63,700 bases of DNA from an uncultured Maritimibacter sp. (GTDB lineage Bacteria > Pseudomonadota > Alphaproteobacteria > Rhodobacterales > Rhodobacteraceae): positions 1 to 63,700 of the forward strand of contig CAYGRI010000001.1 of NCBI GenBank assembly GCA_964352155.1, given 5' to 3'. The number at the start of each line of letters is the position of its first letter. Position 1 is the first letter of the stretch. The notes below the pieces were generated by a model, which had not been told where the DNA came from, made no database searches, and saw nothing but the letters and a program-made list of their open reading frames with translations. Below, piece by piece: positions 1-63,700 of this stretch. The position numbers and the translations under genes are program-made.

Positions 1-972
1 CGGCTGGCCCTTGTCGGACCGGGGCGATGGGGGCGGATCCTGGTGGACTCGGTTCAGGGCGTGTCGGACCAGGTCCGCTTTACCCATGCGGTCGCCCGCT
101 CTCCGGCGAAAGTGGCGGATTGGGGCGCGGCGCAGGGCATTGCACTGTCCGACAGCCTTGCCTGCGTCCTCGAGAACCCTGCGGTTGACGGGATCGTTCT
201 GGCGACCCCGCATTCCCAGCATGAAGCGCAGATTGTCCAGGTGGCGCGGGCGGGCAAGGACCTGTTCTGCGAAAAGCCGATCGCCCTGACGCGGGCGAGC
301 GCCGACAGGGCCCTGGCCGCCGTCAAAGCCGCCGGGATCGTCTTTGCGCCCGGCCACAACCGCCGCTTCCTTCCGGCCCTGGCGCAGATGAAGGCCTTGA
401 TCGAGGGCGGCGACCTGGGAAGGCTTCTGCAAGTCGAAGGCAACATGAGCAGCCATGTGGGTTTTGGCGAGGTTTACACCCCGCAGATGTGGCGAGTGGC
501 CTCGGGCGAAAGCCCGGCCGGGGGGCTTGCGGCAGCGGGGATCCATGTCATCGACGCGATGATCCACCTGATTGGGCCAATCGCCTCTGTCGTCGCGCAA
601 AGCGACCGGCTGGTCCATGAGATCGACCATGACGACACCACAAGCCTGCTTTTGCGCTTTGAAAACAGGGCCTCGGGCTATCTTGGCACGATGACCGCCA
701 CGGCGCGGATCTTTCGGCTGCAGGTCTTCGGCGACAAGGGCTGGCTTGAACTGAGGGGGGAAACCGATCTGACATGGTCGCCCGTCGAGGGAGCGCGCAA
801 GACATGGCGCTTTCCGAAGGTATCCATGGAGCGGCGGCAACTCGAAGCGTTTGCCGATGCGATCACCGCCCGGTCCGTCTATCCCGTGCCGCTGGGCGAC
901 GTTGTCAACGGGATTGCCGTGTTCGAAGCGGTGTCCGAATCACTGGCATCGGGCGGGCGCGTCAGCCTTTGA
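1..972 (+). CDS. Gfo/Idh/MocA family NAD(P)-dependent oxidoreductase (5' end truncated by window edge)
   Basis: Frame open from base 1 (RLALVGPGRWG, Rossmann GxGxxG); LATPHSQH, CEKP and GHNRRF motifs; GIHVID catalytic region. Confidence 0.9.
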   Translation, partial: RLALVGPGRWGRILVDSVQGVSDQVRFTHAVARSPAKVADWGAAQGIALSDSLACVLENPAVDGIVLATPHSQHEAQIVQVARAGKDLFCEKPIALTRASADRALAAVKAAGIVFAPGHNRRFLPALAQMKALIEGGDLGRLLQVEGNMSSHVGFGEVYTPQMWRVASGESPAGGLAAAGIHVIDAMIHLIGPIASVVAQSDRLVHEIDHDDTTSLLLRFENRASGYLGTMTATARIFRLQVFGDKGWLELRGETDLTWSPVEGARKTWRFPKVSMERRQLEAFADAITARSVYPVPLGDVVNGIAVFEAVSESLASGGRVSL

Positions 973-1082
973 CGTCAGGCGTTGGCGCGACATGCCCTGG
1001 TTTCACGGGGCGTGTGGGCAACCCTCGCCCCGGGCCATGTCCGGAGCGGCATCGAAGGATGAGGCGTGGCCAAGACGTGCCA

Positions 1083-1130
1083 GGGCATCGCCGTGCCCTC
1101 CGCCGGAACGCGGCGGGCACGGCGATGCCC
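1083..1130. terminator. Perfect 16-bp inverted repeat between convergent genes (probable bidirectional terminator or REP-like hairpin)
   Basis: GGGCATCGCCGTGCCC (1083-1098), 16-nt loop, GGGCACGGCGATGCCC (1115-1130); no clear U-tract. Confidence 0.55.
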
Positions 1131-1250
1131 AAAGGCCTGACCATGCGCGCCGGGCCGGAGATCCCGCCGCAAGGTCAGGCGCACAAAGATCCGCGCAAGC
1201 GGGCGGGAGCGATCGGCAATAGAGACCCGATGCGAGTCGTAGCGGGGCGC

Positions 1251-3275
1251 TTACCCGGACGCGAACAGATCCCGCATCGCCTGATAGGTAGCCGGGTTCC
1301 AGGCCCCGTCCAGCGGCCCATCGTAAAGACCGCGCGCAGCGAGCCGGGTTTGCAGGGCCATAAGGCTCGCTTGCGGCCAGGCCGCGGGATCCCGGCGAAA
1401 CGCCTCGGGGCGGCCCATCACCAGCGATGTCTCGAACGCCTCGGCGGCTTTGTCCGGGTCCGCAGGCAGCGCGATTCCCTGCTCATGGAACAGCCCCAGC
1501 TCGTACCACGCCCGGACGTTGTTCTGGGCGATGGATTGGCGGAACAGCGCGTCGGCCTTGGCCGCGTCCTGGGGCACCCCGTCGCCCGAGGCGTACAACT
1601 GGGCCAACCGCCACATCGCCTCGCCATCCTCGGCGGCAACGCCTTCCTCGAATAGCGCGACGGCGCGGGCAAGATCCTTCGGCACGCCGATCCCCGCCTC
1701 ATACAGGGCGCCAAGGCCGGCGTAGTCCAGGATCTCGCCGCTGTGATAAAGATCGCTCAAGAGGCGGAAGGCCGCGTCCGGGTCACCATGCCCGCCGTCG
1801 CCGTCGCGATAGATCGCTGCGATGTTCATCGGCGCATAGTCATTCCCAAGCGCGGCGGCATCTTTGTAAAGTTGCAGCGCCTTGTCGACATCCTCGGGCA
1901 CCCCGCGTCCCAGTTCGTAATGCACGGCCAGCAGGTTCAGCGCGGCCGCCTTGTCCAGGTCGTGGCTGTTCCCCTCGATGATCGCCTTGGCCAGCCGGAT
2001 CGCTTCGGCATCGTCGCGTGGGGTGGCGAGGCCATGGTGGTGCTGATAGGCCAGCCCGTACATCGCGCTGAACACCCCCATCTCCGCGCCGATTTTGCGC
2101 CAGACCAGCGCTTCGGCATCGTTTTGCGGCACGCCGAGGCCGTCCAGATACAGGCCTGCGATATGTTCGGTGGCACGGCCAAAGCCGCGGTCATAGGCTT
2201 GCTGGAGGTAGTCCATCGCGGCTTTGTAATCCTGTTCGAAACCCTTGCCGTCCCGATAGGCCAGGCCAATCTCGAACAGCGCCTCCCCGGCGCGGTTGTC
2301 GTTGCTCTCTGCCACGATCTGCCACAGGCGCAGGGCTTCAGCCGGGTCGTTTGGAACGCCATCCCGTTCGAAATAGAGCAGATAGGCAAGGCTATGCGTC
2401 GCCCAGATGACACCGGCCTCGGACGCGCGCCGATACCAATGGGCCGCGTTCCGCGCGCTGGCTTCGATGCCGTAGCCATTCTCATAGGACCAGCCCAGAT
2501 TGGCCATGCCATAGGGTTCGTCTTTTTCTGCCGCAAGCTTGTAGTATTCCGTGGCGGTTTCCGGATTTTCTTCGACCAGATCACCGTAATAGTAGATGTC
2601 CCCAAGGGCCACCAATGCGTTGTCGTCGCCCGCGGCCGCGCCGGCAGAGTACCATTGGATGGCGGCCGCGCCATCCGTCTCTACCCCGCGCCCATCGCGA
2701 TAGGCCTGGCCGAGATAGGACATCGCGATCGCGTTCCCAAGGTCGGCGGAGGACCGGAAATATCCGACGGCGGCTACGTCATCTTTTGGCGTGCCGTAGC
2801 CGTTCCAATGCGCCTCGCCCAAGGCCAGGATGCCCCGCGCGGTTCCGGTTGCGGCGGCCATCTGCGCCAGTTCGTAGTATTTCTCGTCTGACTGGGGGGC
2901 GCCTTCGCCCTGCTGATAGTTCCAGGCCAGGTTCACCATCGCCACCGGATCGCCCAGGGCGATGGCGGCCTCGTAGGCGGCGTTGGCCTCTGCCTGCCGC
3001 TCGGCGGCATCGTGAGCGCGGCCAAGCTGCAAAAGAACGCGCGGGTTATCGGGGGCTGCCGCGTTCGCTGCCTCGCAGGCCGCGATGGCGGCAGGGACAT
3101 CGATGGCATCAATCCAGAAACCGGGGGCCTCGGGGGTGGGGGGATAAAGTGGATGCTCTGGATGGGCGGCCAGTGCGTTGCAGGCCTGAATCAAAACCTG
3201 CGGATCGGCCGGGCTTTGTGCCAGAGCGGCAGAGCCCAGCAGGGCGACGGATATGGAAAGAAAGATAGGTTTCAA
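1251..3275 (-). CDS. Exported Sel1-like repeat protein with C-terminal peptidoglycan-binding domain
   Basis: TTG start at 3275 after AGGAGA RBS; signal peptide MKPIFLSISVALLGSAALAQ; over a dozen AxxxLGxxYxxGxGvxxD repeats; C-terminal LQTRLAARGLYDGPLDGAWNPATYQAM (PG_binding_1-like). Confidence 0.85.
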   Translation of the reverse strand: MKPIFLSISVALLGSAALAQSPADPQVLIQACNALAAHPEHPLYPPTPEAPGFWIDAIDVPAAIAACEAANAAAPDNPRVLLQLGRAHDAAERQAEANAAYEAAIALGDPVAMVNLAWNYQQGEGAPQSDEKYYELAQMAAATGTARGILALGEAHWNGYGTPKDDVAAVGYFRSSADLGNAIAMSYLGQAYRDGRGVETDGAAAIQWYSAGAAAGDDNALVALGDIYYYGDLVEENPETATEYYKLAAEKDEPYGMANLGWSYENGYGIEASARNAAHWYRRASEAGVIWATHSLAYLLYFERDGVPNDPAEALRLWQIVAESNDNRAGEALFEIGLAYRDGKGFEQDYKAAMDYLQQAYDRGFGRATEHIAGLYLDGLGVPQNDAEALVWRKIGAEMGVFSAMYGLAYQHHHGLATPRDDAEAIRLAKAIIEGNSHDLDKAAALNLLAVHYELGRGVPEDVDKALQLYKDAAALGNDYAPMNIAAIYRDGDGGHGDPDAAFRLLSDLYHSGEILDYAGLGALYEAGIGVPKDLARAVALFEEGVAAEDGEAMWRLAQLYASGDGVPQDAAKADALFRQSIAQNNVRAWYELGLFHEQGIALPADPDKAAEAFETSLVMGRPEAFRRDPAAWPQASLMALQTRLAARGLYDGPLDGAWNPATYQAMRDLFASG

Positions 3276-3541
3276 GGCGTCTCTCCTGATCGGCTGCATG
3301 GGAATCGAATCTGTACAATAGGGGGACGGTAGCACAGAATGGCCCGGGGCGCCGTTGGGGGGCAAGGCGACCCGGGCCGGAGGCAGAGCCGCGCGGCGAT
3401 GGCCAGTGCCTGCCTGCGACGCTTCGGGATACACCGATCACCCGGCAGGATGGCTTGGCGCATAGTAACCCTCTTTGACCGCTCGGCAGGCCTGCACCTG
3501 GGGCAAATGTGGTCCTCCGCCCCGGATGAAAGGCAGAGTGA

Positions 3542-4942
3542 ATGCGCGTTTCCAACATAAACCTTCCCGCCACGTTCTTGCCGATTGCATATGACGCGGA
3601 TGTCGTCGTGGTGGGCGCCGGGCCGTCGGGCTTTGCCGCCACGCTCAAGGCCGCGCGGATGGGGGTCCGGACGCTGGTGGTGGAAAAGCTGGACATGCCG
3701 GGCGGGGTCCACACCTCTGGCCTGCAGGGACATGCCGGGCCGGGCATCGGCGGGATCCATTCAGAGCTCATGGACCGTTTCGATGCCCATGGCTATCTGT
3801 ACCGCGCCGATCAGGACAGCCACCCGGATTGGGCCGGCAACCCCTTGTCCCATTACGAACGCCGCAAGGCGCCGGGCGACGACTTTACCCGCCTGTCGTT
3901 CAACCCCGAAGGCGCGGGCAGTGTCATGGCCGCGATGCTGCACGAGGCCGGGGCGACGGCCCTGTACGACACCCGCTTTGTGGATTGCATCGTCGAAGAC
4001 TCCAGAATCCGCGCCATCGTGGTCGAAAACAACTCAGGCCGATTCGCGATCACCGGGCGGATCTTTGTCGATGGCTCGGGCACCGGCCTGTTGGCGGCAC
4101 GGGCGGGCGTGCCCTATGTCTCGGGCGGCGGTGGTCAGCCTGTGGGGGCGGAATGGGACGGCGTCAACCGCCCGGTTCCCGGAGGGCTGCTGTGGTCGAT
4201 GCATGGGATCGACCTGGCCGCGTTGACCCGGCACCAGCAGCAGGCCGATGATCCGATGCTGCAAAAGGTCATCGCCGAAGCCCGTGCCGCCGGTGATGTT
4301 CCCGACGGCCTGTACCGCCCCTTCATGCGGGGCAGCAATGTTTATGCGTCCATGTATATCGGCCACCCGACGCTGGATATGAGCCCGACCTCTGCCGGGA
4401 CCTATTGCCTGTGGCAGAACGTGCCGTATGAGCTGGGCCTGCATATGGACGAAAGCGGTGATGACAATGCGCTGGCCACGCGCCTGCTGCGCGGCTTCAT
4501 CGATGCCGAGGCACGGTTCCTCAAGAAATACGTCCCAGGCTTTGATCAGGCGCAGATCGGCAGCATTGGCCGCTATGTGGGCGTGCGCGACGGGCGCCAC
4601 CCGGTGGGCGAGCATGTGTTCGGCATCGAAGACGCCCGCGCGGGCACCCGTTTCCCCGATGCGGTGACCGAGCCAATGACAAAGCCGTTCTACTGGGATG
4701 CGAACACCCCCCATACCTTCACGGTGCCCTATCGCTCTTTCGTGCCAAAGAAGATCGACAACATGCTGCTCTCCGGCGCCTCGCTGTCGTTTACCTACGA
4801 GACGATCTTCATGGTGATGCGCAACTTTCCCTGGACCACGCTGACCGGCGAGATCGCGGGCTTTGCCGCCGCCCGCTGTATCGAGAAAAAGGTTGGCCCC
4901 AAAGAACTGGCCTGGACACAGCCCTACGGCCCCGGAGGCTGA
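3542..4942 (+). CDS. FAD-dependent oxidoreductase (FAD_oxidored-type)
   Basis: DVVVVGAGPSG dinucleotide motif, FVDGSGTG, GVRDGR, VPYRSFVPK..NMLLSG. Confidence 0.8.
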   Translation: MRVSNINLPATFLPIAYDADVVVVGAGPSGFAATLKAARMGVRTLVVEKLDMPGGVHTSGLQGHAGPGIGGIHSELMDRFDAHGYLYRADQDSHPDWAGNPLSHYERRKAPGDDFTRLSFNPEGAGSVMAAMLHEAGATALYDTRFVDCIVEDSRIRAIVVENNSGRFAITGRIFVDGSGTGLLAARAGVPYVSGGGGQPVGAEWDGVNRPVPGGLLWSMHGIDLAALTRHQQQADDPMLQKVIAEARAAGDVPDGLYRPFMRGSNVYASMYIGHPTLDMSPTSAGTYCLWQNVPYELGLHMDESGDDNALATRLLRGFIDAEARFLKKYVPGFDQAQIGSIGRYVGVRDGRHPVGEHVFGIEDARAGTRFPDAVTEPMTKPFYWDANTPHTFTVPYRSFVPKKIDNMLLSGASLSFTYETIFMVMRNFPWTTLTGEIAGFAAARCIEKKVGPKELAWTQPYGPGG

Positions 4943-5367
4943 CCGGCGCGGCTGCCAAGCGTCTTGTGATTGCGGCGGCGCCTCGTTCATGTTGCCGTTG
5001 GCCACCCGCCGTGATCTACTTTAGCCAGACCGAAATTGACCGGCAGGCGCAGCGAATTCCATGACGGGACCCGAACCTGCCGGCTGCCACAGGGGCCGCA
5101 TGACCCAGATCCGATCCGTCTCTCGACCTTGGACTGCCCCAGCCTGCCGTCGGTCGCTTGCCGAGGGTGCCGCGCGCTTGACGATCCGTGCTGAATAGCC
5201 CGCAGCGACAGGGGGCGCGCAGCCCGGATCCTGGCATGCGCCGGGGGGCGCCGGGGCGTCTTTGGCAACCGATGACACGTCTTGTGTGTCCCGACGCGGG
5301 CACCCGGCCTATTGGCGCGGGCGCCCGTCCCGTGTGTTGGTCCCGCGATGCCGGTTCCCGTGCTCGC

Positions 5368-5392
5368 GTAACAAATCCTTCTGCCGGACGAA
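5368..5392 (+). promoter_or_regulatory. ECF sigma (SigF/EcfF-type) autoregulatory promoter
   Basis: GTAACA(5368-5373)-N15-CGAA(5389-5392), 25 nt before the sigma ATG; resembles the GTAAC..CGAA consensus of SigF/NrsF systems. Confidence 0.7.
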
Positions 5393-5417
5393 CAGCCAAG
5401 CAGGGGTCGCGGACGTA

Positions 5418-5951
5418 ATGGACGAATGGAGCCGTCTGCTGACCCAAGCGAACACCGGTGACGCGCGCGCATACGAGCAGTTCTTGCGGGCGATCACGCC
5501 GGTTCTTCGGGGAATCGTGCGGGCAAGGGGTCCCGGCTTGGGAGAGGCTGGTTGTGAAGATGTGGTTCAGGACGTGCTGTTGGCGGTGCACCTCAAACGC
5601 CACACCTGGAAGGTGGGCAGCCCGGTTCGCCCGTGGCTTTACGCCATCACGCGCTACAAGGTGGCCGATGCCTTCCGCGCGCGCGGGCGCCGTGTCGACC
5701 TGTCGATCGAGGATTTCGCCGAGGATCTCGTGGCCGAAGATGCCCCCGATCCGACCGAGGCCGCAGATATGGACAAGATGATCGGTATGCTGGACGGTCG
5801 CTCGGCCGAAATTGTACGGATGATTGGCCTCAACGGCGCCAGCACCGCCGAAACGGGGCGGGCCCTGAGTATGAGCGAAGGCGCCGTGCGGGTTGCCCTG
5901 CACCGCGCGATGAAGACCCTCGCTGCTTTGCGGGAAAGGCATGTGAAGTGA
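5418..5951 (+). CDS. sigF: ECF RNA polymerase sigma factor, SigF/EcfF-like (NrsF-partnered)
   Basis: EDVVQDVLLAVHLKRHTW...PWLYAITRYK (region 2), SEGAVRVALHRAMKTL (region 4); overlaps the downstream anti-sigma gene. Confidence 0.85.
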   Translation: MDEWSRLLTQANTGDARAYEQFLRAITPVLRGIVRARGPGLGEAGCEDVVQDVLLAVHLKRHTWKVGSPVRPWLYAITRYKVADAFRARGRRVDLSIEDFAEDLVAEDAPDPTEAADMDKMIGMLDGRSAEIVRMIGLNGASTAETGRALSMSEGAVRVALHRAMKTLAALRERHVK

Positions 5952-6577
5952 AGACCGACGCCCTGATCCAAGCGCTTGCCGCCGACACCCATAGCCAGCG
6001 CGCGCCGGGCCGCATTGCGGCTGTGTGGCTGCTGCCCGCTATATTGGCAGGGCTTGCGTTGCTGTGGCTGACGCTGGGGATCCGTTCGGATCTGGTTCCG
6101 TCACTGGGGGTCCCGGAATCGGGGCTGCGCTTTGTGTTGACGGGGGCTGTCGGGCTGATCGGGCTGCGCGGCGCGCTGGGGCTGGTGCGGCCGGATGGGC
6201 GGGCGCGGCTGTGGCCGCTGGCCCTCGTGGGGCTGGCGGCGGTTGGCTTGCTGGCCTGGACGTGGCTGGAGACTCCGCCGGGTGCGCGGCAAATGGCGTG
6301 GATGGGCAAGACCATCGTCGCCTGTCTGGTGACCATCCCGCTGATGTCGATCCTGCCGGTGGCGGTGCTTATTGCCACATTGCGCCAGGGCGCGACCACC
6401 GCGCCCGCCCTGGCCGGATTTGCCGCAGGGCTTGGCGGCAGCGGCCTGTCGGCGATGCTTTATGCCCTACATTGCACCGAAGACAGCCCGCTGTTCTACA
6501 TCACCTGGTACGGCCTTGCGATGGCGGGGGTGACGCTGGCGGCCACGTTGATCGGCAGGCGGGTGTTGCGCTGGTAG
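5948..6577 (+). CDS. nrsF: NrsF family (DUF1109) membrane anti-sigma factor
   Basis: GTG overlapping the sigma stop; MKTDALIQALAAD start; multiple TM helices; conserved Cys in ACLVTIP and YALHCTEDSPLFYITWY. Confidence 0.9.
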   Translation: MKTDALIQALAADTHSQRAPGRIAAVWLLPAILAGLALLWLTLGIRSDLVPSLGVPESGLRFVLTGAVGLIGLRGALGLVRPDGRARLWPLALVGLAAVGLLAWTWLETPPGARQMAWMGKTIVACLVTIPLMSILPVAVLIATLRQGATTAPALAGFAAGLGGSGLSAMLYALHCTEDSPLFYITWYGLAMAGVTLAATLIGRRVLRW

Positions 6578-6581
6578 GCGG

Positions 6582-7409
6582 CTAACGCAGTGCCTCGAAC
6601 CAGTCGAGCGCGAGGTCGGCCCAGCCCAGCGGGACCGAATGCGCGCCAGGATGCAGCGCGAAATCGAGCCGCGCGCCGCTCTCGCAGTCGGTCCAGCGTC
6701 TGATCTGGAAATCGTCCTTTGCGTCGAAGGCGTTGGGCTGCAACCGGCAGTCATTGGCCGCGCGCCAGATCTGCATTGCGACAAAGACGTCGCCCTGGGC
6801 GATGCCGCTGTCAAAGGCGCGCCCTTCCAGCGGCACTGTCCCGTCCCGCCAGCCATGGGTGTGGAACAGGTCGACCGGCCCGCGGCAAGCCGTCGGATGC
6901 GGGCGCCAGAAGCTGCCCGCCACCGGGGCATAGGCGCGAAAACTGTCGGGGGTGTCGCAGGCGATATAGCTGGCCATCGACCCGCCAATCGAGAATCCGG
7001 CCAACAGTATCCTGTCCCGGTCGAGCCCAAAGCGCGCGGCGGCGTTATCGGCCACCGAGCGGAGAAAGGCGCCCTCGTTCCGCCGGATCGGGCGATCGGG
7101 ATGGAAATCCCAGCGGCGCCCGTTCCGGTCCTGCATCGGCTGGCCGTCGGGGGCGATCACCGCATAGCCCCGGGCCAGCAAAGCGTCGACCATTCCGGTG
7201 TTGCGCATGGTGCCTTCGCCGCTGCTGCCAAAGCCATGCAGGAAGACGACCGCCGGTGCGCTTTCGGCATCGGTCTCTGGCAGGACGATATGATAGCTGC
7301 CGTCGGGCAGGGTGCAGGCGCCGGGATCGCGTCCGCAATCCGCCTGCGCCGCCCCGCCCAACAGGGCCGCGGCGAGGCCAAGGCCTGCACAAACAACGGC
7401 CCTGATCAT
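6582..7409 (-). CDS. Exported alpha/beta-hydrolase esterase (PHB depolymerase/LpqP-like)
   Basis: Signal peptide ending AQA; FLHGFG oxyanion motif, GFSIGG nucleophile elbow, HGWRDGTVP, HPGAH; start overlaps opgH stop. Confidence 0.8.
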   Translation of the reverse strand: MIRAVVCAGLGLAAALLGGAAQADCGRDPGACTLPDGSYHIVLPETDAESAPAVVFLHGFGSSGEGTMRNTGMVDALLARGYAVIAPDGQPMQDRNGRRWDFHPDRPIRRNEGAFLRSVADNAAARFGLDRDRILLAGFSIGGSMASYIACDTPDSFRAYAPVAGSFWRPHPTACRGPVDLFHTHGWRDGTVPLEGRAFDSGIAQGDVFVAMQIWRAANDCRLQPNAFDAKDDFQIRRWTDCESGARLDFALHPGAHSVPLGWADLALDWFEALR

Positions 7410-9169
7410 CGGCACAACCCCAGCGGGCGCAGCAGCCGCCCGCCGCCGATCCGCCGCTGCACCAGCCAAGACACCGGCACCGTCAGCGCAAGGCCGATGG
7501 CCACGGGCAGCAGCCAAGGCGTCAGATGCCCGATGGACGCCAGGGTCAGCAGACCGATCCCAAGGCCGGTTTCCGTGGCATGGAACCGCAGCAAGACCAG
7601 CAGGCCCGGCCGACCAGAGGTATGCGGCATCCATCCACCATCGAACCCCGCAAGGGTGCGCAGCACCGCGCGGACCTGATGCACCATCAGCGCCGGAGCG
7701 ATCAGGACCGACAAGGCGATCTCTGCCAGCACCGAGGCCGCGAAGACCGGCGCCTCGGCCCACCTGATCCCGCGGTCGCGGATATGCGCCACGACGCCCG
7801 CCAGTTTCGGTCCGATCAGCATCAGGCAGACAAAGCTCACAAGCGTCGCCTGAGACAGCGCGGGATAGACCGGCCAGTTTGGCATCAAAGGGTTCCCGGT
7901 GAAGAAATCGTGCATGCCGACACTCTGTCCCGCCAGCGCCCACAAGATCAGCAGGCTCATCCACCAGACCGAGGCTAGATAAGCCATCGCGCCCTGCAGC
8001 AGGTGAAACCGCGACACAGGCGCAAGGCCCGGCACGCCCAGAAGCCGCAGGTGCTGCATGTTGCCCTGACACCAACGGCGGTCGCGGCGCAGGTAGCCCG
8101 GCAGGGTTTCGGGCGTCGCCTCAAAGCTTTCGGCGGCCTCGGGCAGCATTCGCACGCCCCAGCCTGCGCGACGGATCAGCGCCGCCTCGACAAAATCATG
8201 GCTCAGGATGACCCCGCCACGCGGGGCGCGCCCGGCCAGATGCGGCAGCCCGGCACAGGCGGCGAAGGCACGCGTGCGCAGCAGCGCGTTGTGGCCCAGA
8301 AAATTGGCCTCGTCCCCGGCCCACAGGGCAAATCCGCGCGCCAGGTTGAGGCCATAGACCTCGGAGGCGAAGGATTGCAGGCGCTGCCACAGCGTGGTGC
8401 CCGGAAGGACCCGGGGCGGCGACTGGATCAAGCCCAGCGCCGGCTCTGCCGCCATCAGATCGGCCATGCGGCGCACGCTGTCCGGGCCCATGACGCTGTC
8501 GGCATCCAGGATCAGGATCGCCTCGTGGGCCCCGCCTTCGGACACCACCCAATTGCGGATATTGCCGGATTTGTAGTCGGTGTTCTCCGCCCGGTGGCGG
8601 TACTGGATCGGCAGGGTGGGATGGGCGTGCCGGGCCATGCGGATCGCGGCGTCCTCGATCACTGTGTCGGCGGCGTCGCGGGTATCTGACAGGACATGCA
8701 GCGAGAACCGGTGCTTTGCGCCGTGCGGACGGGACAGGGCCGCCAAAAGGTCGGTCGCGGTGCCGATGGTCGCGGCGGCCGGTTCGCCATACATCGGCAA
8801 CAGGATCGCAACGCTCAGCCCCCTGTCCGGTTTGGCGGGGGCATAGGGCCGCCAGACCAGCCCCAGCAGTGCCGAACAAAACGACAGCGCGACCCAGTAG
8901 AAGGCAAGGAGCGTCACGGCGACCACCATCGCTTCGACGACCCCCGGCGCGCCGTCCACTGCGAACCATCCAAGGCTGGACCAGCCGAGGATCGCCGACA
9001 GGCCCAGCGGTGCGATCAGCACAAGGGCCCGCACCACGCGGGTGCGGGGCGCGCTGCGGCTGCCGGGCGCGGCGGGGTCCGTGAACCGGGCGCGCAGGGA
9101 CTGGTCGGGCATCGGCAGCGGGTGCGAGGTCGCCTCTCCCGCAAGCGGCAGGCGGAACGGAACGGTCAT
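7406..9169 (-). CDS. opgH: Glucans biosynthesis glucosyltransferase OpgH/MdoH (GT2), copy 1
   Basis: KSGNI, ILDADS, GHNA, LSHDFVEAA and RDRRWCQGN motifs; flanking TM helices. Confidence 0.93.
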   Translation of the reverse strand: MTVPFRLPLAGEATSHPLPMPDQSLRARFTDPAAPGSRSAPRTRVVRALVLIAPLGLSAILGWSSLGWFAVDGAPGVVEAMVVAVTLLAFYWVALSFCSALLGLVWRPYAPAKPDRGLSVAILLPMYGEPAAATIGTATDLLAALSRPHGAKHRFSLHVLSDTRDAADTVIEDAAIRMARHAHPTLPIQYRHRAENTDYKSGNIRNWVVSEGGAHEAILILDADSVMGPDSVRRMADLMAAEPALGLIQSPPRVLPGTTLWQRLQSFASEVYGLNLARGFALWAGDEANFLGHNALLRTRAFAACAGLPHLAGRAPRGGVILSHDFVEAALIRRAGWGVRMLPEAAESFEATPETLPGYLRRDRRWCQGNMQHLRLLGVPGLAPVSRFHLLQGAMAYLASVWWMSLLILWALAGQSVGMHDFFTGNPLMPNWPVYPALSQATLVSFVCLMLIGPKLAGVVAHIRDRGIRWAEAPVFAASVLAEIALSVLIAPALMVHQVRAVLRTLAGFDGGWMPHTSGRPGLLVLLRFHATETGLGIGLLTLASIGHLTPWLLPVAIGLALTVPVSWLVQRRIGGGRLLRPLGLCR

Positions 9170-10692
9170 GCGCGCACCCAGCGGTTCACCCAGACCTCCG
9201 CCGCGCGCCGTCCACCGCGCCACAGCTCTGCGCGCAATTCGGCAAAGCGCACATCGCCGATCAGAGTCAGGTCCAGCCGCATGCCGCCGGTCGCCGGATT
9301 GCGATGCAGCACCGCGCCAGAGATCGCCCCGGCGCTGGTCGTCACCCGCGTCTCGATCCGCGAGGGGTCATCGCCCAGCGCGGGATGCGGGCCATAGTCG
9401 ACGGCGAACAGCCGCCCCGCCTCGAATACCCGCGCGCCGGTGCTGGTGGCGATGACGGGCGCCACCGTCCCCTCGTCGGGCGCGGCGCTGCCCCAGTACA
9501 GGCGATAGTCGAACCGGTGCTCCTGCCCGGCCGCCAGGGCCGTGGCAGGCCGCCAGAAGGCGACGATATTGTCGTTGATCTCGCGGTCGGTGGGAATTTC
9601 GACAAGAATCACAGAGCCGCCGCCCCAATCGCCCTGCGGTTCGACCCAAAGCGAGGGGCGCCGGTCATAGCGTGCTTCCAGATCGTCATAGTCGCTAAGG
9701 TCGCGGGCCCGCTGCATCAGGCCGAACCCGCGCGGAGAGGTGTCGCCAAAGGCGCTGATCTGCAGGGTAGGCGGATTGTTGAGGGGGCGCCACAGCGTCT
9801 CGCCGTTGCCGTTCATCATCAGCAGCCCGTCGCTGTCATGCACCGCCTCGCGGAAATCGTCAAAGCGCGGGCGGTTGATGTCGCTGAACAGGAACATCGA
9901 GGTGCCGGGCGCGATGCCCACCGTGGGCAGGTCGACGCGGGGGAACAGCCGGGCACTGACGGTCATCCGCGTCGTGTCGCCCTTGGCGATGGTAAAGCTG
10001 TAGGCTCCCGCGACCGAGGGGCTGTCCAGCAGCGCATGCACCGTCACCTCTGACGCGCCGGGCGGGGCGGCCTCGATCCAGAAGTCGCGGAAGACCGGAA
10101 ACTCCTCGCCCCCCGGTTCGGCGGTGTTCAACGCCAGGCCACGGGCCGAGATACCGTAGCCATGGCCGCGCCCGATGGCCCGGAAATAGCTGGCGCCCTG
10201 GAACACGGCGTACTCCTGAAACCGCCCCTCCGCCTCCAACTCTCCCCGCAGGCGGAACCCGGAAAAGCCCGTGTCCTGGGCGGGCAGGTCCGGGAAGCGG
10301 TCGGTGCGGGCGAAGGCGCCCAGGTCGAACAGGACGGGGCGGGCCGTGCCCCCTTCGACCACGTTGATGGTGATCTTGTGGCTGAAGTACAGCCCGGCCA
10401 CGAACAGATCCGCATGGACGGCGCTTTCGGTGCCGCGGAACAGCGCATTGCGCGGGTCAAACCAGATGCCGCGAAACGTGTCATAGCTCAGGCCGCGCCA
10501 GGCGGCACCGACTGCGGGCGGCGCGGTGTAGGCGCGCGCGGCGAGGGCGCGGGCGTGGGCGGCAACGGTTTCGGCATCGAAGGGCGCAGGCTGGCCAAGC
10601 TCCATCCCCGCAAAGGCCCCGGTCGGCGCACCGCCAAGCGCGGCCAGCCCGCCCATCAGCGCCAGCGTCTGGCGGCGGGTCAACCCGCTCAT
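9166..10692 (-). CDS. opgG: Periplasmic glucan biosynthesis protein OpgG/OpgD family, Tat signal, copy 1
   Basis: TRRQTL twin-arginine leader; FQGASYFRA, YGISARGLA, EEFP, HDSDGL, WRPLNNP, EINDNIVAFW. Confidence 0.92.
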   Translation of the reverse strand: MSGLTRRQTLALMGGLAALGGAPTGAFAGMELGQPAPFDAETVAAHARALAARAYTAPPAVGAAWRGLSYDTFRGIWFDPRNALFRGTESAVHADLFVAGLYFSHKITINVVEGGTARPVLFDLGAFARTDRFPDLPAQDTGFSGFRLRGELEAEGRFQEYAVFQGASYFRAIGRGHGYGISARGLALNTAEPGGEEFPVFRDFWIEAAPPGASEVTVHALLDSPSVAGAYSFTIAKGDTTRMTVSARLFPRVDLPTVGIAPGTSMFLFSDINRPRFDDFREAVHDSDGLLMMNGNGETLWRPLNNPPTLQISAFGDTSPRGFGLMQRARDLSDYDDLEARYDRRPSLWVEPQGDWGGGSVILVEIPTDREINDNIVAFWRPATALAAGQEHRFDYRLYWGSAAPDEGTVAPVIATSTGARVFEAGRLFAVDYGPHPALGDDPSRIETRVTTSAGAISGAVLHRNPATGGMRLDLTLIGDVRFAELRAELWRGGRRAAEVWVNRWVRA

Positions 10693-11882
10693 GACCGGAC
10701 CGCCTGGGCGGGGGCGCCGCTAGGGACGGTGGCGGATTGCGGTCGCTTGATCGCCTGTTTCCAGGGTTTTGCCTTGAAATAGGCCGCCCCCCGCGCCACC
10801 CCGATTATGATCGCAAAGCCCGCGAGGTTCACCGCCAGCGCCGCCAGCGGACCGCCCCCCGCGAGGTTGAGGAACGCGCCCAGAACCCGCGCCATCACCA
10901 TGGAGGCCGCAAAGACCGCAAGCGATTGCTGGCCCACCTGCGACACCGCGGCGATGACCTTGCCCGCCAGGCCCGTGCGGTGCAGCCGCACCCCGCGCGC
11001 GCCCACGGCCACCCAGGCCAGATAGGCCAGCGCCAGGAAGTGGATATAGCGCAGCACGCCGAAATCGGACTTGTCGAACAGAAAAGACCAGTCGCCGCGC
11101 CACTCCCGCACGAACTCTGACGCCCGGATGATCTTGTACCAGGCGAAGGGCACCGACAGCACCACGATCAGGATCGCGAGGATTACCAGCCAGCGGCGCA
11201 CCGGCGGCGCGGGCAGCCAGCCCGACATCAGGGCGAACCCCGTGAAGAACACCAATTGCCAGGCGAAGGGGTTGAAGAACCACATCCGCTTTGACCCGGT
11301 CGAGAACCACAGCTCCGCCGGCAGGTTCAGCCCGGAGGAGGCCGCGATCCACAGGGCCAGGCTGAACGCAAAGGCCAGCCGCACATCCAGACTGGCCAGG
11401 GCGATCATCACCGGAATCAGCGCCAGAATCACCAGATACATCGGCAGAATGTCAAAGTAATTGGGCACATAGGTCAGCGTCAGCAGACCGATCACATTGC
11501 CTTCGGGGTTGTTCAGGAACGGATACAGGTTCAGCGCGCCGACCTCGTTGCGCGGAAAGATCTGCGTGGCGTTCAGCACCAGCATCAGGAACAGCGTGAC
11601 AAAGAACACGCCCAGATGCACCCAGTAGACCTGCCAGACCCGAAAGGCGATCGACATCGTGCCCATCAGCCAGCCCGCGCGCGCGAACACCGCGCCAAAG
11701 GCCAGCGCCGACGCCATGCCCGAGCAGAAGACGAACATCTCTGTCGCATCCGAAAAGCCGAAGCGCGCCGGGATCCACAGGGTCCAGGGGTTGGCGGTGA
11801 CATGGGCGATCAGGATGATGAACATGCCCACGCCCCGAAAGAAGTCGAGCCTTGGGTCTCGGGGCCGTTTTGCCACTGTCAT
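10689..11882 (-). CDS. opgC: OpgC-domain membrane acyl(succinyl)transferase
   Basis: RDPRLDFFRG, FGFSDATEMFVFCSG, DILPMY, FNPFAWQ, GQQSL; multi-TM. Confidence 0.9.
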   Translation of the reverse strand: MTVAKRPRDPRLDFFRGVGMFIILIAHVTANPWTLWIPARFGFSDATEMFVFCSGMASALAFGAVFARAGWLMGTMSIAFRVWQVYWVHLGVFFVTLFLMLVLNATQIFPRNEVGALNLYPFLNNPEGNVIGLLTLTYVPNYFDILPMYLVILALIPVMIALASLDVRLAFAFSLALWIAASSGLNLPAELWFSTGSKRMWFFNPFAWQLVFFTGFALMSGWLPAPPVRRWLVILAILIVVLSVPFAWYKIIRASEFVREWRGDWSFLFDKSDFGVLRYIHFLALAYLAWVAVGARGVRLHRTGLAGKVIAAVSQVGQQSLAVFAASMVMARVLGAFLNLAGGGPLAALAVNLAGFAIIIGVARGAAYFKAKPWKQAIKRPQSATVPSGAPAQAVRS

Positions 11883-11883
11883 C

Positions 11884-13221
11884 TCAGACCACCTGCATCC
11901 GCGCGTCATCGATCAGCGACAGCCGCGCATCGGCATAGCCATCCAGCGCGCCGCCGCGCCGGGAGAGGCGGTCATGCAGCAAGCCCGCGGCGGTGTCCAT
12001 ATAGCCGCTGCGCATGGCGGCCTCGATCGTGATCCGGTCAAAGATGTCGCGCTGGGCATGGCTGCCGCCCAGGGATTGCAGGCCGTCCCGCCCCGCGCGC
12101 AGATGCACCCATGCGGTGGAATATTCCCCGCTGGCAAAGGCGTGCAGGCCCTTGGCCACATGCAGACCGGGATGGGCGATCACGCTTTGCGCCTCGTCCG
12201 GCACGGACCGCGCCGCCTGCATCCGGGCGATCAGGCGGGTGGCTGCCGCGTCCCGCGCGCCGCCGCACAGCGCCAGCATGTAATGCAGATCGGCGAAAGC
12301 CAGGCAGCCGTCGGTGGCGCGATGTTCAGCCAGCGCCGCCAGCTCCTCCCACCGATCGCCCACCGCCACGCCCTCAAGCTCCAGCCGCGACAACAGCGAG
12401 GCGGCGTTCGAGATGTCGCGGTAATCGTCGGTCTTCTCGGCCCGGATCTCGGCATCGTATTGCGCCAGGGCGATGTCGTATTCGCCCAGATCCAGATGCA
12501 TCAGCGCCCGGTGCCACCAGACATGGAAGCGGAAGTTGTTGCAATGCGCCCAGGAGTCTTCGCGCCCGCTCAGCCAGTCCAGCCCCTCGCGCGCCCGGCC
12601 TGTCATGTCGAACACATGCGCCACCGCGTGCAGGCCCCAGGCGTCATCGGGGGTCAGCGCCACGCCCGCGCGCCCGCTGTGTTCGGCGGCGGCATAGGCG
12701 CCGGTTTCCTCCAGCGTGAAGGCGTGGCAGCCCAGCAGATAGCCGCGGGCCGGGTGATCGTCCCAGGCGTCCAGCACCCCCTCGACCGAGGCGCGCATGG
12801 CCTTTGGACGGCCCATGATGAAATGGATCGCCTGAACCATCTTCATCGCCAGCGCATCGCGCGGATGGAGCGACAGGATTGTCTGCAACCGCGCGGCGGC
12901 CCGGCTGGGGCGCCCGTCCAGCCAGTCGCCCAGCGCGTGGACAAAGCCGATCTCGCGCCCGGTGGCCGGGGCGCCTGTCATTGCGGCGGCATGCGCCTCG
13001 CGCGCGATGGGCACCATTTCCGACTTGGCCAGAAGCAGGCAGGACAGCCCCCGGATCGCCTGACCCAGCGCGAAATCCGGCGCGGCGGCCAGCACCGCGT
13101 TCAGCTCCGGCCCGGTGGCGGCGGCATGGGACAAGACCCCGTGGATGACCCGGTTCCAAGCCTCTATCTGCGCGGCAGGCAGCGAGGTTGGCATTCCACT
13201 CAGGTCATCGGATACGGGCAT
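11884..13221 (-). CDS. Tetratricopeptide repeat protein 38 (TTC38)-like protein
   Basis: AFTLEETG, DAWGLHAVAHVFDM, HVWWHRAL, ASLLSRLE and LGGSHAQRD motifs. Confidence 0.85.
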   Translation of the reverse strand: MPVSDDLSGMPTSLPAAQIEAWNRVIHGVLSHAAATGPELNAVLAAAPDFALGQAIRGLSCLLLAKSEMVPIAREAHAAAMTGAPATGREIGFVHALGDWLDGRPSRAAARLQTILSLHPRDALAMKMVQAIHFIMGRPKAMRASVEGVLDAWDDHPARGYLLGCHAFTLEETGAYAAAEHSGRAGVALTPDDAWGLHAVAHVFDMTGRAREGLDWLSGREDSWAHCNNFRFHVWWHRALMHLDLGEYDIALAQYDAEIRAEKTDDYRDISNAASLLSRLELEGVAVGDRWEELAALAEHRATDGCLAFADLHYMLALCGGARDAAATRLIARMQAARSVPDEAQSVIAHPGLHVAKGLHAFASGEYSTAWVHLRAGRDGLQSLGGSHAQRDIFDRITIEAAMRSGYMDTAAGLLHDRLSRRGGALDGYADARLSLIDDARMQVV

Positions 13222-13278
13222 GATCTTACCTTTCAACGGGGCCGGTCGCGCGCATTGAAATGCGGCATCATTGTGCCG

Positions 13279-13304
13279 TTCGGTACGACCTATGGCTGCG
13301 TTAC
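13279..13304 (-). promoter_or_regulatory. ECF (SigF-type) promoter of the TTC38-opgC-opgG-opgH-esterase operon
   Basis: Minus strand GTAACG-CAGCCATAGGTCGTAC(N16)-CGAA, about 57 nt upstream of the ATG. Confidence 0.7.
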
Positions 13305-13364
13305 GGCGAAACCCGGTCTAGATGCCGTGCTCACGCGGACGTGACCAATTGCGAGGTATCTGCC

Positions 13365-14990
13365 TCAAAAAGCGCCATCATAGGCGCGGCGGGGGATGCG
13401 CGCGGCGATCACAGTGAAATGGTCGCGCTGCAGCGCCTCGGCGCAGGCGTGGGCCAGGGCCCCGGTATCGGTCACCTCGACGCCGTGGCCGCCGAAGGCC
13501 TTGGCGAGGGCCACGAAATCGGTTCCCTTGCCCGTGCCGCCGAAATCCACGCCCAGATTGGGGCGCTGTGTGCCGCGTTGCTTCAACTCGATCAGCGCGA
13601 GGCTGTCGTCCACCAGCACGCAGATCACGACGGGCAGACCTTCGGCGGAGAGGGTGGCGAGTTCGCCCGCCCCCATCTCCAGCCCCGCGTCGCCCACGAC
13701 CGCGAGCACCGGCGCGGCGGGACGGCCCAGCTTGGCCCCCGCCGCGAGCGGCACGGCGCAGGCCATGGTGCATAGGCCCGAGGATTGCAAGATGGCATGG
13801 GGTGCCTCGCTGGCCCACATCTGGCTGAACAGAATGCGGTGCGCGCCGCTGTCGGCGGTGGCAACCGTGCCCGGCGGCAGCGCCTGGCGCAGGGTGGCGA
13901 AGACCTGATGCGGCCCCCAGTGATCCGGCACGGCAAAGGCTTCGCCAAGCGCGGCGCGCGCCGTGGCGGGCGCGCCGTCGGGCCAGCGCGGCGGGGCGGG
14001 ATGGGCGAGCTTGGGCAGAGTTTCCGCCAGATTGCCCGACAGCATATGGTCGACGCGGTGCATCCCGTGGGTGCGTTGAACCGGCGCAATCTCGATCACC
14101 GTCTGGGCGTCGGTCCAGGGATGGCGCCAACCCACCCGCATCTCGATCGGATCATATCCCAGCAAGAGGATGCAGTCGGCCTTGGCGATCAGCGGCAGCA
14201 GGATCCGGTCCGCCTTGGGCGACAGGCCGGCGGCCCCCAGACAGAGCGCGTCGCCCTCGTCCATCAGGCCCTTGCCCTTGTAGGTGGTGATCAGCGGGAT
14301 CGCATGCTGCTGGCAAAAGTCAGCAATGGCTTTGGCGGCATTTTCATTCACCGCGTCGACCCCGGCGATGGCCAGCGGGCGCTGGGCGCTTTCCAGTCGC
14401 GCCAAGGCAGCGGCCAGCGTTGCGGAGGCAGGGAGGCCGGGCATCGCCACTCTCGGAAGGGGGGCGGGCCCTTCGTCGGTCATCGCCTCGGCCACGCTGA
14501 TCGGCACGTCCACATGCACCGGGCCCGGCTGACCCGAGGTGGCAAGGGCGACGGCCTTGGCAATGCCCGCGCCCACCGCGCCGGGGGCAAGGCGGAAACT
14601 GCCCTTGACCACGGGCCGCAACATGGCTTGGTGGTCGAAGACCTGATGGGTATAGGTTTCTGCCTCGGCGGCATCGACGCAGCCGGTCAGAAAGATCAGC
14701 GGAACGCGGTCTTGCATGGCGTTCGCCACGACATTCACCGCATTCGCCACGCCGGGGCCGAGCGTGGCGACCAGAACCGGCAGGGCGCCGGTCATATGCC
14801 ACAGCCCCTCTGCCATAAAGCCGCCGCCGTTCTCGTGCTTGACCAGCACGAAGCGCAGCCCGGCGCCGTCCAGCCCCTGCATCACGGCCAGAACCTCGCC
14901 CCCGGGGATGCCGAAGGCATGGGTGGCCCCGGCGCGGGCCAGCGCCTCGCCGATGATGTCCCCGCCGGTGCGGCTTTGTGCGTCGGTCAT
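13365..14990 (-). CDS. Thiamine pyrophosphate-binding enzyme (acetolactate synthase-like superfamily)
   Basis: FGIPGGE, KHENGGGFMA, TLGPGVAN, PGPVHVDVP, GDAG ThDP motif. Confidence 0.88.
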   Translation of the reverse strand: MTDAQSRTGGDIIGEALARAGATHAFGIPGGEVLAVMQGLDGAGLRFVLVKHENGGGFMAEGLWHMTGALPVLVATLGPGVANAVNVVANAMQDRVPLIFLTGCVDAAEAETYTHQVFDHQAMLRPVVKGSFRLAPGAVGAGIAKAVALATSGQPGPVHVDVPISVAEAMTDEGPAPLPRVAMPGLPASATLAAALARLESAQRPLAIAGVDAVNENAAKAIADFCQQHAIPLITTYKGKGLMDEGDALCLGAAGLSPKADRILLPLIAKADCILLLGYDPIEMRVGWRHPWTDAQTVIEIAPVQRTHGMHRVDHMLSGNLAETLPKLAHPAPPRWPDGAPATARAALGEAFAVPDHWGPHQVFATLRQALPPGTVATADSGAHRILFSQMWASEAPHAILQSSGLCTMACAVPLAAGAKLGRPAAPVLAVVGDAGLEMGAGELATLSAEGLPVVICVLVDDSLALIELKQRGTQRPNLGVDFGGTGKGTDFVALAKAFGGHGVEVTDTGALAHACAEALQRDHFTVIAARIPRRAYDGAF

Positions 14991-16261
14991 ATGTCCACTA
15001 CCCCGTCGATCACGCCTGCCGCCTTGAGCGCCCGAAGATCGCCCGGCTGCAGGCCCAGATGGCGCGCCAGAACCGCGCCGGTGTCGGCGCCCAGCATCGG
15101 CGGCGCCTTGGTATAGGTGACAGGGGTCTGCGACAGGTGCAACGGGTTGCCGATCAGATCGACGCTGCCATCGGCGGCGGCCGGATGAGGCAGGCGCAGC
15201 CGCATCCCGCGCGCGGCAACCTGCGGGCTGTCAAAGATCTGCTCCAGATCGTTGACCGGCCCGGCGGGGACCGTCTGCTCGGCGCAAATCGCCAGCCAGT
15301 CGGCGGTGCTGCGCCCTTCGGTCAGCGCGGCCAGAAGCGGCAGCAGCACATCGCGGTTGCGCACCCTGGCGGCATTGGTGGCAAAGCGCGCATCGGAAGA
15401 CAGCCCCGGCGCCCCTGCCGCCGCGACAAAGCGCGCGAATTGCGCATCGTTACCCACGGCGAGGATAAAGCTGCCGTCACTGGCGGGGAACGTGCCATAG
15501 GGCACGATGGTGGGATGATCGTTGCCCCGGCGCGGCGGCACCCGGCCATCCGTCAGATAGCCCACGCCCTGATTGATCAGCATCGCCACCTGCGCATCCA
15601 TCAGCGCGATGTCGATATGTTGCCCCCGGCCCGAGCCATGGCGCGCCTCGATCGCGGCGAGAATGCCCACAGCCGCATACATGCCGCACAAGACATCGGC
15701 GATGCCCACGCCCGCCTTCAGGGGCGGGCCATCTGCCTCTCCGGTCAGGCTCATCAGCCCGCCTTCGCCCTGTACGAGAAAATCATAGCCCGCGCGGTCG
15801 GCATTCGGGCCGGTCTGGCCGAAGCCGGTGATCGAGCAATAGACCAGTCGTGGATTGAGCCGCTGCAAGTTAGGATAATCAAGGCCATAGCGCGCCAGAT
15901 CGCCAGGCTTGAAGTTTTCGACCAGCACGTCGGCCTGCGCCACCAGCGCCTTGACAAGGTCCTGCCCGCGCGGATCGGCGATGTTGATGGCGGCGGAATG
16001 CTTGCCGCGGTTCGCCGACAGGAAATAGGCGCTTTCGCCGGTCTCGGCCCCGTCGGCACCGGGGACAAAGGGCGGCCCCCAGCCGCGGGTGTCGTCGCCC
16101 TTGCCGGGCCGTTCGATCTTGATCACCTCGGCCCCCAGATCGGCGAGCAATTGCGTCGCGGTGGGGCCGGCCAGGATGCGCGACAGATCGACGATACGCA
16201 GGCCCGAAAGGGCCTGCGCGCGGCTGCCGGTTTGTCCGGTCGCGGAATGTGTCCCGGTCAC
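14987..16261 (-). CDS. CaiB/BaiF (class III) CoA-transferase
   Basis: DLSRILAGP, LADLGAEVIKIE, NRGKHS, VENFKPG, SITGFGQTGP, GYD. Confidence 0.92.
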   Translation of the reverse strand: MTGTHSATGQTGSRAQALSGLRIVDLSRILAGPTATQLLADLGAEVIKIERPGKGDDTRGWGPPFVPGADGAETGESAYFLSANRGKHSAAINIADPRGQDLVKALVAQADVLVENFKPGDLARYGLDYPNLQRLNPRLVYCSITGFGQTGPNADRAGYDFLVQGEGGLMSLTGEADGPPLKAGVGIADVLCGMYAAVGILAAIEARHGSGRGQHIDIALMDAQVAMLINQGVGYLTDGRVPPRRGNDHPTIVPYGTFPASDGSFILAVGNDAQFARFVAAAGAPGLSSDARFATNAARVRNRDVLLPLLAALTEGRSTADWLAICAEQTVPAGPVNDLEQIFDSPQVAARGMRLRLPHPAAADGSVDLIGNPLHLSQTPVTYTKAPPMLGADTGAVLARHLGLQPGDLRALKAAGVIDGVVDI

Positions 16262-16265
16262 GGTG

Positions 16266-16787
16266 TCAATTCGTGACAGGCGCCGGCGAGGTGAACTGCG
16301 GGATCGCCATTTCCGAGGCCGGCGTCGGCTCCAGCGGGACCCAGTTCACCTCCGCGGTTTGCAGGTTGCCGGGGATGTCCTCTTCCCAGAAGGTCACCAC
16401 ATTCTTGGTGATGTTAAGGTACAGCTTGTCATCGACAATGCGCCACAGCGTCGGGTTGCCGGGCACCTTGCCGCCCTTCGCCACGCCATAGGCGCAATGC
16501 CCGTCATATTGCGGGGCATAGGTCGCCGGGTCGGCAAGGAATCGGTCGCGGTTCGCCTCGGTCGCAAAGGCGAACCGGGCACCGTTGTAATCGGCCGTGA
16601 TGCTGGCGAGCCCGGGCAGGGGGCTTTGCTGGGGCTGCCCGACCTCGGATTGCGGCAGGTCGAAATAGGACACGACATCGTAGCCTGACACGGCAAAGCC
16701 GGTGCCATCGACATATTGCTCGCCCGCGAAGGCGGTGCCTGCAAACCCGGCAAGAAACGCGACGGCAAGAGCGGTGTTACGAAACAT
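16266..16787 (-). CDS. Exported YHS-domain (seleno)protein family member, Cys form
   Basis: Signal peptide; GYDVVSYF, FATEANRDRFLADP..YAPQYDGHCAYG, IVDDKLYLN; codon is TGC, not TGA. Confidence 0.85.
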   Translation of the reverse strand: MFRNTALAVAFLAGFAGTAFAGEQYVDGTGFAVSGYDVVSYFDLPQSEVGQPQQSPLPGLASITADYNGARFAFATEANRDRFLADPATYAPQYDGHCAYGVAKGGKVPGNPTLWRIVDDKLYLNITKNVVTFWEEDIPGNLQTAEVNWVPLEPTPASEMAIPQFTSPAPVTN

Positions 16788-16822
16788 TTGGACTGTATCC
16801 TCCATGAGTTGACAGCCGTCCC

Positions 16823-16848
16823 TTCGTGCGGCCGGGCCGGGGCGTTAC
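16823..16848 (-). promoter_or_regulatory. ECF (SigF-type) promoter of the YHS-CoA transferase-ThDP enzyme operon
   Basis: Minus strand GTAACG-CCCCGGCCCGGCCGCA(N16)-CGAA, followed by GGAGG RBS and ATG. Confidence 0.7.
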
Positions 16849-17003
16849 CGATCCGACCGCCATATCGCGACTTCGTGATACAAGGCCCGTCCTGGGCGGC
16901 GGCCAATCACAAATACGAGACCTCACGCGGGTTTGCCGGAACTGCGCCGCTGGCGATGCTATCACCCTGGCACCCGCCTGCCCCGACACACAAGGAACAT
17001 GCC

Positions 17004-18023
17004 ATGCACAGACGCCATCTGCTTGGGCTGACCCTCGCAGCGGTGGCCCTCGCCGCGCCGGTGCCGGCCCAGATGGCGTCCAGCCCCGGCGGGACCGCGC
17101 CTGCCACGCCCGACTCCGCGGTAGGCTTGGACCAGGGCGCGCTGTCGCCGCTTGTCAGCGCCGCCGAACTGGCTATGGTTTTGGGGCAGGGCGCGCCGCT
17201 GATACTCGACATCCGCGCGCGCGGGACGCCGGATCGCGCGGGCACCTATGCGGCAGGGCATATCGCCGGGGCGATCAGCGCGCCCTATGCCTTGTTTCGC
17301 GGCCCCCGTGACAACCCCGGTCGGCTTCCGTCCGAGGCAGATCTGACGCGGATCCTGCAATCCTTGGGGGTCACGGCGGAACGGCCCACGGTGATTGTCC
17401 ATCAGGGCCGGGATGCCACCGACTTTGGCGCTGCCGCGCGGGTCTACTGGACGCTACGGTCCAGCGGCGCCCGGAATCTGGCCATCCTGAACGGCGGGAT
17501 CACGGCCTGGGTCGCGGCGGGGCTTGCACTGGATGCCACGCCGGTCACGCCCGCACCCAGCACCTTCGCGGTCGCATTCTCTGACCGTTGGCTGGCGACA
17601 GAGGCCGAGGTGCTGGCCGTTGTCGAAGGCGCGGCGAAGGCCACTTTGATCGATGCACGGCCCGAGGCGTTCTGGAAGGGCCGCGCGATGCATGGCGCGG
17701 CGGCGCGCCCCGGGACTTTGCCGCAATCACAGCTTTTCACCCATTCCAACTGGTTCAATGGCGGCCCGGCCATCGTCGACGCGGCCGCCGCCCGCGCCCT
17801 GGCAGAGCGCGCCGGGTATACCGACGATGCCGGTCTGATCTCGTTCTGCAACACCGGGCATTGGGCGGCGACCAATTGGTTCGCGCTCAGCGAGCTGGCC
17901 GGGATCGACAATGTCCGGCTGTATCCCGAGTCGATGGTGGGCTGGTCGAATGCGGGCCACGCCATGGCCAATGTGCCCGGCCCGGTGCGCCGCGTCTGGC
18001 AGCAGATCACCGATGCCTTCTGA
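17004..18023 (+). CDS. Exported tandem-rhodanese sulfurtransferase
   Basis: MHRRHLL Tat-like leader; LDIR..YAAGHIAGA, AARVYWTL, ILNGG, IDARP, active site FCNTGHWA, LYPESM. Confidence 0.88.
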   Translation: MHRRHLLGLTLAAVALAAPVPAQMASSPGGTAPATPDSAVGLDQGALSPLVSAAELAMVLGQGAPLILDIRARGTPDRAGTYAAGHIAGAISAPYALFRGPRDNPGRLPSEADLTRILQSLGVTAERPTVIVHQGRDATDFGAAARVYWTLRSSGARNLAILNGGITAWVAAGLALDATPVTPAPSTFAVAFSDRWLATEAEVLAVVEGAAKATLIDARPEAFWKGRAMHGAAARPGTLPQSQLFTHSNWFNGGPAIVDAAAARALAERAGYTDDAGLISFCNTGHWAATNWFALSELAGIDNVRLYPESMVGWSNAGHAMANVPGPVRRVWQQITDAF

Positions 18024-19143
18024 GACCCACCCAGCCGCGACCGAAGGCCTGGGCCGCTGGCTGGAACGGGCGCTTCTGATCGCGCTCGCCGTGCTGGCGG
18101 CCTTTGCCATCGCCGCGGCGACGGGCGCGCGCTTTGGGCTGTTGTTCCTGATCGGGCTGGGTCTGGGCGCGGTGCTCGAGGGGTTGCGCTTTGGTTTTGC
18201 GGGGCCGTGGCGCGCGATGATCCTCCACCGCGATCCCAGAGGGTTGCTGGCGCAGTTGGTCGCCATCGCGCTGGTGGCCATCGTCGCCATTCCGCTGATC
18301 GCCGCCAACGGGGCCGAGCTGATCGGGGCCCATGCCCCGGTGGGCTTTGCGATGATCGGCGGAGCCTTTGTGTTTGGCGCGGCGATGCAGGTTGTGCTGG
18401 GCTGTGGCTCCGGCACTCTGGTCAATGCCGGAAGCGGCAATCCCGTGGGCCTGCTGGCCTTGCCGTTCTTTGCCATCGGCAGCTTTTTCGGCGCCTGGCA
18501 CCTGCCCTGGTGGACCGATCTGGGCACCCTGCCGGTCATGGTGTTCGACGGCTCCGGCGGCGTTGTCGTGACATTGGCCGGTCTGGCCGCCGTTGCCGCC
18601 CTGCTGCTGGGGCTGGCCCGGCCCGGCAAGCGCAGGATCCCCCGCCGCCTGTGGATCGCAGCCGCATTGGTCGCGGCGCTGGCGCTGGGCAATCTGGTGG
18701 TGGCGGGGCAGCCCTGGGGGGTGGTCTATGGCCTGGGCCTTTGGGCGGCGAAAGTGGCGCAGGCGGCGGGGGCCGACCTGTCCGCCTTGGCCTTCTGGGG
18801 CGCGGCGGTACATGTGGACCGGGTGCGAGAGACCTTGCTGACCGACACTACCTCGCTGACCAATCTTGGGCTGATCGCCGGGGCGTTCCTGGTGGCAGCG
18901 TGGCGGCACGGGTTCACGAGGCCGATCCCAAGCCTGCCGGCACGGGCCTGGGGGGCTGTCGTGATCGCCGGACTGCTGCTGGGCTATGCCTCTCGCCTCG
19001 CCTTTGGTTGCAATGTAGGGGCCTTCTTCAGCGGCGTGTCGACTGGCAGTCTTCACGGTTGGGTCTGGTTCCTGTTCGCTTTCGCCGGGTCCTGGGTAGG
19101 CCTCCGGCTGCGCCCCGCGCTGGGGCTGGAGCAACGCCCATGA
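18013..19143 (+). CDS. YeeE/YedE family sulfur-compound transporter
   Basis: FGAAMQVVLGCGSGTL and RLAFGCNVGAFFSG motifs; many TM helices; overlaps rhodanese stop. Confidence 0.88.
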   Translation: MPSETHPAATEGLGRWLERALLIALAVLAAFAIAAATGARFGLLFLIGLGLGAVLEGLRFGFAGPWRAMILHRDPRGLLAQLVAIALVAIVAIPLIAANGAELIGAHAPVGFAMIGGAFVFGAAMQVVLGCGSGTLVNAGSGNPVGLLALPFFAIGSFFGAWHLPWWTDLGTLPVMVFDGSGGVVVTLAGLAAVAALLLGLARPGKRRIPRRLWIAAALVAALALGNLVVAGQPWGVVYGLGLWAAKVAQAAGADLSALAFWGAAVHVDRVRETLLTDTTSLTNLGLIAGAFLVAAWRHGFTRPIPSLPARAWGAVVIAGLLLGYASRLAFGCNVGAFFSGVSTGSLHGWVWFLFAFAGSWVGLRLRPALGLEQRP

Positions 19144-19313
19144 CCCGGCGCGCGACGATGCTGGCGATTGCGCTGGCGGTGGGCGGGCTGATCCTGTTCG
19201 ACCTGTCGGTCAGTGTCAGGCCAAACCCGTTTCACGCGCCGCCCCTTCTGGCGCTGGGGTCCGGTCAGGCCGCGGGCGGAGCCCACTGCGCCGCACCTCC
19301 GCCGACGCGCTAG
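19140..19313 (+). CDS. Small (57 aa) membrane or secreted hypothetical protein
   Basis: ATGA overlap with the YeeE stop; MTRRATMLAIALAVGGLILFDLSV...GGAHCAAPPPTR. Confidence 0.55.
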   Translation: MTRRATMLAIALAVGGLILFDLSVSVRPNPFHAPPLLALGSGQAAGGAHCAAPPPTR

Positions 19314-19616
19314 GAAGCGAGGCGGGCAGAGCCACTCACCGCGTGCCGCCGCTCGACCGACGTGCCGGACTGGCCCTGGTCTTGGCGAGGCAAACCGGGC
19401 CAGAGATACCTGGGCAACCGGGGGCGCGCGCCAGGCCCCGCGCCGTCGCGCAACCTGTCTACGACCGGGTTCTGGGGCAAGGGCATCGGTCGCGCGTTGG
19501 GGGGCGGCGCGCAGCTTGTAGGTCTGGCGGTTGCAGACAGCATTGCTATTGTCGCATTTCTGCGTTCTTTCGGCGCAAAGCTGGAATTCCCCGGTCCGGA
19601 CATAAAGGACAGTCAC

Positions 19617-19976
19617 ATGCGCCAACGACTGAATACCCTCGCGGCCGTTACCTTGGCCCTTGGCCTGATGAGTGATCCCGCGCTGGCCCATTCGAAAAAA
19701 GAGGCGACCCAGCCACCCGATGGGGCCGCCCTTGCCGTCGCGCCAGATGTCATCGGAATGAGGTTCGATCTGCCGATGCGGATCACTGTGATCACGCTGA
19801 AAGACGCGAAGGGTGGGGAATACGCCTTGACCCGCACCGATGCTATGGCCCCCGTAACCACGTTTCAGGCGATCCCCGACGACCTGCCGCAGGGTCAGTT
19901 CACGATCGAATGGCGCGGCCTGTCGTCCGACGGGCACCCGATGGAGGAGCGGTTCTCTTTCGGGATCAAGGGCTGA
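19617..19976 (+). CDS. copC: Copper resistance protein CopC
   Basis: Signal peptide ALA followed by mature N-terminal His; WRGLSSDGHP Cu(II) motif; AAAGGA RBS. Confidence 0.9.
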   Translation: MRQRLNTLAAVTLALGLMSDPALAHSKKEATQPPDGAALAVAPDVIGMRFDLPMRITVITLKDAKGGEYALTRTDAMAPVTTFQAIPDDLPQGQFTIEWRGLSSDGHPMEERFSFGIKG

Positions 19977-19979
19977 TCC

Positions 19980-20936
19980 ATGATGCTGTCCGCGCTCGCC
20001 TCTGCCGACGGTTTTGTTTGGCTGTCGATCTGCGTCAAGGCGCTGGCCTATGCCGCCACGCTGGTCGCGGCGGGCAGCGCCTTGGTGCTGATCGGGCTGC
20101 GCAATCTGGACGAGGCCCTGACGCGCTACATGCGGCGCCTGGCGCTGGGGGCAGCCGTTCTGGCTGCGGTGGTTTCGCTGGCGCGGATCCCGATCCAGGC
20201 CAGTTTCCTGGCGGGCGGCACGCTGGACGGCGCGACTGATCCGATGCTGCTGGGACTTGTCGCGGACAGCCCGTTCGGCGCCAGCATCTATCTTCGTGTT
20301 GTCGGGCTGGGCCTGATCTGCGGGGCGATTGTGCCGCATCGGCTTGGCCTGTGGGGGGCGCTGGCGGGCGCGGCGGTGGCGTCGGGCTCTTTCGCGTTCC
20401 GGGGCCATGCGCTGGAAGAGCCGCGCGTGCTGCTGGGCGGGATGATCACCCTGCACATGATGGGGCTGGCGTTCTGGATCGGCGCCTTTGCCCCGCTGCA
20501 CCGGGCCGCGCGGAGTGGGGATCCGGAGGCTGCCGGCGCCCTGGCGCATGAGTTCGGGCAAAAGGCCCTGTGGACCGTGGCCGCCCTGTTCATCGCCGGC
20601 GGGGTAACCCTGGTGATCCTGACCGGCGGATCGCCATTGGCGTTCTTCAGCCCCTACGGCCAGTTCTTTGCGCTCAAGCTTGTCGTGTTCCTGGGGGTTC
20701 TGGGCTTGGCGGGGCTGAACAAGCTGTCCCTAACCCCGGCCCTGAACCGGGAGGAGGCCCGGGCCGGTTCGCGCCTGCGCCGGTCCATCCGGCTGGAGGC
20801 GGGGCTGGTGGCGCTGATCCTGCTGGTCACAGCCGCGCTGACCACCCTGACCAGCCCGCCGCGCGAAGAGCCTGCGTCGAACGCCTATGTCGCCGCCACG
20901 CCGCGTTGTCCGGTTTGCGCAACGGGCGCGGGCTGA
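19980..20936 (+). CDS. copD: Copper resistance protein CopD family membrane protein
   Basis: FRGHA, LHMMGLAFWIG, SPYGQFFALKL, LAGLNKL; directly downstream of copC. Confidence 0.85.
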   Translation: MMLSALASADGFVWLSICVKALAYAATLVAAGSALVLIGLRNLDEALTRYMRRLALGAAVLAAVVSLARIPIQASFLAGGTLDGATDPMLLGLVADSPFGASIYLRVVGLGLICGAIVPHRLGLWGALAGAAVASGSFAFRGHALEEPRVLLGGMITLHMMGLAFWIGAFAPLHRAARSGDPEAAGALAHEFGQKALWTVAALFIAGGVTLVILTGGSPLAFFSPYGQFFALKLVVFLGVLGLAGLNKLSLTPALNREEARAGSRLRRSIRLEAGLVALILLVTAALTTLTSPPREEPASNAYVAATPRCPVCATGAG

Positions 20937-21269
20937 GCGGGGCAGAGACCCGGGCCCGTCAAGGGCATGCGTGCTGCCGCCTGTGTCCCTTGGCCGCGAA
21001 AGCCCCGAGATGGTGACAATGCTTGGCGCGGGCGACAGATCCACCGGTCCGTGGGCCCAAGCGGCGGCGTTCGGCCCGGTCTTCGCCAGCGGGGGGGGGA
21101 GGGCGCAAGGCCTCACGGTCAGTTGACACAGGGTCATCATTTGTTCAGACCATCTGACCTGAATTTGCGATACATCGTCGCGAAACCCCCGCCAAGGCAG
21201 GCGGTGAGGGTGCAGATCGGACGGAGGGGCGGATTTGGACGGGACCACATTGCAGGCTGCGGCCCAGGC

Positions 21270-21893
21270 ATGATTGACGCGGCCGTGCTGCCCCTGCAGC
21301 GCCGCCTGCTGGAGGCGCCTGCGCACAGGCTTGTGGCCCTGGGGATCGGGGCCGATCAGATCACGGTCGCGGGCTTTGTGCTGGGGGCTCTGGCGCTGCC
21401 GGCGCTTGCCTTCGGGCTTTATGGGCTGGCCTTGGCGCTGATCGTGGTGAACCGGCTGATGGACGGGCTTGACGGCGCCGTGGCGCGGCTGACCGGGCCG
21501 ACCGACCGGGGCGCTTTCCTCGATATCGCGCTGGATTTCGTGTTCTACGCGCTGGTGCCGCTTGGCTTTGCCCTGACCGATCCAGCGCAGAACGCCCTGC
21601 CCGCCGCCATCCTGATCGCAGCCTTCGTAGGCACGGGGTCGTCCTTTCTGGCCTTCGCGGCGATTGCGACCAAACTCGGGATCAGGTCCGCGAACTACCC
21701 GTCCAAAGGGATCTATTACCTTGGCGGCTTGACCGAAGGGGCCGAGACGATTGCCCTGTTTGTGCTCATGTGCCTGGTGCCGGGCCTGTTTCCGGTCTTG
21801 TCCTATGTCTTTGCGGCGGCCTGCACCGTCACCACCCTGATGCGCTGGTGGCAAGGCTGGGTCGCCTTGTCACCCGACGCGAAAAACCGCTAG
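21270..21893 (+). CDS. CDP-alcohol phosphatidyltransferase family protein (YnjF-like)
   Basis: NRLMDGLDGAVAR...GAFLDIALD signature; GGLTEGAETI. Confidence 0.88.
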   Translation: MIDAAVLPLQRRLLEAPAHRLVALGIGADQITVAGFVLGALALPALAFGLYGLALALIVVNRLMDGLDGAVARLTGPTDRGAFLDIALDFVFYALVPLGFALTDPAQNALPAAILIAAFVGTGSSFLAFAAIATKLGIRSANYPSKGIYYLGGLTEGAETIALFVLMCLVPGLFPVLSYVFAAACTVTTLMRWWQGWVALSPDAKNR

Positions 21894-21952
21894 GCGGTAG
21901 ACCGAACGCCGCCGCTGCCAATCAACGGCCGGAACAACTTCACGGAGCCCAC

Positions 21953-23140
21953 ATGCGCCTGCCCTCCCTCCTATCGCTTGTCACAGCCCTTGCCGCTACA
22001 CCAGCCCTCGCCGATTGGCAGGCGACGCTGGAGGCGGCGCGGGGGCAGACCGTTTATTGGAACGCCTGGGGCGGGGATGCGCGGACGAATGCCTTCATAG
22101 CCTGGGTGGGCGAACAGACAGAGGATCGGTACGGGGTGTCCGTCGAACAGGTGCGTCTGACCGACACGGCAGAGGCGGTGACCCGCGTGATCTCGGAACG
22201 CGCGGCGGGTCAGGATGCGGGCGGGTCGGTGGATCTTATCTGGATCAACGGGCCGAACTTTCTGGCGATGCGGGATCAGGATCTGCTGTTCGGCCCCTTT
22301 GTCGCGGGTCTGCCCAATGCGCGCTATGTGGATCTGTCGCCGGGGGCGCCGGCGGCGCTGGATTTCACGACGCTGGTGGAGGGGATGGAAAGCCCCTGGC
22401 GGCTGGCGAAGTTCGTGTTCACCTATGACAGCGCGCGGGTCGACAGCCCGCCGCGGACGATGGCCGGTTTCGTCGATTGGGCCGCGGCGCATCCCGGCCG
22501 CTTCACCCATCCCGACCCGTCGAATTTCATGGGGGCGACCTTTCTTAAACAGGCGCTGGTCCAGCTTGCGCCCGATCCTTCGGCGCTGCTGTCACCGGTG
22601 ACAGAGGCCGCTTTTGCAGCACAGACCGCGCCGCTTTGGGATTGGTACGAGGCGCTGCGTCCGAACATGTGGCGCGGCGGCACGGCCTTTCCGGCAAACG
22701 AAAGTGTCCAGCAGCAGCTATTGAACGATGGCGAGGTCGATATCGCCATGTCCTTCGATCCGGCCTCCACCGCCGCCGCCATCGCGCAGGGGCTGCTGCC
22801 CGACACGGCGCGGGTCTTTGTGCCCGAGGGCGGGACGATCGGCAATGTCAGCTTCGTCGCGATCCCCTACAACGCGGCCAATGCCGAGGGGGCGCAGGTC
22901 GTGGCGAACTTCCTGCTGGATCCGGCGACCCAGGCGCGGATGCAGAACATCGAAGTGCTTGGCTCGTTCTCGGTGCTCGACCCAGCGCGGCTGGATGACG
23001 CGGCCCGCGCCGCTTTTGCCGCGCTGCCCACGGCCCCGGCCTTGCCGACGCTGGAAGAGCTGGGCCCGACCCTGCCAGAACCTCATGCCAGCTGGATGAC
23101 CCGCCTGACGGAGGAATGGGCGCGGCGCTACACCCGGTGA
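21953..23140 (+). CDS. ABC transporter substrate-binding protein (YnjB-like)
   Basis: Signal peptide; ARGQTVYWNAWGG, GSVDLIWINGPNF, NFMGATFLKQ, EPHASW. Confidence 0.88.
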   Translation: MRLPSLLSLVTALAATPALADWQATLEAARGQTVYWNAWGGDARTNAFIAWVGEQTEDRYGVSVEQVRLTDTAEAVTRVISERAAGQDAGGSVDLIWINGPNFLAMRDQDLLFGPFVAGLPNARYVDLSPGAPAALDFTTLVEGMESPWRLAKFVFTYDSARVDSPPRTMAGFVDWAAAHPGRFTHPDPSNFMGATFLKQALVQLAPDPSALLSPVTEAAFAAQTAPLWDWYEALRPNMWRGGTAFPANESVQQQLLNDGEVDIAMSFDPASTAAAIAQGLLPDTARVFVPEGGTIGNVSFVAIPYNAANAEGAQVVANFLLDPATQARMQNIEVLGSFSVLDPARLDDAARAAFAALPTAPALPTLEELGPTLPEPHASWMTRLTEEWARRYTR

Positions 23141-24852
23141 CGGGGGTGCAAGCCGATGGCCGCGTCCTGCGCGGGGTCGTTCTGGCCTCGGTCGGGATCG
23201 GCCTTGTCCTGCCCATTGCCGCCGGGCTGTGGCAGACGGGGCGGGCCGGCCTGGGCGTTCTGCCCGCCATCGGCGCGACAGAGCTGTCACTGGCCCCACT
23301 GCGCGCGCTGCTGGACGTGCCGGGCTTTGCCACGGCGGTTCGGCTGACGCTGGTGACGGGCATCGGGGCGACTCTGCTGTCGCTGGCCCTGGCGATTGGC
23401 GTCTGCGCGACGGTGCACGGGCGGATGTCGGCGCGGGCGGGCGGGCGGTTGCTGACCCCGTTTCTGGCGGCGCCCCATGCGGCAATGGCCATCGGGATGG
23501 CGTTTCTGCTGGCGCCCTCGGGCTGGATCGCGCGCGGGCTGGCGCCGCTGCTGGGCTGGGACCGGCCGCCGATGCTGGCAAGCGTCCACGATCCCGCGGG
23601 GCTGGCGCTGCTGGCGGGGCTTGTGGTCAAGGAGCTGCCGTTTCTACTGCTGGTGACCCTGTCGGCCCTCAGCCAGATCCCGGTGCGCCAGCATCTGGCG
23701 GCGGGGCGGTCGCTGGGTTATGCGCGCGGCATTGTCTGGATCAAGGTGATCATGCCGCAGGTCTGGCCGCTGATCCGGCTGCCGGTGATGGTGGTGCTGG
23801 CCTATTCCCTGTCGGTCGTGGACATGGCCTTGATCCTTGGCCCGTCCACCCCGCCAACCCTTGCGGTGCTTCTGCTCCGCCTGTTCTCATCGCCGGACAC
23901 GGGGATGCTGTTGCCAGCCTCGGCGGGCGCATTGGTTCAGGGGGGGCTGGTGGCGCTGGCCTTTGCCGCCTTGATCGCGCTGGAACGGGTGGGCCGCGCC
24001 ATCGGGCTGTGGTGGCTGCGGCGGGGCGGGCGCGGCCTGTCCGCCGAGCCGGGCTTGTGGCTCGCGACCGGGCTGGCGGCCCTGCTGTTCGCGGCGGGGG
24101 CGCTGGCGATGGTGTCGCTTGTGCTCTGGTCGCTGGCCTGGCGTTGGCCTTGGCCAAACGTTCTGCCGCAAAGCTGGTCACTGCGGACCTGGTCGACCCC
24201 CGCCGCAGGCTGGGCCGATGCGCTGGCCAACACGCTGGTGCTGGCCGCGATCAGCGCCGCCCTGTCGCTGACACTCGCCATCGCCTGGCTGGAGGGCGAA
24301 GACCGCGCCCGCCGCGGGCGCGCGCGCTGGGCCGAGGCGTTGATCTATCTGCCGCTGCTGGTGCCCCAGATCGGCTTTCTGTTCGGGCTGAACGTGCTGT
24401 TTCTGCGCATCGGCCTGTCCGGAGGCTACCTCGCTGTGATCTGGGCGCAGGCGCTGTTCGTCTTTCCCTATGTCATGATCGCTCTATCGGACCCCTGGCG
24501 TGCGCTTGACCCGCGCCTGCCCCGGGCGGCGGCGGCGCTTGGTGCGGGGCCGTGGCGGCGCTTGTGGCGGGTCAAGCTGCCGGTGCTGCTGACCCCGATC
24601 CTGACCGCCGCGGCCATCGGCCTTGCGGTGTCCGTTGCGCAATACCTGCCCACACTGTTCATGGGCGCCGGGCGGATCGCCACCCTGACCACCGAGGCAG
24701 TGACGCTGTCCTCCTCCTCTGACCGGCGGGTGACGGGGGTCTATGCGACGTTGCAGGCGGGCCTGCCCTTTGCCGCCTATCTGGCGGCCCTGCTGATCCC
24801 CGCGCTGGTCCACCGCAACCGCCGTGATCTTCTGGGAGAGGCCGGGGCATGA
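23137..24852 (+). CDS. ABC transporter permease with two TM domains (YnjC-like)
   Basis: PHAAMAIG, KELPFLL, SVVDMALILGP, two EAA-like loops, SVAQYLPT. Confidence 0.87.
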   Translation: MTGVQADGRVLRGVVLASVGIGLVLPIAAGLWQTGRAGLGVLPAIGATELSLAPLRALLDVPGFATAVRLTLVTGIGATLLSLALAIGVCATVHGRMSARAGGRLLTPFLAAPHAAMAIGMAFLLAPSGWIARGLAPLLGWDRPPMLASVHDPAGLALLAGLVVKELPFLLLVTLSALSQIPVRQHLAAGRSLGYARGIVWIKVIMPQVWPLIRLPVMVVLAYSLSVVDMALILGPSTPPTLAVLLLRLFSSPDTGMLLPASAGALVQGGLVALAFAALIALERVGRAIGLWWLRRGGRGLSAEPGLWLATGLAALLFAAGALAMVSLVLWSLAWRWPWPNVLPQSWSLRTWSTPAAGWADALANTLVLAAISAALSLTLAIAWLEGEDRARRGRARWAEALIYLPLLVPQIGFLFGLNVLFLRIGLSGGYLAVIWAQALFVFPYVMIALSDPWRALDPRLPRAAAALGAGPWRRLWRVKLPVLLTPILTAAAIGLAVSVAQYLPTLFMGAGRIATLTTEAVTLSSSSDRRVTGVYATLQAGLPFAAYLAALLIPALVHRNRRDLLGEAGA

Positions 24853-25490
24853 CATTGGTGATCGAAGGCCTGACCGTGCGTCTGAAATCCGCGCCACCGC
24901 TGTTTCCGCCGCTTGACCTGAGCGTGGCGCCCGGGCGCGTGGCGAGTGTCATGGGGCCGTCGGGCGCGGGGAAATCCACCCTGTTGGACGCAGTCGGGGG
25001 GCATCTGGCCCATGGCTTCACCCTTGCGGGGCGGGTGATGCTGGGGGGCGAGGATGTGACCCGGCTCCCGGCGGAGGCGCGGCGCATCGGGTTCGTGTTC
25101 CAGGACGCTGTCCTGTTTCCGCATCTGTCGGTGGGCGACAATCTGGCCTTTGGTCTGCCCGCCAGCTTGCGGGGCCGTGGCACGCGCCGGGCGGCGGTCG
25201 ATAGCGCCCTGGCCGCCGCCGGTCTGGCGGGCCTTCATGATCGCGATCCGGCCACTCTGTCAGGCGGGCAACGGGCGCGCGCGGCGCTGATGCGGACGCT
25301 TTTGGCGGAGCCCAGGGCGCTGTTGCTGGACGAGCCGTTCTCCAAGCTGGACGCTGCGCTGCAGGCCGAGATGCGGGCCTTCACCTTCGCTCATGTCCGC
25401 GACCGGGGCATCCCGGCGCTGATGGTCACCCACGATCCCGTCGATGCGGAGGCCGCCTGTGGCCCGGCCATCGCCCTTGGTCCGACATAG
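24849..25490 (+). CDS. ABC transporter ATP-binding protein (YnjD-like)
   Basis: GPSGAGKST Walker A, LSGGQ signature, LLLDEPF, VTHD. Confidence 0.92.
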   Translation: MTLVIEGLTVRLKSAPPLFPPLDLSVAPGRVASVMGPSGAGKSTLLDAVGGHLAHGFTLAGRVMLGGEDVTRLPAEARRIGFVFQDAVLFPHLSVGDNLAFGLPASLRGRGTRRAAVDSALAAAGLAGLHDRDPATLSGGQRARAALMRTLLAEPRALLLDEPFSKLDAALQAEMRAFTFAHVRDRGIPALMVTHDPVDAEAACGPAIALGPT

Positions 25491-25661
25491 CCGCGCCCCA
25501 CAGCCAGCGTCGGGGCGATACCTTGCCTATGTCGTGGTGCAAGGTCTGCTTTCCGTGGCTCCAGTGGCGCCTCACCCACCGAAGAACCGGCTGACGTAAG
25601 ATGCGCGTCGCCTTCCCCTGGCTACGATGTACCATCGGGCGGCGAGATCTGATGCAAAAAT

Positions 25662-26618
25662 CTACCGCAAGCGGAGGCCTGACCCATCTGCGGCAAGGGG
25701 CCCGAGACGCGCCTCCAGATCGGCCCGATCCTTTTTTGCGGCGGCCTGTGCCCACGACTGGAATGCGTCGACCTTCGGTGTCTTCCATCCATCCCGCTGC
25801 CCGATCAGGCACACCCCGCCAAAGGGCGAAACGCATATCCTATCTGCGAAGGGCGCCACAAGGGCGCCGGCCTCTAGTTCCTCTCGGCACAGGACAAGGT
25901 CGGCCATGACAAAGCCGGCGCCCATCACCGCCGCTTTGACCGCCATGTCGAGGTTCGGAAAATCCTGTGCCATGGCCCGGTCTATTCCACGTGGCGCAAA
26001 GGCGTTCTGCCATGCGGTCCAATCCGCGCGGCGGGGCGTCTCGTGCAGCAGCTCACAAGTGGCCATGTCGTCGGGCGAGTCCAGCGGATGCTCTGCCAGA
26101 TAGCCGGGGGAACAGGCCGGGGTCAGAAGAACGGGAAACAGCGGCCTGACCTCAATGTCGCCCGCCCGGTTCGGCCAATGCTCAACCGAAAAGCCGATAT
26201 CGTATTCGGCCGGGTCATAGCCCATGTCGGAATGGAAGTCGGTGGTGAGCCGAAGCCGGATGTCCGGATGCAGGCTGCGAAACGCACTCAGCCGTGGCAG
26301 CAGCCAGCGGATAGAGGTCGCGGGCGGGCAGATGATGCGCAGATCGGCGGCGCCGGTTGTGATACGGTCGGTTTCTCGGCCGATCATGGCAAACGCCTCT
26401 GCCAGAGTCTCCTGCAGGCGCTTGCCTGCTTCTGTCAGGCGCACCCCCTGCGACTGTCGCAGGAACAGCGGGACGCCCAGATGCGCCTCCAGCAGCTTTA
26501 CATGCCGGCTGATCGCGCCACGGGTCACATGCAATTCATCGGACGCGCCGATGAAACCGCCGTGTCGCGCGGCGGCCTCGAAGGCCTTCAAAGCGTTGAG
26601 CGGGGGGAGTCGCGACAT
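25662..26618 (-). CDS. LysR family transcriptional regulator (GcvA-like)
   Basis: RLPPLNALKAFEAAARH...ELHVTRGAISRHVKLLE HTH; WLLPRL. Confidence 0.93.
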   Translation of the reverse strand: MSRLPPLNALKAFEAAARHGGFIGASDELHVTRGAISRHVKLLEAHLGVPLFLRQSQGVRLTEAGKRLQETLAEAFAMIGRETDRITTGAADLRIICPPATSIRWLLPRLSAFRSLHPDIRLRLTTDFHSDMGYDPAEYDIGFSVEHWPNRAGDIEVRPLFPVLLTPACSPGYLAEHPLDSPDDMATCELLHETPRRADWTAWQNAFAPRGIDRAMAQDFPNLDMAVKAAVMGAGFVMADLVLCREELEAGALVAPFADRICVSPFGGVCLIGQRDGWKTPKVDAFQSWAQAAAKKDRADLEARLGPLAADGSGLRLR

Positions 26619-26622
26619 GGCT

Positions 26623-26662
26623 ATTGGATCAGATTTCCTAATCCAATCGTTGCGGAAATCTG
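26623..26662. promoter_or_regulatory. LysR operator (T-N11-A dyad) in the divergent intergenic region
   Basis: ATTGGAT-CAGATTTCCTA-ATCCAAT (26623-26647); also CAGATTTCC (26630-26638) / GGAAATCTG (26654-26662) inverted pair. Confidence 0.7.
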
Positions 26663-26723
26663 GTTTGCACGCAAGGGCCCTTGTTCGGTATTCCAAACAC
26701 AGTCTTCAAAAAGGACCGATCAA

Positions 26724-27026
26724 ATGTCCACAACCGTTGAAACGTCGCACGTCTCCGTCAGCCACCTCCTGCTCAAGATGATCAGGAAAGCTATCCCTTA
26801 CCGCCGCACGTTCAATTCGGACGACCAGCTTTGCCACGACCTTGAACGGCTTGCAAAGCTGTCCCCACATTTGCTGGCGGATCTGGGATTTGAGCGTGAA
26901 CGGGCGGTGCCCCACGGTACATCCGAGTGGCGGAAGGATCAGATGGTGGTCACGCGGCAGACCGAGCCCGCAGCGGTTGCCGTCCGGGCCATCGTCGGGC
27001 TGGCGAGGCCTTCTGGTGCGCGTTGA
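26724..27026 (+). CDS. Small protein with a DUF1127-like motif
   Basis: AAAGGA RBS; LERLAKLSPHLLADLGF resembles the DUF1127 LxxLsxhxLxDlG core; divergent from LysR. Confidence 0.6.
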   Translation: MSTTVETSHVSVSHLLLKMIRKAIPYRRTFNSDDQLCHDLERLAKLSPHLLADLGFERERAVPHGTSEWRKDQMVVTRQTEPAAVAVRAIVGLARPSGAR

Positions 27027-27158
27027 TGGAGCGCAGGCAGCCACCATGGGCACCGCCACGGCCCGACGGTTCGGCGGAAACCCCATCAAGGGTGCAGAGG
27101 GCCGCCCAAACGCTGTCATGCGGGTAGAAGAATCGAGGAGACAAGGTTGAAAAGGGGT

Positions 27159-27938
27159 TCAGGCAGTCAGGCCGCCGTCCACCTTCAGCTCCGCGCCGGT
27201 GATATAGGCGGATTCGTCCGAGGCGAAGAACAAGGCTGCGCGGGCCACGTCCCAAGCGGTTCCCTGGCGCTGCATCGGTACCATGGCGGCGCGGCGGGCA
27301 GCCAGCTCTGCCGGGTCGGTGTCACTGTCGACATAGGCGGTGACATGGGGGGTGTCGATCGCGCCGGGCAGGATCGCATTGGAACGGATCTGGGCCCCCG
27401 CATTCTCGCGCGCCAAGGATCTGGAAAGGCGCAACAGCGCCATTTTCGACACTTCGTAAGAGACATAGCTGTAGGGCGCGGAATAGACGGCGGCGAGGGA
27501 CGAGATGTAGATCAACGACCCGCCCGCCTGTGCCCGCATCATCGGCAGCACGGCGCGGGTCATCCGCACAGCGCCTTTCAGGTTCAGGTCGAACACCAGG
27601 TCCCAATCCGCGTCCTCGGTCTCTGTCACGCCGCCGGGCAGGCTGATGCCGACATTGTAATCCAGAATGTCGACCCCGCCCCACAGCGCGGTAAGGCGGT
27701 CGCGCACCTGTGGGCCGGCCTGCGGATCGGTGACATCGGCGATGGCAACCTCCGCCTCGCCGCCTTCGGCGCGGATAATCTCGGCGGTGGCCTGCGCCGC
27801 CGCCCCGTTACGGTCCACGCAGAGCACCCTGGCGCCCTCGCGGGCAAACAGGACTGCGGTGGCCTTGCCGTTGCCCCAGCCCTCGCCCACCGATCCTGCG
27901 CCGATGATCGCGGCGCGTTTTCCAGCCAGGCGGGTCAT
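27159..27938 (-). CDS. SDR family NAD(P)-dependent oxidoreductase
   Basis: GAGSVGEGWGNG, YEVSK (YxxxK), PGAIDTP, ITGAELKVDGG. Confidence 0.92.
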   Translation of the reverse strand: MTRLAGKRAAIIGAGSVGEGWGNGKATAVLFAREGARVLCVDRNGAAAQATAEIIRAEGGEAEVAIADVTDPQAGPQVRDRLTALWGGVDILDYNVGISLPGGVTETEDADWDLVFDLNLKGAVRMTRAVLPMMRAQAGGSLIYISSLAAVYSAPYSYVSYEVSKMALLRLSRSLARENAGAQIRSNAILPGAIDTPHVTAYVDSDTDPAELAARRAAMVPMQRQGTAWDVARAALFFASDESAYITGAELKVDGGLTA

Positions 27939-29302
27939 GGGCTGAGAACCGTATGCGGCAACCACAGCACGATCCCGGGTTGCCAGATCAGGATGAACAG
28001 CACCGCCACCTGAAGGATCACGAAGGGAATGATTCCCCGGTAGATCTGGTTCATCGTCACCAGCCCGCCCGCCGCGCTTTTCATATAGAACAGGGCAAAT
28101 CCGAAGGGCGGTGTCAGGAACGAGGTCTGCAGATTCACCGCAACTAGGATCGTGAACCAATAGACCAGATCGGCCTTGGCGATGTGGTCGCCCAGATCCA
28201 TCAGATCCACGATTGGCGCAAAGATCGGCAGCAGGATCAGGGTGATCTCTATCCAGTCGAAGAAGAAGCCCATGATGAAAACGATCAGCATCATGGCGAA
28301 CAGCAGCGCCCAGTCGCCCATGTTCAGGCTGCGCGCGATATCGACAATGAAATCGTCGCCGCCGATCCGGCGGAACACATAGGAAAACGCCGTGGCCGCC
28401 GCGAAGATGAAGAACAGCAGCGCGATGGTCCGCAAGGAGGAATCGGTGGCCTCGGCCAGCACCGCCCGATTCAGGCGGCCGCGCAGCAGCCCCAGCATCA
28501 GTGCCGCGAAAGCGCCCACGCCAGAGGCCTCGGTCGGGCTGGCAAGGCCGCCGATGATCGACCCCAGCACCGCGATGATCAGGATCAGCGGGAAAGACAC
28601 AGAGACCAGCGCCTCGCGCCACAGCCCGGCCTTGTCTGCGGCCAGCAAAGCGGCGGCGGGCGGCGATTCCGCGGGGCGCAGCAGCGAGCGGACCACCAGA
28701 TAGACCAAGTAGACCCCGGCCAGGAACAGCCCCGGCAGGAAAGCCGCGACAAAGACCTTGGCCAGATTGAGCGACAGCAGGTCGGACATGAAGACCAGCA
28801 TGACCGAGGGCGGGATCAGGATCCCCAGGGTGCCCGCGCTCGCCACCGTGCCCGTCGCCAGCGGCGCGGAATAGCCCGCGCGGATCATCGTGGGCAGGGC
28901 CATCACCGTCAGCATTACCACCGAGGCGCCGATGATCCCCGTTGCCGCCGCCAGGATCGTCCCCATCAGCACGACAGAGATCGCAAGCCCCCCCGGCACC
29001 CGCGCCATCAGCTTTTGCAGCGTCAGCAGTAGATCCTCGGCGATGCGGGTCTTTTCCATCACCACGCCCATGAAGATGAACATCGGCGCGGCGACCAGGA
29101 CCGCGTTGTCGATCACGCCGCCATAGATTCGCGTGGGGATCAGCGACAGATGCACGACCCGCATCTCGCCCAGCGCCAGTGCGATCAGCGCGAAGATCAG
29201 CGTGACAGAGCATAGCACCACCGGCACCGGCAGCGCCGAGAACAGCCCGGCGATCAGGCTGAGGAACATGATCGCCGGAAGGATCTCTGTCAGTGTTTCC
29301 AT
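27935..29302 (-). CDS. dctM: TRAP transporter large permease (DctM)
   Basis: AAATGIIGAS, GTLGILIPPS, PTEASGVGA, QTSFLTPPFG. Confidence 0.92.
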   Translation of the reverse strand: METLTEILPAIMFLSLIAGLFSALPVPVVLCSVTLIFALIALALGEMRVVHLSLIPTRIYGGVIDNAVLVAAPMFIFMGVVMEKTRIAEDLLLTLQKLMARVPGGLAISVVLMGTILAAATGIIGASVVMLTVMALPTMIRAGYSAPLATGTVASAGTLGILIPPSVMLVFMSDLLSLNLAKVFVAAFLPGLFLAGVYLVYLVVRSLLRPAESPPAAALLAADKAGLWREALVSVSFPLILIIAVLGSIIGGLASPTEASGVGAFAALMLGLLRGRLNRAVLAEATDSSLRTIALLFFIFAAATAFSYVFRRIGGDDFIVDIARSLNMGDWALLFAMMLIVFIMGFFFDWIEITLILLPIFAPIVDLMDLGDHIAKADLVYWFTILVAVNLQTSFLTPPFGFALFYMKSAAGGLVTMNQIYRGIIPFVILQVAVLFILIWQPGIVLWLPHTVLSP

Positions 29303-29841
29303 AGGCCCCGTTCCACAAAGGCATCGGCCAGCAGATCTGGGCGCCGCAACACCACGAGGATCCGCAAGGCCACCGCTGTACAACCCGAGATGGTGATCAG
29401 GGCAGAGATCGGGACGACCGACTTGATGACCCAGCGGTGCGGCAACCCGCGCCCGCCATTGGCCCCCTCGCCACGTTCAAAGGCGCGCAGGGCGAATTCA
29501 TAGCCATACCAGACGATGAGCAGAAAGAACGGGATTACCAGCAGCACGATCACCCAGAATTCCATCCACAGGCGAAAGCGGTCCCGCATCCGGGGGGCCA
29601 GCACATCGATCCGCACATGGGCGTTGCGGGTATAGGCATAGCCCAGGGCGAACATCGCGATCACTCCGTGGATATGCCATTCCAGCTCTTGCAGCACGAA
29701 AGAACCGGTAGAGAAGAACTTGCGCCCGATCACGTCATAGATGATGACGCCCACCAGAACGAACAACAGCACCGCCGCCAGCCGCGCGGCCCAGTCGCAC
29801 AGCCAGGTCAGCGCCGCCGCGATCTTCAGGCTTGCCTGCAT
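29290..29841 (-). CDS. dctQ: TRAP transporter small permease (DctQ)
   Basis: QELEWH, HVRIDV; four TM helices. Confidence 0.9.
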   Translation of the reverse strand: MQASLKIAAALTWLCDWAARLAAVLLFVLVGVIIYDVIGRKFFSTGSFVLQELEWHIHGVIAMFALGYAYTRNAHVRIDVLAPRMRDRFRLWMEFWVIVLLVIPFFLLIVWYGYEFALRAFERGEGANGGRGLPHRWVIKSVVPISALITISGCTAVALRILVVLRRPDLLADAFVERGLWKH

Positions 29842-29905
29842 GGTCCCCCTCCGCCGTCAGCCCGGCCCGAGGGGTCCCGCCCCCGGACCGGTGCGTTGCC
29901 GTGGC

Positions 29906-30937
29906 CTATGGCAGATAGCCCAGGCGCTTCCATTCGGCATAGCTGGCGCGGAACGCCTGAATGCTGCCCCAGGCGCGCTTGAAATCGGCGTCTTCGGCAG
30001 ATTTCTCGGCCGCGACCTCGCCCCAGGCGGATTCGTAGGCGGCCAGGATCTCGGCCGGCCATTGATGCACGATCACTCCGTTTTCCGCCTGCATCTTCGC
30101 CAGCGGTGCGAGCTGAACCGCCTCACCCTCGGCCATGGTCATCATCACCTGCGCCTCGCAGGCGGTCTCGATGATCACGCGTTCCTGGTCGGTCAGGTCG
30201 TTCCAGGTGTCCATGTTGATGATCACGCTAAGAAAGCTGGTCTGCTGATGCCAGCCGGGGAAGTAGTAGTGCTTGGCGTGCTCATACATGCCGACCATGT
30301 TGTCGAGGAAGGGAAAGCCCAGTTCCGCACTGTCGATGGCGCCGGTGTTCAGCGCCGACATCGTGTCGGCCAGCCCCATCGACTGCGCCTCCACCCCCAG
30401 CTTGCCCATCACGCTGGCGCCCAGCCCGAAGAAGCGCATCTTCTTGCCCTTCAGGTCGTCGACCGTCTTGATCTCTTCGCGGAACCAGCCAGAGGCCTCG
30501 GGCACAAGGGTCGAGCAATGGATGGTCTTGATGTTATAGTCGGCCTCTGTGATCTCGGACCACATCTCCTTGCCGCCGCCAAAATACCACCAGGCGGCGT
30601 ATTCCTTCACGTCCGGACCAAAGGGAAAGGTCGTGAACAGCGGCGCGGACGGCACGATCCCTTCGGCGAAGCCGATGGAATACCACGAACTTTCCACCGC
30701 GCCGGTGGAAACGGCATCCCAGACCTCGCCGGTCGATACGATCTCTCCGGGGCTTTTGACGTCAAAATGCACCCCGCCAGCGGTCAGGACATGGACTTTT
30801 TCGGACAGGTCCCACGCCGGTTTGCCCAGCAAAGGCAGGGATTGCGGAAAGATCGCCTGCATTTCTATGTCCTTGGCGATCGCAGCGGTGGCCGACAGGG
30901 CCGCAACGCAGGCCCCGATTGCAAACTTGGTCTTCAT
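29906..30937 (-). CDS. dctP: TRAP substrate-binding protein (DctP, TakP-like)
   Basis: Signal peptide; SGWFREEI, GKKMRFFGLG, YYFPGWHQ. Confidence 0.9.
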   Translation of the reverse strand: MKTKFAIGACVAALSATAAIAKDIEMQAIFPQSLPLLGKPAWDLSEKVHVLTAGGVHFDVKSPGEIVSTGEVWDAVSTGAVESSWYSIGFAEGIVPSAPLFTTFPFGPDVKEYAAWWYFGGGKEMWSEITEADYNIKTIHCSTLVPEASGWFREEIKTVDDLKGKKMRFFGLGASVMGKLGVEAQSMGLADTMSALNTGAIDSAELGFPFLDNMVGMYEHAKHYYFPGWHQQTSFLSVIINMDTWNDLTDQERVIIETACEAQVMMTMAEGEAVQLAPLAKMQAENGVIVHQWPAEILAAYESAWGEVAAEKSAEDADFKRAWGSIQAFRASYAEWKRLGYLP

Positions 30938-30969
30938 CTTCTGTCTCCTCCCTTGGTGTGTCGCGTGCG

Positions 30970-32706
30970 TCAGGCCACGCGGTCGCCTTTCTTGACCTGA
31001 ACGGTCCGGTTGTCGGCGGCCGGCAGCATCCTGGCCGGGTCGCGGGTGACCATCACATCGATCACGCTGGGCCTGTCGGTTTCGGCAAAGGATGCCAGCA
31101 GCGCCTCTGCAAGCTGTCCGGGGGCCTCCACCCTGATCCCGTGACAGCCCATCGCCTCGGCCAGTTTCGCATAGTTCGTTTCGGCCAGATCGGCGCTTTG
31201 GTAGTTCCCTTCGCCATACATCAGGTGCTGCAGCGCCTTCACATAGCCCGACGCCGCGTTGTTCACGACGATCACGGTCAGGCCCAGCTTCATCCGGCGG
31301 GCGGTCTCCAGCTCTCCCAGCACCATGTTGAAACCGCCATCGCCCGTCAGCCCCACGACGACCGCCCCGGGCGCGGCGAGTTGCGCGCCCATCGCGCCGG
31401 GCAGGCCATAGCCGATAGAGGCAAAGCCGCGGTCCGGCACAAAAGTCCGCCGTGCGCGTTTGGAATTGTACAGCAGCCCGCCCCAATGCGCGGCAAAGCC
31501 GCCATCGGCGATCAAATGGCCGTCGTCGGGCAGGTGGTTGTTCAATTCGGTGATCAGCCGCGCCATGTTCACGGGGGTTTCGTCGGAGTACAGCCGCTCC
31601 GAGGCGACCTCGTCATGCCAGACCTGCATCTTCGCGGGGATCTCGGCCAGATAGGCCGCCCGCCGCGCGCGTTGCTCGGCCGCAGTGCCGGCCAGCGCAT
31701 CGCTCAGGTCGGTCAGCCCCTCGCGGGCGTCGCCCCACAGTTTGACGGTGGGCTCGTAGGTGCGGCCCATCTCTTCGGCGACCGCTTCCAGATGGATCAC
31801 CCGCTGGCCCTTTTGCGGGATGGTGAAGCGTTTGGTGGCGATCTCGCCCAGCTTGCAGCCCGCGACGACGATGCAATCCGAGGCGGCGATCAGGTCATTG
31901 GCGATCCGATCATAGCGCCCGAACAGCCCCGCCGACAGCGGCGAGGTGCAGGCGATGGCGCCCTTGCCGCTCATCGTATGGGCAACGGGGATGCCGTTGT
32001 CTTCGGCAAAGCGGGTCACCGCCTCCGTCGCCTGGCTGATGTGGATGCCGCCGCCACACAGCAGGATCGGCCGCTCCGCCACCGAGATCAGGGCCGCCGC
32101 CCGCGCGACAGAGGCCGCGTCGGGGCGGCAGCGCAGGGCGGGAGCGGATTCATGGGCGGGATCCACCTCGAAATCGGTTTCCTCAAAGCCCCATAGCCCA
32201 TGGGCGATGTCTTCGGGCACGTCGACGATCACCGGGCCGGGGCGGCCGCTGGTGGCCACGGCAAAGGCGCGGCGCAGGATCTCTGGGATGCGGTGGATCG
32301 CCTCGACCCGCAGCAATTCCTTGCAGCAGGGCCGCAGGATAGAGACCTGATCGGTTTCCTGCGTCATGTTCTTGCCGGCATGGTCGCGCTGGGCATCGCC
32401 GACGATGGCGACGATCGGACTGCCGGCGTTCAGCGCCTCGACCAGCCCGGTCACCAGGTTCGTCGCCCCCGGCCCCAGAGTCGCATCCACCAGCCCGACC
32501 CGACCCGAGACCTTGGCATAGGCATCGGCGGCAAAGACGGCACAGCGTTCGTCGTTGATCAGGTTGTGGTTCAGCCCCAGCCGCCGCGCGGCATCGTAGA
32601 ACGGCAGCAACTGAAAGCCGCCCATGCCAAACATCGGCCCGGCGCCATGGGCCATCAGCATCCGGACAATCGCCTCGCCGCCGGTCATTTCATTGGATTG
32701 GGTCAT
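30970..32706 (-). CDS. Thiamine pyrophosphate-binding enzyme (acetolactate synthase-like)
   Basis: DERCAVFAADAYA, TLGPGATN, PGPVIVDVP, GDGGF...VVNN. Confidence 0.9.
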   Translation of the reverse strand: MTQSNEMTGGEAIVRMLMAHGAGPMFGMGGFQLLPFYDAARRLGLNHNLINDERCAVFAADAYAKVSGRVGLVDATLGPGATNLVTGLVEALNAGSPIVAIVGDAQRDHAGKNMTQETDQVSILRPCCKELLRVEAIHRIPEILRRAFAVATSGRPGPVIVDVPEDIAHGLWGFEETDFEVDPAHESAPALRCRPDAASVARAAALISVAERPILLCGGGIHISQATEAVTRFAEDNGIPVAHTMSGKGAIACTSPLSAGLFGRYDRIANDLIAASDCIVVAGCKLGEIATKRFTIPQKGQRVIHLEAVAEEMGRTYEPTVKLWGDAREGLTDLSDALAGTAAEQRARRAAYLAEIPAKMQVWHDEVASERLYSDETPVNMARLITELNNHLPDDGHLIADGGFAAHWGGLLYNSKRARRTFVPDRGFASIGYGLPGAMGAQLAAPGAVVVGLTGDGGFNMVLGELETARRMKLGLTVIVVNNAASGYVKALQHLMYGEGNYQSADLAETNYAKLAEAMGCHGIRVEAPGQLAEALLASFAETDRPSVIDVMVTRDPARMLPAADNRTVQVKKGDRVA

Positions 32707-33677
32707 GCGGGTATTGGCTCCATCGTCTTGCGCGCGGCGGCGGCGATCATCGCGGGGGTGACCCGCATCTGGTCTTCGAGGTTGGGGGCATAGGCGATCA
32801 GCCCGCGCGGGCTGCCAAGCCGCTGCGGCAGTGCCCGCAGCGGAACGTTCTGCGCTACGGTGGCAACGATCTCGGCGCCGAACCCGGCGACGGCGACAGA
32901 TTCCTGCGCCACCACAAGGCGGCCGGTCTTGCGCACAGACTCCAGCACCGCCGCCTTGTCCCAGGGCCACAGGCTGATCAGGTCGATCACCTCGGCGTCG
33001 ATCCCGTCGGCGGCCAGCGCCTTTGCCGCCTCTGCACACAGATTGGCGGTGTGGGACCACGACACCAGCGTCACATCCTGGCCCGCGCGGCGCAGGGCGG
33101 CTTTGCCGAAGGTGCCGGGGGCGGCGGTGTCGACCGCGCCCTCCATCGTCCAGATGTTCTTGTGTTCCAGGTAGACCACCGGGTCGTCGCAGGCGATGGC
33201 GGCCTTCATCATCGCGTAGTTGTCCTGCGGCGTGGCCGGGCAGCACACCACCAGCCCGGGGATATGCACATACCAGGATTCCAGGCTTTGGCTGTGCTGC
33301 GCGGCAGAGGAGCGCCACATCCCCATCGGCTTGCGGATCACCATCGGCGCCCGGCTTTGACCGCCGAACATGAAGCGGGCCTTGGCGATCTGGTTGACCA
33401 GCTCGTCAGTGGCACACAGCGCGAAATCGGCAAAACGCATCTCGACAATGGGCCGGGTGCCCGCCATCGCGGCGCCAAATGCCGCGCCCATGATCGCGGC
33501 TTCGGAGATTGGCGCGTCAGAGATCCGGGCGGGGCCGAATTCCTCTGCCAGCCCCAGATACTGCTGGAACACACCGCCGCGGCCCAGATCTTCGCCGACG
33601 CACCAGACGGTCGGGTCGGCGCGCATGGCTTCGGCAATCGCTTGCCGCGCGGCAGCGGCATAGGTCATCAGGGGCAT
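32703..33677 (-). CDS. 2-oxoacid/acetoin dehydrogenase E1 beta subunit
   Basis: GEDL, DAPISEAAI, AAQHSQSLE, YLEHK, EVIDL. Confidence 0.92.
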   Translation of the reverse strand: MPLMTYAAAARQAIAEAMRADPTVWCVGEDLGRGGVFQQYLGLAEEFGPARISDAPISEAAIMGAAFGAAMAGTRPIVEMRFADFALCATDELVNQIAKARFMFGGQSRAPMVIRKPMGMWRSSAAQHSQSLESWYVHIPGLVVCCPATPQDNYAMMKAAIACDDPVVYLEHKNIWTMEGAVDTAAPGTFGKAALRRAGQDVTLVSWSHTANLCAEAAKALAADGIDAEVIDLISLWPWDKAAVLESVRKTGRLVVAQESVAVAGFGAEIVATVAQNVPLRALPQRLGSPRGLIAYAPNLEDQMRVTPAMIAAAARKTMEPIPA

Positions 33678-34672
33678 CAGAACGCCTCCACCGCGGGGGA
33701 GCCGATGTCCTGTACATCCGCAAACACCGAGTCGTCGGCGGGCCAGGGGGCGGCGCGGGCCGCCTCCAGCGCCGCTGTCATCTCTTCCGCCGCTGCTTGG
33801 CGCAGGGCGTCCATTTTGGCCACGCTGACGCCCGCTTCGGCCAGTTCGCCGCGCAGGCGTCCGATCGGGCAGGTGGTGGCGCGCATATGGTCGGCTTCGC
33901 CCTCGGGCCGGTAGGAGGCCGGGTCGAAATAGGTGTGCCCGCTCAGCCTATATGTCCGGGCGTGCAGGAATTCGGGCTTGCCGGTGGCGCGGATCCGGGC
34001 TGTGATCTCCGCCGCCGTGGTGGCCAGAGAGGTCACGTCGTTGCCGTCCGCTTCGGTCGTGCGCAGACCCAGCGCGCGGGCCCGGTCGGGCACATCGCCA
34101 GAGGTCATGGCGCTGGTCAGGGTCGAGGCAGAATAGCGGTTGTCCTCGCAGACGAACAAGATCGGCAGGTCAAAGACGCCGGCCCAGTTCATCCCTTCCA
34201 GAAACGGCCCGCGATTGGCGGCGCCGTCGCCAAAGAAACAGACGACGATCTGGTCGCCGCCTAGCAGTTTGATGCCATGCGCGGCCCCGGCGGCGATGGT
34301 GATATTGGCGCCGACGACCCCGTTGGCCCCCAGCATCCGCACCCCGAAATCGGCGATATGCATGGATCCGCCCTTGCCGCCGCAGCAGCCGCCCGCGCGG
34401 CCCAAAAGCTCCTTCATCATCGCGGTAGCGTCGGCGCCCTTGGCCAGCGTGTGACCGTGGCCGCGATGAGTCGACAGGATGTAGTCGTCGCGGCGCAGGG
34501 GGTCTATCACCGCGGCCGCCACCGCCTCTTGCCCGATGGACAGATGGATGGCGCCCAGAACCAGCCCCTCGTCCACGGCGGCGTGGCGGGCGGTTTCCTC
34601 AAAGGCGCGGATCCGCTCCATCAGCGTCAGCCGCGCCAGCCCGGCGTCCTTGTCGAAATTCGGCAGTGTCAA
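33677..34672 (-). CDS. 2-oxoacid/acetoin dehydrogenase E1 alpha subunit
   Basis: HLSIGQEA, STHRGHGH, GKGGSMH, FGDGA..N ThDP motif, TYRLSGH. Confidence 0.92.
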   Translation of the reverse strand: MTLPNFDKDAGLARLTLMERIRAFEETARHAAVDEGLVLGAIHLSIGQEAVAAAVIDPLRRDDYILSTHRGHGHTLAKGADATAMMKELLGRAGGCCGGKGGSMHIADFGVRMLGANGVVGANITIAAGAAHGIKLLGGDQIVVCFFGDGAANRGPFLEGMNWAGVFDLPILFVCEDNRYSASTLTSAMTSGDVPDRARALGLRTTEADGNDVTSLATTAAEITARIRATGKPEFLHARTYRLSGHTYFDPASYRPEGEADHMRATTCPIGRLRGELAEAGVSVAKMDALRQAAAEEMTAALEAARAAPWPADDSVFADVQDIGSPAVEAF

Positions 34673-35448
34673 AACAACCCCTCCCGCTCCAGCTCGCTCA
34701 ATTTGTCCGAAAGGCGCGCGACCTCGGACCGCAACAGCGGCACCAGATCCGCGTCGATGCGGGTTTCCGACATGCGGTCGTTGATCGCCCCGATCCCGAC
34801 AGCCGCGCCCAAAGTGCCCTTGCGGGTGATGACGGGCAGGGCCACCGCGCTCATCCCCGGCACAGGGATCGACGGGTTCAGCGCATAGCCGCGCGCGTGA
34901 AAGTCCTCGGCCAGCGCCTCCAGCCGCTCGGGCGTGTAGTTGTAATCCGCCATCCAGTCGGCATGGGCCCGCGCGCCCGCCGTCCGTTTCGCGACGGGGG
35001 TCACCGCATACATCGCCTGCCCCGAGGCGCCAACGCCCAGCGGCACACGGTCGCCAGCGTCCAGGGTCAGGGTGCGGATCGGAAAGGCCCCCAGCTCGCG
35101 GCAGACGCAGATCGACACGGCCCCTTCGGGCACCGACAGGAACACGGTGTCCTGCGAGGCGTCGGCGATCCGGCGTAGGTTGCGCCGCGCCAAAGCGGCG
35201 ATGTCGGACCGGTTCGCGCTGCGCGCCAATGCGGCCAGGGCGCTGCCCAGGAAATACTTCCGGCTGTCGGGGTCCTGATAGACGTAATGCACGTCCTGAA
35301 GCGAGGCGAGCACCCGATGCGTCGTGGTCTTGGTGAACTCCGTCTCTGCCATGATCTGCGTCAGGCTGGCGCCCAGCGGCATTCGGGCCAATGCGGCCAG
35401 CACGACCTGAGCGCGTGCGATGGAGCCCACCGGTGCTTCGGCGTTCAC
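34669..35448 (-). CDS. IclR family transcriptional regulator
   Basis: GTG at 35448 after GGGAGG RBS; KTTTHRVLASL HTH; PLGVGASG, RGYA, AVALPV. Confidence 0.88.
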   Translation of the reverse strand: MNAEAPVGSIARAQVVLAALARMPLGASLTQIMAETEFTKTTTHRVLASLQDVHYVYQDPDSRKYFLGSALAALARSANRSDIAALARRNLRRIADASQDTVFLSVPEGAVSICVCRELGAFPIRTLTLDAGDRVPLGVGASGQAMYAVTPVAKRTAGARAHADWMADYNYTPERLEALAEDFHARGYALNPSIPVPGMSAVALPVITRKGTLGAAVGIGAINDRMSETRIDADLVPLLRSEVARLSDKLSELEREGLF

Positions 35449-35460
35449 GACAATCCTCCC

Positions 35461-35485
35461 AGATGTTCCTTTTATCGGAACTTCT
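35461..35485. promoter_or_regulatory. Palindromic operator (IclR-type)
   Basis: AGATGTTCC-TTTTATC-GGAACTTCT dyad between the iclR gene and the divergent gene. Confidence 0.65.
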
Positions 35486-35540
35486 GTTGCGATTGTAGGA
35501 ATGTTTTGCACAGCTCTGTCAAACGAAATACCATTGCGGG

Positions 35541-36362
35541 ATGAAAAAGGCGGATTTGCTTCTGGATTCGATCACCGATGCGGGCGGCGACGCGGCGGGG
35601 GCGGTCGCTGTTTCGGGATCGCATGGCGGGCTATATGCGGCGGCGGTGGCCTCGCGCGCGGGGCTGCGGGCGGTGATCCTGAACGATGCCGGTCGCGGGC
35701 GGAATGCGGCGGGCATTGCGGGGGTGCGCGCTTTGGCGACAGTCGGCATGGCGGCCTGTGCCGTCGATTGCATGAGCGCCGAGATCGGCAATGCCGCTGA
35801 CATGCGCAACCATGGCATCGTCTCCTTCGCCAACAGCGTTGCCGAGGCTTTGGGCGTGCGGATCGGAGACAGGGTATCCGATGCGATGGACCGGCTTGCG
35901 GGTGCGCCAAAGCCCACCGGTCGGATGGAGGCTGTGCCCGAAGCCCGGTGGGAGGAATCGTTTGGCGAGGGTCACGTGCTGTGCGTCGATTCCGCCTCTT
36001 TGATCCGGCCAGAGGACGTGGGGCGGCTGATCGTCACCGGGTCGCATGGTGGGTTGATCGGCGGCGATCCCAAGCGCGCCTGCAAGGCGGCGGCGCGGCT
36101 GGTCAGCTTTTCGGATGCGGGCGTCGGCAAGAACGGCATCGGGCAATCGCGCCTGCCTGCGCTTGAAGGGCAGGGCATTGCTGCCGTCACCCTCGATTGC
36201 GCCAGTTGCGAGATCGGCAGCGCCGCCTCTGCCTTGAAATTCGGTGTCCTGTCCGCCGCCAACGCGCCGGCCCGGCGCCTTGGGGTCCGCGTCGGGATGC
36301 CGTTGGCAGAGGGGCTTGCCGCTGTCGGTGGATCTTTGGACAGGCCGGGCGCGCCGTCCTAG
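35541..36362 (+). CDS. Hypothetical protein with an internal two-fold domain duplication
   Basis: Two copies of DS..GSHGG..DAGxGxN..DCxSxEIG..GxxSxAN..A..LGVRxG. Confidence 0.75.
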   Translation: MKKADLLLDSITDAGGDAAGAVAVSGSHGGLYAAAVASRAGLRAVILNDAGRGRNAAGIAGVRALATVGMAACAVDCMSAEIGNAADMRNHGIVSFANSVAEALGVRIGDRVSDAMDRLAGAPKPTGRMEAVPEARWEESFGEGHVLCVDSASLIRPEDVGRLIVTGSHGGLIGGDPKRACKAAARLVSFSDAGVGKNGIGQSRLPALEGQGIAAVTLDCASCEIGSAASALKFGVLSAANAPARRLGVRVGMPLAEGLAAVGGSLDRPGAPS

Positions 36363-36456
36363 CAAAGCGCCCTGTCCGGAGCCCTGAGGGGGCGGCGCAA
36401 GGGTTTTTCAACGGATTTGAGCCACAGTGAGGACCGGGACGCCAGAAAGGTACTCC

Positions 36457-37173
36457 GTGATTCGACGATTGGTTCAAACCGTGATCTTGTGCTGCGTGCT
36501 CGCCGGGATGTCCGTGGCGGACTCTGCGGGCCCGGGCCTGTTCGGCAGCCGCGCGCCGCTTTTTAACACACCGGGCACACCGGGCACGCAAGCGACAAGG
36601 GCCAGCCTGTTCAGCGGCGACGGCGCAGGCACGTTGTTCGCCGACATCCCAAAGAATGTGGCGCCGGCGGGCTTGGGACCACCCTCGACCGGGGGAACCC
36701 GCGCCGCGCGCATCCGCGATCTGATCGCCAAGGCCGAGGCTGGCCCCGCCGGATATGACGCGGTGCAGCACGGCGCGCGGATCCGACCGCTGAAGCGGCC
36801 CACAGACATGACCCTAGGCGAGATCTACGATTGGATCGACGCGACGCCGGGCCAGCCCCATGCGATTGGCCGCTATCAGTTCATTCCCAAGACCTTGCGC
36901 TGGCTGGCGGGCCGGTTGGGGATGGACCGCGCGACGCCCTTCACACCCCAGACGCAGGACCGGCTGGCGGACCTGCTGCTCGCCGATGCGGGTCTGGCGG
37001 AGGTGACAAGCGGCGAGATCACGCGAGAGAAGTTCATGCTGAACCTCACGCGGATCTGGGCCGGATTCCCGACGCAATCTGGCAAATCGTATTATCACGG
37101 ATTCGCCGGCAACAAGGCGACGATGACATGGGCGGAGTTCGATCTTCGCATGCGCGCGATCTTGTCCGGCTGA
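36457..37173 (+). CDS. Exported lysozyme-like (lambda R/GH24-GH104-like) protein
   Basis: N-terminal hydrophobic leader; LIAKAE..GYD, MTLGEI, AIGRYQFIPKTL, FTPQTQDRLA, IWAGFP. Confidence 0.65.
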   Translation: MIRRLVQTVILCCVLAGMSVADSAGPGLFGSRAPLFNTPGTPGTQATRASLFSGDGAGTLFADIPKNVAPAGLGPPSTGGTRAARIRDLIAKAEAGPAGYDAVQHGARIRPLKRPTDMTLGEIYDWIDATPGQPHAIGRYQFIPKTLRWLAGRLGMDRATPFTPQTQDRLADLLLADAGLAEVTSGEITREKFMLNLTRIWAGFPTQSGKSYYHGFAGNKATMTWAEFDLRMRAILSG

Positions 37174-37209
37174 CGCCACCGCTGGCCCCTGACCGGGCCG
37201 GAGGAGCAC

Positions 37210-38709
37210 TCAGGCGGGTTCCGACACGGTCAGCGTGGCGGCAACGGCGCGGCGCCAGGCGGCTGTCTTTTCTGCGCGGAGTTCGGGCGCCATCTGCGGC
37301 TGGAACGTGCGCTCCAGCGCCCAGCTTTCGGCAAAGGCGGTCATGTCGGGATACAGGCCGACCCGCTGACCGGCCAGCCAGGCGGCGCCCAGCGCCGTCG
37401 TTTCCAGCACCTGCGGGCGGTCTACGGGGGCGCCAAGGATGTCGGCCAGGAATTGCATCGCCCAATCGCTGGCACTCATGCCGCCATCAACGCGCAGGGT
37501 GGGCTCGGACCCGCTGGCCGTCCAGTCGGCGTGCATCGCATCCAGCAGGTCGCGGGTCTGGAATCCCACGCTTTCCAGCGCGGCGCGGGCAAGCTCCTCG
37601 GGACCGGTGCTTCGGGTCAGGCCAAAGATCGCGCCCCGGCACTCGGCGTTCCAATAGGGCGCCCCAAGGCCGACAAAGGCCGGGACAAGGATCACGTTCT
37701 GTGTCGGATCGGCGCGTTCCGCGAGCGGCTGCGTCTCGGGCGCCGACCCCACGATCTTCAGCCCGTCGCGCAGCCATTGCACCACGGCCCCGGCCACAAA
37801 GATCGAGCCTTCCAGCGCATAGGTGGGCGTGCCGTCGAACTGATAGGCAATCGTCGTCAGCAACTTGTTGGTCGAGGTGACGGCCGTTGCGCCAGTGTTC
37901 AGCAAGGCAAAACACCCGGTGCCATAGGTCGATTTCAGCATGCCGGGCGTGAAGCAGGCCTGGCCGATGGTGGCGGCCTGCTGATCGCCCGCGACCCCCA
38001 GGATCGGCACGGGGCGGCCCAGCAGATCGGCCCTGGCGACGCCGAAATCGGCGGCGCAATCCTTGACCTCGGGCAGCATGGCGTTGGGGATGTCCAGCAG
38101 ATCACAGATCGAGCTGCTCCACCGGCCCTTGTGGATGTCATACAGCAGCGTCCGCGCGGCATTGGTGGCATCGGTGAAATGGCTGGCACCGCCGGTCATC
38201 TTCCAGATCAGATAGCTGTCCACCGTCCCGAACAAAAGCTCCCCCCGCGCGGCGCGGGCGCGGGCGCCGTCCACATGATCAAGGATCCACTTCAGCTTTG
38301 TGCCGGAAAAGTAAGGGTCCGCCAGCAGGCCGGTGCGGGCGGTGATCATCGGCTCATGGCCCCCGGCGCGCAGCTCGGCACAGAAGGCAGAGGTGCGCCG
38401 GTCCTGCCAGACGATGGCGTTGTAGACGGGCTCCCCCGTCTCGGCATCCCAGACCAGGGTCGTCTCGCGCTGGTTGGTGATCCCGATGGCGGCCACGTCC
38501 TGTGCCGTCAGGCCGGCCTTGGCCACCGCATCGCGGGAGGTCTGGACGACACTGTCCCACAGGTCGCGCGGGTCATGTTCGACCCAGCCGCTGTCGGGGA
38601 AATGCTGCGGGAACTCCTGTTGCGCGCTGGCAAGGATCTTCATCGACGCGTCGAAGAGGATCGCGCGGGTGGAGGTGGTGCCCTGATCAATGGCCAGAAT
38701 GTGGGTCAT
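37210..38709 (-). CDS. glpK: Glycerol kinase
   Basis: [51 protein letters not shown]. Confidence 0.97.
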
Positions 38710-38943
38710 GAGTCCGCCGGGATGGTTGCAGGGAGGTGCCGGGCTTGCCCCGGCTGGGTGGCCGGAGGCTGGCCCGGCCGGAAGTCAGCAAAGCGATACA
38801 TCCGCCACCGCAATGATACTGGCAACATATCGTCGGGTTCAAGCACCGAGGGGGAGGCGCCGGATCGGCCCGCCGCGAAGCTGCCCGGTATCCGCCCCCG
38901 GATCATGCCTGTATCTGCCCCTGTTCGATACACGCCCGGCACG

Positions 38944-40563
38944 TCATGCGGTCGCCGCATCCGGAGCCCGCGCGCGGCGACCGCGCGCTCGCCGCGCCTG
39001 CATCCAGTCGTCCAGCCGTGCGACCTCGCCGGCGGTCAGCCGCAGACCCAGCTTGTTGCGCCGCCAGATCACATCCTCGGCGCTGCGGGCATATTCGCGC
39101 TCCATCAGCCAGATCACCTCGCGCTCGGTCAGGGTGGCGCCGAAGGCCTGGCCCAGATCCGCCTCGGACACAGCCTCGCCCAGAAGTTCGCGGACCTGGG
39201 TGCCATAGGCCCGCACCAGCCGCTTGGCCCAGAACGGGCTGAGGAAGGGGTATGCTGCCTGCAAGTCCGCGATCAGCTTGGCCACATCGCCCACGGCGAA
39301 ATCGCCGCCCGGCAACGCGACGCCCGCCGTCCAGTGGCCGGAGGTGCCGGGGAAGAAGGGCGCGATCTTGTCCATCGCATCCTCTGCCAGCTTGCGATAG
39401 GTGGTGATCTTGCCGCCGAAGATGTTAAGGATCGGGGCGCCGCCGGCCTGGTCGACCTTCAGCGTATAGTCCCGCGTGGCCGCCGTGGCGCTGCTGGCGC
39501 CGTCATCGTAGAGGGGGCGCACGCCGGAATAGCTCCAGACGATATCGTCCTCCGAGATGTCCTGCTTGAAGTAGCTGTTGGCAAAATCGACCAGATAGCG
39601 CCGCTCCTCGGGGGAGCAGTCGGGCTTGATGTGGGGGTCGAGATGTTCAGCATCGGTGGTACCGATCAGGGTGAAATCCGTCTCGTAGGGAATGGCAAAG
39701 ATGATCCGCCCATCGGTGCCCTGAAAAAAGTAGCATTTGTCGTGGTCATAGAGCTTGCGGGTCACGATATGGCTGCCCCGCACAAGCCGGACGCCCTCGT
39801 TCGACTTGATATGCACTTTCTGGTGGAGGATGTCGCCGACCCAGGGGCCGCCCGCGTTCACCAGCATCCGCGCCCGGATCACCTGCGTCTCGCCGGTTTC
39901 GGTATCTTCCACCGAGACCTGCCAGTGATCGCCCTTCCGCGCTGCGGCCACCACCTTGGTGCGCACCAGGATCTGGGCGCCCCGGTCTTCGGCGTCGCGG
40001 GCGTTCAGCACGACCAGCCGGGAATCCTCGATCCAGCAATCGGAATATTCATAGGCTTTCTCGAAGCGGTCCTCGATCGGAGCTCCCTCGGGCGTGCCGC
40101 GCAGGGACAGGGTGCGGGTGCCGGGCAGGATCTTGCGGCCGCCCAGATTGTCATAGAGGAACAGGCCCAGCCGGATCATCCAGGCCGGGCGGCGCCCCTT
40201 CATCCAGGGCATCACGCGGTTCAGGATGCGTGCGGCGGGGGTTTCGCCTTCGAACCGCATGTCGCGGTGATAGGGCAGCACAAAGCGCATCGGCCAGGAG
40301 ATATGCGGCATGGCACGCAGCAGAACCTCGCGTTCGGCCAGCGCATGCCGGACCAGCTTGATCTCGAAATACTCCAGATAGCGCAGCCCGCCGTGGAACA
40401 GCTTGGTGGAGGCCGAGGAGGTGGCCGAGGCGAGGTCGTTCATCTCGGCAAGCGCCACCGTCAGCCCGCGCCCCGCCGCATCCCGCGCGATCCCGCAGCC
40501 GTTGATCCCGCCGCCGATAACAAAAAGGTCGACCGTATTGTCGTTGGCGTGGATGTCCGACAC
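38944..40563 (-). CDS. glpD: Aerobic glycerol-3-phosphate dehydrogenase
   Basis: GTG with AAGGAG RBS; IGGGINGCGIARDAAGRG, TSSASTKLFHGGLRYLE, GGKITTYR. Confidence 0.96.
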   Translation of the reverse strand: MSDIHANDNTVDLFVIGGGINGCGIARDAAGRGLTVALAEMNDLASATSSASTKLFHGGLRYLEYFEIKLVRHALAEREVLLRAMPHISWPMRFVLPYHRDMRFEGETPAARILNRVMPWMKGRRPAWMIRLGLFLYDNLGGRKILPGTRTLSLRGTPEGAPIEDRFEKAYEYSDCWIEDSRLVVLNARDAEDRGAQILVRTKVVAAARKGDHWQVSVEDTETGETQVIRARMLVNAGGPWVGDILHQKVHIKSNEGVRLVRGSHIVTRKLYDHDKCYFFQGTDGRIIFAIPYETDFTLIGTTDAEHLDPHIKPDCSPEERRYLVDFANSYFKQDISEDDIVWSYSGVRPLYDDGASSATAATRDYTLKVDQAGGAPILNIFGGKITTYRKLAEDAMDKIAPFFPGTSGHWTAGVALPGGDFAVGDVAKLIADLQAAYPFLSPFWAKRLVRAYGTQVRELLGEAVSEADLGQAFGATLTEREVIWLMEREYARSAEDVIWRRNKLGLRLTAGEVARLDDWMQARRARGRRARAPDAATA

Positions 40564-40629
40564 CTGGCTCTCCTTGGCCAAAAACCTTGGGCAACCGGTA
40601 AAGCGCGTTTGCCGTCTTCGCAAGAGTGT

Positions 40630-40737
40630 ATTTCGTTTCTGTTCGTTATTGTGAAATCCCACCTCAGGGCACCTGTCATGGGTGCGAATGCACCGCTGAG
40701 ATGCGCGATTATGCGAAAACCGCACATATACGAACAT
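40630..40737. promoter_or_regulatory. GlpR-type operator half-sites
   Basis: TTCGTT at 40632 and 40642 (10-bp spacing); CGCACA at 40721 and CGAACA at 40731 (minus strand ATGTTCGTAT, like the GlpR WATGTTCGWT half-site). Confidence 0.55.
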
Positions 40738-40788
40738 CCCCTTGCGCTTTCCGGACCGGCGTCGGTAGATGGCGGCAGGAGGCTCAAG

Positions 40789-41562
40789 ATGTCGCAAACC
40801 TTCCGTCACCCGGAAATCCTCGAAACCGCTCGCCGGCAGGGCAAGGTCACTGTCGAAGGGCTGGCCGAGCACTTTGGAGTCACCCTGCAAACCATCCGCC
40901 GCGACCTGACGGAGCTGGCCGAGGCCGGGCGGTTGCAGCGGGTGCATGGCGGGGCGATCCTGCCCTCGGGCACCAGCAACATCCAATATGCGGAACGGCG
41001 CAGACTGAACGAGGCGGCTAAGACGGCGATCGCCCGCGCCTGCGCCGCCCATATCCCGGAAGGCAGCTCGGTGTTCCTGAATATTGGCACCAGCACCGAG
41101 GCGGTCGCCCGCGCGCTGTTGCACCACCGGGATCTGATGGTCGTGACCAACAACATGAATGTGGCCGAGATTCTGGCCGCCAATCGCGAATGCCAGATCA
41201 TCCTGACGGGCGGCACGTTGCGGCGCGCCGATGATGGCCTGGTCGGAGAGCTCGCCGCCGCCACAATCCGGCAGTTCAAGTTCGACATCGCGGTGATCGG
41301 CTGTTCGGCGATGGACGAAGACGGCGACCTGCTGGATTTCGACATTCAGGAGATCGGCGTGAGCCAGACGATCATCGCCCATGCCCGTAAGGCTTTCCTG
41401 GTCGCGGATCACTCGAAGTTCGACCGGATTGCGCCTGCGCGGATCACCTCGTTGAGCGAGATCGACGCGGTCTTCACGGATCGCGCGGTGTCGCCCACCC
41501 TGGCCGCCCGCTGCGCCGACTGGCAGACGCGGGTGCATGTGGCCCCGGCTGACGGCGCCTGA
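40789..41562 (+). CDS. glpR: DeoR/GlpR family repressor
   Basis: VTLQTIRRDL HTH, RVHGGA, FLNIGTSTE, VADHSKF; divergent from glpD. Confidence 0.93.
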   Translation: MSQTFRHPEILETARRQGKVTVEGLAEHFGVTLQTIRRDLTELAEAGRLQRVHGGAILPSGTSNIQYAERRRLNEAAKTAIARACAAHIPEGSSVFLNIGTSTEAVARALLHHRDLMVVTNNMNVAEILAANRECQIILTGGTLRRADDGLVGELAAATIRQFKFDIAVIGCSAMDEDGDLLDFDIQEIGVSQTIIAHARKAFLVADHSKFDRIAPARITSLSEIDAVFTDRAVSPTLAARCADWQTRVHVAPADGA

Positions 41563-41708
41563 GGCGCGGGGCGAGCCCCCGGGAATTTCGGACCGGCGCC
41601 GGGTCAAGCCGCTGCCTGGGGTTGCACAATGCGCCGCGACCGTTGATACGAAAGGACGCTGCCAGCCCCCGGCGCATCGTAGAACCCGCCCCCGACCGCA
41701 GGACCAAG

Positions 41709-42053
41709 ATGACCCGATTGACCCCGAAAGAGCTGCAAGCGTTTCTGGTCGGCCAGCAATTGTATTGCTTCGACCCGGCGGATCGCGCGCATGTGGCAAC
41801 GATCCGGTATCGGAAGGATGGTACCTGTCTGGCGACCTTTGCGGACGGCGGCGAAGATCAGGGAACCTATGGCCTGACCGACGATGCCTACTGGACGCAA
41901 TACACGAATTTCCGCGCCGGTGAGAGGAACGCGTTTCACCTTGTGCCGGTGGCCCCGCAAGTCGTACAGGCCTGGCATACCGATGGCCGCCGCGCCTTTT
42001 TGCAAAGCCCGCTGCCGCACTTGCCAGTCCTTGAGGAAGGAACGCCGTCTTGA
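41709..42053 (+). CDS. Hypothetical protein (114 aa)
   Basis: AGGA RBS; coding-like composition; TTGA overlap with the next gene. Confidence 0.6.
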   Translation: MTRLTPKELQAFLVGQQLYCFDPADRAHVATIRYRKDGTCLATFADGGEDQGTYGLTDDAYWTQYTNFRAGERNAFHLVPVAPQVVQAWHTDGRRAFLQSPLPHLPVLEEGTPS

Positions 42054-42856
42054 CCGAATATGAGGCCTTGCGCCGCGCGCCGCTGTCCCAGATCCGGGCC
42101 GCGATCCGGGCGAACAGCTACGAAGGGCACACCGCCGGGCTGGCGCCGGGGCGCCTTCAGGTCAATCTTGCGATCATGCCCGAGGCTTTTGCGCTCGATT
42201 TCTTCCGGTTCTGCCAGCGCAACCCCAAGCCCTGTCCGCTGACGGGTGTGACGGATGCCGGCGCTCGTATTCTTGGAACCCTGGGGCCTAATCTGGCGGC
42301 GGATACGGATGCGCCGGCCTATGCAATCTATGAACACGGGGTGCTGCAAGGCTATCGCCCCGATGTCCGCGATCTTTGGCGCGCGGATTTCGTGGCCTTT
42401 GCGCTGGGCTGTTCGTTCACTTTCGAACGCGCCTTGACCGAAGCCGGGATCGCCATGCGCCATGTGGATTGCAACCGCACCGTGCCGATGTTCCGATCCT
42501 CGCTGCAGACAATCTCGGCCGGGCCCTTCGGCGGCGATATGGTCGTGTCGATGCGCCCGATCAAGCCCGCCGACATCGACCGCGTGCGCCAGATCTGCGA
42601 CCTGTATCCGCTGGGGCATGGCGGGCCCGTGCATGTGGGCGATCCGGCGCAGATCGGCATTTCAGACATCTCGGCCCCCGATTGGGGCGAGGCGGTGCCG
42701 TTCGAGGATGGCGAGATCCCGGTGTTCTGGGCCTGCGGCGTGACGCCCCAGAATGCGGCCATCGCTGCCAGGCTGCCGCTGTTCATATCGCACAAGCCCG
42801 GCGCGATGCTGATCACCGATGTGGACGAGCGGGCGAACCCGCCGATCCTCTCCTAG
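42050..42856 (+). CDS. DUF1445 / D-glutamate cyclase family putative hydro-lyase
   Basis: TAGLAPG..QVNL, FCQRNPKPCPL, GCSFTFE, VSMRP, VFWACGVTPQ, HKPGAMLITD. Confidence 0.9.
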   Translation: MTEYEALRRAPLSQIRAAIRANSYEGHTAGLAPGRLQVNLAIMPEAFALDFFRFCQRNPKPCPLTGVTDAGARILGTLGPNLAADTDAPAYAIYEHGVLQGYRPDVRDLWRADFVAFALGCSFTFERALTEAGIAMRHVDCNRTVPMFRSSLQTISAGPFGGDMVVSMRPIKPADIDRVRQICDLYPLGHGGPVHVGDPAQIGISDISAPDWGEAVPFEDGEIPVFWACGVTPQNAAIAARLPLFISHKPGAMLITDVDERANPPILS

Positions 42857-42940
42857 CGCCTGCTGCGCTGAACCGTCGCTGGCGGACGGCACCGGCTCGG
42901 CGCCACGGCGGGAGGCACATGGCGGCGAATGACGTTGAGA

Positions 42941-42970
42941 CGGGGTGCGGTCTTGATCGGCCGCACCCCG
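42941..42970. terminator. Hairpin terminator between convergent units
   Basis: CGGGGTGCGG-N10-CCGCACCCCG followed by T-rich CCTGTTGTTT. Confidence 0.65.
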
Positions 42971-42978
42971 CCTGTTGT

Positions 42979-44022
42979 TTAGTTGATCACAAAGCCCATC
43001 GCGGCGCCGATGGTCTCGTTCCAGGTGGCCGCGCAGGCCTCGCCGCAGCGGTCTTTATAGGCCGGAAGCACCGCCATCGTCGCGGCATCGGCCATCAGGG
43101 CCATATCCGCCTCGGACGCGGGAACGAGCGTCATGTTCGCAGGCTCGCCGTAGGGGCAGGTGCCGCCGGTGTTGCAGGCCAGACCATCCGCCGTTTCGGT
43201 GGCGGCGAGGGCGAACATCTTGTCCTCCAGCTCGGCCAAGCCTTCCTCGATCGCGGTCTGGGCGGCGGGATCGATGCCGTTCCACCAGTCCAGATTGGCG
43301 ATGTTGGCAATCACACCGTGGTTGATCGGCACGGCAGAGATGTAATCGGCGGGCTCATGCCATTTTGCCAGATAGCCCGACAAGGCGCCGGTGATGGCGC
43401 AGTCGATGGTGCCGTTGGCCATGGCGGTGGGGACTTCGCCAAAGGCCATCCCGATGGGCGAGGCGCCGATATGTTCCAAGAACACCTGCTGAGATGCGCC
43501 AGAGGCCCGCACCTTGCGGCCCGCCAGATCGGCGAGTGAGGCGAAGGCCTCGCGGCAGTAGACAACCTGGCTTTGATAAATGCCGTAGCCCAGCAGCTTG
43601 ATGCCATGAGTCTCGGCCAGATAGCCGGCGTGAAACTCGCGGAACGCATCGGCCGCCTTGTGCACGCCTTCCACATCGGCGACGACGCCCACAAGGTCGC
43701 TGGCCTCGTTCACCGGCACGGAGCCGGAGGTGTAGGACAGCACCTGATGCGCCATCTGCACGGTCCCGTTGGACACCAGCGAGAACAGCTCATCCCCCTT
43801 GAAGCCCAGCTCGTTGAACGGCTTGATGTTCGCCTTGATGGCGCCGCCGCTGCTGTCAACGATGGTCTCGGTCCAGAACGGCAGCTCCATGTCCTTGTAC
43901 ATCGACAGGATCCCGATGGAGCCGACGACGTTCAGATTGGTCTCGGGGATGTCTTGGGCCTGCGCCTGCGCGGCGGTCAGACCCAGCGCGAGCAGGGCGG
44001 CGAAGGATAGGTTCGAAGTCAT
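42979..44022 (-). CDS. dctP: TRAP substrate-binding protein (DctP)
   Basis: Signal peptide AQAQA; ELPFW, DLAGRKVR, GTIDCAITG; C-terminal Cys pairs. Confidence 0.88.
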   Translation of the reverse strand: MTSNLSFAALLALGLTAAQAQAQDIPETNLNVVGSIGILSMYKDMELPFWTETIVDSSGGAIKANIKPFNELGFKGDELFSLVSNGTVQMAHQVLSYTSGSVPVNEASDLVGVVADVEGVHKAADAFREFHAGYLAETHGIKLLGYGIYQSQVVYCREAFASLADLAGRKVRASGASQQVFLEHIGASPIGMAFGEVPTAMANGTIDCAITGALSGYLAKWHEPADYISAVPINHGVIANIANLDWWNGIDPAAQTAIEEGLAELEDKMFALAATETADGLACNTGGTCPYGEPANMTLVPASEADMALMADAATMAVLPAYKDRCGEACAATWNETIGAAMGFVIN

Positions 44023-44063
44023 AGAGGGCACTCCTTGTTGGGGCTGGCAGGGTACGGCCCCGC

Positions 44064-45359
44064 CTAGCGTGGATTGACGATTTCAGGAAGCCAGAGCGCA
44101 AGCCCCGGCACGGCGATCAGCAGACCAATCATCACCAGCATGGCCAAGAGAAACGGAACAGAGCCAACGAACAGGTCAGAGATCGACCCGGTCTTGCGCA
44201 CGGCCTGAACGATATACAGGTTCAGGCCCACCGGCGGGGTGATCAGCGCGGCCTCGATCAGGATGACGAAGACGATGCCCCACCAGACCGGATCATAGCC
44301 CAGCCCGACGATCACCGGGACGATGATCGGCGTGGTCGCGATCATCATGGAAATCGTCTCCATGAAGCAGCCCAGCAGCAGGTAGAAGGCGATGATCGCC
44401 AGCAACATGCCCAGCGGGGGCCAGCCCAGATCCAGGATCGCGTTGGTGATCGCATCCACCAGCCCGATCGACACCATCACGAGGTTCAGAAAGAAGGCGG
44501 TCAGCACGATCAGCATGATCATGCAGGTGGTGCGCACGGTTCCTTCGAAAGCGCTCAGCAGCACCGGCAATGTCAGCTTGCCGTTCAGAGCGACCAGCCC
44601 CAGTGTTGCCAGCAGGCCCAGCGCCGCCGCCTCTGTCGGCGTGGCCAGCCCCACATAGATCGACCCGACCACCACCAGGAACAGCCCCAGCGGCGGCAAC
44701 AGATGCGGCAGCCCCGCGATCCGCGCGGGCCAAAGCGAGCCGCTGGCGGGTTTGCCCTTGACCAGCGACGGCATCACCAGCACCGCGAGCAGCACGATCC
44801 CCGAAAACAGCGCCGCCAGCATCAGGCCGGGGATGAACCCGGCGGCATAAAGGTCCGTGACAGAGGTTTGCGACAGCACCGAATAAACGATCATGTTGAT
44901 CGACGGCGGGATCAGGATGCCTAGCGTGCCCCCCGCCGCGATGGAGCCCAGGAACAGCGGCCGGTTGTAACCGCCCTTGTCCATATTGGGCACGGCGACG
45001 GTGCCGATGGTGGCCGCCGTCGCCAGCGACGAGCCCGAGGTCGCCGCAAAGACCGCGCTGGAGGCGATGTTGGTATGGATCAACTGCCCCGGTACGCGGG
45101 CGAACCAGGGGGCCAGCGCGCCGAACAGCCGCTCTGACACGCCGGAACGGTGCATCAACTCGCCCATCATGATGAACATTGGCGCGGCGATCAGGATGAA
45201 GTCGTTGGAATGGCTCCAGAAAATGGGCCCGGCGGCGCCGGTCATCGGAATGAAGGCGTAGTTTTCCGAAAGGAAATAGCCGGTCAGCGCCAGGACCGCC
45301 GCGACAGGCAGGCTCAGCGCCAGACCGACCAGCAGAAAGATCAGGGCGGCCTGGATCAT
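44064..45359 (-). CDS. dctM: TRAP transporter large permease (DctM)
   Basis: SGSSLATAATIG, GGTLGILIPPS, TPTEAA, ITPPVGLNL. Confidence 0.92.
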   Translation of the reverse strand: MIQAALIFLLVGLALSLPVAAVLALTGYFLSENYAFIPMTGAAGPIFWSHSNDFILIAAPMFIMMGELMHRSGVSERLFGALAPWFARVPGQLIHTNIASSAVFAATSGSSLATAATIGTVAVPNMDKGGYNRPLFLGSIAAGGTLGILIPPSINMIVYSVLSQTSVTDLYAAGFIPGLMLAALFSGIVLLAVLVMPSLVKGKPASGSLWPARIAGLPHLLPPLGLFLVVVGSIYVGLATPTEAAALGLLATLGLVALNGKLTLPVLLSAFEGTVRTTCMIMLIVLTAFFLNLVMVSIGLVDAITNAILDLGWPPLGMLLAIIAFYLLLGCFMETISMMIATTPIIVPVIVGLGYDPVWWGIVFVILIEAALITPPVGLNLYIVQAVRKTGSISDLFVGSVPFLLAMLVMIGLLIAVPGLALWLPEIVNPR

Positions 45360-45940
45360 GACTTGGGCTCCTTCAAGTCGATGCCGATCTCCGCGATCTC
45401 TTCCATCAGGTCGGGGTTGGAGATCAGTGCCTCCATCCCCTTGGTGTCGCCGGCCACGAGGCGCGCCACGGCCAAGATCGGGGTCAGGCAGGCGACCGTT
45501 GCGAACCAGGCAAAGCCGGTCCACCAGACCAACTGCGGCCCGATCAGCGGCACCCGCAGGGTCGATTGCGAGCGCGCGTCCAGCTTCCAGCTTTCCTGCA
45601 GCACGTCGAAGGAATACCACGCCAGCGCCGCCGCCGTGAGGGCCAGCGCCAGCGCGGCGATCAGGTCAAAGATCAGGCGGATCGGACGCGGCAGCTTGGC
45701 CGTCAGAATATCGACGCGGATGTTCGCGCGGCTGGTGACGGTGAACCCCATGCCCAGACCGATGCAGGCCGCGAAAGCGTAGCTGGAGATCTCAAAGCTC
45801 TCCAGCAGGGTCTGGCCCGTCACCGCCCGAGAGACGACGTCGATCGCGATGGGGATCGCGCAGCCGAACAGGATCAGCGCGCCGGCGGTCCAGGCGAGCC
45901 AGCGGCTGACCCGTGCTGTGATGTCATGCACTGGCTGCAC
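45356..45940 (-). CDS. dctQ: TRAP transporter small permease (DctQ)
   Basis: EISSY, NIRVDIL; four TM helices; overlaps dctM. Confidence 0.87.
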   Translation of the reverse strand: MQPVHDITARVSRWLAWTAGALILFGCAIPIAIDVVSRAVTGQTLLESFEISSYAFAACIGLGMGFTVTSRANIRVDILTAKLPRPIRLIFDLIAALALALTAAALAWYSFDVLQESWKLDARSQSTLRVPLIGPQLVWWTGFAWFATVACLTPILAVARLVAGDTKGMEALISNPDLMEEIAEIGIDLKEPKS

Positions 45941-46311
45941 GTCCTATGTCCCTTCCCTCTGTCGCCCGGTTGCCGCCCGGGGTGGTCGCATTGTCAAGCG
46001 GCCCCAGGCCCGGCCACTGTCCCGCGTTTCAAGAGCGTGCGCCGCCGGATCCTGCCAAGGGCCCAATGCGGCGTCGACTCCCTGCGGCAGAATGGGGGGA
46101 GGGCGCGGGAAGTGTCCAGCTTTGTCATTGCCTTCGGTCCGATCTCTGGGCGGATGCCTCGATTTTAATCCCTGCTCTTCGCTTCGTTCCGCCGGATGTC
46201 GTGCCGCTGCCGGATGATGCCCGAATCCCATTCGGTCGGCCGTATCGGCGCGCCTTGGTCGCCGGTCGCTTCGGTCTGGCGATCCCCGGGGTGATCGCAA
46301 AAGAATTTCTG

Positions 46312-46331
46312 TTGTGTACAAATTGTGTACA
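46312..46331. promoter_or_regulatory. GntR operator: tandem TTGTGTACA repeats
   Basis: TTGTGTACA at 46312-46320 and 46323-46331 (11-bp period), each containing the TGTACA palindrome, just upstream of gntR. Confidence 0.7.
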
Positions 46332-46347
46332 TTATAGGGTCGCCGCT

Positions 46348-47049
46348 ATGAAACGATTCTCCAAAGATGATTGCGTGGCCGATCTCAGGCGCCGCATCCT
46401 GTCGACCGACCTGTCGCCGGGCGAAGACCTGGACGAAACCGCGCTGGCCGAGCGCTATGGCATGTCGCGCACGCCGCTGCGCGAGGTGCTGCAACGGCTG
46501 CAGGGCGAAGGCTATGTCGAGATGAGCCAGAACCGCGGGGCGAAGGTTGCCTCGATGGACATCGGCGTGCTGCGGACGTTCTTTCAGACCGCCCCGATGG
46601 TCTATGCCAATGTCGCGCAGCTCGCGTGCGAAAACCGGACAACCGCGCAATTGGACCGGTTGAAAGACGCGCAGCGGGTCTTTGCCAAGGTGGCCACGAC
46701 CAATCCGTCAGAGGCGGCGCTGGCCAATCACAGCTTTCATGCGATCATCGGTGACATGGCGCAGAACCCCTATCTGGTCGCCTCGCTGGCGCGTCTGCAG
46801 ATTGACCACACCCGGATGAGCCAGACCTTCTATCGCCCCGCCGCCCCGGCAGAGACACTGCTGGTGATCAAGGCCATCGAACAGCACGATGCCATGATCA
46901 CCGCGATTGACTCGCGTGAACGGGCGTTGGCCATCGACCTAACCCTGCAGCACTGGGACCTCAGCCGTGACCGGATGGAACGCTTCGTGCGCCCCGATCC
47001 GCTGCCGGTCGATATCGTTTCACTCAAGGACCGCCGCAATGCAGTTTGA
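46348..47049 (+). CDS. GntR (FCD) family transcriptional regulator
   Basis: LAERYGMSRTPLREVL wHTH; NHSFH..NPYL..QHDAM..H FCD residues. Confidence 0.92.
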   Translation: MKRFSKDDCVADLRRRILSTDLSPGEDLDETALAERYGMSRTPLREVLQRLQGEGYVEMSQNRGAKVASMDIGVLRTFFQTAPMVYANVAQLACENRTTAQLDRLKDAQRVFAKVATTNPSEAALANHSFHAIIGDMAQNPYLVASLARLQIDHTRMSQTFYRPAAPAETLLVIKAIEQHDAMITAIDSRERALAIDLTLQHWDLSRDRMERFVRPDPLPVDIVSLKDRRNAV

Positions 47050-47947
47050 AGGCATCTACACACCCGTGGTGACACCCTACCACGCCGATTTCACCCTGAA
47101 CGAAGAGGCGCTGGCCCGTACCATTGAACACCTGATCGCTGCCGGGGTGCATGGGATCGTCGTGGCGGGGTCGACCGGCGAATACTACGCCCAGACGCCC
47201 GAGGAACGGCTGGAGATGATGGGCCGCGCCGCGGGCCTGATCGCCGGGCGGGTGCCGATGATCGTGGGCACCGGCGCCATCCGCACCGAGGACAGCGTGA
47301 TGTATGCCAAAGCCGCGAAGGCCGCCGGGGCGGATGCGCTGCTGGTGGCCACGCCGCCCTATGCTTATCCGACGGGGCGCGAGATCGCGCTGCATGCGCT
47401 GGCCATTGATCAGGCCGCGAACCTGCCGGTGATGCTGTATAATTACCCCGGCCGCATGTCCGTCAATATGGACGAAGAGACGCTGGACCGTCTGGGCCGC
47501 AGCCCGAATTTCTGCGCCGTCAAGGAAAGCTCAGGCGATATCAACCGCCTGCACATGCTCGCCCGCGACTATCCGCATATCGCCTTGTCCTGCGGGATGG
47601 ACGATCAGGCGCTGGAATTCTTCGCCTGGGGCGCGCGGTCCTGGGTCTGCGCCGGGTCGAACTTTGCGCCCGAAGCGCATATCGCGCTGTATCGGGCTTG
47701 TGCGGTCGAGGGGGATTTCACCAAGGGCCGCGCGATCATGTCGGCGATGCTGCCGCTGATGCGGGTGCTCGAACAGGGCGGCAAGTTCGTGCAATGCATC
47801 AAATACGGGCTGACCCTGCGCGGCATCGACGCGGGCCCGCCGCGCAAGCCGCTGCAGCCGCTGAACAAGGACGACAAACGCGAACTGGCAAAGGTGATCC
47901 GCACCATGAACCTCGCCGTTTCCAGCATCACGGGGGCCTCGCTATGA
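47039..47947 (+). CDS. Dihydrodipicolinate synthase (DapA/NAL) family lyase
   Basis: GSTGEY, ATPPY, LYNYPGR, VKESSGD Schiff-base Lys. Confidence 0.9.
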   Translation: MQFEGIYTPVVTPYHADFTLNEEALARTIEHLIAAGVHGIVVAGSTGEYYAQTPEERLEMMGRAAGLIAGRVPMIVGTGAIRTEDSVMYAKAAKAAGADALLVATPPYAYPTGREIALHALAIDQAANLPVMLYNYPGRMSVNMDEETLDRLGRSPNFCAVKESSGDINRLHMLARDYPHIALSCGMDDQALEFFAWGARSWVCAGSNFAPEAHIALYRACAVEGDFTKGRAIMSAMLPLMRVLEQGGKFVQCIKYGLTLRGIDAGPPRKPLQPLNKDDKRELAKVIRTMNLAVSSITGASL

Positions 47948-49416
47948 CCGATCTTCTGACCCATGCGGAATACCGCGCCCTGGCCGAAGCGCTGGACCCG
48001 CCCCGCAGCCCGTTCATCGACGGCAAGTACCGGCGCGGACAGGGGCCGATGATGGCTACATTCAACCCGGCGACGGGGGCCGAGATTGCGCAGATCTCGA
48101 CCGCTGATGCGACGGATGTGGACCTGGCCGTTGCCAAGGCGCGTGAGGCGTTCGATCAGGGCCGCTGGTCGAAACTGGATCCAGAGGCGCGCAAGGACGT
48201 GCTGATCCGGCTGTGCAAGCTGATGACGCGGAACCGCCGCGAACTGGCGGTGATGGAAAGTGTCGACTCCGGCAAGCCGATCCGCGATTGCGAGTTGATC
48301 GACCTGCCAGAGACGATCCATTGCCTCAAATGGCATGCCGAGGCGATTGACAAGATCTATGATCAGACCGCCCCCACCGGCGACGGCGCACTTGCGATGA
48401 TCCTGCGCGAACCGGTGGGCGTGGTGGCCGCTGTTCTGCCCTGGAACTTCCCGTTGATGATGCTGGCGTGGAAAATCGGCCCGGCCCTGGCGGCGGGCTG
48501 TTCGGTGATCGTGAAACCGGCCGAGCAGACCAGCCTGACCGCGCTGCGGGTGGCCGAGCTGGCCGCCGAGGCGGGCGTGCCGCGCGGGGTGCTCCAGGTG
48601 CTGCCCGGCGACGGCCCGTCGGTGGGGGAGCCCTTGGGCCGGCACATGGATGTGGACATGGTCAGCTTTACCGGATCGACCGAAACCGGGCGGCGCTTTT
48701 TGCATTATGCGGCGGACAGCAACCTCAAGAAGGTGGTCCTGGAATGCGGCGGCAAGAACCCGGCGCTGGTGTTCGACGATGCCGAGAACCTCGATCATGT
48801 GGCGGGCCATGTCGTCAACGCCGCCTTCTGGAACGCCGGGCAGAATTGTTCGGCCACCTCGCGTCTGATCGTGCACAGCGCCGTCAAGCCCGCGCTGATG
48901 GAAAAGATCGCCGCCCGGATGCGCGATTGGAAAACCGGCGATCCGCTGGATCCGGCCAACCATATCGGTGCGCTGATCGACGCGGACCATTGCGCCAAGG
49001 TGCGCGGCTATCTCGATACCGCAGGGACGGGGCCGTTCGTCGCGCCGCAGGTGGTGGAGGTCGCGGCGGATGATGCCCGCGCGGTGGATGAGATCTTTGG
49101 CCCCGTCCTGAGTGTGATCACGGTCGCGTCCAATGACGAGGCGGTGAGCATTGCCAATGACACGTCCTATGGGCTGGCGGCCTCGGTCTTTTCCGCCGGG
49201 GGGCGAAGTGCCCTGCGTGCGGCGCGTGACATACGGGCGGGCACCGTCACCGTCAATTGCTATGGCGAGGGCAACATCGCCACGCCCTTCGGCGGCTACA
49301 AGCAATCGGGCTTTGGCGGGCGCGACAATGGCCTACACGCCCACGACCAATACACCGAGATAAAGACCATCTGGATCGATCTCACCGATCCCGCAGACGG
49401 AGACAATGTGGCATGA
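47944..49416 (+). CDS. Aldehyde dehydrogenase (PuuC-like)
   Basis: PWNFPL, KPAEQT, FTGST, LECGGKNP, GQNCSA, EIFGP, PFGGYKQSG. Confidence 0.93.
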   Translation: MTDLLTHAEYRALAEALDPPRSPFIDGKYRRGQGPMMATFNPATGAEIAQISTADATDVDLAVAKAREAFDQGRWSKLDPEARKDVLIRLCKLMTRNRRELAVMESVDSGKPIRDCELIDLPETIHCLKWHAEAIDKIYDQTAPTGDGALAMILREPVGVVAAVLPWNFPLMMLAWKIGPALAAGCSVIVKPAEQTSLTALRVAELAAEAGVPRGVLQVLPGDGPSVGEPLGRHMDVDMVSFTGSTETGRRFLHYAADSNLKKVVLECGGKNPALVFDDAENLDHVAGHVVNAAFWNAGQNCSATSRLIVHSAVKPALMEKIAARMRDWKTGDPLDPANHIGALIDADHCAKVRGYLDTAGTGPFVAPQVVEVAADDARAVDEIFGPVLSVITVASNDEAVSIANDTSYGLAASVFSAGGRSALRAARDIRAGTVTVNCYGEGNIATPFGGYKQSGFGGRDNGLHAHDQYTEIKTIWIDLTDPADGDNVA

Positions 49417-50963
49417 GCGTGGATGCAGTCGGGACGGTCCGCCGGGGACGCGGTGCGCGCAAGGCGATCCGCCAGACCCGCGACATCAAGATGCTGCCCG
49501 CGCTCAAACGGCGCCTGCCCCTGACCGAGCCGATGACGCCCGAGCAGATCGAGCGGATCGACGCGGCCTCGATGAACGTCCTGGAAAACGTGGGCGTGAT
49601 GTTCCGCGATCCCATCGCGCTGGAGGATTGGACGCGTGCCGGTGCCAAGGTGGTCGGAGAGATGGTGTATCCCGACCGCGATCTGGTGCGCGCCCTGATC
49701 GCGTCGATCCCTGAAAGCTTCACCTACCACGCACGCGACCCGCAGAAATCGCTGCCCTTCGGCCAGGATCACAGCATCTTCGTGCCGATGACCGGGGCGC
49801 CCTATCTGCGTGACCTTGACGATGTGCGCCGCAACCCGACGCTCGCGGATCTGGCGAATTTCCACAAGCTCAGCCACATGCTGCCCGCGATCCATTCCAG
49901 CGCGCATCACATCGTGGAACCCTACGACCACCCGATCAGCCAGCGCCATCTGCACATCACCTATTCCTCGATGAAGCATTCCGACAAGACCTTCATGGGC
50001 ATGACCACAAGCCCCAAGAACGCCGAAGACGTGATGGAGATGTGCGCGATCCTGTTCGGCGAAGACTTCATCGACAGCCATCCAGTGGTGACGGGCAATT
50101 GCAACGGCAACTCTCCGCTGGTGTGGGACGAGACGATGCTGGGCGCGATGCGGGCCTTCTGCCGCCGCAACCAGCCGGTGCTGTGCTCTCCCTTCGTGCT
50201 GGGCGGGGCGAATACGCCTGCCAGCGTCCCGGCAACTGTGGCGCAGCTGAATGCCGAAGCGCTCAGCGCGCTGGCCTATACCCAGATCGTGCGCAAGGGC
50301 TGTCCGGCGATCTATGGGCATTACCTCAGCACCGTCAGCATGAAATCCGGCGCGCCGATGGCGGGCACGCCGGAAATCAGCCTGATGAACTTCATGATCG
50401 GCCAGATGGCGCGGTTCTATGGCGTGCCGTGGCGGACCTCGAACACTTTGGGCGGGGCCAAGACCTTCGACGCGCAGGCCGGGTACGAATCCGCCATGAC
50501 GATGAACGCCGTGCTGATGGCGGGGGCCAATTACATCTGGCATTCGGCAGGCTGGAACGAGGCGGGGATGCATTGTTCAACCGCCAAGTTCATCGTCGAT
50601 GCCGAGATGTGCGCGATGGGCTACCGCATGGCCGAAGGCATCCGCTGGGACGATTTCGCCGAGGCGATGGAGGCGGTGCCCGATGTAGGCCCCGGGGGGC
50701 ATTACCTGGGCCATCCCCACACGCTGGAGCACTTCCAGAAAGCGTTCTTCATGCCCGAGATGTTCGACAACAATTCGATCGAGCAATGGCAGGCCGAAGG
50801 CAGCGTTGAGATCACGGAACGCGCCCTGCGCAAGGCCCGCGCGATGCTGGAGGAATATGAAGAACCCCGACTGGATCCGGGCGTCGATGAGGCCTTGCGC
50901 GACTATATCGCCCGGCGCGAACGCGAGATTCCGGCGGCCGACTCGTTGAACCAGGATCATTGA
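49413..50963 (+). CDS. Trimethylamine methyltransferase (MttB) superfamily protein, non-pyrrolysine
   Basis: NSPLVWD, SMKSGAP..GTPE, GQMARFYGVPWR, AKTFDAQAGYES, VGPGGHYLG; no in-frame amber. Confidence 0.9.
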   Translation: MSVDAVGTVRRGRGARKAIRQTRDIKMLPALKRRLPLTEPMTPEQIERIDAASMNVLENVGVMFRDPIALEDWTRAGAKVVGEMVYPDRDLVRALIASIPESFTYHARDPQKSLPFGQDHSIFVPMTGAPYLRDLDDVRRNPTLADLANFHKLSHMLPAIHSSAHHIVEPYDHPISQRHLHITYSSMKHSDKTFMGMTTSPKNAEDVMEMCAILFGEDFIDSHPVVTGNCNGNSPLVWDETMLGAMRAFCRRNQPVLCSPFVLGGANTPASVPATVAQLNAEALSALAYTQIVRKGCPAIYGHYLSTVSMKSGAPMAGTPEISLMNFMIGQMARFYGVPWRTSNTLGGAKTFDAQAGYESAMTMNAVLMAGANYIWHSAGWNEAGMHCSTAKFIVDAEMCAMGYRMAEGIRWDDFAEAMEAVPDVGPGGHYLGHPHTLEHFQKAFFMPEMFDNNSIEQWQAEGSVEITERALRKARAMLEEYEEPRLDPGVDEALRDYIARREREIPAADSLNQDH

Positions 50964-50964
50964 C

Positions 50965-52296
50965 ATGCAGATCCGCCGCCTGCCGCGCGACCCCGGTCCC
51001 GCTGGCTGGAACCGCCTGCTGCCTGAACCTGACGCGCCCACCCCGCTGGAGGGGCGGGTCACCGCCGATTGGCTGGTGATCGGCGCGGGCTATGCCGGGC
51101 TGGCCGCCGCGCATCGCCTGTCGAAACTGGCCCCCGGCGACCGGATCGTCGTTCTGGACGCGGTGCGGATAGGCGACGGCCCGGCGGGGCGCAACTCTGG
51201 CTTCATGATCGATTTGCCGCATGACCTGACCTCTGACGATTACGGTGGCGCGCTGAACAGCGATCTGGCGCAGACACAGGACAACCGCCGCGGCATCGCC
51301 CATGCCCGCGACATGGCCGCGGAATTCGGCCTGCCGCCCGAGGCCTTTGTGATGTCGGGCAAGATCAACGGCGCCGCCACCGCTAAGGGCAGCGCCCATA
51401 ATCAAAGCTTTGCCCGCCATCTGACGGCGATGCAGGAACCGCATGAGATCTTCGATGCGGCCCAGATGCGCGAGATCACGGGTACGCCCTATTACCAAAG
51501 CGGGCTGTTTACGCCGGGCAGCGCGATGATCCAGCCCGCGAAGTTCGTGCGCGGGGTGGCGGCGGGCCTGCGGTCGAACCGGGTTTCGATTCATGAGAAC
51601 AGTCCTGTCACAAGGCTCGACCGGCAGGGCGACTGGGTGGCGAAGACTCCCTTGGGGCAGGTGACGGCGCCGAACGTGATCCTTGCGGTGAACGGCCATC
51701 TGAACAGCTTTGGCTATCTGCCCGGGCAGCTGATGCATGTTTTTACCTATGCCTCGATGACCCGCGCGCTTGCCCCGGACGAGGTCGCGCGGCTTGGCGG
51801 ACGTGCGATCTGGGGGCTGACACCCGCCGATCCGATGGGCACGACCGTGCGACGGATTTCCGGCACCGGCGGTGACCGGATCATCATCCGCAACCGCTTT
51901 ACCTTCGATCCCACGCTGGAGGTCACCGACCGTCGCATCGCCACCGTCGCGCGCGATCACGACAGGGCCTTTGCTGCGCGGTTCCCGATGCTGGACGGGG
52001 CCGCCATGGAATACCGTTGGGGCGGCCGTTTGTGCCTCAGCCGCAATGGCGTGCAGGTAATCGGCCAGCTGGACGAGGGCCTGTTTTCCGCCTGCTGCCA
52101 GAACGGGCTGGGCACGGCCAAAGGCACCTTGGCCGGAGGGTTGGCGGCCGAACTGGCGCTGGGGCAGACGTCAGACGCGCTGTCCCGGGCGCTGTCGGCG
52201 GAGGCTCCTGTTCGCCTGCCGCCCGAGCCTATCGCGCGGCTGGGGGCGCGCCTGATCCTCAAATGGCAGGAACGGCGCGCGGGCCGCGAGTTCTAG
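50965..52296 (+). CDS. FAD-dependent amine/amino-acid oxidoreductase (DAO/PuuB-like)
   Basis: VIGAGYAG, GRNSGF, YRWGG, QNGLGTAKGT. Confidence 0.88.
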   Translation: MQIRRLPRDPGPAGWNRLLPEPDAPTPLEGRVTADWLVIGAGYAGLAAAHRLSKLAPGDRIVVLDAVRIGDGPAGRNSGFMIDLPHDLTSDDYGGALNSDLAQTQDNRRGIAHARDMAAEFGLPPEAFVMSGKINGAATAKGSAHNQSFARHLTAMQEPHEIFDAAQMREITGTPYYQSGLFTPGSAMIQPAKFVRGVAAGLRSNRVSIHENSPVTRLDRQGDWVAKTPLGQVTAPNVILAVNGHLNSFGYLPGQLMHVFTYASMTRALAPDEVARLGGRAIWGLTPADPMGTTVRRISGTGGDRIIIRNRFTFDPTLEVTDRRIATVARDHDRAFAARFPMLDGAAMEYRWGGRLCLSRNGVQVIGQLDEGLFSACCQNGLGTAKGTLAGGLAAELALGQTSDALSRALSAEAPVRLPPEPIARLGARLILKWQERRAGREF

Positions 52297-52497
52297 GCCG
52301 CAAAGGCGCAAGGGCGATGCGCACCGGCCCGTGCCAGAACGCATCGGTCCGGGGAAAATCGCCGCTCCGTCTGGTGTGCCGAGAAACCGCTTGAAACCGA
52401 ACGAACGATGTCCAACACTCATTCCAATGAAAGCAGAGTTTTTGCTTGAAATATCGTAAGTGTTCACTGTCGCAAGTATGGTAAAGGGTGAGACCTG

Positions 52498-52674
52498 ATG
52501 GAGCCTTCGTCAAACGCAAGCGACACCGATCCGCACGACGAGGCAGACACCTCGGATCAGGCAGCGGAGACGGCGAGCCCCGATGCCGCACGCCGCCTGT
52601 CGCGGATCGAGCGGATCCGGCAAAAGGTCAAAAAGCTTCAGGGAAAGGACCCTGACATCTATCCGATGTGGTAG
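52498..52674 (+). CDS. 58-aa peptide (absent from ORF track): acidic N-terminus, basic helix, DPDIYPMW tail
   Basis: MEPSSNASDTDPHDEADTSDQAAETASPDAARRLSRIERIRQKVKKLQGKDPDIYPMW*; follows an AT-rich promoter-like stretch; first ORF of the cassette. Confidence 0.65.
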   Translation: MEPSSNASDTDPHDEADTSDQAAETASPDAARRLSRIERIRQKVKKLQGKDPDIYPMW

Positions 52675-52708
52675 GGTCAGGCACCCGGCCTTTGCAACGG
52701 AGGATGTC

Positions 52709-52882
52709 ATGCATTATCTCGCCACGCTGTTCTGGTTCATCGTGTTCGTCGCACTCTGGACGCCGCTGTCCGTTGTGTTCCGGGCCAGCGGTGCCGGGCG
52801 GTTCGCGCGGTCCGCGCGGGACGAGAGCCTGTGGACGCCGCGCAAAACCCGCTCCTTCCGCGAAATGCGGCGCCAAGGCTGA
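52709..52882 (+). CDS. SxtJ-like small membrane protein (57 aa)
   Basis: GGAGG RBS; FIVFVALWTPLSVVFR..G....ESLWTPR...EMRRQ resembles the SxtJ C-terminal pattern. Confidence 0.65.
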   Translation: MHYLATLFWFIVFVALWTPLSVVFRASGAGRFARSARDESLWTPRKTRSFREMRRQG

Positions 52883-52954
52883 CGGGACCCTGATTGCGGG
52901 AGTCAGACACGCTTTGCGGCACGTGCCGGTCCGGGCAAACCGGGGGCGAGCGCG

Positions 52955-54790
52955 GTGAAGATACTGGGCCTTTCCGCCTTCTATCACGACAGCGCCGCCG
53001 TCTTGCTGGACGACGGGCGCATCGTTGCCGCCGCGCAGGAAGAACGGTTCACCCGGCGCAAGTTCGATGCCGCCTTCCCGGAACATGCGATCACGTCCTG
53101 CCTGCAATCCGTGGGCTGCACCCTGCGCGACATCGACTTCATTGCCTTTCACGAGAAACCGCTCCGCAAGTTCGACCGGCTGTTGCAGACCTATGCCGCC
53201 CATGCCCCGCGCGGTTTCTGGTCGTTTCGTCGGGCGATGCCGGCGTGGCTGGGCGGAAAACTGTATCAGAAACGACAGCTCCGTCGCGCGCTGCGGGCGA
53301 TGGATCCCGGCGCTGACCTGACCGGCCGGCTGCTGTTTGCCGAACATCACCAAAGCCATGCGGCGTCGGCCTTCTATCCGTCCCCGTTCGACCAAGCCCT
53401 GGTGCTGACGATGGATGGCGTCGGGGAATGGGCTACAACGTCTGTCTGCCTGGGCAACGGCGCGGATCTGGTGCCCGAGCTGGAGATGTCGTTTCCCCAT
53501 TCGCTGGGGTTGCTATACACGGCAGTGACCCAGTACCTCGGCTTCAAGGTGCTGTCGGGCGAATACAAGGTCATGGGCCTTGCGCCCTATGGCACGCCGC
53601 GCTTTCGCGATCTCTTTCTGGACAGGCTGGTTGATCTGAAGGACGACGGCTCTTTTGCGCTGGACCAGCGGTATTTCGACTATTGCGTCGGGTCCTCGAT
53701 GATCTCGGACGCTTTCGCCGATTTGTTCGGTCAGCCAAGGCGGATGTCCGAGGATGCGCCGCTGGAGCCTTTCCATATGGATGTCGCCGCCTCGCTTCAG
53801 GCGGTGACCGAAGAGATTGTCTTGCGGATGGTGCGCCACCTGACGGCCCGGTTTAATCAGCAGTGCCTGTGCCTGGCGGGTGGGGTCGCGCTCAATTGTG
53901 TCGCGAACGGTCGGATCCTGCGCGAAACCGGCATCAAGGATCTGTGGGTCCAGCCCGCCGCCGGGGATGCGGGCTGTGCGCTGGGCGCGGCGCTGGCGGT
54001 CTGGCATCAGCATCTGGGCCAGCCCCGCCCCGCGCCGCAGGTCCCTGACGCGATGCAAGGCGCCTATCTTGGCCCCGACTTCGCCCAGACCGAGATTGAG
54101 GCGCGGCTGCACGGCGCCGGTGCCGTGAGCGAGACATTGGACGAAGACGCCATGATCGCGCGGACGGTGCAGGCCTTGATCGACGGGAAGGCCGTTGGAT
54201 GGTTTCAGGGGCGGATGGAATTCGGGCCCCGGGCGCTTGGGGCGCGGTCGATCCTGGCGGATCCCCGGTCCACTACCATGCAGAAAACGTTGAACCTGAA
54301 GGTCAAGAACCGCGAGAGCTTTCGCCCCTTTGCCCCGGCGGTCCGGGAAGAGGATGTGTCGGACTGGTTCGAACACGCGGGGCCAAGCCCCTATATGCTG
54401 GTCACCGCCTCCGTTCAGGACCGGCATCGGCGCAGCGACAACGACAGCGACAGCGGCGACATGATGGCCCGGCTGAACCGCCTCCGCTCCAGCATTCCGG
54501 CGGTGACGCATGTGGATTACTCCGCGCGGTTACAGACGGTCAGTGCGGGTACGAACCCTCGGTTCCATCGCCTTTTGACCGCGTTCAAGGCGGCCACGGG
54601 CTGCCCGGTGCTGGTTAACACCAGCTTCAACGTGCGCGGAGAGCCGATTGTCTGCACGCCAGAAGATGCCTTTCGCTGCTTCATGGGGACCCAGATCGAC
54701 GTTCTGGTGGTGGGCACAAGCCTGATGGTCAAGGCCGGGCAAGATCCGGGTCTGCGCGCGCGCCTCGCGCAGACCTTTGATCCGGATTAG
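52955..54790 (+). CDS. O-carbamoyltransferase, NodU/CmcH/TobZ family (SxtI-like)
   Basis: LGLSAFYHDSAA, QEERFTR, EHHQSHAASAF, DGVGEW, GEYKVMGLAPYG, GGVALNC, EFGPRALG, RESFRPFAP, NTSFNVRGEP. Confidence 0.95.
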   Translation: MKILGLSAFYHDSAAVLLDDGRIVAAAQEERFTRRKFDAAFPEHAITSCLQSVGCTLRDIDFIAFHEKPLRKFDRLLQTYAAHAPRGFWSFRRAMPAWLGGKLYQKRQLRRALRAMDPGADLTGRLLFAEHHQSHAASAFYPSPFDQALVLTMDGVGEWATTSVCLGNGADLVPELEMSFPHSLGLLYTAVTQYLGFKVLSGEYKVMGLAPYGTPRFRDLFLDRLVDLKDDGSFALDQRYFDYCVGSSMISDAFADLFGQPRRMSEDAPLEPFHMDVAASLQAVTEEIVLRMVRHLTARFNQQCLCLAGGVALNCVANGRILRETGIKDLWVQPAAGDAGCALGAALAVWHQHLGQPRPAPQVPDAMQGAYLGPDFAQTEIEARLHGAGAVSETLDEDAMIARTVQALIDGKAVGWFQGRMEFGPRALGARSILADPRSTTMQKTLNLKVKNRESFRPFAPAVREEDVSDWFEHAGPSPYMLVTASVQDRHRRSDNDSDSGDMMARLNRLRSSIPAVTHVDYSARLQTVSAGTNPRFHRLLTAFKAATGCPVLVNTSFNVRGEPIVCTPEDAFRCFMGTQIDVLVVGTSLMVKAGQDPGLRARLAQTFDPD

Positions 54791-54802
54791 GCTGGGGGGC
54801 AG

Positions 54803-55849
54803 ATGGCCACGCGCAACCTGACAGGGATCAAACGATTGGGGCGCCGCGTCCTGCGGGCCTCGGGCCTGCGGTGGACGCCCGGTTGGGTGCGGGCCGACGG
54901 CCCCCCCCGCGGCTTGCCGCTTCAGCCGGCAACCGCGCCTGCGCCGGACACGCCCACGCGCTTGCTGCCCTGCGATTCCCAGACCCATGCGCACCAGCCC
55001 GGCAATCTACTGATGCGCTATTCCGGGGATCAAAGTGGCGAGGTCGCCTATCAGTTCAACTCAGCCGGGTACCGCAGCGAAGAGCTTGATCTGACGGCAG
55101 AGCACCGGATCCTCCTGGTCGGCGAAAGCCACGCCTTCGGGATGGGCGTTTCGTTCGAGGATGGCTTTGGCCAGCGCCTGAAGACCCATATGGCCGAGGC
55201 GCTGGGCCTGCCGGACGTCCAGGTCAACCTTGTCAATCTGTCGGTCTGTGCCGCCTCCGCCGACTACTGCACCCGCACCTTAATCCGTCAGGTCGATATT
55301 GTCCGGCCAAACCTCGTTCTGTGCTGCTTGCCCGTCTTTGACCGGATCGAGAACTACACCAAGCGCGGGCCAAGGGATTACAGCGTCAGCGGCATCGACC
55401 CCGCCAAACTGGACAGCGCGCCGATCCCGGTTCAGGGGTTTATCGACCTGTACAACCCGCTGCTGGGGCGGATGAACCAGCTGCGCAACGTTCTGTTGCT
55501 GCAAAGCCTGTGCGCGCGCAAGGGGATCGAACATCTCGTCCTGTCCGAAGACCTTCGCCCCGGCGCAATGAAAGCGGAAGTCCTGCAACCGGTGTTTGGT
55601 CAGGTGGATCAAGAGCGGGTGGCGCTGCATCGCTTTTTCCGCACCAAGATAGATCTGGCGAAGGATGACGGCCACTCCGGCCCGCGCACCCATGCCGCGC
55701 TGGCGATTTTTCTGCTGGACCGGATCGCCAGGCTGCCTAGGATACAGATCGCGTCCGACCGAGGCGCGCGTCTGCTTGAAATGGCAAAGCAGCTGAAGGC
55801 CGAGAGCCCGGACTGGGCCTTTGCCATGGACGCGGTAAAGAGATTTTGA
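54803..55849 (+). CDS. SGNH/GDSL hydrolase-like protein
   Basis: FNSAGYRS, LVGESHAFG (block I variant), VNLSV, DDGHSGPRTH (DxxH-type block V). Confidence 0.6.
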   Translation: MATRNLTGIKRLGRRVLRASGLRWTPGWVRADGPPRGLPLQPATAPAPDTPTRLLPCDSQTHAHQPGNLLMRYSGDQSGEVAYQFNSAGYRSEELDLTAEHRILLVGESHAFGMGVSFEDGFGQRLKTHMAEALGLPDVQVNLVNLSVCAASADYCTRTLIRQVDIVRPNLVLCCLPVFDRIENYTKRGPRDYSVSGIDPAKLDSAPIPVQGFIDLYNPLLGRMNQLRNVLLLQSLCARKGIEHLVLSEDLRPGAMKAEVLQPVFGQVDQERVALHRFFRTKIDLAKDDGHSGPRTHAALAIFLLDRIARLPRIQIASDRGARLLEMAKQLKAESPDWAFAMDAVKRF

Positions 55850-55898
55850 CGCGCGGTCTGTCCGGCGCCGGGGGCGCGCCCAGGAAAGAGGCACAGCG

Positions 55899-57233
55899 AT
55901 GAACCAGCCCGTTCCGCCCAAAACGACCGCATCCTCTGCCAAGGCGGATACCGCTTTCGACTGGGAAGCCTGCTGGTATCCCGTCTCGTTCCTCGAAGAC
56001 CTGCCGCGCGACCGTCCGACGCGCGTGTCGCTGTATGATACGGGGCTTGTGCTGTTCTTTGATGGGGCGGGACAGTTGCATTGCCTGCGCGATCTGTGCC
56101 CGCACCGTGCCGCACGGCTGTCGGATGGCCAGATCGTCGATGGGCGGCTGGAATGCCTGTACCACGGCTGGCAATTCGATGGGGCGGGCGATTGCCAGTT
56201 CATCCCGCAGATGCTGCCTGACAAGGACTACCCGATCCGCTCTTGCGTGCGGGCCTATCCCGTCCACCTGCGCGACGGCATTGTCTGGGTCTGGGCGGGC
56301 GATTCCGGCGCGGCGGATCCGGGGTGGATCCCGCACAGCAAGGCCGCCGGGGTCCAGGATCTTTGCGCGGTGACATTCCAGATGGATCTGCCCTATGACC
56401 AAAGCTACCTGATCGAGAATGTGATCGACATTGCCCATATTCACATCGCCCACGACGGGGTGCGCGGCGGCGGCATCCGGGCGGCGGCCAAACCGCTGCA
56501 ATTCGAGATCGAGCATAGTGGGATCGACGGGATCCGCGCCACCTTTCGGACGATCGGACTGAAACGCGCCGAGGGCAGCCCGCAGGTTGCCGGGGCGCAG
56601 GTGGAATACGTGGCGCCGAACCTGGTCCGCTATGCCTCTACCTATGCCGATGGTGGGCTGGTCGCGGGGCTCGAGCTGTTCGCGCTGCCGGTGGGCAAGG
56701 GGCGCAGCCGCCTCTTGTACCGCAAGTACAGCAATTTCACGGGATGGCGCGAGCGGATCAAACCCCGCTGGATGGAGCATCAGGTTCAATGCCTGATCCT
56801 TGAACAGGATATGAACGTCGTGGTCGGTCAGCATCAGGAGATCGAGGGGGCGCAACAGCCGCTCAGTACGCTATGGCTGCCGATCAAGACCTCGGACCGG
56901 CTGGTTGTGGAATACCGCAAATGGCTGGATCGTTTCGGCGCGGCGCTGCCGTTCTACCGGGGGTTCGCAACGGCCCGAAACAGCCAGATCGATCCCGGCG
57001 CCCCGCAGGCCCGCCACGACCGCAGCAGCCTGCACACGGCGATCTGCGGTACCTGCCAGCGGGTGGCGCGGCGTCTGGATCTGGGAGCGAGGGCAGCGGC
57101 GGGGCTGGCGGCGGTGGCGGCCGGGCTGGCCATCGCGTCGGGGGATCCCGGCGCTCGCCTTTGGCTTTTCGGGGTGGCGCTGCTGGCGGGGCTGGGTCAT
57201 CTGGCGCTGCGCCGGGCCCGCCGACGGTTCTAG
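55899..57233 (+). CDS. Rieske mononuclear-iron oxygenase, PAO/Tic55 family
   Basis: CPHR..CLYHGW Rieske motif; ENVIDIAHIHIAH iron site; SDRLVVEYRKWL; HTAICGTC CxxC; two C-terminal TM helices. Confidence 0.88.
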   Translation: MNQPVPPKTTASSAKADTAFDWEACWYPVSFLEDLPRDRPTRVSLYDTGLVLFFDGAGQLHCLRDLCPHRAARLSDGQIVDGRLECLYHGWQFDGAGDCQFIPQMLPDKDYPIRSCVRAYPVHLRDGIVWVWAGDSGAADPGWIPHSKAAGVQDLCAVTFQMDLPYDQSYLIENVIDIAHIHIAHDGVRGGGIRAAAKPLQFEIEHSGIDGIRATFRTIGLKRAEGSPQVAGAQVEYVAPNLVRYASTYADGGLVAGLELFALPVGKGRSRLLYRKYSNFTGWRERIKPRWMEHQVQCLILEQDMNVVVGQHQEIEGAQQPLSTLWLPIKTSDRLVVEYRKWLDRFGAALPFYRGFATARNSQIDPGAPQARHDRSSLHTAICGTCQRVARRLDLGARAAAGLAAVAAGLAIASGDPGARLWLFGVALLAGLGHLALRRARRRF

Positions 57234-57333
57234 AACATGGTGCCCGCAACCGGCCTCCGCCAGCGCCTTGGCCGCGCGAATGCCGGGGCAAAGCCTCTGA
57301 AACTGACTGCGCCTCTCGGGCGAGGAGATTGAT

Positions 57334-58176
57334 TTGACAGGATCGCCCACCGCGTCGGTACGGGATTTCTACCGCGAGATGCCGTTCAACTATTACTCGG
57401 ACGCCGCGCTGGCAGAACGCAATTTGCGGGCCAATCCCATCGCCGCCTATCCCGACCTCGACGCCCTGCTGGAAGAGGACGAGATCGGCTCTGTGCTGGA
57501 GCTTGGCTGCGGCGCGGGCTGGGCCGCGAATGCCATGGCCTTGCATTATGGCAAGACTGTTGTGGCGGTCGATTTCACCGCCAAGGCCCTGTCGCGCGCT
57601 CGCGAGGTGGCACAGCGCGTCGGCACTCAGCATCGGGTGGGTTTTGTAGAGCAGGATCTGTTCGATTACAGGTCGCAGCGCCGCTTTGATCTGGTGGCCA
57701 GCATCGGGGTCCTGCACCACACCCGCGATTGCCGCGCGGGGTTCGATCACGCCGCCAGCTTTGTCCGTCCCGGCGGGTATCTGTTCGTCGGCTTGTATCA
57801 CCTGCAAGGCCGCCGTCCGTTTCTGGAATACATGCGCGGGCTTGTGGCGACCGAGGGTGAAGACGCCGCCTTTGCCCGGTTCCGCGAGATCTCTGGCGAG
57901 CGGACGGACGAGACGCATCTGCGGTCCTGGTTCCGCGATCAGGTGCTGCATCCGCATGAAACCCAGCATAGTCTGGCAGAAGTCTGGACCTGGCTCGACG
58001 ACGCGGGTCTGACCCTGCGGTCCACCAATCTTAACGACTACGAGGCGCCGGGCGACCGCGCCGGGTTGATCGCGCAGGAAGCCGCTTTCGAGCTGCTGTC
58101 GATCCGTCGCAACCGCGACGAAGGGCGGTATTTCCCGGGCTTCTTCACTGTGCTGGCGCAGTCAGCGGCGGGGTGA
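57334..58176 (+). CDS. Class I SAM-dependent methyltransferase
   Basis: GAGGAG RBS with TTG; VLELGCGAG motif I, SIGVLHHT, PGGYL, WFRDQVLHPHE. Confidence 0.88.
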   Translation: MTGSPTASVRDFYREMPFNYYSDAALAERNLRANPIAAYPDLDALLEEDEIGSVLELGCGAGWAANAMALHYGKTVVAVDFTAKALSRAREVAQRVGTQHRVGFVEQDLFDYRSQRRFDLVASIGVLHHTRDCRAGFDHAASFVRPGGYLFVGLYHLQGRRPFLEYMRGLVATEGEDAAFARFREISGERTDETHLRSWFRDQVLHPHETQHSLAEVWTWLDDAGLTLRSTNLNDYEAPGDRAGLIAQEAAFELLSIRRNRDEGRYFPGFFTVLAQSAAG

Positions 58177-58322
58177 CTCGCGCCGACGGTGATGGGCGCG
58201 GACAGGGGCGGGCCATCCCGATCGCAGGAAAACCGCGTGAACATGGGGTCGCTGCGAAGGCAAGCAATGGGCCGCACGCTGTGTGAGGGGTTGGGCGCGC
58301 CGTGGGGCTGGCCCGGCGGGTG

Positions 58323-59825
58323 TTACACGCCGCCGTCACGGGCGCGGGTCCAGCGGTGCAGCCAGATCGGATAGGGCGTGCTGCCATCGGGTCGCCGCAG
58401 GGCAAGGCGCAGTTCCGCATGGTCGGTGGCGCCCGGGGTCAGCAGAAAGGTCACCCGCGTGCCCCGGTTGCCGGGCAGGGCGAACAGGCTGATGCCAGAG
58501 ATCTCGGCGTCGCCGCTCACGCTGAGATCGGGGGTGAAGCTCGCCGGATCGCCCGCGTAATCCACCACATAGCGCCGGGTGCCGGGGCGGTCATGCTCTC
58601 GCCCGCTGCGGCTTTGCACAATTCTCTGCGCCTCGGCCACCGGTGGCGCGGCCGTCCAGATCAGGCAATAGGCAAAGCGATGCACGCTGCCTGCGGCCAG
58701 GGGCGCGGCGGGGCGCCAGAAGGCAACGATATTGTCCATGAATTCGTCGCCGGTGGGGATTTCCACCAGAGTCACCGCGCCGGGCCCCCAATCTTCCCCC
58801 GGTGTCACGATCACCGAGGGACGGTCGTGATAGCGGGCCTCGGAATCCTGATAATCCTCGAACCGGCGCGGGGTCTGGAACAGGCCGAAGCTGACCGGCG
58901 CGTTGTCTGCAAAGGCAGAGGTCTCGATCCGGGCGGGGTTGGCGATCGGGCGCCACAACAGCTCTCCGGCTCCGTTTTCCATCACCAGCGCATTGCAATC
59001 ATGCACGCGGGGGCGGAAATCGTCGGACACGGCCGCCAGAAGCGGGCCTTTGAGATACATCGAGGTCAGAGGCGCGATGCCGATATCCGCGATCTCGACC
59101 CGGGGAAAGAGCGTGACGGCGATGTCCATCGTGGTTTCGGCGCCGGGATGCAGCGTCAGGTCCAGATGCCCGGTCAGCGAGGGGCTGTCGATCACGCCTT
59201 CAAGGCGGATGCTGTCCCCGTCGGCGGGATAGACGCGCAGCACGATGAAACGCGGGAATTCCTCGGGCCTCGGGCCGCCGGTGCCAAGCGCCACGCTGCG
59301 GGCCGACATGCCATAGACCATCGCCTGCCCGATGGCGCGGAAATAGCTTGCGCCCTGCACGACCATCACCTCGTCCAGCCGGTCCGCCGCGTTCAGGGGA
59401 TGGCGCAGGCGCAGGCCAGAGAATCCGGCACCCGGGGCGGTGTCGGGAATGGTGTCGAAATACCGGGAGCCAAAGCGGAACAGCGAGGGAGAAAACGGCA
59501 CTTCGCGCAGGCCCTCGGCACCGGCGAGCTCTACGCGCACGGGATCGGGGAAGTAGAGGCCCGGGGGCAGCAGGTCGACTGCCCAACCGTCGCCCAGGGG
59601 CAACATCGCGGCGCGTCCCTCTATCGGGCGGATCGCGCGAAAGGCATCGTAGGTCAGCCCGGCAAAGGGCGGCGGCAGGGGGATGGTATTGGGCTTGTAG
59701 GCCTTGTGGGCAAGGGCGCGCGCGGCGGCCAGCAGCGTCTCTGGCGCCGCGCTTTGCGCTGCCAGCCGGGTGCCAGGGGCCAACAGCGCGGCGGCGGTCG
59801 TTGCAAGAAAGCTCCGGCGTCTCAT
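58323..59825 (-). CDS. opgG: OpgG/OpgD family glucan biosynthesis protein, Tat signal, copy 2
   Basis: MRRRSFL twin-arginine leader; QGASYFRA, YGMSAR, EEFP, WRPIANP, EFMDNIVAFW. Confidence 0.9.
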   Translation of the reverse strand: MRRRSFLATTAAALLAPGTRLAAQSAAPETLLAAARALAHKAYKPNTIPLPPPFAGLTYDAFRAIRPIEGRAAMLPLGDGWAVDLLPPGLYFPDPVRVELAGAEGLREVPFSPSLFRFGSRYFDTIPDTAPGAGFSGLRLRHPLNAADRLDEVMVVQGASYFRAIGQAMVYGMSARSVALGTGGPRPEEFPRFIVLRVYPADGDSIRLEGVIDSPSLTGHLDLTLHPGAETTMDIAVTLFPRVEIADIGIAPLTSMYLKGPLLAAVSDDFRPRVHDCNALVMENGAGELLWRPIANPARIETSAFADNAPVSFGLFQTPRRFEDYQDSEARYHDRPSVIVTPGEDWGPGAVTLVEIPTGDEFMDNIVAFWRPAAPLAAGSVHRFAYCLIWTAAPPVAEAQRIVQSRSGREHDRPGTRRYVVDYAGDPASFTPDLSVSGDAEISGISLFALPGNRGTRVTFLLTPGATDHAELRLALRRPDGSTPYPIWLHRWTRARDGGV

Positions 59826-61399
59826 GTCGCGGGCGCGTCCAGGTAGCGGACCAACAGCGGCGCGCCGAGCAGCGGCAGGACAAGCGGTGCCAGCCAGACC
59901 GCCGAAGCCGTTCCCGCGATCAGGGCGAGGCCGGTGATTGCCCCGCCCGCCAGCGCCTCTGCCCCGCCGATGGGCAGGATCGCGCGGCGGGTGCGACCGG
60001 ATTTCCACCCGCAGTCGCGCCCGGCCAGCACAGAGGCGACAGAGCCCGCCTGCCGGACCATCACAAGGGGCGCCAGCAGGGCAGAGACCGCCACCTCTGA
60101 CCAGAACGCGCGCAAAAGGATGCCGCGCCGTCCCGCCGTGCGGGCGCGCCGAAACAGGGCGGTCAGAACGCAGATCTTGGGCAGCAAAAGCAGGCCGAGG
60201 ATGATGGCAAAGGGCAGGGCGCCCGCGACCGTGACCGCGCCAGAGGCGACCATGGCGACCAGCGCCAGCCAGACCGGCGCCGCCAGATAGCTGATGACCC
60301 CTTCGGCCAGGTGGAACCGGCTGATCGGGTGCAGCCCGGGTTCCGCCAGCAGCCGCAGATGCTGCAGATTGCCCTGACACCAGCGGCGGTCGCGGCGGTG
60401 GAAGCCGTCGAGCGTTTGCGGGGCTTGCTCGGCGCTGCCCGCGAGGGCTGGTTCAACCTCCACTGCCCAGCCGGCCCGGCGGATCCAGGCGGCTTCGACG
60501 AAATCATGGCTCAGGATCGGCCCGCCAAAGGGCGGCTTGCCTGACAGGGCCGGCACCTGGGCGTCGCGGAAGGCCGCGATCCGGATCAGGGCGTTGTGGC
60601 CCCAGTAATTGCCCGTCTTGCCGGTCCAGGCCGCGAAACCGCGCACAAAGCCGGGGGCCAGCAGTCGGGCCGCTATGCGCTGGTGCCGCCCGAACCGGCT
60701 GCGGCCCGGCACCAGGGCGATCCCGGCCTGCAGCAATCCGGTGCGCGGGCGGGATTCCAGTTGCCGGATCATCTGCCGGATGCGCGGGGCGCTCATCCGG
60801 CTGTCGGCGTCCAGGACGAGCATGAAGTCGAACCCGTCGCCATGCCCGCGCAGCCAGTCGTCGATATTGCCGGGTTTGCGCCCGATATTGTCCTCACGCC
60901 GCCGGTAGCGGATGGCATCTCGGGCGATTAGCGGGGCCAGCGCCGCCTCTTCCGCCGCGATGGCATCGGAGCCGGAGGTGTCGGACAGGACGAAGATCCG
61001 GGTCGCCGTGCCAAGCCCCGCGCGGTCCAGCGTGTGCCGCAAACCGTCCAGGTGGCGGGCGACCGGGCGGGGGGCTTCGCGGCACAGGGTCAACAGAATC
61101 GCGGTTGAACTGGCGGGCTGCCAGTCGGGCGGGATCGGCGGGGCTTTCGGCTGCGGGTGCAGCAGCCCGATCAGGGCCGTCGCCGCCCCGCCCCCGATCC
61201 AGGCCGCGCTGAGCAGAACCAGCGGCAGCGCGGCGAAGGCCATTGGCGTCCATCGCACGACAGAGCAGGAGAATGCCGCAAGCACCAAAAGCGCGAAGAC
61301 GACCCGCAGCAGCGCGAAGGCCCGGCGCGGATCATAGCGCCAGATGCGCCGGACGGCACCCGTCGTCGTCGCCCGCAAAAGCGTTTCGGCTGAGGACAT
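59822..61399 (-). CDS. opgH: Glucans biosynthesis glucosyltransferase OpgH/MdoH, copy 2
   Basis: RKPGNI, VLDADS, YWGHNA, LSHDFVEAA, RDRRWCQGN. Confidence 0.9.
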   Translation of the reverse strand: MSSAETLLRATTTGAVRRIWRYDPRRAFALLRVVFALLVLAAFSCSVVRWTPMAFAALPLVLLSAAWIGGGAATALIGLLHPQPKAPPIPPDWQPASSTAILLTLCREAPRPVARHLDGLRHTLDRAGLGTATRIFVLSDTSGSDAIAAEEAALAPLIARDAIRYRRREDNIGRKPGNIDDWLRGHGDGFDFMLVLDADSRMSAPRIRQMIRQLESRPRTGLLQAGIALVPGRSRFGRHQRIAARLLAPGFVRGFAAWTGKTGNYWGHNALIRIAAFRDAQVPALSGKPPFGGPILSHDFVEAAWIRRAGWAVEVEPALAGSAEQAPQTLDGFHRRDRRWCQGNLQHLRLLAEPGLHPISRFHLAEGVISYLAAPVWLALVAMVASGAVTVAGALPFAIILGLLLLPKICVLTALFRRARTAGRRGILLRAFWSEVAVSALLAPLVMVRQAGSVASVLAGRDCGWKSGRTRRAILPIGGAEALAGGAITGLALIAGTASAVWLAPLVLPLLGAPLLVRYLDAPAT

Positions 61400-61499
61400 G
61401 GCGGATAAAGCTCTCTTGGATAAGGCTGGCGCTGGCCGGGACGTCGCGTTTCAACCTATCGCAGCCTCCGCCATCGGCAAGACAGGTCATGCCCAAGGT

Positions 61500-62045
61500 T
61501 CATCCGATGGGCGGCCACATGCGCGAAAAAACGCCATCCTTGCGCACAAGTCCATGAAAAAGGGCGGCGCCGATATGCATGGCGATCAGGACCGCAATCG
61601 CCAGGCCGCCGTAGTAATGAAAGCTTTTCGCCGCCGCTGCCAGCGCTTCGGAGCGTGGGACAAGCGTGGGCAGGCCCATCGCATCCAGCGCCTCGATCGG
61701 AAAACCGCCCGCCCGGACGCGGATATACCCGGCGACGGGCATCGCGAACAGCAGCGCATACAGCGCGATATGGGTGGCATGCGCGATCGTGCGTTGCAAA
61801 GGGGACAGGCTATCGGGTACCTCTGGAGGCGGGCGCATCCAGCGGTAAAGCAGCCGCAAAAGGATGAGGAGCAGCAAGAGCACGCCCACATTTTTGTGAA
61901 AGATGAACAGGCTGTTCTGAAGCGACCGGTCAAGCCCCTGTTGAACCATAATCAGGCCCGCCGGGATCATAAGCAGAACCAGGATCGCCATCGTCCAGTG
62001 GAGCAGGCGCGCGGGCGCGCGGTATCGGGAATGAGACGTGAGCAT
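61500..62045 (-). CDS. Cytochrome b561 (CybB-like di-heme membrane cytochrome)
   Basis: RLLHW, FHKNVG, HATHIALY, FHYY, MHIGAALFH...DGVFSRM. Confidence 0.9.
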   Translation of the reverse strand: MLTSHSRYRAPARLLHWTMAILVLLMIPAGLIMVQQGLDRSLQNSLFIFHKNVGVLLLLLILLRLLYRWMRPPPEVPDSLSPLQRTIAHATHIALYALLFAMPVAGYIRVRAGGFPIEALDAMGLPTLVPRSEALAAAAKSFHYYGGLAIAVLIAMHIGAALFHGLVRKDGVFSRMWPPIG

Positions 62046-62102
62046 GTTGTTCCTTTCGTCGGTTAACGCTAGGCGAGGCCAGCGGGCAGGGCAAGCAGGA
62101 GG

Positions 62103-62897
62103 ATGCAGAACTTGACCAAAGTCGGGCTGCGCTATTTCAATCGGATGGCAATTCTCAACCGCGATGTCAGCGATCGCGTCCGGCGCCGGTTCCCGCAGAT
62201 TCACCCCGCGCCGCCGCTGGTCCAGTTCGGTCTGGTCGCGGGGGCGGGCGGGATATGTCTGACAGCGCTCGAAATGGCGCTGTTTTCCGGCGTTCCGATA
62301 CCTGCGATGGCGGCGGCGCTTTCGTTCTATATCTGCGGCGCGGGGCTGGCGGGCTATGCGATGCATCTTTCCTATCCCCATGCGCTGCTGGGTTTTTGCA
62401 ATACGGTCACGCTGTTTCGTCTGGTGCTTGTCAGTGCCCTGGTGGTGCCGCTGGTGGCCGGGTCGGGCCATGTCTGGGCGGTCTTCGGGCTGGCCGCGCT
62501 GGCCCTGTCGCTGGACGGGCTGGACGGCTGGCTGGCGCGGCGCGACGGGCTGGTGTCGCGCTTTGGCGCGGCTTTCGACATGGAGGTCGATTCCGTCTTC
62601 GCCCTGCTTCTGGCGCTGTTGGCCTTTCTTGAGGGCACCGCCGGGCCGCTGGTGCTGATCCTTGGCCTGCCCCGCTATCTGTTTGCCTTGGCGGGCATGA
62701 TGTGTCCCTGGCTCAATGCGGGCGTTCCCGAACGGTTCAGCCGCAAGGTTGTCTGCGTCGTGCAGATCCTGACCCTCATCGCCCTGCAACTGCCGTTCTT
62801 TTCGCCTCTGGTGGCGAATTTCCTGGTGGGGGCGGTGGCGATGGCTCTGGTGTGGTCCTTCGGGCGCGATGTCCAATGGCTGTGGCGGGCGCGGGGG
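62103..62897 (+). CDS. CDP-alcohol phosphatidyltransferase family protein (stop codon at 62898-62900 overlaps next gene; start uncertain)
   Basis: NTVTLFR, LDGLDGWLARR...FGAAFDMEVD signature, RKVVCVVQ. Confidence 0.88.
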
Positions 62898-63700
62898 TGA
62901 GCCGCGTTCCTGTGGGGCAGGCGCTGCGGCTGATCCTTGCGGGGGCGTTGCTGTATCTGCTGCTCGTCCAGCCCAACCACCCGGGGGCGATGACTTGGCA
63001 GGCCTTGCTGGTGTTCCCGCTGGAATGGCCGGCGGTGCTGCTGGGTCTGCTGGCGTTGCGACCCGGTCGAGTCTCGGACCTTGTGCGGCTGGCGCTGGTG
63101 GCGGCGCTGACGGTGATCGTCGTGCTGAAGGTCGCCGATTTCGCGATGTTCACCGCCCTGGCGCGCGGGTTCAATCCGGTGGCCGACTTTCCGCTGATCG
63201 AGGCCTTTGTGCGGCTGCTTGTCGGGGCCATCGGCCAGCCGCTTGCGATCCTGGCGGTCGTGGCCGCCGTTGCCGCGATCTTTGCCGTGGCGGCGGCGCT
63301 GTGGTGGGCGACTGGGGTTTGGACCAAAGCGACTCTTCGCCCGGTGTTCGCCGTCGGAGCAGGGGGCGCGGCGGTTCTGGCCGCAGGCATCGCCACGGCA
63401 GAGATCGGCGAGACGATGGGGCGCTGGAGCTTGCCGGTCTCGCCGCCCGGCGCGGCGTTCACGGCGCGGGTCGGGGTGGAGCGGGTCAATCTGGTGCGCA
63501 ACACCCTTACCGAACTGCGCGCCTTTCGCGCTGCGGCCCTGGCCGATCCCTATGCCGATGCGCGTGGACTGCTGGACCTGATCGACCGCGATGTGCTGAT
63601 CGTCTATGTGGAAAGCTACGGCCGGACGAGCCTCGACACCCCCTATTTCGCGGAGATTCACCGCGAGACCCTGGCGCGCAGCGCGAAAGGCGCGCAGTTC
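62897..63700 (+). CDS. Membrane-anchored sulfatase/LTA-synthase-like protein (3' end truncated; absent from ORF track)
   Basis: GTGA overlap; open frame MSRVPVGQALRLILAGALLYLLLVQPNHP... to ...DVLIVYVESYGRTS at the window end. Confidence 0.7.
   Translation, partial: MSRVPVGQALRLILAGALLYLLLVQPNHPGAMTWQALLVFPLEWPAVLLGLLALRPGRVSDLVRLALVAALTVIVVLKVADFAMFTALARGFNPVADFPLIEAFVRLLVGAIGQPLAILAVVAAVAAIFAVAAALWWATGVWTKATLRPVFAVGAGGAAVLAAGIATAEIGETMGRWSLPVSPPGAAFTARVGVERVNLVRNTLTELRAFRAAALADPYADARGLLDLIDRDVLIVYVESYGRTSLDTPYFAEIHRETLARSAKGAQF

What the first reader, a model, noticed from the sequence alone, without database searches (positions are those of the whole stretch)
52498..58176. Six-gene carbamoylation/hydroxylation/methylation cassette with saxitoxin-cluster-like parts and a Tic55-like oxygenase
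Seen: six co-oriented genes behind an AT-rich leader (58-aa peptide, 57-aa SxtJ-like protein, carbamoyltransferase, SGNH-like protein, Rieske oxygenase, SAM methyltransferase) with gaps of 12-100 nt. The block sits between a catabolic operon and a convergent opg pair. Known: SxtI (carbamoyltransferase), SxtJ/K (small proteins), SxtL (GDSL) and Rieske oxygenases occur together in cyanobacterial saxitoxin clusters, and sxtIJK-like units also occur in non-toxin loci. Inference: this is a tailoring module with no scaffold synthase (no SxtA, PKS, NRPS or glycosyltransferase inside), acting on an unknown substrate such as a surface glycan or lipid, a small molecule, or the peptide. It is not evidence of saxitoxin production.
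Basis: partly seen in the sequence, partly recalled or inferred. Interest (0 to 1): 0.82.

Follow-up and report, generated by a model that had tools for sequence, protein, structure and literature searches.

The report
Soluble tyrosine-peptide carbamoyl relay cassette
A six-gene block shared by a few alphaproteobacteria encodes a small soluble peptide, similar to peptides that sit beside carbamoyl-adding enzymes in many viruses, which is predicted to dock on an esterase-fold enzyme and likely hands it a carbamoyl group through a conserved tyrosine, making it a likely membrane-free version of a relay described for acyl groups.

Summary
The six co-oriented genes are real, intact and conserved as a rare cassette with different flanks in each genome (peptide, SGNH and methyltransferase fall in the same 3 of 400 family genomes). 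It is not a saxitoxin locus. The key part is the 58-aa peptide: a basic helix plus an invariant P-x-I-Y-P-x-[W/F] C-terminus, in register with the SxtK tail (PFIYTLF) and the FXYXXF acyl-shuttle motif. A complex model docks its helix on the SGNH protein (0.61, best control 0.02); one homologue is fused to a tandem SGNH; related viral peptides lie next to a carbamoyltransferase in 59 of 77 loci (control 0 of 7). Best reading (0.5): a soluble Tyr shuttle passes carbamoyl from the SxtI-type transferase to SGNH Ser109, then onto an unknown acceptor hydroxylated by the PaO/TIC55-type Rieske enzyme. Main rival (0.25): a crocagin-like RiPP (CgnD is the SGNH's nearest solved fold; the methyltransferase resembles protein-lysine methyltransferases). 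No chemistry is shown, the tail was not placed in the model, and one genome lacks the peptide. The scan proposed the membrane SxtK relay before on other DNA; the soluble form and its viral family are new here.

The parts
52390..52497 (+). AT-rich leader, likely promoter region; no sigma-70 consensus found
   Evidence: GC 0.34-0.44 vs 0.645
52498..52674 (+). 58-aa peptide: variable acidic N-half, basic amphipathic helix (about 35-48), invariant tail with Lys43, Pro52, Ile54, Tyr55, Pro56 and terminal Trp; proposed carbamoyl-Tyr shuttle
52709..52882 (+). 57-aa stub of the SxtJ C-terminal third: one hydrophobic helix plus the conserved W tail; likely membrane anchor or partner of the carbamoyltransferase
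   Evidence: hhalign 94.8%; stub profile hits full SxtJ at 1e-8 to 7e-4; no Pfam hit; hydropathy 2.11
52955..54790 (+). NodU/CmcH-family carbamoyltransferase of the SxtJK-associated (SxtI-type) clade, GPRALGARS motif intact
   Evidence: Pfam 4.6e-97 and 6.6e-74; PDB NovN/GdmN/TobZ; tree
54803..55849 (+). Cytoplasmic SGNH-fold protein, Ser109-Asp288-His291, no block III Asn; insertion 195-219 is the predicted peptide docking site
55899..57233 (+). PaO/TIC55/PTC52-type Rieske oxygenase: C67 H69 C86 H89; N174 D177 H180 H185 D304; H379-C383-C386; two C-terminal hydrophobic helices
   Evidence: motif definitions in PMC6530659
57334..58176 (+). Class I SAM methyltransferase with a conserved RDQVLHPxE motif; longest structural matches are protein-lysine methyltransferases, tied in Z with ChlM

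Best explanation
The cassette likely works as a cytoplasmic carbamoyl relay: the carbamoyltransferase likely carbamoylates Tyr55 of the 58-aa peptide, whose basic helix is predicted to dock on the SGNH protein, and the group would then pass to SGNH Ser109 and on to a hydroxyl likely installed by the membrane-anchored Rieske oxygenase on an unknown host acceptor, with the methyltransferase likely adding a methyl to a nitrogen. Shown: gene content, intact catalytic residues, conservation, co-occurrence, loss of membrane anchors in peptide and SGNH. Predicted: peptide-SGNH binding. Inferred by analogy to DltX/PatA: the covalent Tyr and Ser intermediates. Guessed: the acceptor (a membrane-associated small molecule or lipid) and the methylated atom (the carbamate nitrogen or a lysine such as the invariant Lys43). 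The SxtJ stub would hold the transferase at the membrane; where the cassette has no intact transferase, an SxtJK-type one elsewhere in the genome would serve.
For: (1) Tail register: the peptide ends P-[DN]-I-Y-P-x-[WFR] with Tyr at -4 in 24 of 24 representatives; SxtK next to related transferases ends P-[FM]-[IV]-Y-T-[LIV]-F; FXYXXF is the Tyr acyl shuttle that feeds SGNH serines (PMC12148441 passages). A scan of all 207,660 stops of the genome for [FP].?IY..[FW]* gave 2 hits: this peptide and an MBOAT ending VAPFIYFQF. (2) Complex model SGNH+peptide: score 0.61, best of 3 controls 0.02; the mark was reached by 116 of 157 solved complexes and 2 of 215 mismatched pairs; runs share at least 71% of contacts, partner pLDDT at least 64; helix 36-48 on SGNH 195-219 and Asp180. 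(3) P0156 is two SGNH domains of this family with the peptide fused at the C-end; L024 has a similar peptide directly before an SGNH homologue with no Rieske or methyltransferase in the 3.1-kb contig. (4) Viral peptides (basic helix + DPFIY) match the family (hhalign 91.3%, E 9.5e-7) and have a carbamoyltransferase within 3 kb in 59 of 77 loci, all co-oriented, 42 within 330 nt, with no Rieske or methyltransferase homologue; reversed-pattern control 0 of 7; SGNH-like genes flank some (L095). So the peptide is a general transferase companion, not a pathway-specific core. (5) SxtK was not found in G000, G089 or G880, where the transferase is inside the cassette; G188 and G316, whose cassettes lack an intact transferase, carry sxtJ-sxtK-transferase-SGNH on the same contig; G332, with a lone SGNH lacking Ser and His, has neither peptide nor transferase. 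(6) Peptide and SGNH lack the membrane helices of SxtK and canonical SGNH (hydropathy -0.56 and 1.23 vs 2.38 and 2.74).
Against: No chemistry was observed. The complex model did not place the tail (49-58), so Tyr55 near Ser109 is not shown. The first F of FXYXXF is D/N here, and in the viral peptides only 0-3 residues follow the Tyr. Peptide and SxtK show no profile homology (0.2%; viral peptides vs SxtK 19.7%). A cytoplasmic transferase could act on its acceptor directly (TobZ, NovN, CgnI), so a shuttle is not needed in principle. Phaeobacter G880 (L018) has five of the six genes, but neither the peptide nor DUF5989 was found (cassette starts 93 nt from a contig end). The SGNH lacks the block III Asn. 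Only 4 of 80 viral loci hit the SGNH profile. Conservation counts come from profile- or pattern-selected hits and are partly circular; viral loci (68 distinct tails) and G188/G316 are kin. SGNH and methyltransferase folds point also to peptide-modifying enzymes.
Confidence: 0.5

Rival explanations
1. [quoted passage not shown]
For: Crocagin uses the same four enzyme classes on a precursor with a basic leader and I-Y-W core (PMC10070186). CgnD is the top VIA-align match of the SGNH model (Z 13.1, rmsd 4.2, 203 aligned; next 11.7). The methyltransferase's longest matches are protein-lysine methyltransferases (Rv2067c Z 17.7, 241 aligned; PKMT2 Z 17.6, 224) and Lys43 is Lys in 24 of 24. A second RiPP carbamoyltransferase acts on Lys (PMC13174530). 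It explains why no scaffold synthase is needed. Helix docking fits leader recognition equally well.
Against: No CgnB/E-like or Fe/2OG gene and no exporter in the six genes; terminal Trp is Phe in 4 and Arg in 1 of 24; fusion of the peptide to SGNH would be single-turnover (P0156); similar peptides sit by transferases in viral loci with no Rieske or methyltransferase homologue; no binding of CgnD to CgnA was detected in the crocagin paper; ChlM ties in Z (17.6, 178 aligned).
Confidence: 0.25
2. The peptide is a non-covalent adaptor or activator that bridges transferase and SGNH; the transferase carbamoylates a small molecule or lipid directly and the SGNH edits or removes an acyl or carbamoyl group.
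For: Only the helix is placed in the complex model; SxtL has been proposed as a decarbamoylase (PMC3037375 passages); characterised NodU-family enzymes act directly on small acceptors (established knowledge; PDB hits).
Against: Does not explain an invariant near-terminal Tyr shared with SxtK and the viral peptides, nor its match in register to the FXYXXF shuttle.
Confidence: 0.17
3. The cassette tailors or detoxifies chlorophyll-derived tetrapyrroles, as PaO/TIC55 and ChlM-like enzymes do.
For: Rieske has the PaO/TIC55/PTC52 motifs; ChlM ties for top methyltransferase fold; G000 has reaction-centre genes on C286.
Against: Reaction-centre genes were found in only 1 of the 4 cassette genomes searched; cyanobacterial plasmid homologues are 28-33% identical and the one inspected stands alone; does not account for peptide or transferase.
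Confidence: 0.05
4. The cassette decorates OPG or another exported glycan made by the adjacent opgG/opgH genes.
For: opgG/opgH lie 146 nt downstream, convergent.
Against: None of the other cassette loci has opg flanks; the SGNH has no export signal or anchor.
Confidence: 0.03

Closest known systems
DltX/DltB/DltD and PatA/PatB (FXYXXF acyl-Tyr shuttle to an SGNH serine; PMC12148441)
   Same: Small peptide with a Tyr four residues from an aromatic C-terminus; partner SGNH with Ser-Asp-His; proposed covalent relay.
   Different: No MBOAT and no membrane helix; donor enzyme is an ATP-dependent carbamoyltransferase; first motif residue is D/N; all parts look cytoplasmic; relay not shown.
SxtI-SxtJ-SxtK-SxtL unit (saxitoxin clusters and stand-alone units such as L005, L049, L057)
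   Same: Transferase in the same clade (60-63% identity), SxtJ-derived gene, Tyr-tailed microprotein, SGNH.
   Different: SxtJ cut to its last third; SxtK (DUF5989) replaced by a soluble peptide without profile homology; SGNH of a different, unanchored family; Rieske and methyltransferase added; no core sxt genes in the block.
Crocagin RiPP cluster (CgnA, C, D, I, L; PMC10070186)
   Same: Basic peptide with aromatic C-terminus, oxygenase, SGNH (nearest solved fold), carbamoyltransferase, methyltransferase.
   Different: No CgnB/E; Rieske instead of Fe/2OG dioxygenase; tail IYPM[WF] not x-Y-W; no ABC transporter in the block.
PaO/TIC55/PTC52 Rieske oxygenases (PMC6530659)
   Same: Rieske and mononuclear iron motifs, C-terminal CxxC, hydrophobic C-terminal helices.
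   Different: Found in mostly non-phototrophic bacteria, tied to a methyltransferase gene; substrate unknown.
Protein-lysine methyltransferases Rv2067c / Rickettsia PKMT
   Same: Longest structural matches; the LHP motif region aligns with Rv2067c.
   Different: 280 aa against 384 and 510 residues in the solved chains; 14-22% identity; Z tied with ChlM.

Membership tests
FXYXXF acyl-Tyr shuttle (DltX/PatA) | Invariant Tyr four residues from an aromatic C-terminus | tested here: met
   Tyr -4 in 24 of 24, W/F at -1 in 23 of 24
FXYXXF acyl-Tyr shuttle (DltX/PatA) | Phe at the first motif position | tested here: not met
   D in 21, N in 3 of 24
FXYXXF acyl-Tyr shuttle (DltX/PatA) | Membrane anchor and MBOAT donor | tested here: not met
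   No hydrophobic helix; no MBOAT in the cassette; the genome's MBOAT on C258 has its own tail
FXYXXF acyl-Tyr shuttle (DltX/PatA) | Partner SGNH with catalytic Ser that binds the peptide | tested here: met
   S109/D288/H291; predicted binding 0.61 vs control 0.02, a prediction only
FXYXXF acyl-Tyr shuttle (DltX/PatA) | Covalent acyl-Tyr and acyl-Ser intermediates | not testable with these tools
   needs biochemistry
SxtK / DUF5989 | Pfam PF19451 or profile homology; single membrane helix | tested here: not met
SxtJ (PF19588) | Full-length Pfam match | tested here: not met
   no hit at E<=10; only the C-terminal third matches
Saxitoxin cluster | Core scaffold genes (sxtA, sxtG and others) in the locus; SxtT/H-type oxygenase | tested here: not met
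   All six genes assigned otherwise; SxtT match only E 5e-17 and lacks the PaO-type C-terminal part. Genome-wide search for sxtA not done.
NodU/CmcH carbamoyltransferase | Carbam_trans_N and _C domains, GPRALG motif | tested here: met
   NodU equivalog score 148 is far below its 1000 cut-off
SGNH hydrolase superfamily | SGNH fold with block I Ser and block V DxxH | tested here: met
SGNH hydrolase superfamily | Block III Asn of the oxyanion hole | tested here: not met
   LPxxDR in its place in the 18 aligned rows
PaO/TIC55/PTC52 | Rieske CxH..CxxH, Nx2Dx2Hx4H iron site, C-terminal CxxC | tested here: met
   invariant in 7 of 7; PF08417 over cut-off; motifs per PMC6530659
PaO/TIC55/PTC52 | Tetrapyrrole substrate | not testable with these tools
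   needs assay
Crocagin-type RiPP | CgnB/CgnE pair and Fe/2OG dioxygenase | tested here: not met
   no gene of the six is left for them
Crocagin-type RiPP | Core x-Tyr-Trp at the C-terminus | tested here: not met
   I-Y-P-M-W, Trp replaceable; definition from PMC10070186
Crocagin-type RiPP | CgnD-like SGNH and CgnL-like methyltransferase | tested here: inconclusive
   CgnD top match, Z 13.1, 15% identity; methyltransferase rows are tied and unspecific
Protein-lysine methyltransferase (PKMT/Rv2067c) | Fold and motif similarity beyond the SAM core | tested here: inconclusive
   tie with ChlM

The most novel reading that the evidence does not exclude
NodU/SxtI-type carbamoyltransferases of a large clade do not act on their final acceptor but on the Tyr of a microprotein; besides the membrane form (SxtK) there is a widespread soluble form (basic helix + DP[FDN]IY) in bacteria and many viruses, which carries the carbamoyl group to interchangeable SGNH proteins that choose the acceptor. 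This cassette couples that relay to a chloroplast-type Rieske oxygenase and a PKMT-like methyltransferase to make an undescribed carbamate.
Probability: 0.4. Interest if true: 0.85.

Novelty: new variant of a known kind. Interest (0 to 1): 0.68.

Why it matters
It would extend the acyl-tyrosine shuttle from MBOAT membrane systems to a soluble, MBOAT-free carbamoyl relay, give a role to an unannotated microprotein family that is common beside viral carbamoyltransferases, and offer an explanation for why SxtI, J, K and L travel together. Because peptide, transferase and SGNH here appear soluble, the idea can be tested in a tube with three proteins. If the RiPP rival holds instead, it would be a third carbamoylated RiPP class after crocagin and the std cluster (count per PMC13174530), with a Rieske oxygenase.

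Tried and rejected
Single-sequence locus search for the SGNH in GTDB contigs found nothing; the profile found 2. Peptide profile: 0 of 300 class genomes, none in viral contigs by its own pattern. PaO family over cut-off in 0 of 200 class genomes; Rieske in 0 of 190 phylum genomes and none in viral contigs; methyltransferase no match in phages. SGNH profile has no sequence relative in the PDB. CgnL was not among the listed methyltransferase fold rows, which excludes nothing. Insertion site could not be fixed: the upstream oxidoreductase was found in 0 of 5 same-genus genomes and opgG only as 37-38% matches in 3 of 5. No RNA holder was listed. The protein Atlas gave no answer. Schultz et al. 2023 was not held; I know it only through PMC12148441. 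Whether crocagin CgnJ/CgnK are SxtJ/K-like could not be told from the supplement table (supplement file 2 was unreadable). The careful carbamoyltransferase tree did not finish; the quick tree is used. Literature searches that found no paper on this cassette or relay: DUF5989 0 papers; carbamoyltransferase+Rieske+precursor peptide+SGNH+methyltransferase, 4 of 5 terms, 0 papers; some searches listed only saxitoxin or unrelated papers (listings seen); subscription journals are not covered. Earlier scan notes: nothing by sequence or for the Rieske/crocagin wording. Rejected: saxitoxin production, OPG tailoring, direct SxtK homology.
Full report
Observation. The six co-oriented ORFs, their gaps (34, 72, 12, 49, 100 nt) and the AT-rich leader are present as described. 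Pfam and NCBIfam name the carbamoyltransferase, the Rieske/PaO oxygenase and the SAM methyltransferase, and the flanks (MTTB, DAO upstream; MdoG, MdoH convergent). My early scans of the 57-aa ORF used a wrong frame; in the right frame it has no Pfam hit but its alignment matches the last third of SxtJ (94.8%) and a stub profile finds full SxtJ genes. The 348-aa ORF has no family hit; its model (pLDDT 83.9) matches SGNH proteins in Foldseek and VIA-align, with Ser109, Asp288 and His291 conserved in all 12 rows of the first alignment and no block III Asn.

Distribution. The window lies in G000 (87.6% complete, 6.1% contamination). The transferase was found in 0 of 7 same-genus genomes. Among 400 family genomes the SGNH profile hit 5 (one weak), the methyltransferase 3 and the peptide 3, the same three: G089, G188, G316. 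The full order peptide-stub-transferase-SGNH-Rieske-methyltransferase recurs in L017 (Antarcticimicrobium MAG, the same contig as G089) and L020; L018 (Phaeobacter sp. QD34_24) has the last five; G188 and G316 have peptide-SGNH-SGNH-Rieske-methyltransferase, with a decayed transferase after it in G188 and an intact one in the related L021. Flanks differ in each genome. Wider searches were empty: peptide 0 of 300 class genomes, Rieske 0 of 190 phylum genomes. In the protein database, the best 119 methyltransferase and 120 Rieske hits share 28 longest-contig lengths (about 0.9 expected, maximum 5 in 2000 jitters), and 5 of 25 peptide records share a length with a methyltransferase and 5 with a Rieske. 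This is indirect, but points to the same module in Kiloniellales, Mangrovicoccus and unnamed metagenomes.

The peptide. Six copies keep the last 24 residues with mostly third-position changes. A search of 1.84 billion representatives gave 24 hits; Lys -16, Pro -7, Ile -5, Tyr -4 and Pro -3 are invariant, the last residue is W 19, F 4, R 1; these hits were chosen by the profile, so the counts lean towards conservation. Residues 37-47 form an amphipathic basic helix and there is no membrane segment. One hit, P0156, is two SGNH domains of this family with the peptide fused at the end. L024 has a similar peptide directly before an SGNH homologue. A complex of SGNH 45-348 with peptide 24-58 passed: 0.61 against a best control of 0.02 (mark reached by 116 of 157 solved complexes and 2 of 215 mismatched pairs; runs share at least 71% of contacts; partner pLDDT at least 64). 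Helix 36-48 lies on SGNH 195-219 and Asp180; the tail was not placed.

What the tail resembles. Closely related transferases (60-63% identity) come in units sxtJ-sxtK-transferase-SGNH. SxtK ends in P-F-I-Y-T-L-F, in register with P-D-I-Y-P-M-W. PMC12148441 (passages) reports that FXYXXF at the end of DltX and PatA carries an acyl group on Tyr to an SGNH serine. In this genome a scan of 207,660 stops found only the peptide and an MBOAT ending VAPFIYFQF. There is no profile homology between peptide and SxtK (0.2%), so the likeness is in the motif only. A recalled motif was then tested on viral contigs: at least 120 matches, 80 with flanks, 77 with the motif at an ORF end; 59 of these 77 have a carbamoyltransferase within 3 kb, all on the same strand, 42 within 330 nt, and none has a Rieske or methyltransferase homologue; the reversed pattern gave 7 matches and no transferase. 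These viral peptides match the family (hhalign 91.3%, E 9.5e-7), though the window's own peptide alone scores only E 0.49 against their profile. Some are flanked by GDSL/DUF6071-like genes, but only 4 of 80 loci hit the SGNH profile.

Presence and absence. DUF5989 was not found in G000, G089 or G880, where the transferase is in the cassette; G188 and G316 carry an intact sxtJ-sxtK-transferase-SGNH unit on the same contig; G332 has a lone SGNH lacking Ser and His, no transferase and no peptide. The quick tree puts five cassette transferases in one clade (98) inside the SxtJK group and L021 in another (97). Against this pattern, G880 showed no peptide in a profile and a pattern search; its cassette starts 93 nt from a contig end and the DNA there is not the peptide tail.

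The other enzymes. The Rieske protein keeps the Rieske, iron and CxxC motifs in 7 of 7 rows that PMC6530659 (passages) gives for PTC52, TIC55 and PaO, plus two C-terminal hydrophobic helices. Reaction-centre genes were found only in G000 of the four cassette genomes searched. The methyltransferase model (pLDDT 96.1) matches Rv2067c and Rickettsia PKMT2 over the most residues, tied in Z with ChlM, and only Rv2067c aligns past the SAM core among the four alignments shown; these two are described as protein-lysine methyltransferases in listings and abstract starts. A Sphingobium plasmid carries a parallel block: ferritin-like protein, transferase, DUF5989, related methyltransferase.

Mechanism. 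I commit to a soluble carbamoyl relay (0.5): transferase to Tyr55 to Ser109 to a hydroxyl made by the Rieske enzyme on an unknown membrane-associated acceptor, with N-methylation. Gene content and co-occurrence are shown, peptide-SGNH binding is predicted, covalent steps are inferred, acceptor and methyl target are guesses. The RiPP rival (0.25) is serious: crocagin (PMC10070186, main text parts 1-4 of 6 and searches of the supplement) uses the same enzyme classes and CgnD is the nearest solved fold; PMC13174530 (abstract and passages) adds a Lys-carbamoylating RiPP enzyme. It is ranked lower because the peptide family follows transferases and SGNH proteins rather than this pathway, the terminal Trp is replaceable, and CgnB/E and exporters are missing. 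A non-covalent adaptor (0.17), tetrapyrrole tailoring (0.05) and OPG tailoring (0.03) follow.

Known and new. SxtI, J, K, L are listed as transferase, two hypothetical proteins and a GDSL lipase (PMC2684587 passages); SxtL was proposed to remove carbamoyl groups, and both sxtI and sxtL are lost in Lyngbya wollei (PMC3037375 passages); sxtJ/K/L-like genes also occur in the suomilide cluster (PMC10157211 passages). My searches found no paper on DUF5989 or on this gene set. Two earlier scan notes on other genomes already propose SxtK as a DltX-like carbamoyl shuttle; I had noted the idea before seeing them, and they are not independent evidence. New here are the soluble peptide, its predicted SGNH docking, its fusion form, its viral relatives, and the coupling to a PaO-type oxygenase and PKMT-like methyltransferase. 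Verdict: real, rare, a new variant of the Tyr-shuttle kind; interest 0.68.

Noticed in passing
L067-L146 (viral contigs): Large family of 27-48 aa basic peptides ending DPFIY(x0-3) directly beside viral carbamoyltransferases, among radical SAM, 2OG-Fe(II) and GDSL/DUF6071-like genes.
   Followed up: partly
L064:5154-8846 (Sphingobium sp. TomTYG65 plasmid): Parallel block: ferritin-like protein, carbamoyltransferase, DUF5989, related methyltransferase. The ferritin-like protein's end looks SxtJ-like by eye but was not hit by the stub profile.
   Followed up: partly
L037:6556-7041 (G188): Decayed SxtJ stub and carbamoyltransferase fragments at the end of the cassette; the related locus L021 has them intact.
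   Followed up: yes
L038:9219-11153 (G316): Two SGNH domains in one frame; the second lacks the catalytic Ser.
   Followed up: partly
L039:9500-10453 (G332): Lone SGNH homologue next to a serS-like gene, with Ser and His lost and no peptide or transferase found in the genome.
   Followed up: partly
L018:1-62: Where the peptide gene should end, an open frame cut by the contig start ends in a hydrophobic stretch with IYW near its stop.
   Followed up: no
L025:4115-6916: Distant SGNH homologue between an ATP-grasp gene and a ferritin-like diiron gene.
   Followed up: no
L059:5798-7421 (G000 contig C258): MBOAT ending VAPFIYFQF followed by a 76-aa membrane protein; its tail is close to the SxtK tail.
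   Followed up: partly
L011 (G000 contig C39:3165-4841): Second, distant carbamoyltransferase (35% identity) in the same genome.
   Followed up: no
window 7409-11909: A second opgH/opgG pair with opgC on the same contig, so the window has two OPG loci.
   Followed up: no
G000 contig C286:3309-4973: Two photosynthetic reaction-centre genes in this assembly, none in the three other cassette genomes searched.
   Followed up: partly
window 1254-3434 and 62103-62900: Sel1-repeat protein and a CDP-alcohol phosphatidyltransferase.
   Followed up: no
L040 (G396 contig C12): Low-GC, phage-looking contig inside a family genome, with a carbamoyltransferase and a weak SGNH match; partly withheld bases.
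   Followed up: no

Follow-up and report, generated by a model that had tools for sequence, protein, structure and literature searches.

Gene content and setting of the cassette

The window analyzed here is the whole stretch of 63,700 nucleotides. On its forward strand, a gene for a 58-residue peptide is followed, in order, by genes for a short SxtJ-like protein, an O-carbamoyltransferase (CT), an SGNH-fold protein, a Rieske/PaO-type oxygenase, and a methyltransferase (Table 1). The preliminary description had the peptide heading a carbamoyltransferase cassette; it does head the cassette, but the half-length SxtJ-like gene intervenes before the CT. This short gene matches no Pfam or NCBIfam model at cut-off and is the best match in the window to a profile of nine SxtJ C-terminal halves built with the window row left out (E = 5e-6). 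The CT matches the structures of NovN, GdmN, and TobZ with E values of 1e-75 to 1e-95.

Table 1. Features of the peptide cassette and their positions in the window
Feature	Position	Strand	Basis or remark
Purine-rich, Shine-Dalgarno-like stretch AAAGGGTGAG	52483..52492	+	5 nt upstream of the peptide ATG; from sequence
D-P-[ND]-I-Y-P-x-[WFY]-family microprotein, 58 aa + TAG	52498..52674	+	Translation, family profile, codon divergence
Tail DPDIYPMW	52648..52671	+	Tyr55 (52660-52662) is fourth from the C-terminus
Half-length SxtJ-like membrane protein, 57 aa	52709..52882	+	C-terminal half only; TP...R...W...M pattern; GGAGG precedes
O-carbamoyltransferase (CT), NodU/CmcH/TobZ type, 611 aa	52955..54790	+	PF02543 and PF16861
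SGNH/GDSL-fold protein, unnamed family, 348 aa	54803..55849	+	Fold and triad; no Pfam family
Rieske/PaO-type oxygenase	55899..57233	+	Pfam
Class I SAM methyltransferase	57334..58176	+	Pfam

Among the loci covered, orthologues of the window methyltransferase and Rieske enzyme occur only in loci that carry a member of the peptide family (L142, L151, L217, L218, and L219), with the exception of one weak methyltransferase match in L067. Longer relatives of the methyltransferase (P0115-P0234; best 120 of 177) are fused to a CT in 61 cases and to an SGNH domain in 58. The methyltransferase thus connects the CT and SGNH enzymes, and a coupled carbamoylation-methylation step is possible in this family. 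The gene order of the window is repeated in L131, between NRPS and ketosynthase genes, and the order peptide/short SxtJ/CT is partly repeated in L099, L112, L161, and L174. The cassette is patchy and was probably acquired, since CT matches were found in none of seven genomes of the same genus and in three of 36 of the same family. The source genome also holds a second, distant CT (G000:C39:3165-4841, locus L091; 39% identity), with no SxtK or peptide within 1.5 kb.

The genes flanking the cassette are of different kinds. Upstream (42979-52296) lies an amine-catabolism-like unit with a TRAP transporter, a GntR regulator, a DapA-like lyase, an aldehyde dehydrogenase, a trimethylamine methyltransferase-like protein, and an FAD oxidoreductase; the last was checked with Pfam, and the other names were read from the sequence. 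Downstream, on the reverse strand (58323-61399), MdoG/OpgG and MdoH-like GT2 genes are oriented toward the cassette. An acceptor role for periplasmic glucans is conceivable but lacks support, as the MdoG/MdoH pairing is absent from the other loci scanned.

The peptide ORF is a gene

The 58-residue ORF had been described as a missed gene product in three parts, and its translation bears this out: an acidic, unconserved N-terminus (residues 1-31) rich in D, E, S, T, and A; a basic amphipathic helix at about residues 29-50, with the basic segment RLSRIERIRQKVKKLQGK; and the conserved tail DPDIYPMW, directly followed by the stop codon. Several observations bear on its coding status. First, its third-position GC content is 0.74, compared with 0.77-0.86 in the six adjoining genes. 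Second, 18-20 of the last 25 residues are the same in relatives, and the corresponding codons differ from those of three close relatives at 10, 11, and 16 third positions and at three, zero, and two second positions; this excess of third-position differences fits coding selection. Third, a profile of 39 relatives, built with the window row left out, finds the ORF in the window with E = 4e-13, the runner-up having 0.7. The ORF is covered without differences by contigs from two DNA runs of one study, which may be the source sample. The source genome has a single copy, and a search for a sigma-70 promoter consensus upstream found none. On these signs, we take the ORF to be a real gene.

An uncatalogued family of soluble microproteins

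Metagenomes were scanned with a DNA pattern for a D-P-[DN]-I-Y-P-x-[WF]-like tail followed by T[AG], which admits stop or sense codons. Among the matches listed, 61 of 80 end at a stop (p about 2e-12 against a rough 3/8), and the stop-terminated ones are mostly ORFs of 40-80 residues with a basic helix ahead of the tail. A profile of 40 tails run against 1.84 billion proteins recovered at least 111 clusters at 50% identity, with a median length of 55 residues. The preliminary description had proposed conservation of the C-terminal motif as a check on the peptide; the motif is kept across these clusters. In 109 of the 111 library matches, Tyr is at position -4 and Pro at -3, a count biased by the high score of Tyr in the search profile, and both exceptions consist of the motif plus an extension. 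Trp is the final residue of 54 matches, Phe of 34, Tyr of 13, and Asn of five. When the Tyr codon was left free in a pattern applied to viral sequences, all seven stop-terminated matches had Tyr, although they represent only two peptide types. The invariant columns of alignment A1 were imposed by the search pattern and are not taken as evidence. The family is built from a variable N-terminus, a basic helix, and a C-terminal D-P-[ND]-I-Y-P-x-[WFY]. Two duplicated tails, DPNIYPLWYIYPPW and DPNIYPFIYPLW (L177:456-614 and P0039), restore Tyr-Pro at the new C-terminus.

The family is uncatalogued. The members tested have no match at cut-off among Pfam, NCBIfam, and PHROG models, and the string DPNIYP was not found in the open-licence PMC and bioRxiv literature. 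The peptide lacks a transmembrane helix, as had been noted earlier in distinguishing it from SxtK: its maximum 19-residue hydropathy is -0.56, and that of 106 short family members does not exceed 1.12, whereas all 69 SxtK sequences reach at least 2.19. We infer a cytoplasmic location from the missing hydrophobic segments.

The steadiest partner is an SGNH-fold protein

The steadiest partner of the peptide family is the SGNH-fold protein and not the CT. Of the 61 loci with a stop-terminated tail, 45 hold an SGNH-like gene and 12 a CT; counted by distinct tails, the figures are 36 and 10 of 48. The earlier suggestion that the peptide docks on the carbamoyltransferase, which did not name the SGNH-fold protein, is, on these counts, probably wrong. 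In the loci where the tail pattern is not followed by a stop, the corresponding counts are 1/19 and 0/19, and the one SGNH-bearing case has a duplicated tail ending in Y-P-P-W. For distinct peptides with at least 5 kb of locus, the SGNH gene is found in 13/16 and the CT in 7/16, compared with 0/10 and 0/10 for non-stop counterparts. Of 34 distinct cases, 27 have the SGNH gene downstream of the peptide in the same orientation, mostly within 200 bp, and two are in-frame fusions. The library search added two SGNH-tail fusions (P0080 and P0101) and one peptide-SGNH fusion (P0102), judged by their motifs; a single-sequence fold of P0080 gave no usable model (pLDDT 40). No cassette gene accompanies six distinct tails, of which three belong to chance ORFs of at most 19 residues and three to contigs shorter than 2.5 kb. 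Neither an SGNH gene nor a CT was found in the DNA covered for L140, L148, L150, and L164, which share one peptide. The peptide itself is present in one copy per locus in 70 of 70 loci, and there are two to three SGNH paralogues in L119, L121, L122, L134, and L175, often next to glycosyltransferase, sulfotransferase, or deacetylase genes.

The association was also approached from the SGNH side. Running the SGNH profile on genomes not chosen for the peptide avoids circularity. Across 953 genomes from three other phyla, it gave four full-length matches, and all four adjoin a small ORF ending in Y-P-x-x (SVYPLH once, PNIYPLF three times). A fifth, CT-linked locus from Mesorhizobium has a transmembrane-anchored variant with the tail DNYPLW. 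Across these tails, D, N, I, and W vary, and Tyr and Pro are constant. In 400 further genomes from the phylum of the window, the SGNH profile had no match, the peptide profile found nothing within the loci of 23 partial SGNH matches from another clade, and tblastn of the SGNH protein against plasmid and phage GenBank sets returned no match.

Individual loci vary this arrangement. L221 (G463) encodes at 11010-11174 a transmembrane-anchored DNYPLW variant directly after a CT and a GDSL-type SGNH gene, with a half-length SxtJ present; basic residues follow its transmembrane helix, the reverse of SxtK, so its tail may face the cytoplasm. In L171, a 1060-residue GDSL-like/carbamoyltransferase fusion (4524-7703) is divergent from the peptide gene, and haem-oxygenase-like and polysaccharide-deacetylase genes follow the fusion. 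Large-phage contigs (L181 and L183-L188) have the peptide beside diverged SGNH-like genes, recognized by eye from GCS and DxxHP motifs and by profile matches in L188; in L186 and L187, it is surrounded by folE, queD, queE, helicase, and phoH genes. No CT was found in the five viral records with the peptide, which are 5-61% complete.

Structure of the SGNH protein and its predicted complex with the peptide

The model of the window SGNH protein has a pLDDT of 81 and 38 Foldseek matches at E <= 0.001, and the matches listed are without exception SGNH/GDSL-type esterases. The window protein retains the triad Ser109-Asp288-His291; Ser109 is kept in 28/28 rows, and Asp288 and His291 are kept in all 23 rows that reach them. 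Asn153 of the family is retained in 26/28 rows and is Ala in the window protein, which counts against the carrier role proposed below. The widest structure search (48,161 chains) placed CgnD, the SGNH hydrolase of crocagin biosynthesis, at the top, with Z 14.8, an rmsd of 4.0 over 205 aligned residues, and 15% identity; the next match has Z 13.4, and PatB has 10.4. A sequence profile of the peptide-linked SGNH proteins did not match CgnD at E values up to 10, whereas one of CT-linked SGNH proteins, mostly without the peptide, matched residues 26-342 at E = 4.7e-7. The fold match may therefore mark only a wider CT-associated clade.

Physical binding between the SGNH protein and the peptide is weakly predicted. 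The complex scored 0.47, a weak pass, and its best control scored 0.00; the agreement of contacts between runs was at least 69%, and partner pLDDT was at least 63. Of 157 solved complexes, 116 reach the mark for this score, as do two of 215 mismatches, and passing scores of 0.60 or less comprise only 18 solved complexes together with both of the passing mismatches.

The peptide takes the place of SxtK

SxtK (DUF5989, PF19451) and SxtJ (PF19588) are frequent companions of CTs. In the comparison set, the best 80 of 610 confirmed CT loci, the SxtK pattern is present in 63 and the SxtJ profile in 73. The PFIYxxF-like SxtK tail named in the preliminary description was recovered: SxtK ends in A-P-F-I-Y-x-x-F, with Tyr at -4 in 69 of 69 sequences. 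SxtK was found in none of 61 peptide loci and together with the peptide in no locus, and the source genome (87.6% complete) has no DUF5989 match. SxtJ, in the peptide loci that carry a CT, is mostly of the half-length form.

The idea of an SxtK analogue stands in part. The peptide resembles SxtK in its position beside SxtJ and a close CT, in a P-x-I-Y-x-x-aromatic end with Tyr at -4, and in a basic segment. The SGNH neighbor also recalls the SxtK-SxtJ-SxtI-SxtL system, in which SxtL is a GDSL-type protein (in the accessible sections of PMC2684587). The two families differ in that the peptide is soluble, goes with a half-length SxtJ and with its own SGNH family, more often lacks a CT, and shows no detected homology to SxtK: PF19451 matched neither the window peptide nor five family tails (SxtK controls, E 1e-26), and hhalign gave the peptide family and SxtK/DUF5989 a probability of 0.8%. 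By these comparisons, the peptide occupies the SxtK slot beside SxtJ and the CT and yet is not a member of the SxtK family. In a FastTree tree of 105 rows, some of them partial CTs, the peptide-linked CTs are scattered over five positions among those linked to SxtK, counted by placement rather than by a formal clade test, and the window CT is sister to the SxtK-associated CT of a Bosea MAG (support 0.995). We found no description of what SxtK does in the open-licence PMC and bioRxiv literature, the accessible sections of PMC2684587 included.

A candidate acyl-tyrosine carrier

The best explanation, which we regard as standing evenly between right and wrong, is that the peptide serves as a soluble and reusable carrier of an acyl or carbamoyl group on tyrosine. 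By analogy with DltX and PatA, Tyr55 would be the acyl-carrying residue. In the accessible parts of PMC12148441, the Tyr of a C-terminal FXYXXF in both proteins accepts an acyl group from an MBOAT and passes it on to the serine of an SGNH protein, and the fused tail of PatA provides a precedent for fusion. The route proposed for the window would have three steps. First, the CT would load a carbamoyl group onto Tyr55. Second, the peptide tail would bind the SGNH protein, and the group would move from Tyr55 to Ser109. Third, the SGNH protein would transfer it to the final acceptor. In the window, this acceptor is probably a lipid or small molecule, which the two downstream enzymes would also oxidize and methylate; in other loci, it may be glycans or an NRPS/PKS product.

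The Tyr at -4, the SGNH partner, the tail fusions, and the single peptide alongside up to three SGNH paralogues are consistent with a relay of this kind in which a CT is the donor. The likeness to DltX-DltB-DltD and PatA-PatB, as far as the available text of PMC12148441 describes them, extends to a short tail in which Tyr is invariant at the fourth position from the end and the last residue is aromatic, to an SGNH partner with a catalytic Ser, and to the existence of both a free microprotein and an enzyme-fused tail. The differences from the systems covered there are also clear. The motif is D-P-[ND]-I-Y-P here and F-X-Y-X-X-F there, with Asp or Asn in place of the first Phe; the peptide family has no transmembrane helix, is likely cytoplasmic, and has a carbamoyltransferase as its presumed donor; and its tail fusions are on the SGNH side, theirs on the donor side. 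No MBOAT was among the Pfam matches of the cassette genes or of the neighbors scanned.

CTs of the NodU/CmcH/TobZ class are known to carbamoylate their acceptors directly, which leaves no obvious need for a cytoplasmic carrier, and the absence of a CT from most peptide loci also speaks against the carrier. The genomes identified from the SGNH side bear on the donor as well. A close CT is present elsewhere in 4/4 (a small sample; background 39/121 and 27/101), but the same four genomes, 4/4, hold SxtK, and their CT may therefore work without the peptide. Together with the lack of a CT in the five incomplete viral records, this indicates that the carbamoyl donor is not general.

Alternatives to the carrier

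A serious rival, although on balance an unlikely one, reads the peptide as the precursor of a crocagin-like RiPP, in line with the leader-plus-core option of the preliminary description: the basic helix would be the leader, the SGNH protein would cut after Asp or Asn, and a core of the I-Y-P-M-W type would be oxidized, methylated, and carbamoylated. It is to be taken seriously because CgnD is the top fold match, because crocagin precursors end in N-x-Y-W, and because an oxygenase and a methyltransferase accompany the cassette. According to the accessible text of PMC10070186 (including its Supplementary Table 4) and PMC10885120, crocagin precursors have a basic leader and this C-terminal N-x-Y-W, CgnD slowly cuts after Asn to free the core, and the product is finished by a dioxygenase, by CgnL methylation, and by CgnI carbamoylation. 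All four of these enzyme types (an SGNH protein, a CT, a methyltransferase, and an oxygenase) are clustered in the window cassette too, and a basic helix is followed by N-I-Y and a terminal Trp in the peptide family. The near-restriction of the window methyltransferase and Rieske orthologues to peptide loci also suits a precursor, as do the oxygenase-type enzymes of other peptide loci (JmjC in L220, haem-oxygenase-like in L171 and L219).

The loci as a whole argue against a precursor. The SGNH protein is the only near-constant partner; many loci show no modifying enzyme beside the peptide, and many have SGNH or glycan-modifying neighbors only. In crocagin, as far as these sources describe it, the oxygenase is of the Fe/2OG type where the window has a Rieske enzyme, and the precursors are 20-37 residues with adjacent Tyr-Trp, compared with 36-70 residues and Tyr-Pro-x-aromatic in the peptide family. 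Crocagin chemistry needs this Tyr-Trp pair along with CgnB, CgnC, and CgnE, but Pro follows Tyr in 109/111 family members, Trp is last in fewer than half, and all six window cassette genes were assigned to families other than CgnB/C/E. A precursor tail fused to an SGNH C-terminus could be used only once, a single peptide copy with several SGNH paralogues is a better fit to a shared cofactor, and the repeat of the window gene order in L131 sits in an NRPS/ketosynthase setting. CgnD itself may have a second role. Among the rows of Supplementary Table 5 of PMC10070186 seen here, only the crocagin cluster, the sole CT-bearing one, has a closest homologue of CgnD; this restriction and the slow turnover hint that CgnD may be a CT partner besides a protease.

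The peptide could instead be a non-covalent subunit whose tail binds the SGNH protein or links it to the CT and the short SxtJ, activating, stabilizing, localizing, or inhibiting its partner, with Tyr used for binding only. We consider this improbable, even though the linkage, the fusions, and the weak complex prediction indicate partnership and not chemistry, and peptide-SGNH pairs exist without a nearby CT, also in the viral records. Against it, Tyr is at precisely the -4 position of SxtK and of a proven acyl-shuttle motif, and SGNH partners take the acyl group from such tyrosines in the two systems characterized in the accessible parts of PMC12148441. A chance or non-functional ORF, for which one could cite the lack of a match in a word-indexed protein search and the absence of the exact sequence from a 15-billion collection, is scarcely credible and largely refuted by the 111 related clusters, the tail identity among relatives, the synonymous-biased divergence, and the conserved neighbors.

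Implications

The carrier reading can be carried further, to a scheme that we find doubtful but worth stating. Tyr-tailed microproteins may form a general carrier layer between CTs or other acyl donors and SGNH transferases. The peptide family would be its soluble form, free of MBOAT and membrane and repeatedly swapped for SxtK, and the crocagin precursor with CgnD would be a derived case in which the carrier tail has turned into the product.

If the peptide is a carrier, the acyl-tyrosine shuttle, for which membrane MBOAT pathways are the only known setting, would reach a soluble system with a different donor, and there would be a direct handle on the role of the long-unexplained SxtJ and SxtK genes. 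If it is a precursor, the cassette would represent an undescribed RiPP class related to the crocagins. Under either reading, a first functional link would be gained for this uncatalogued family of microproteins and for the SGNH family that accompanies it.
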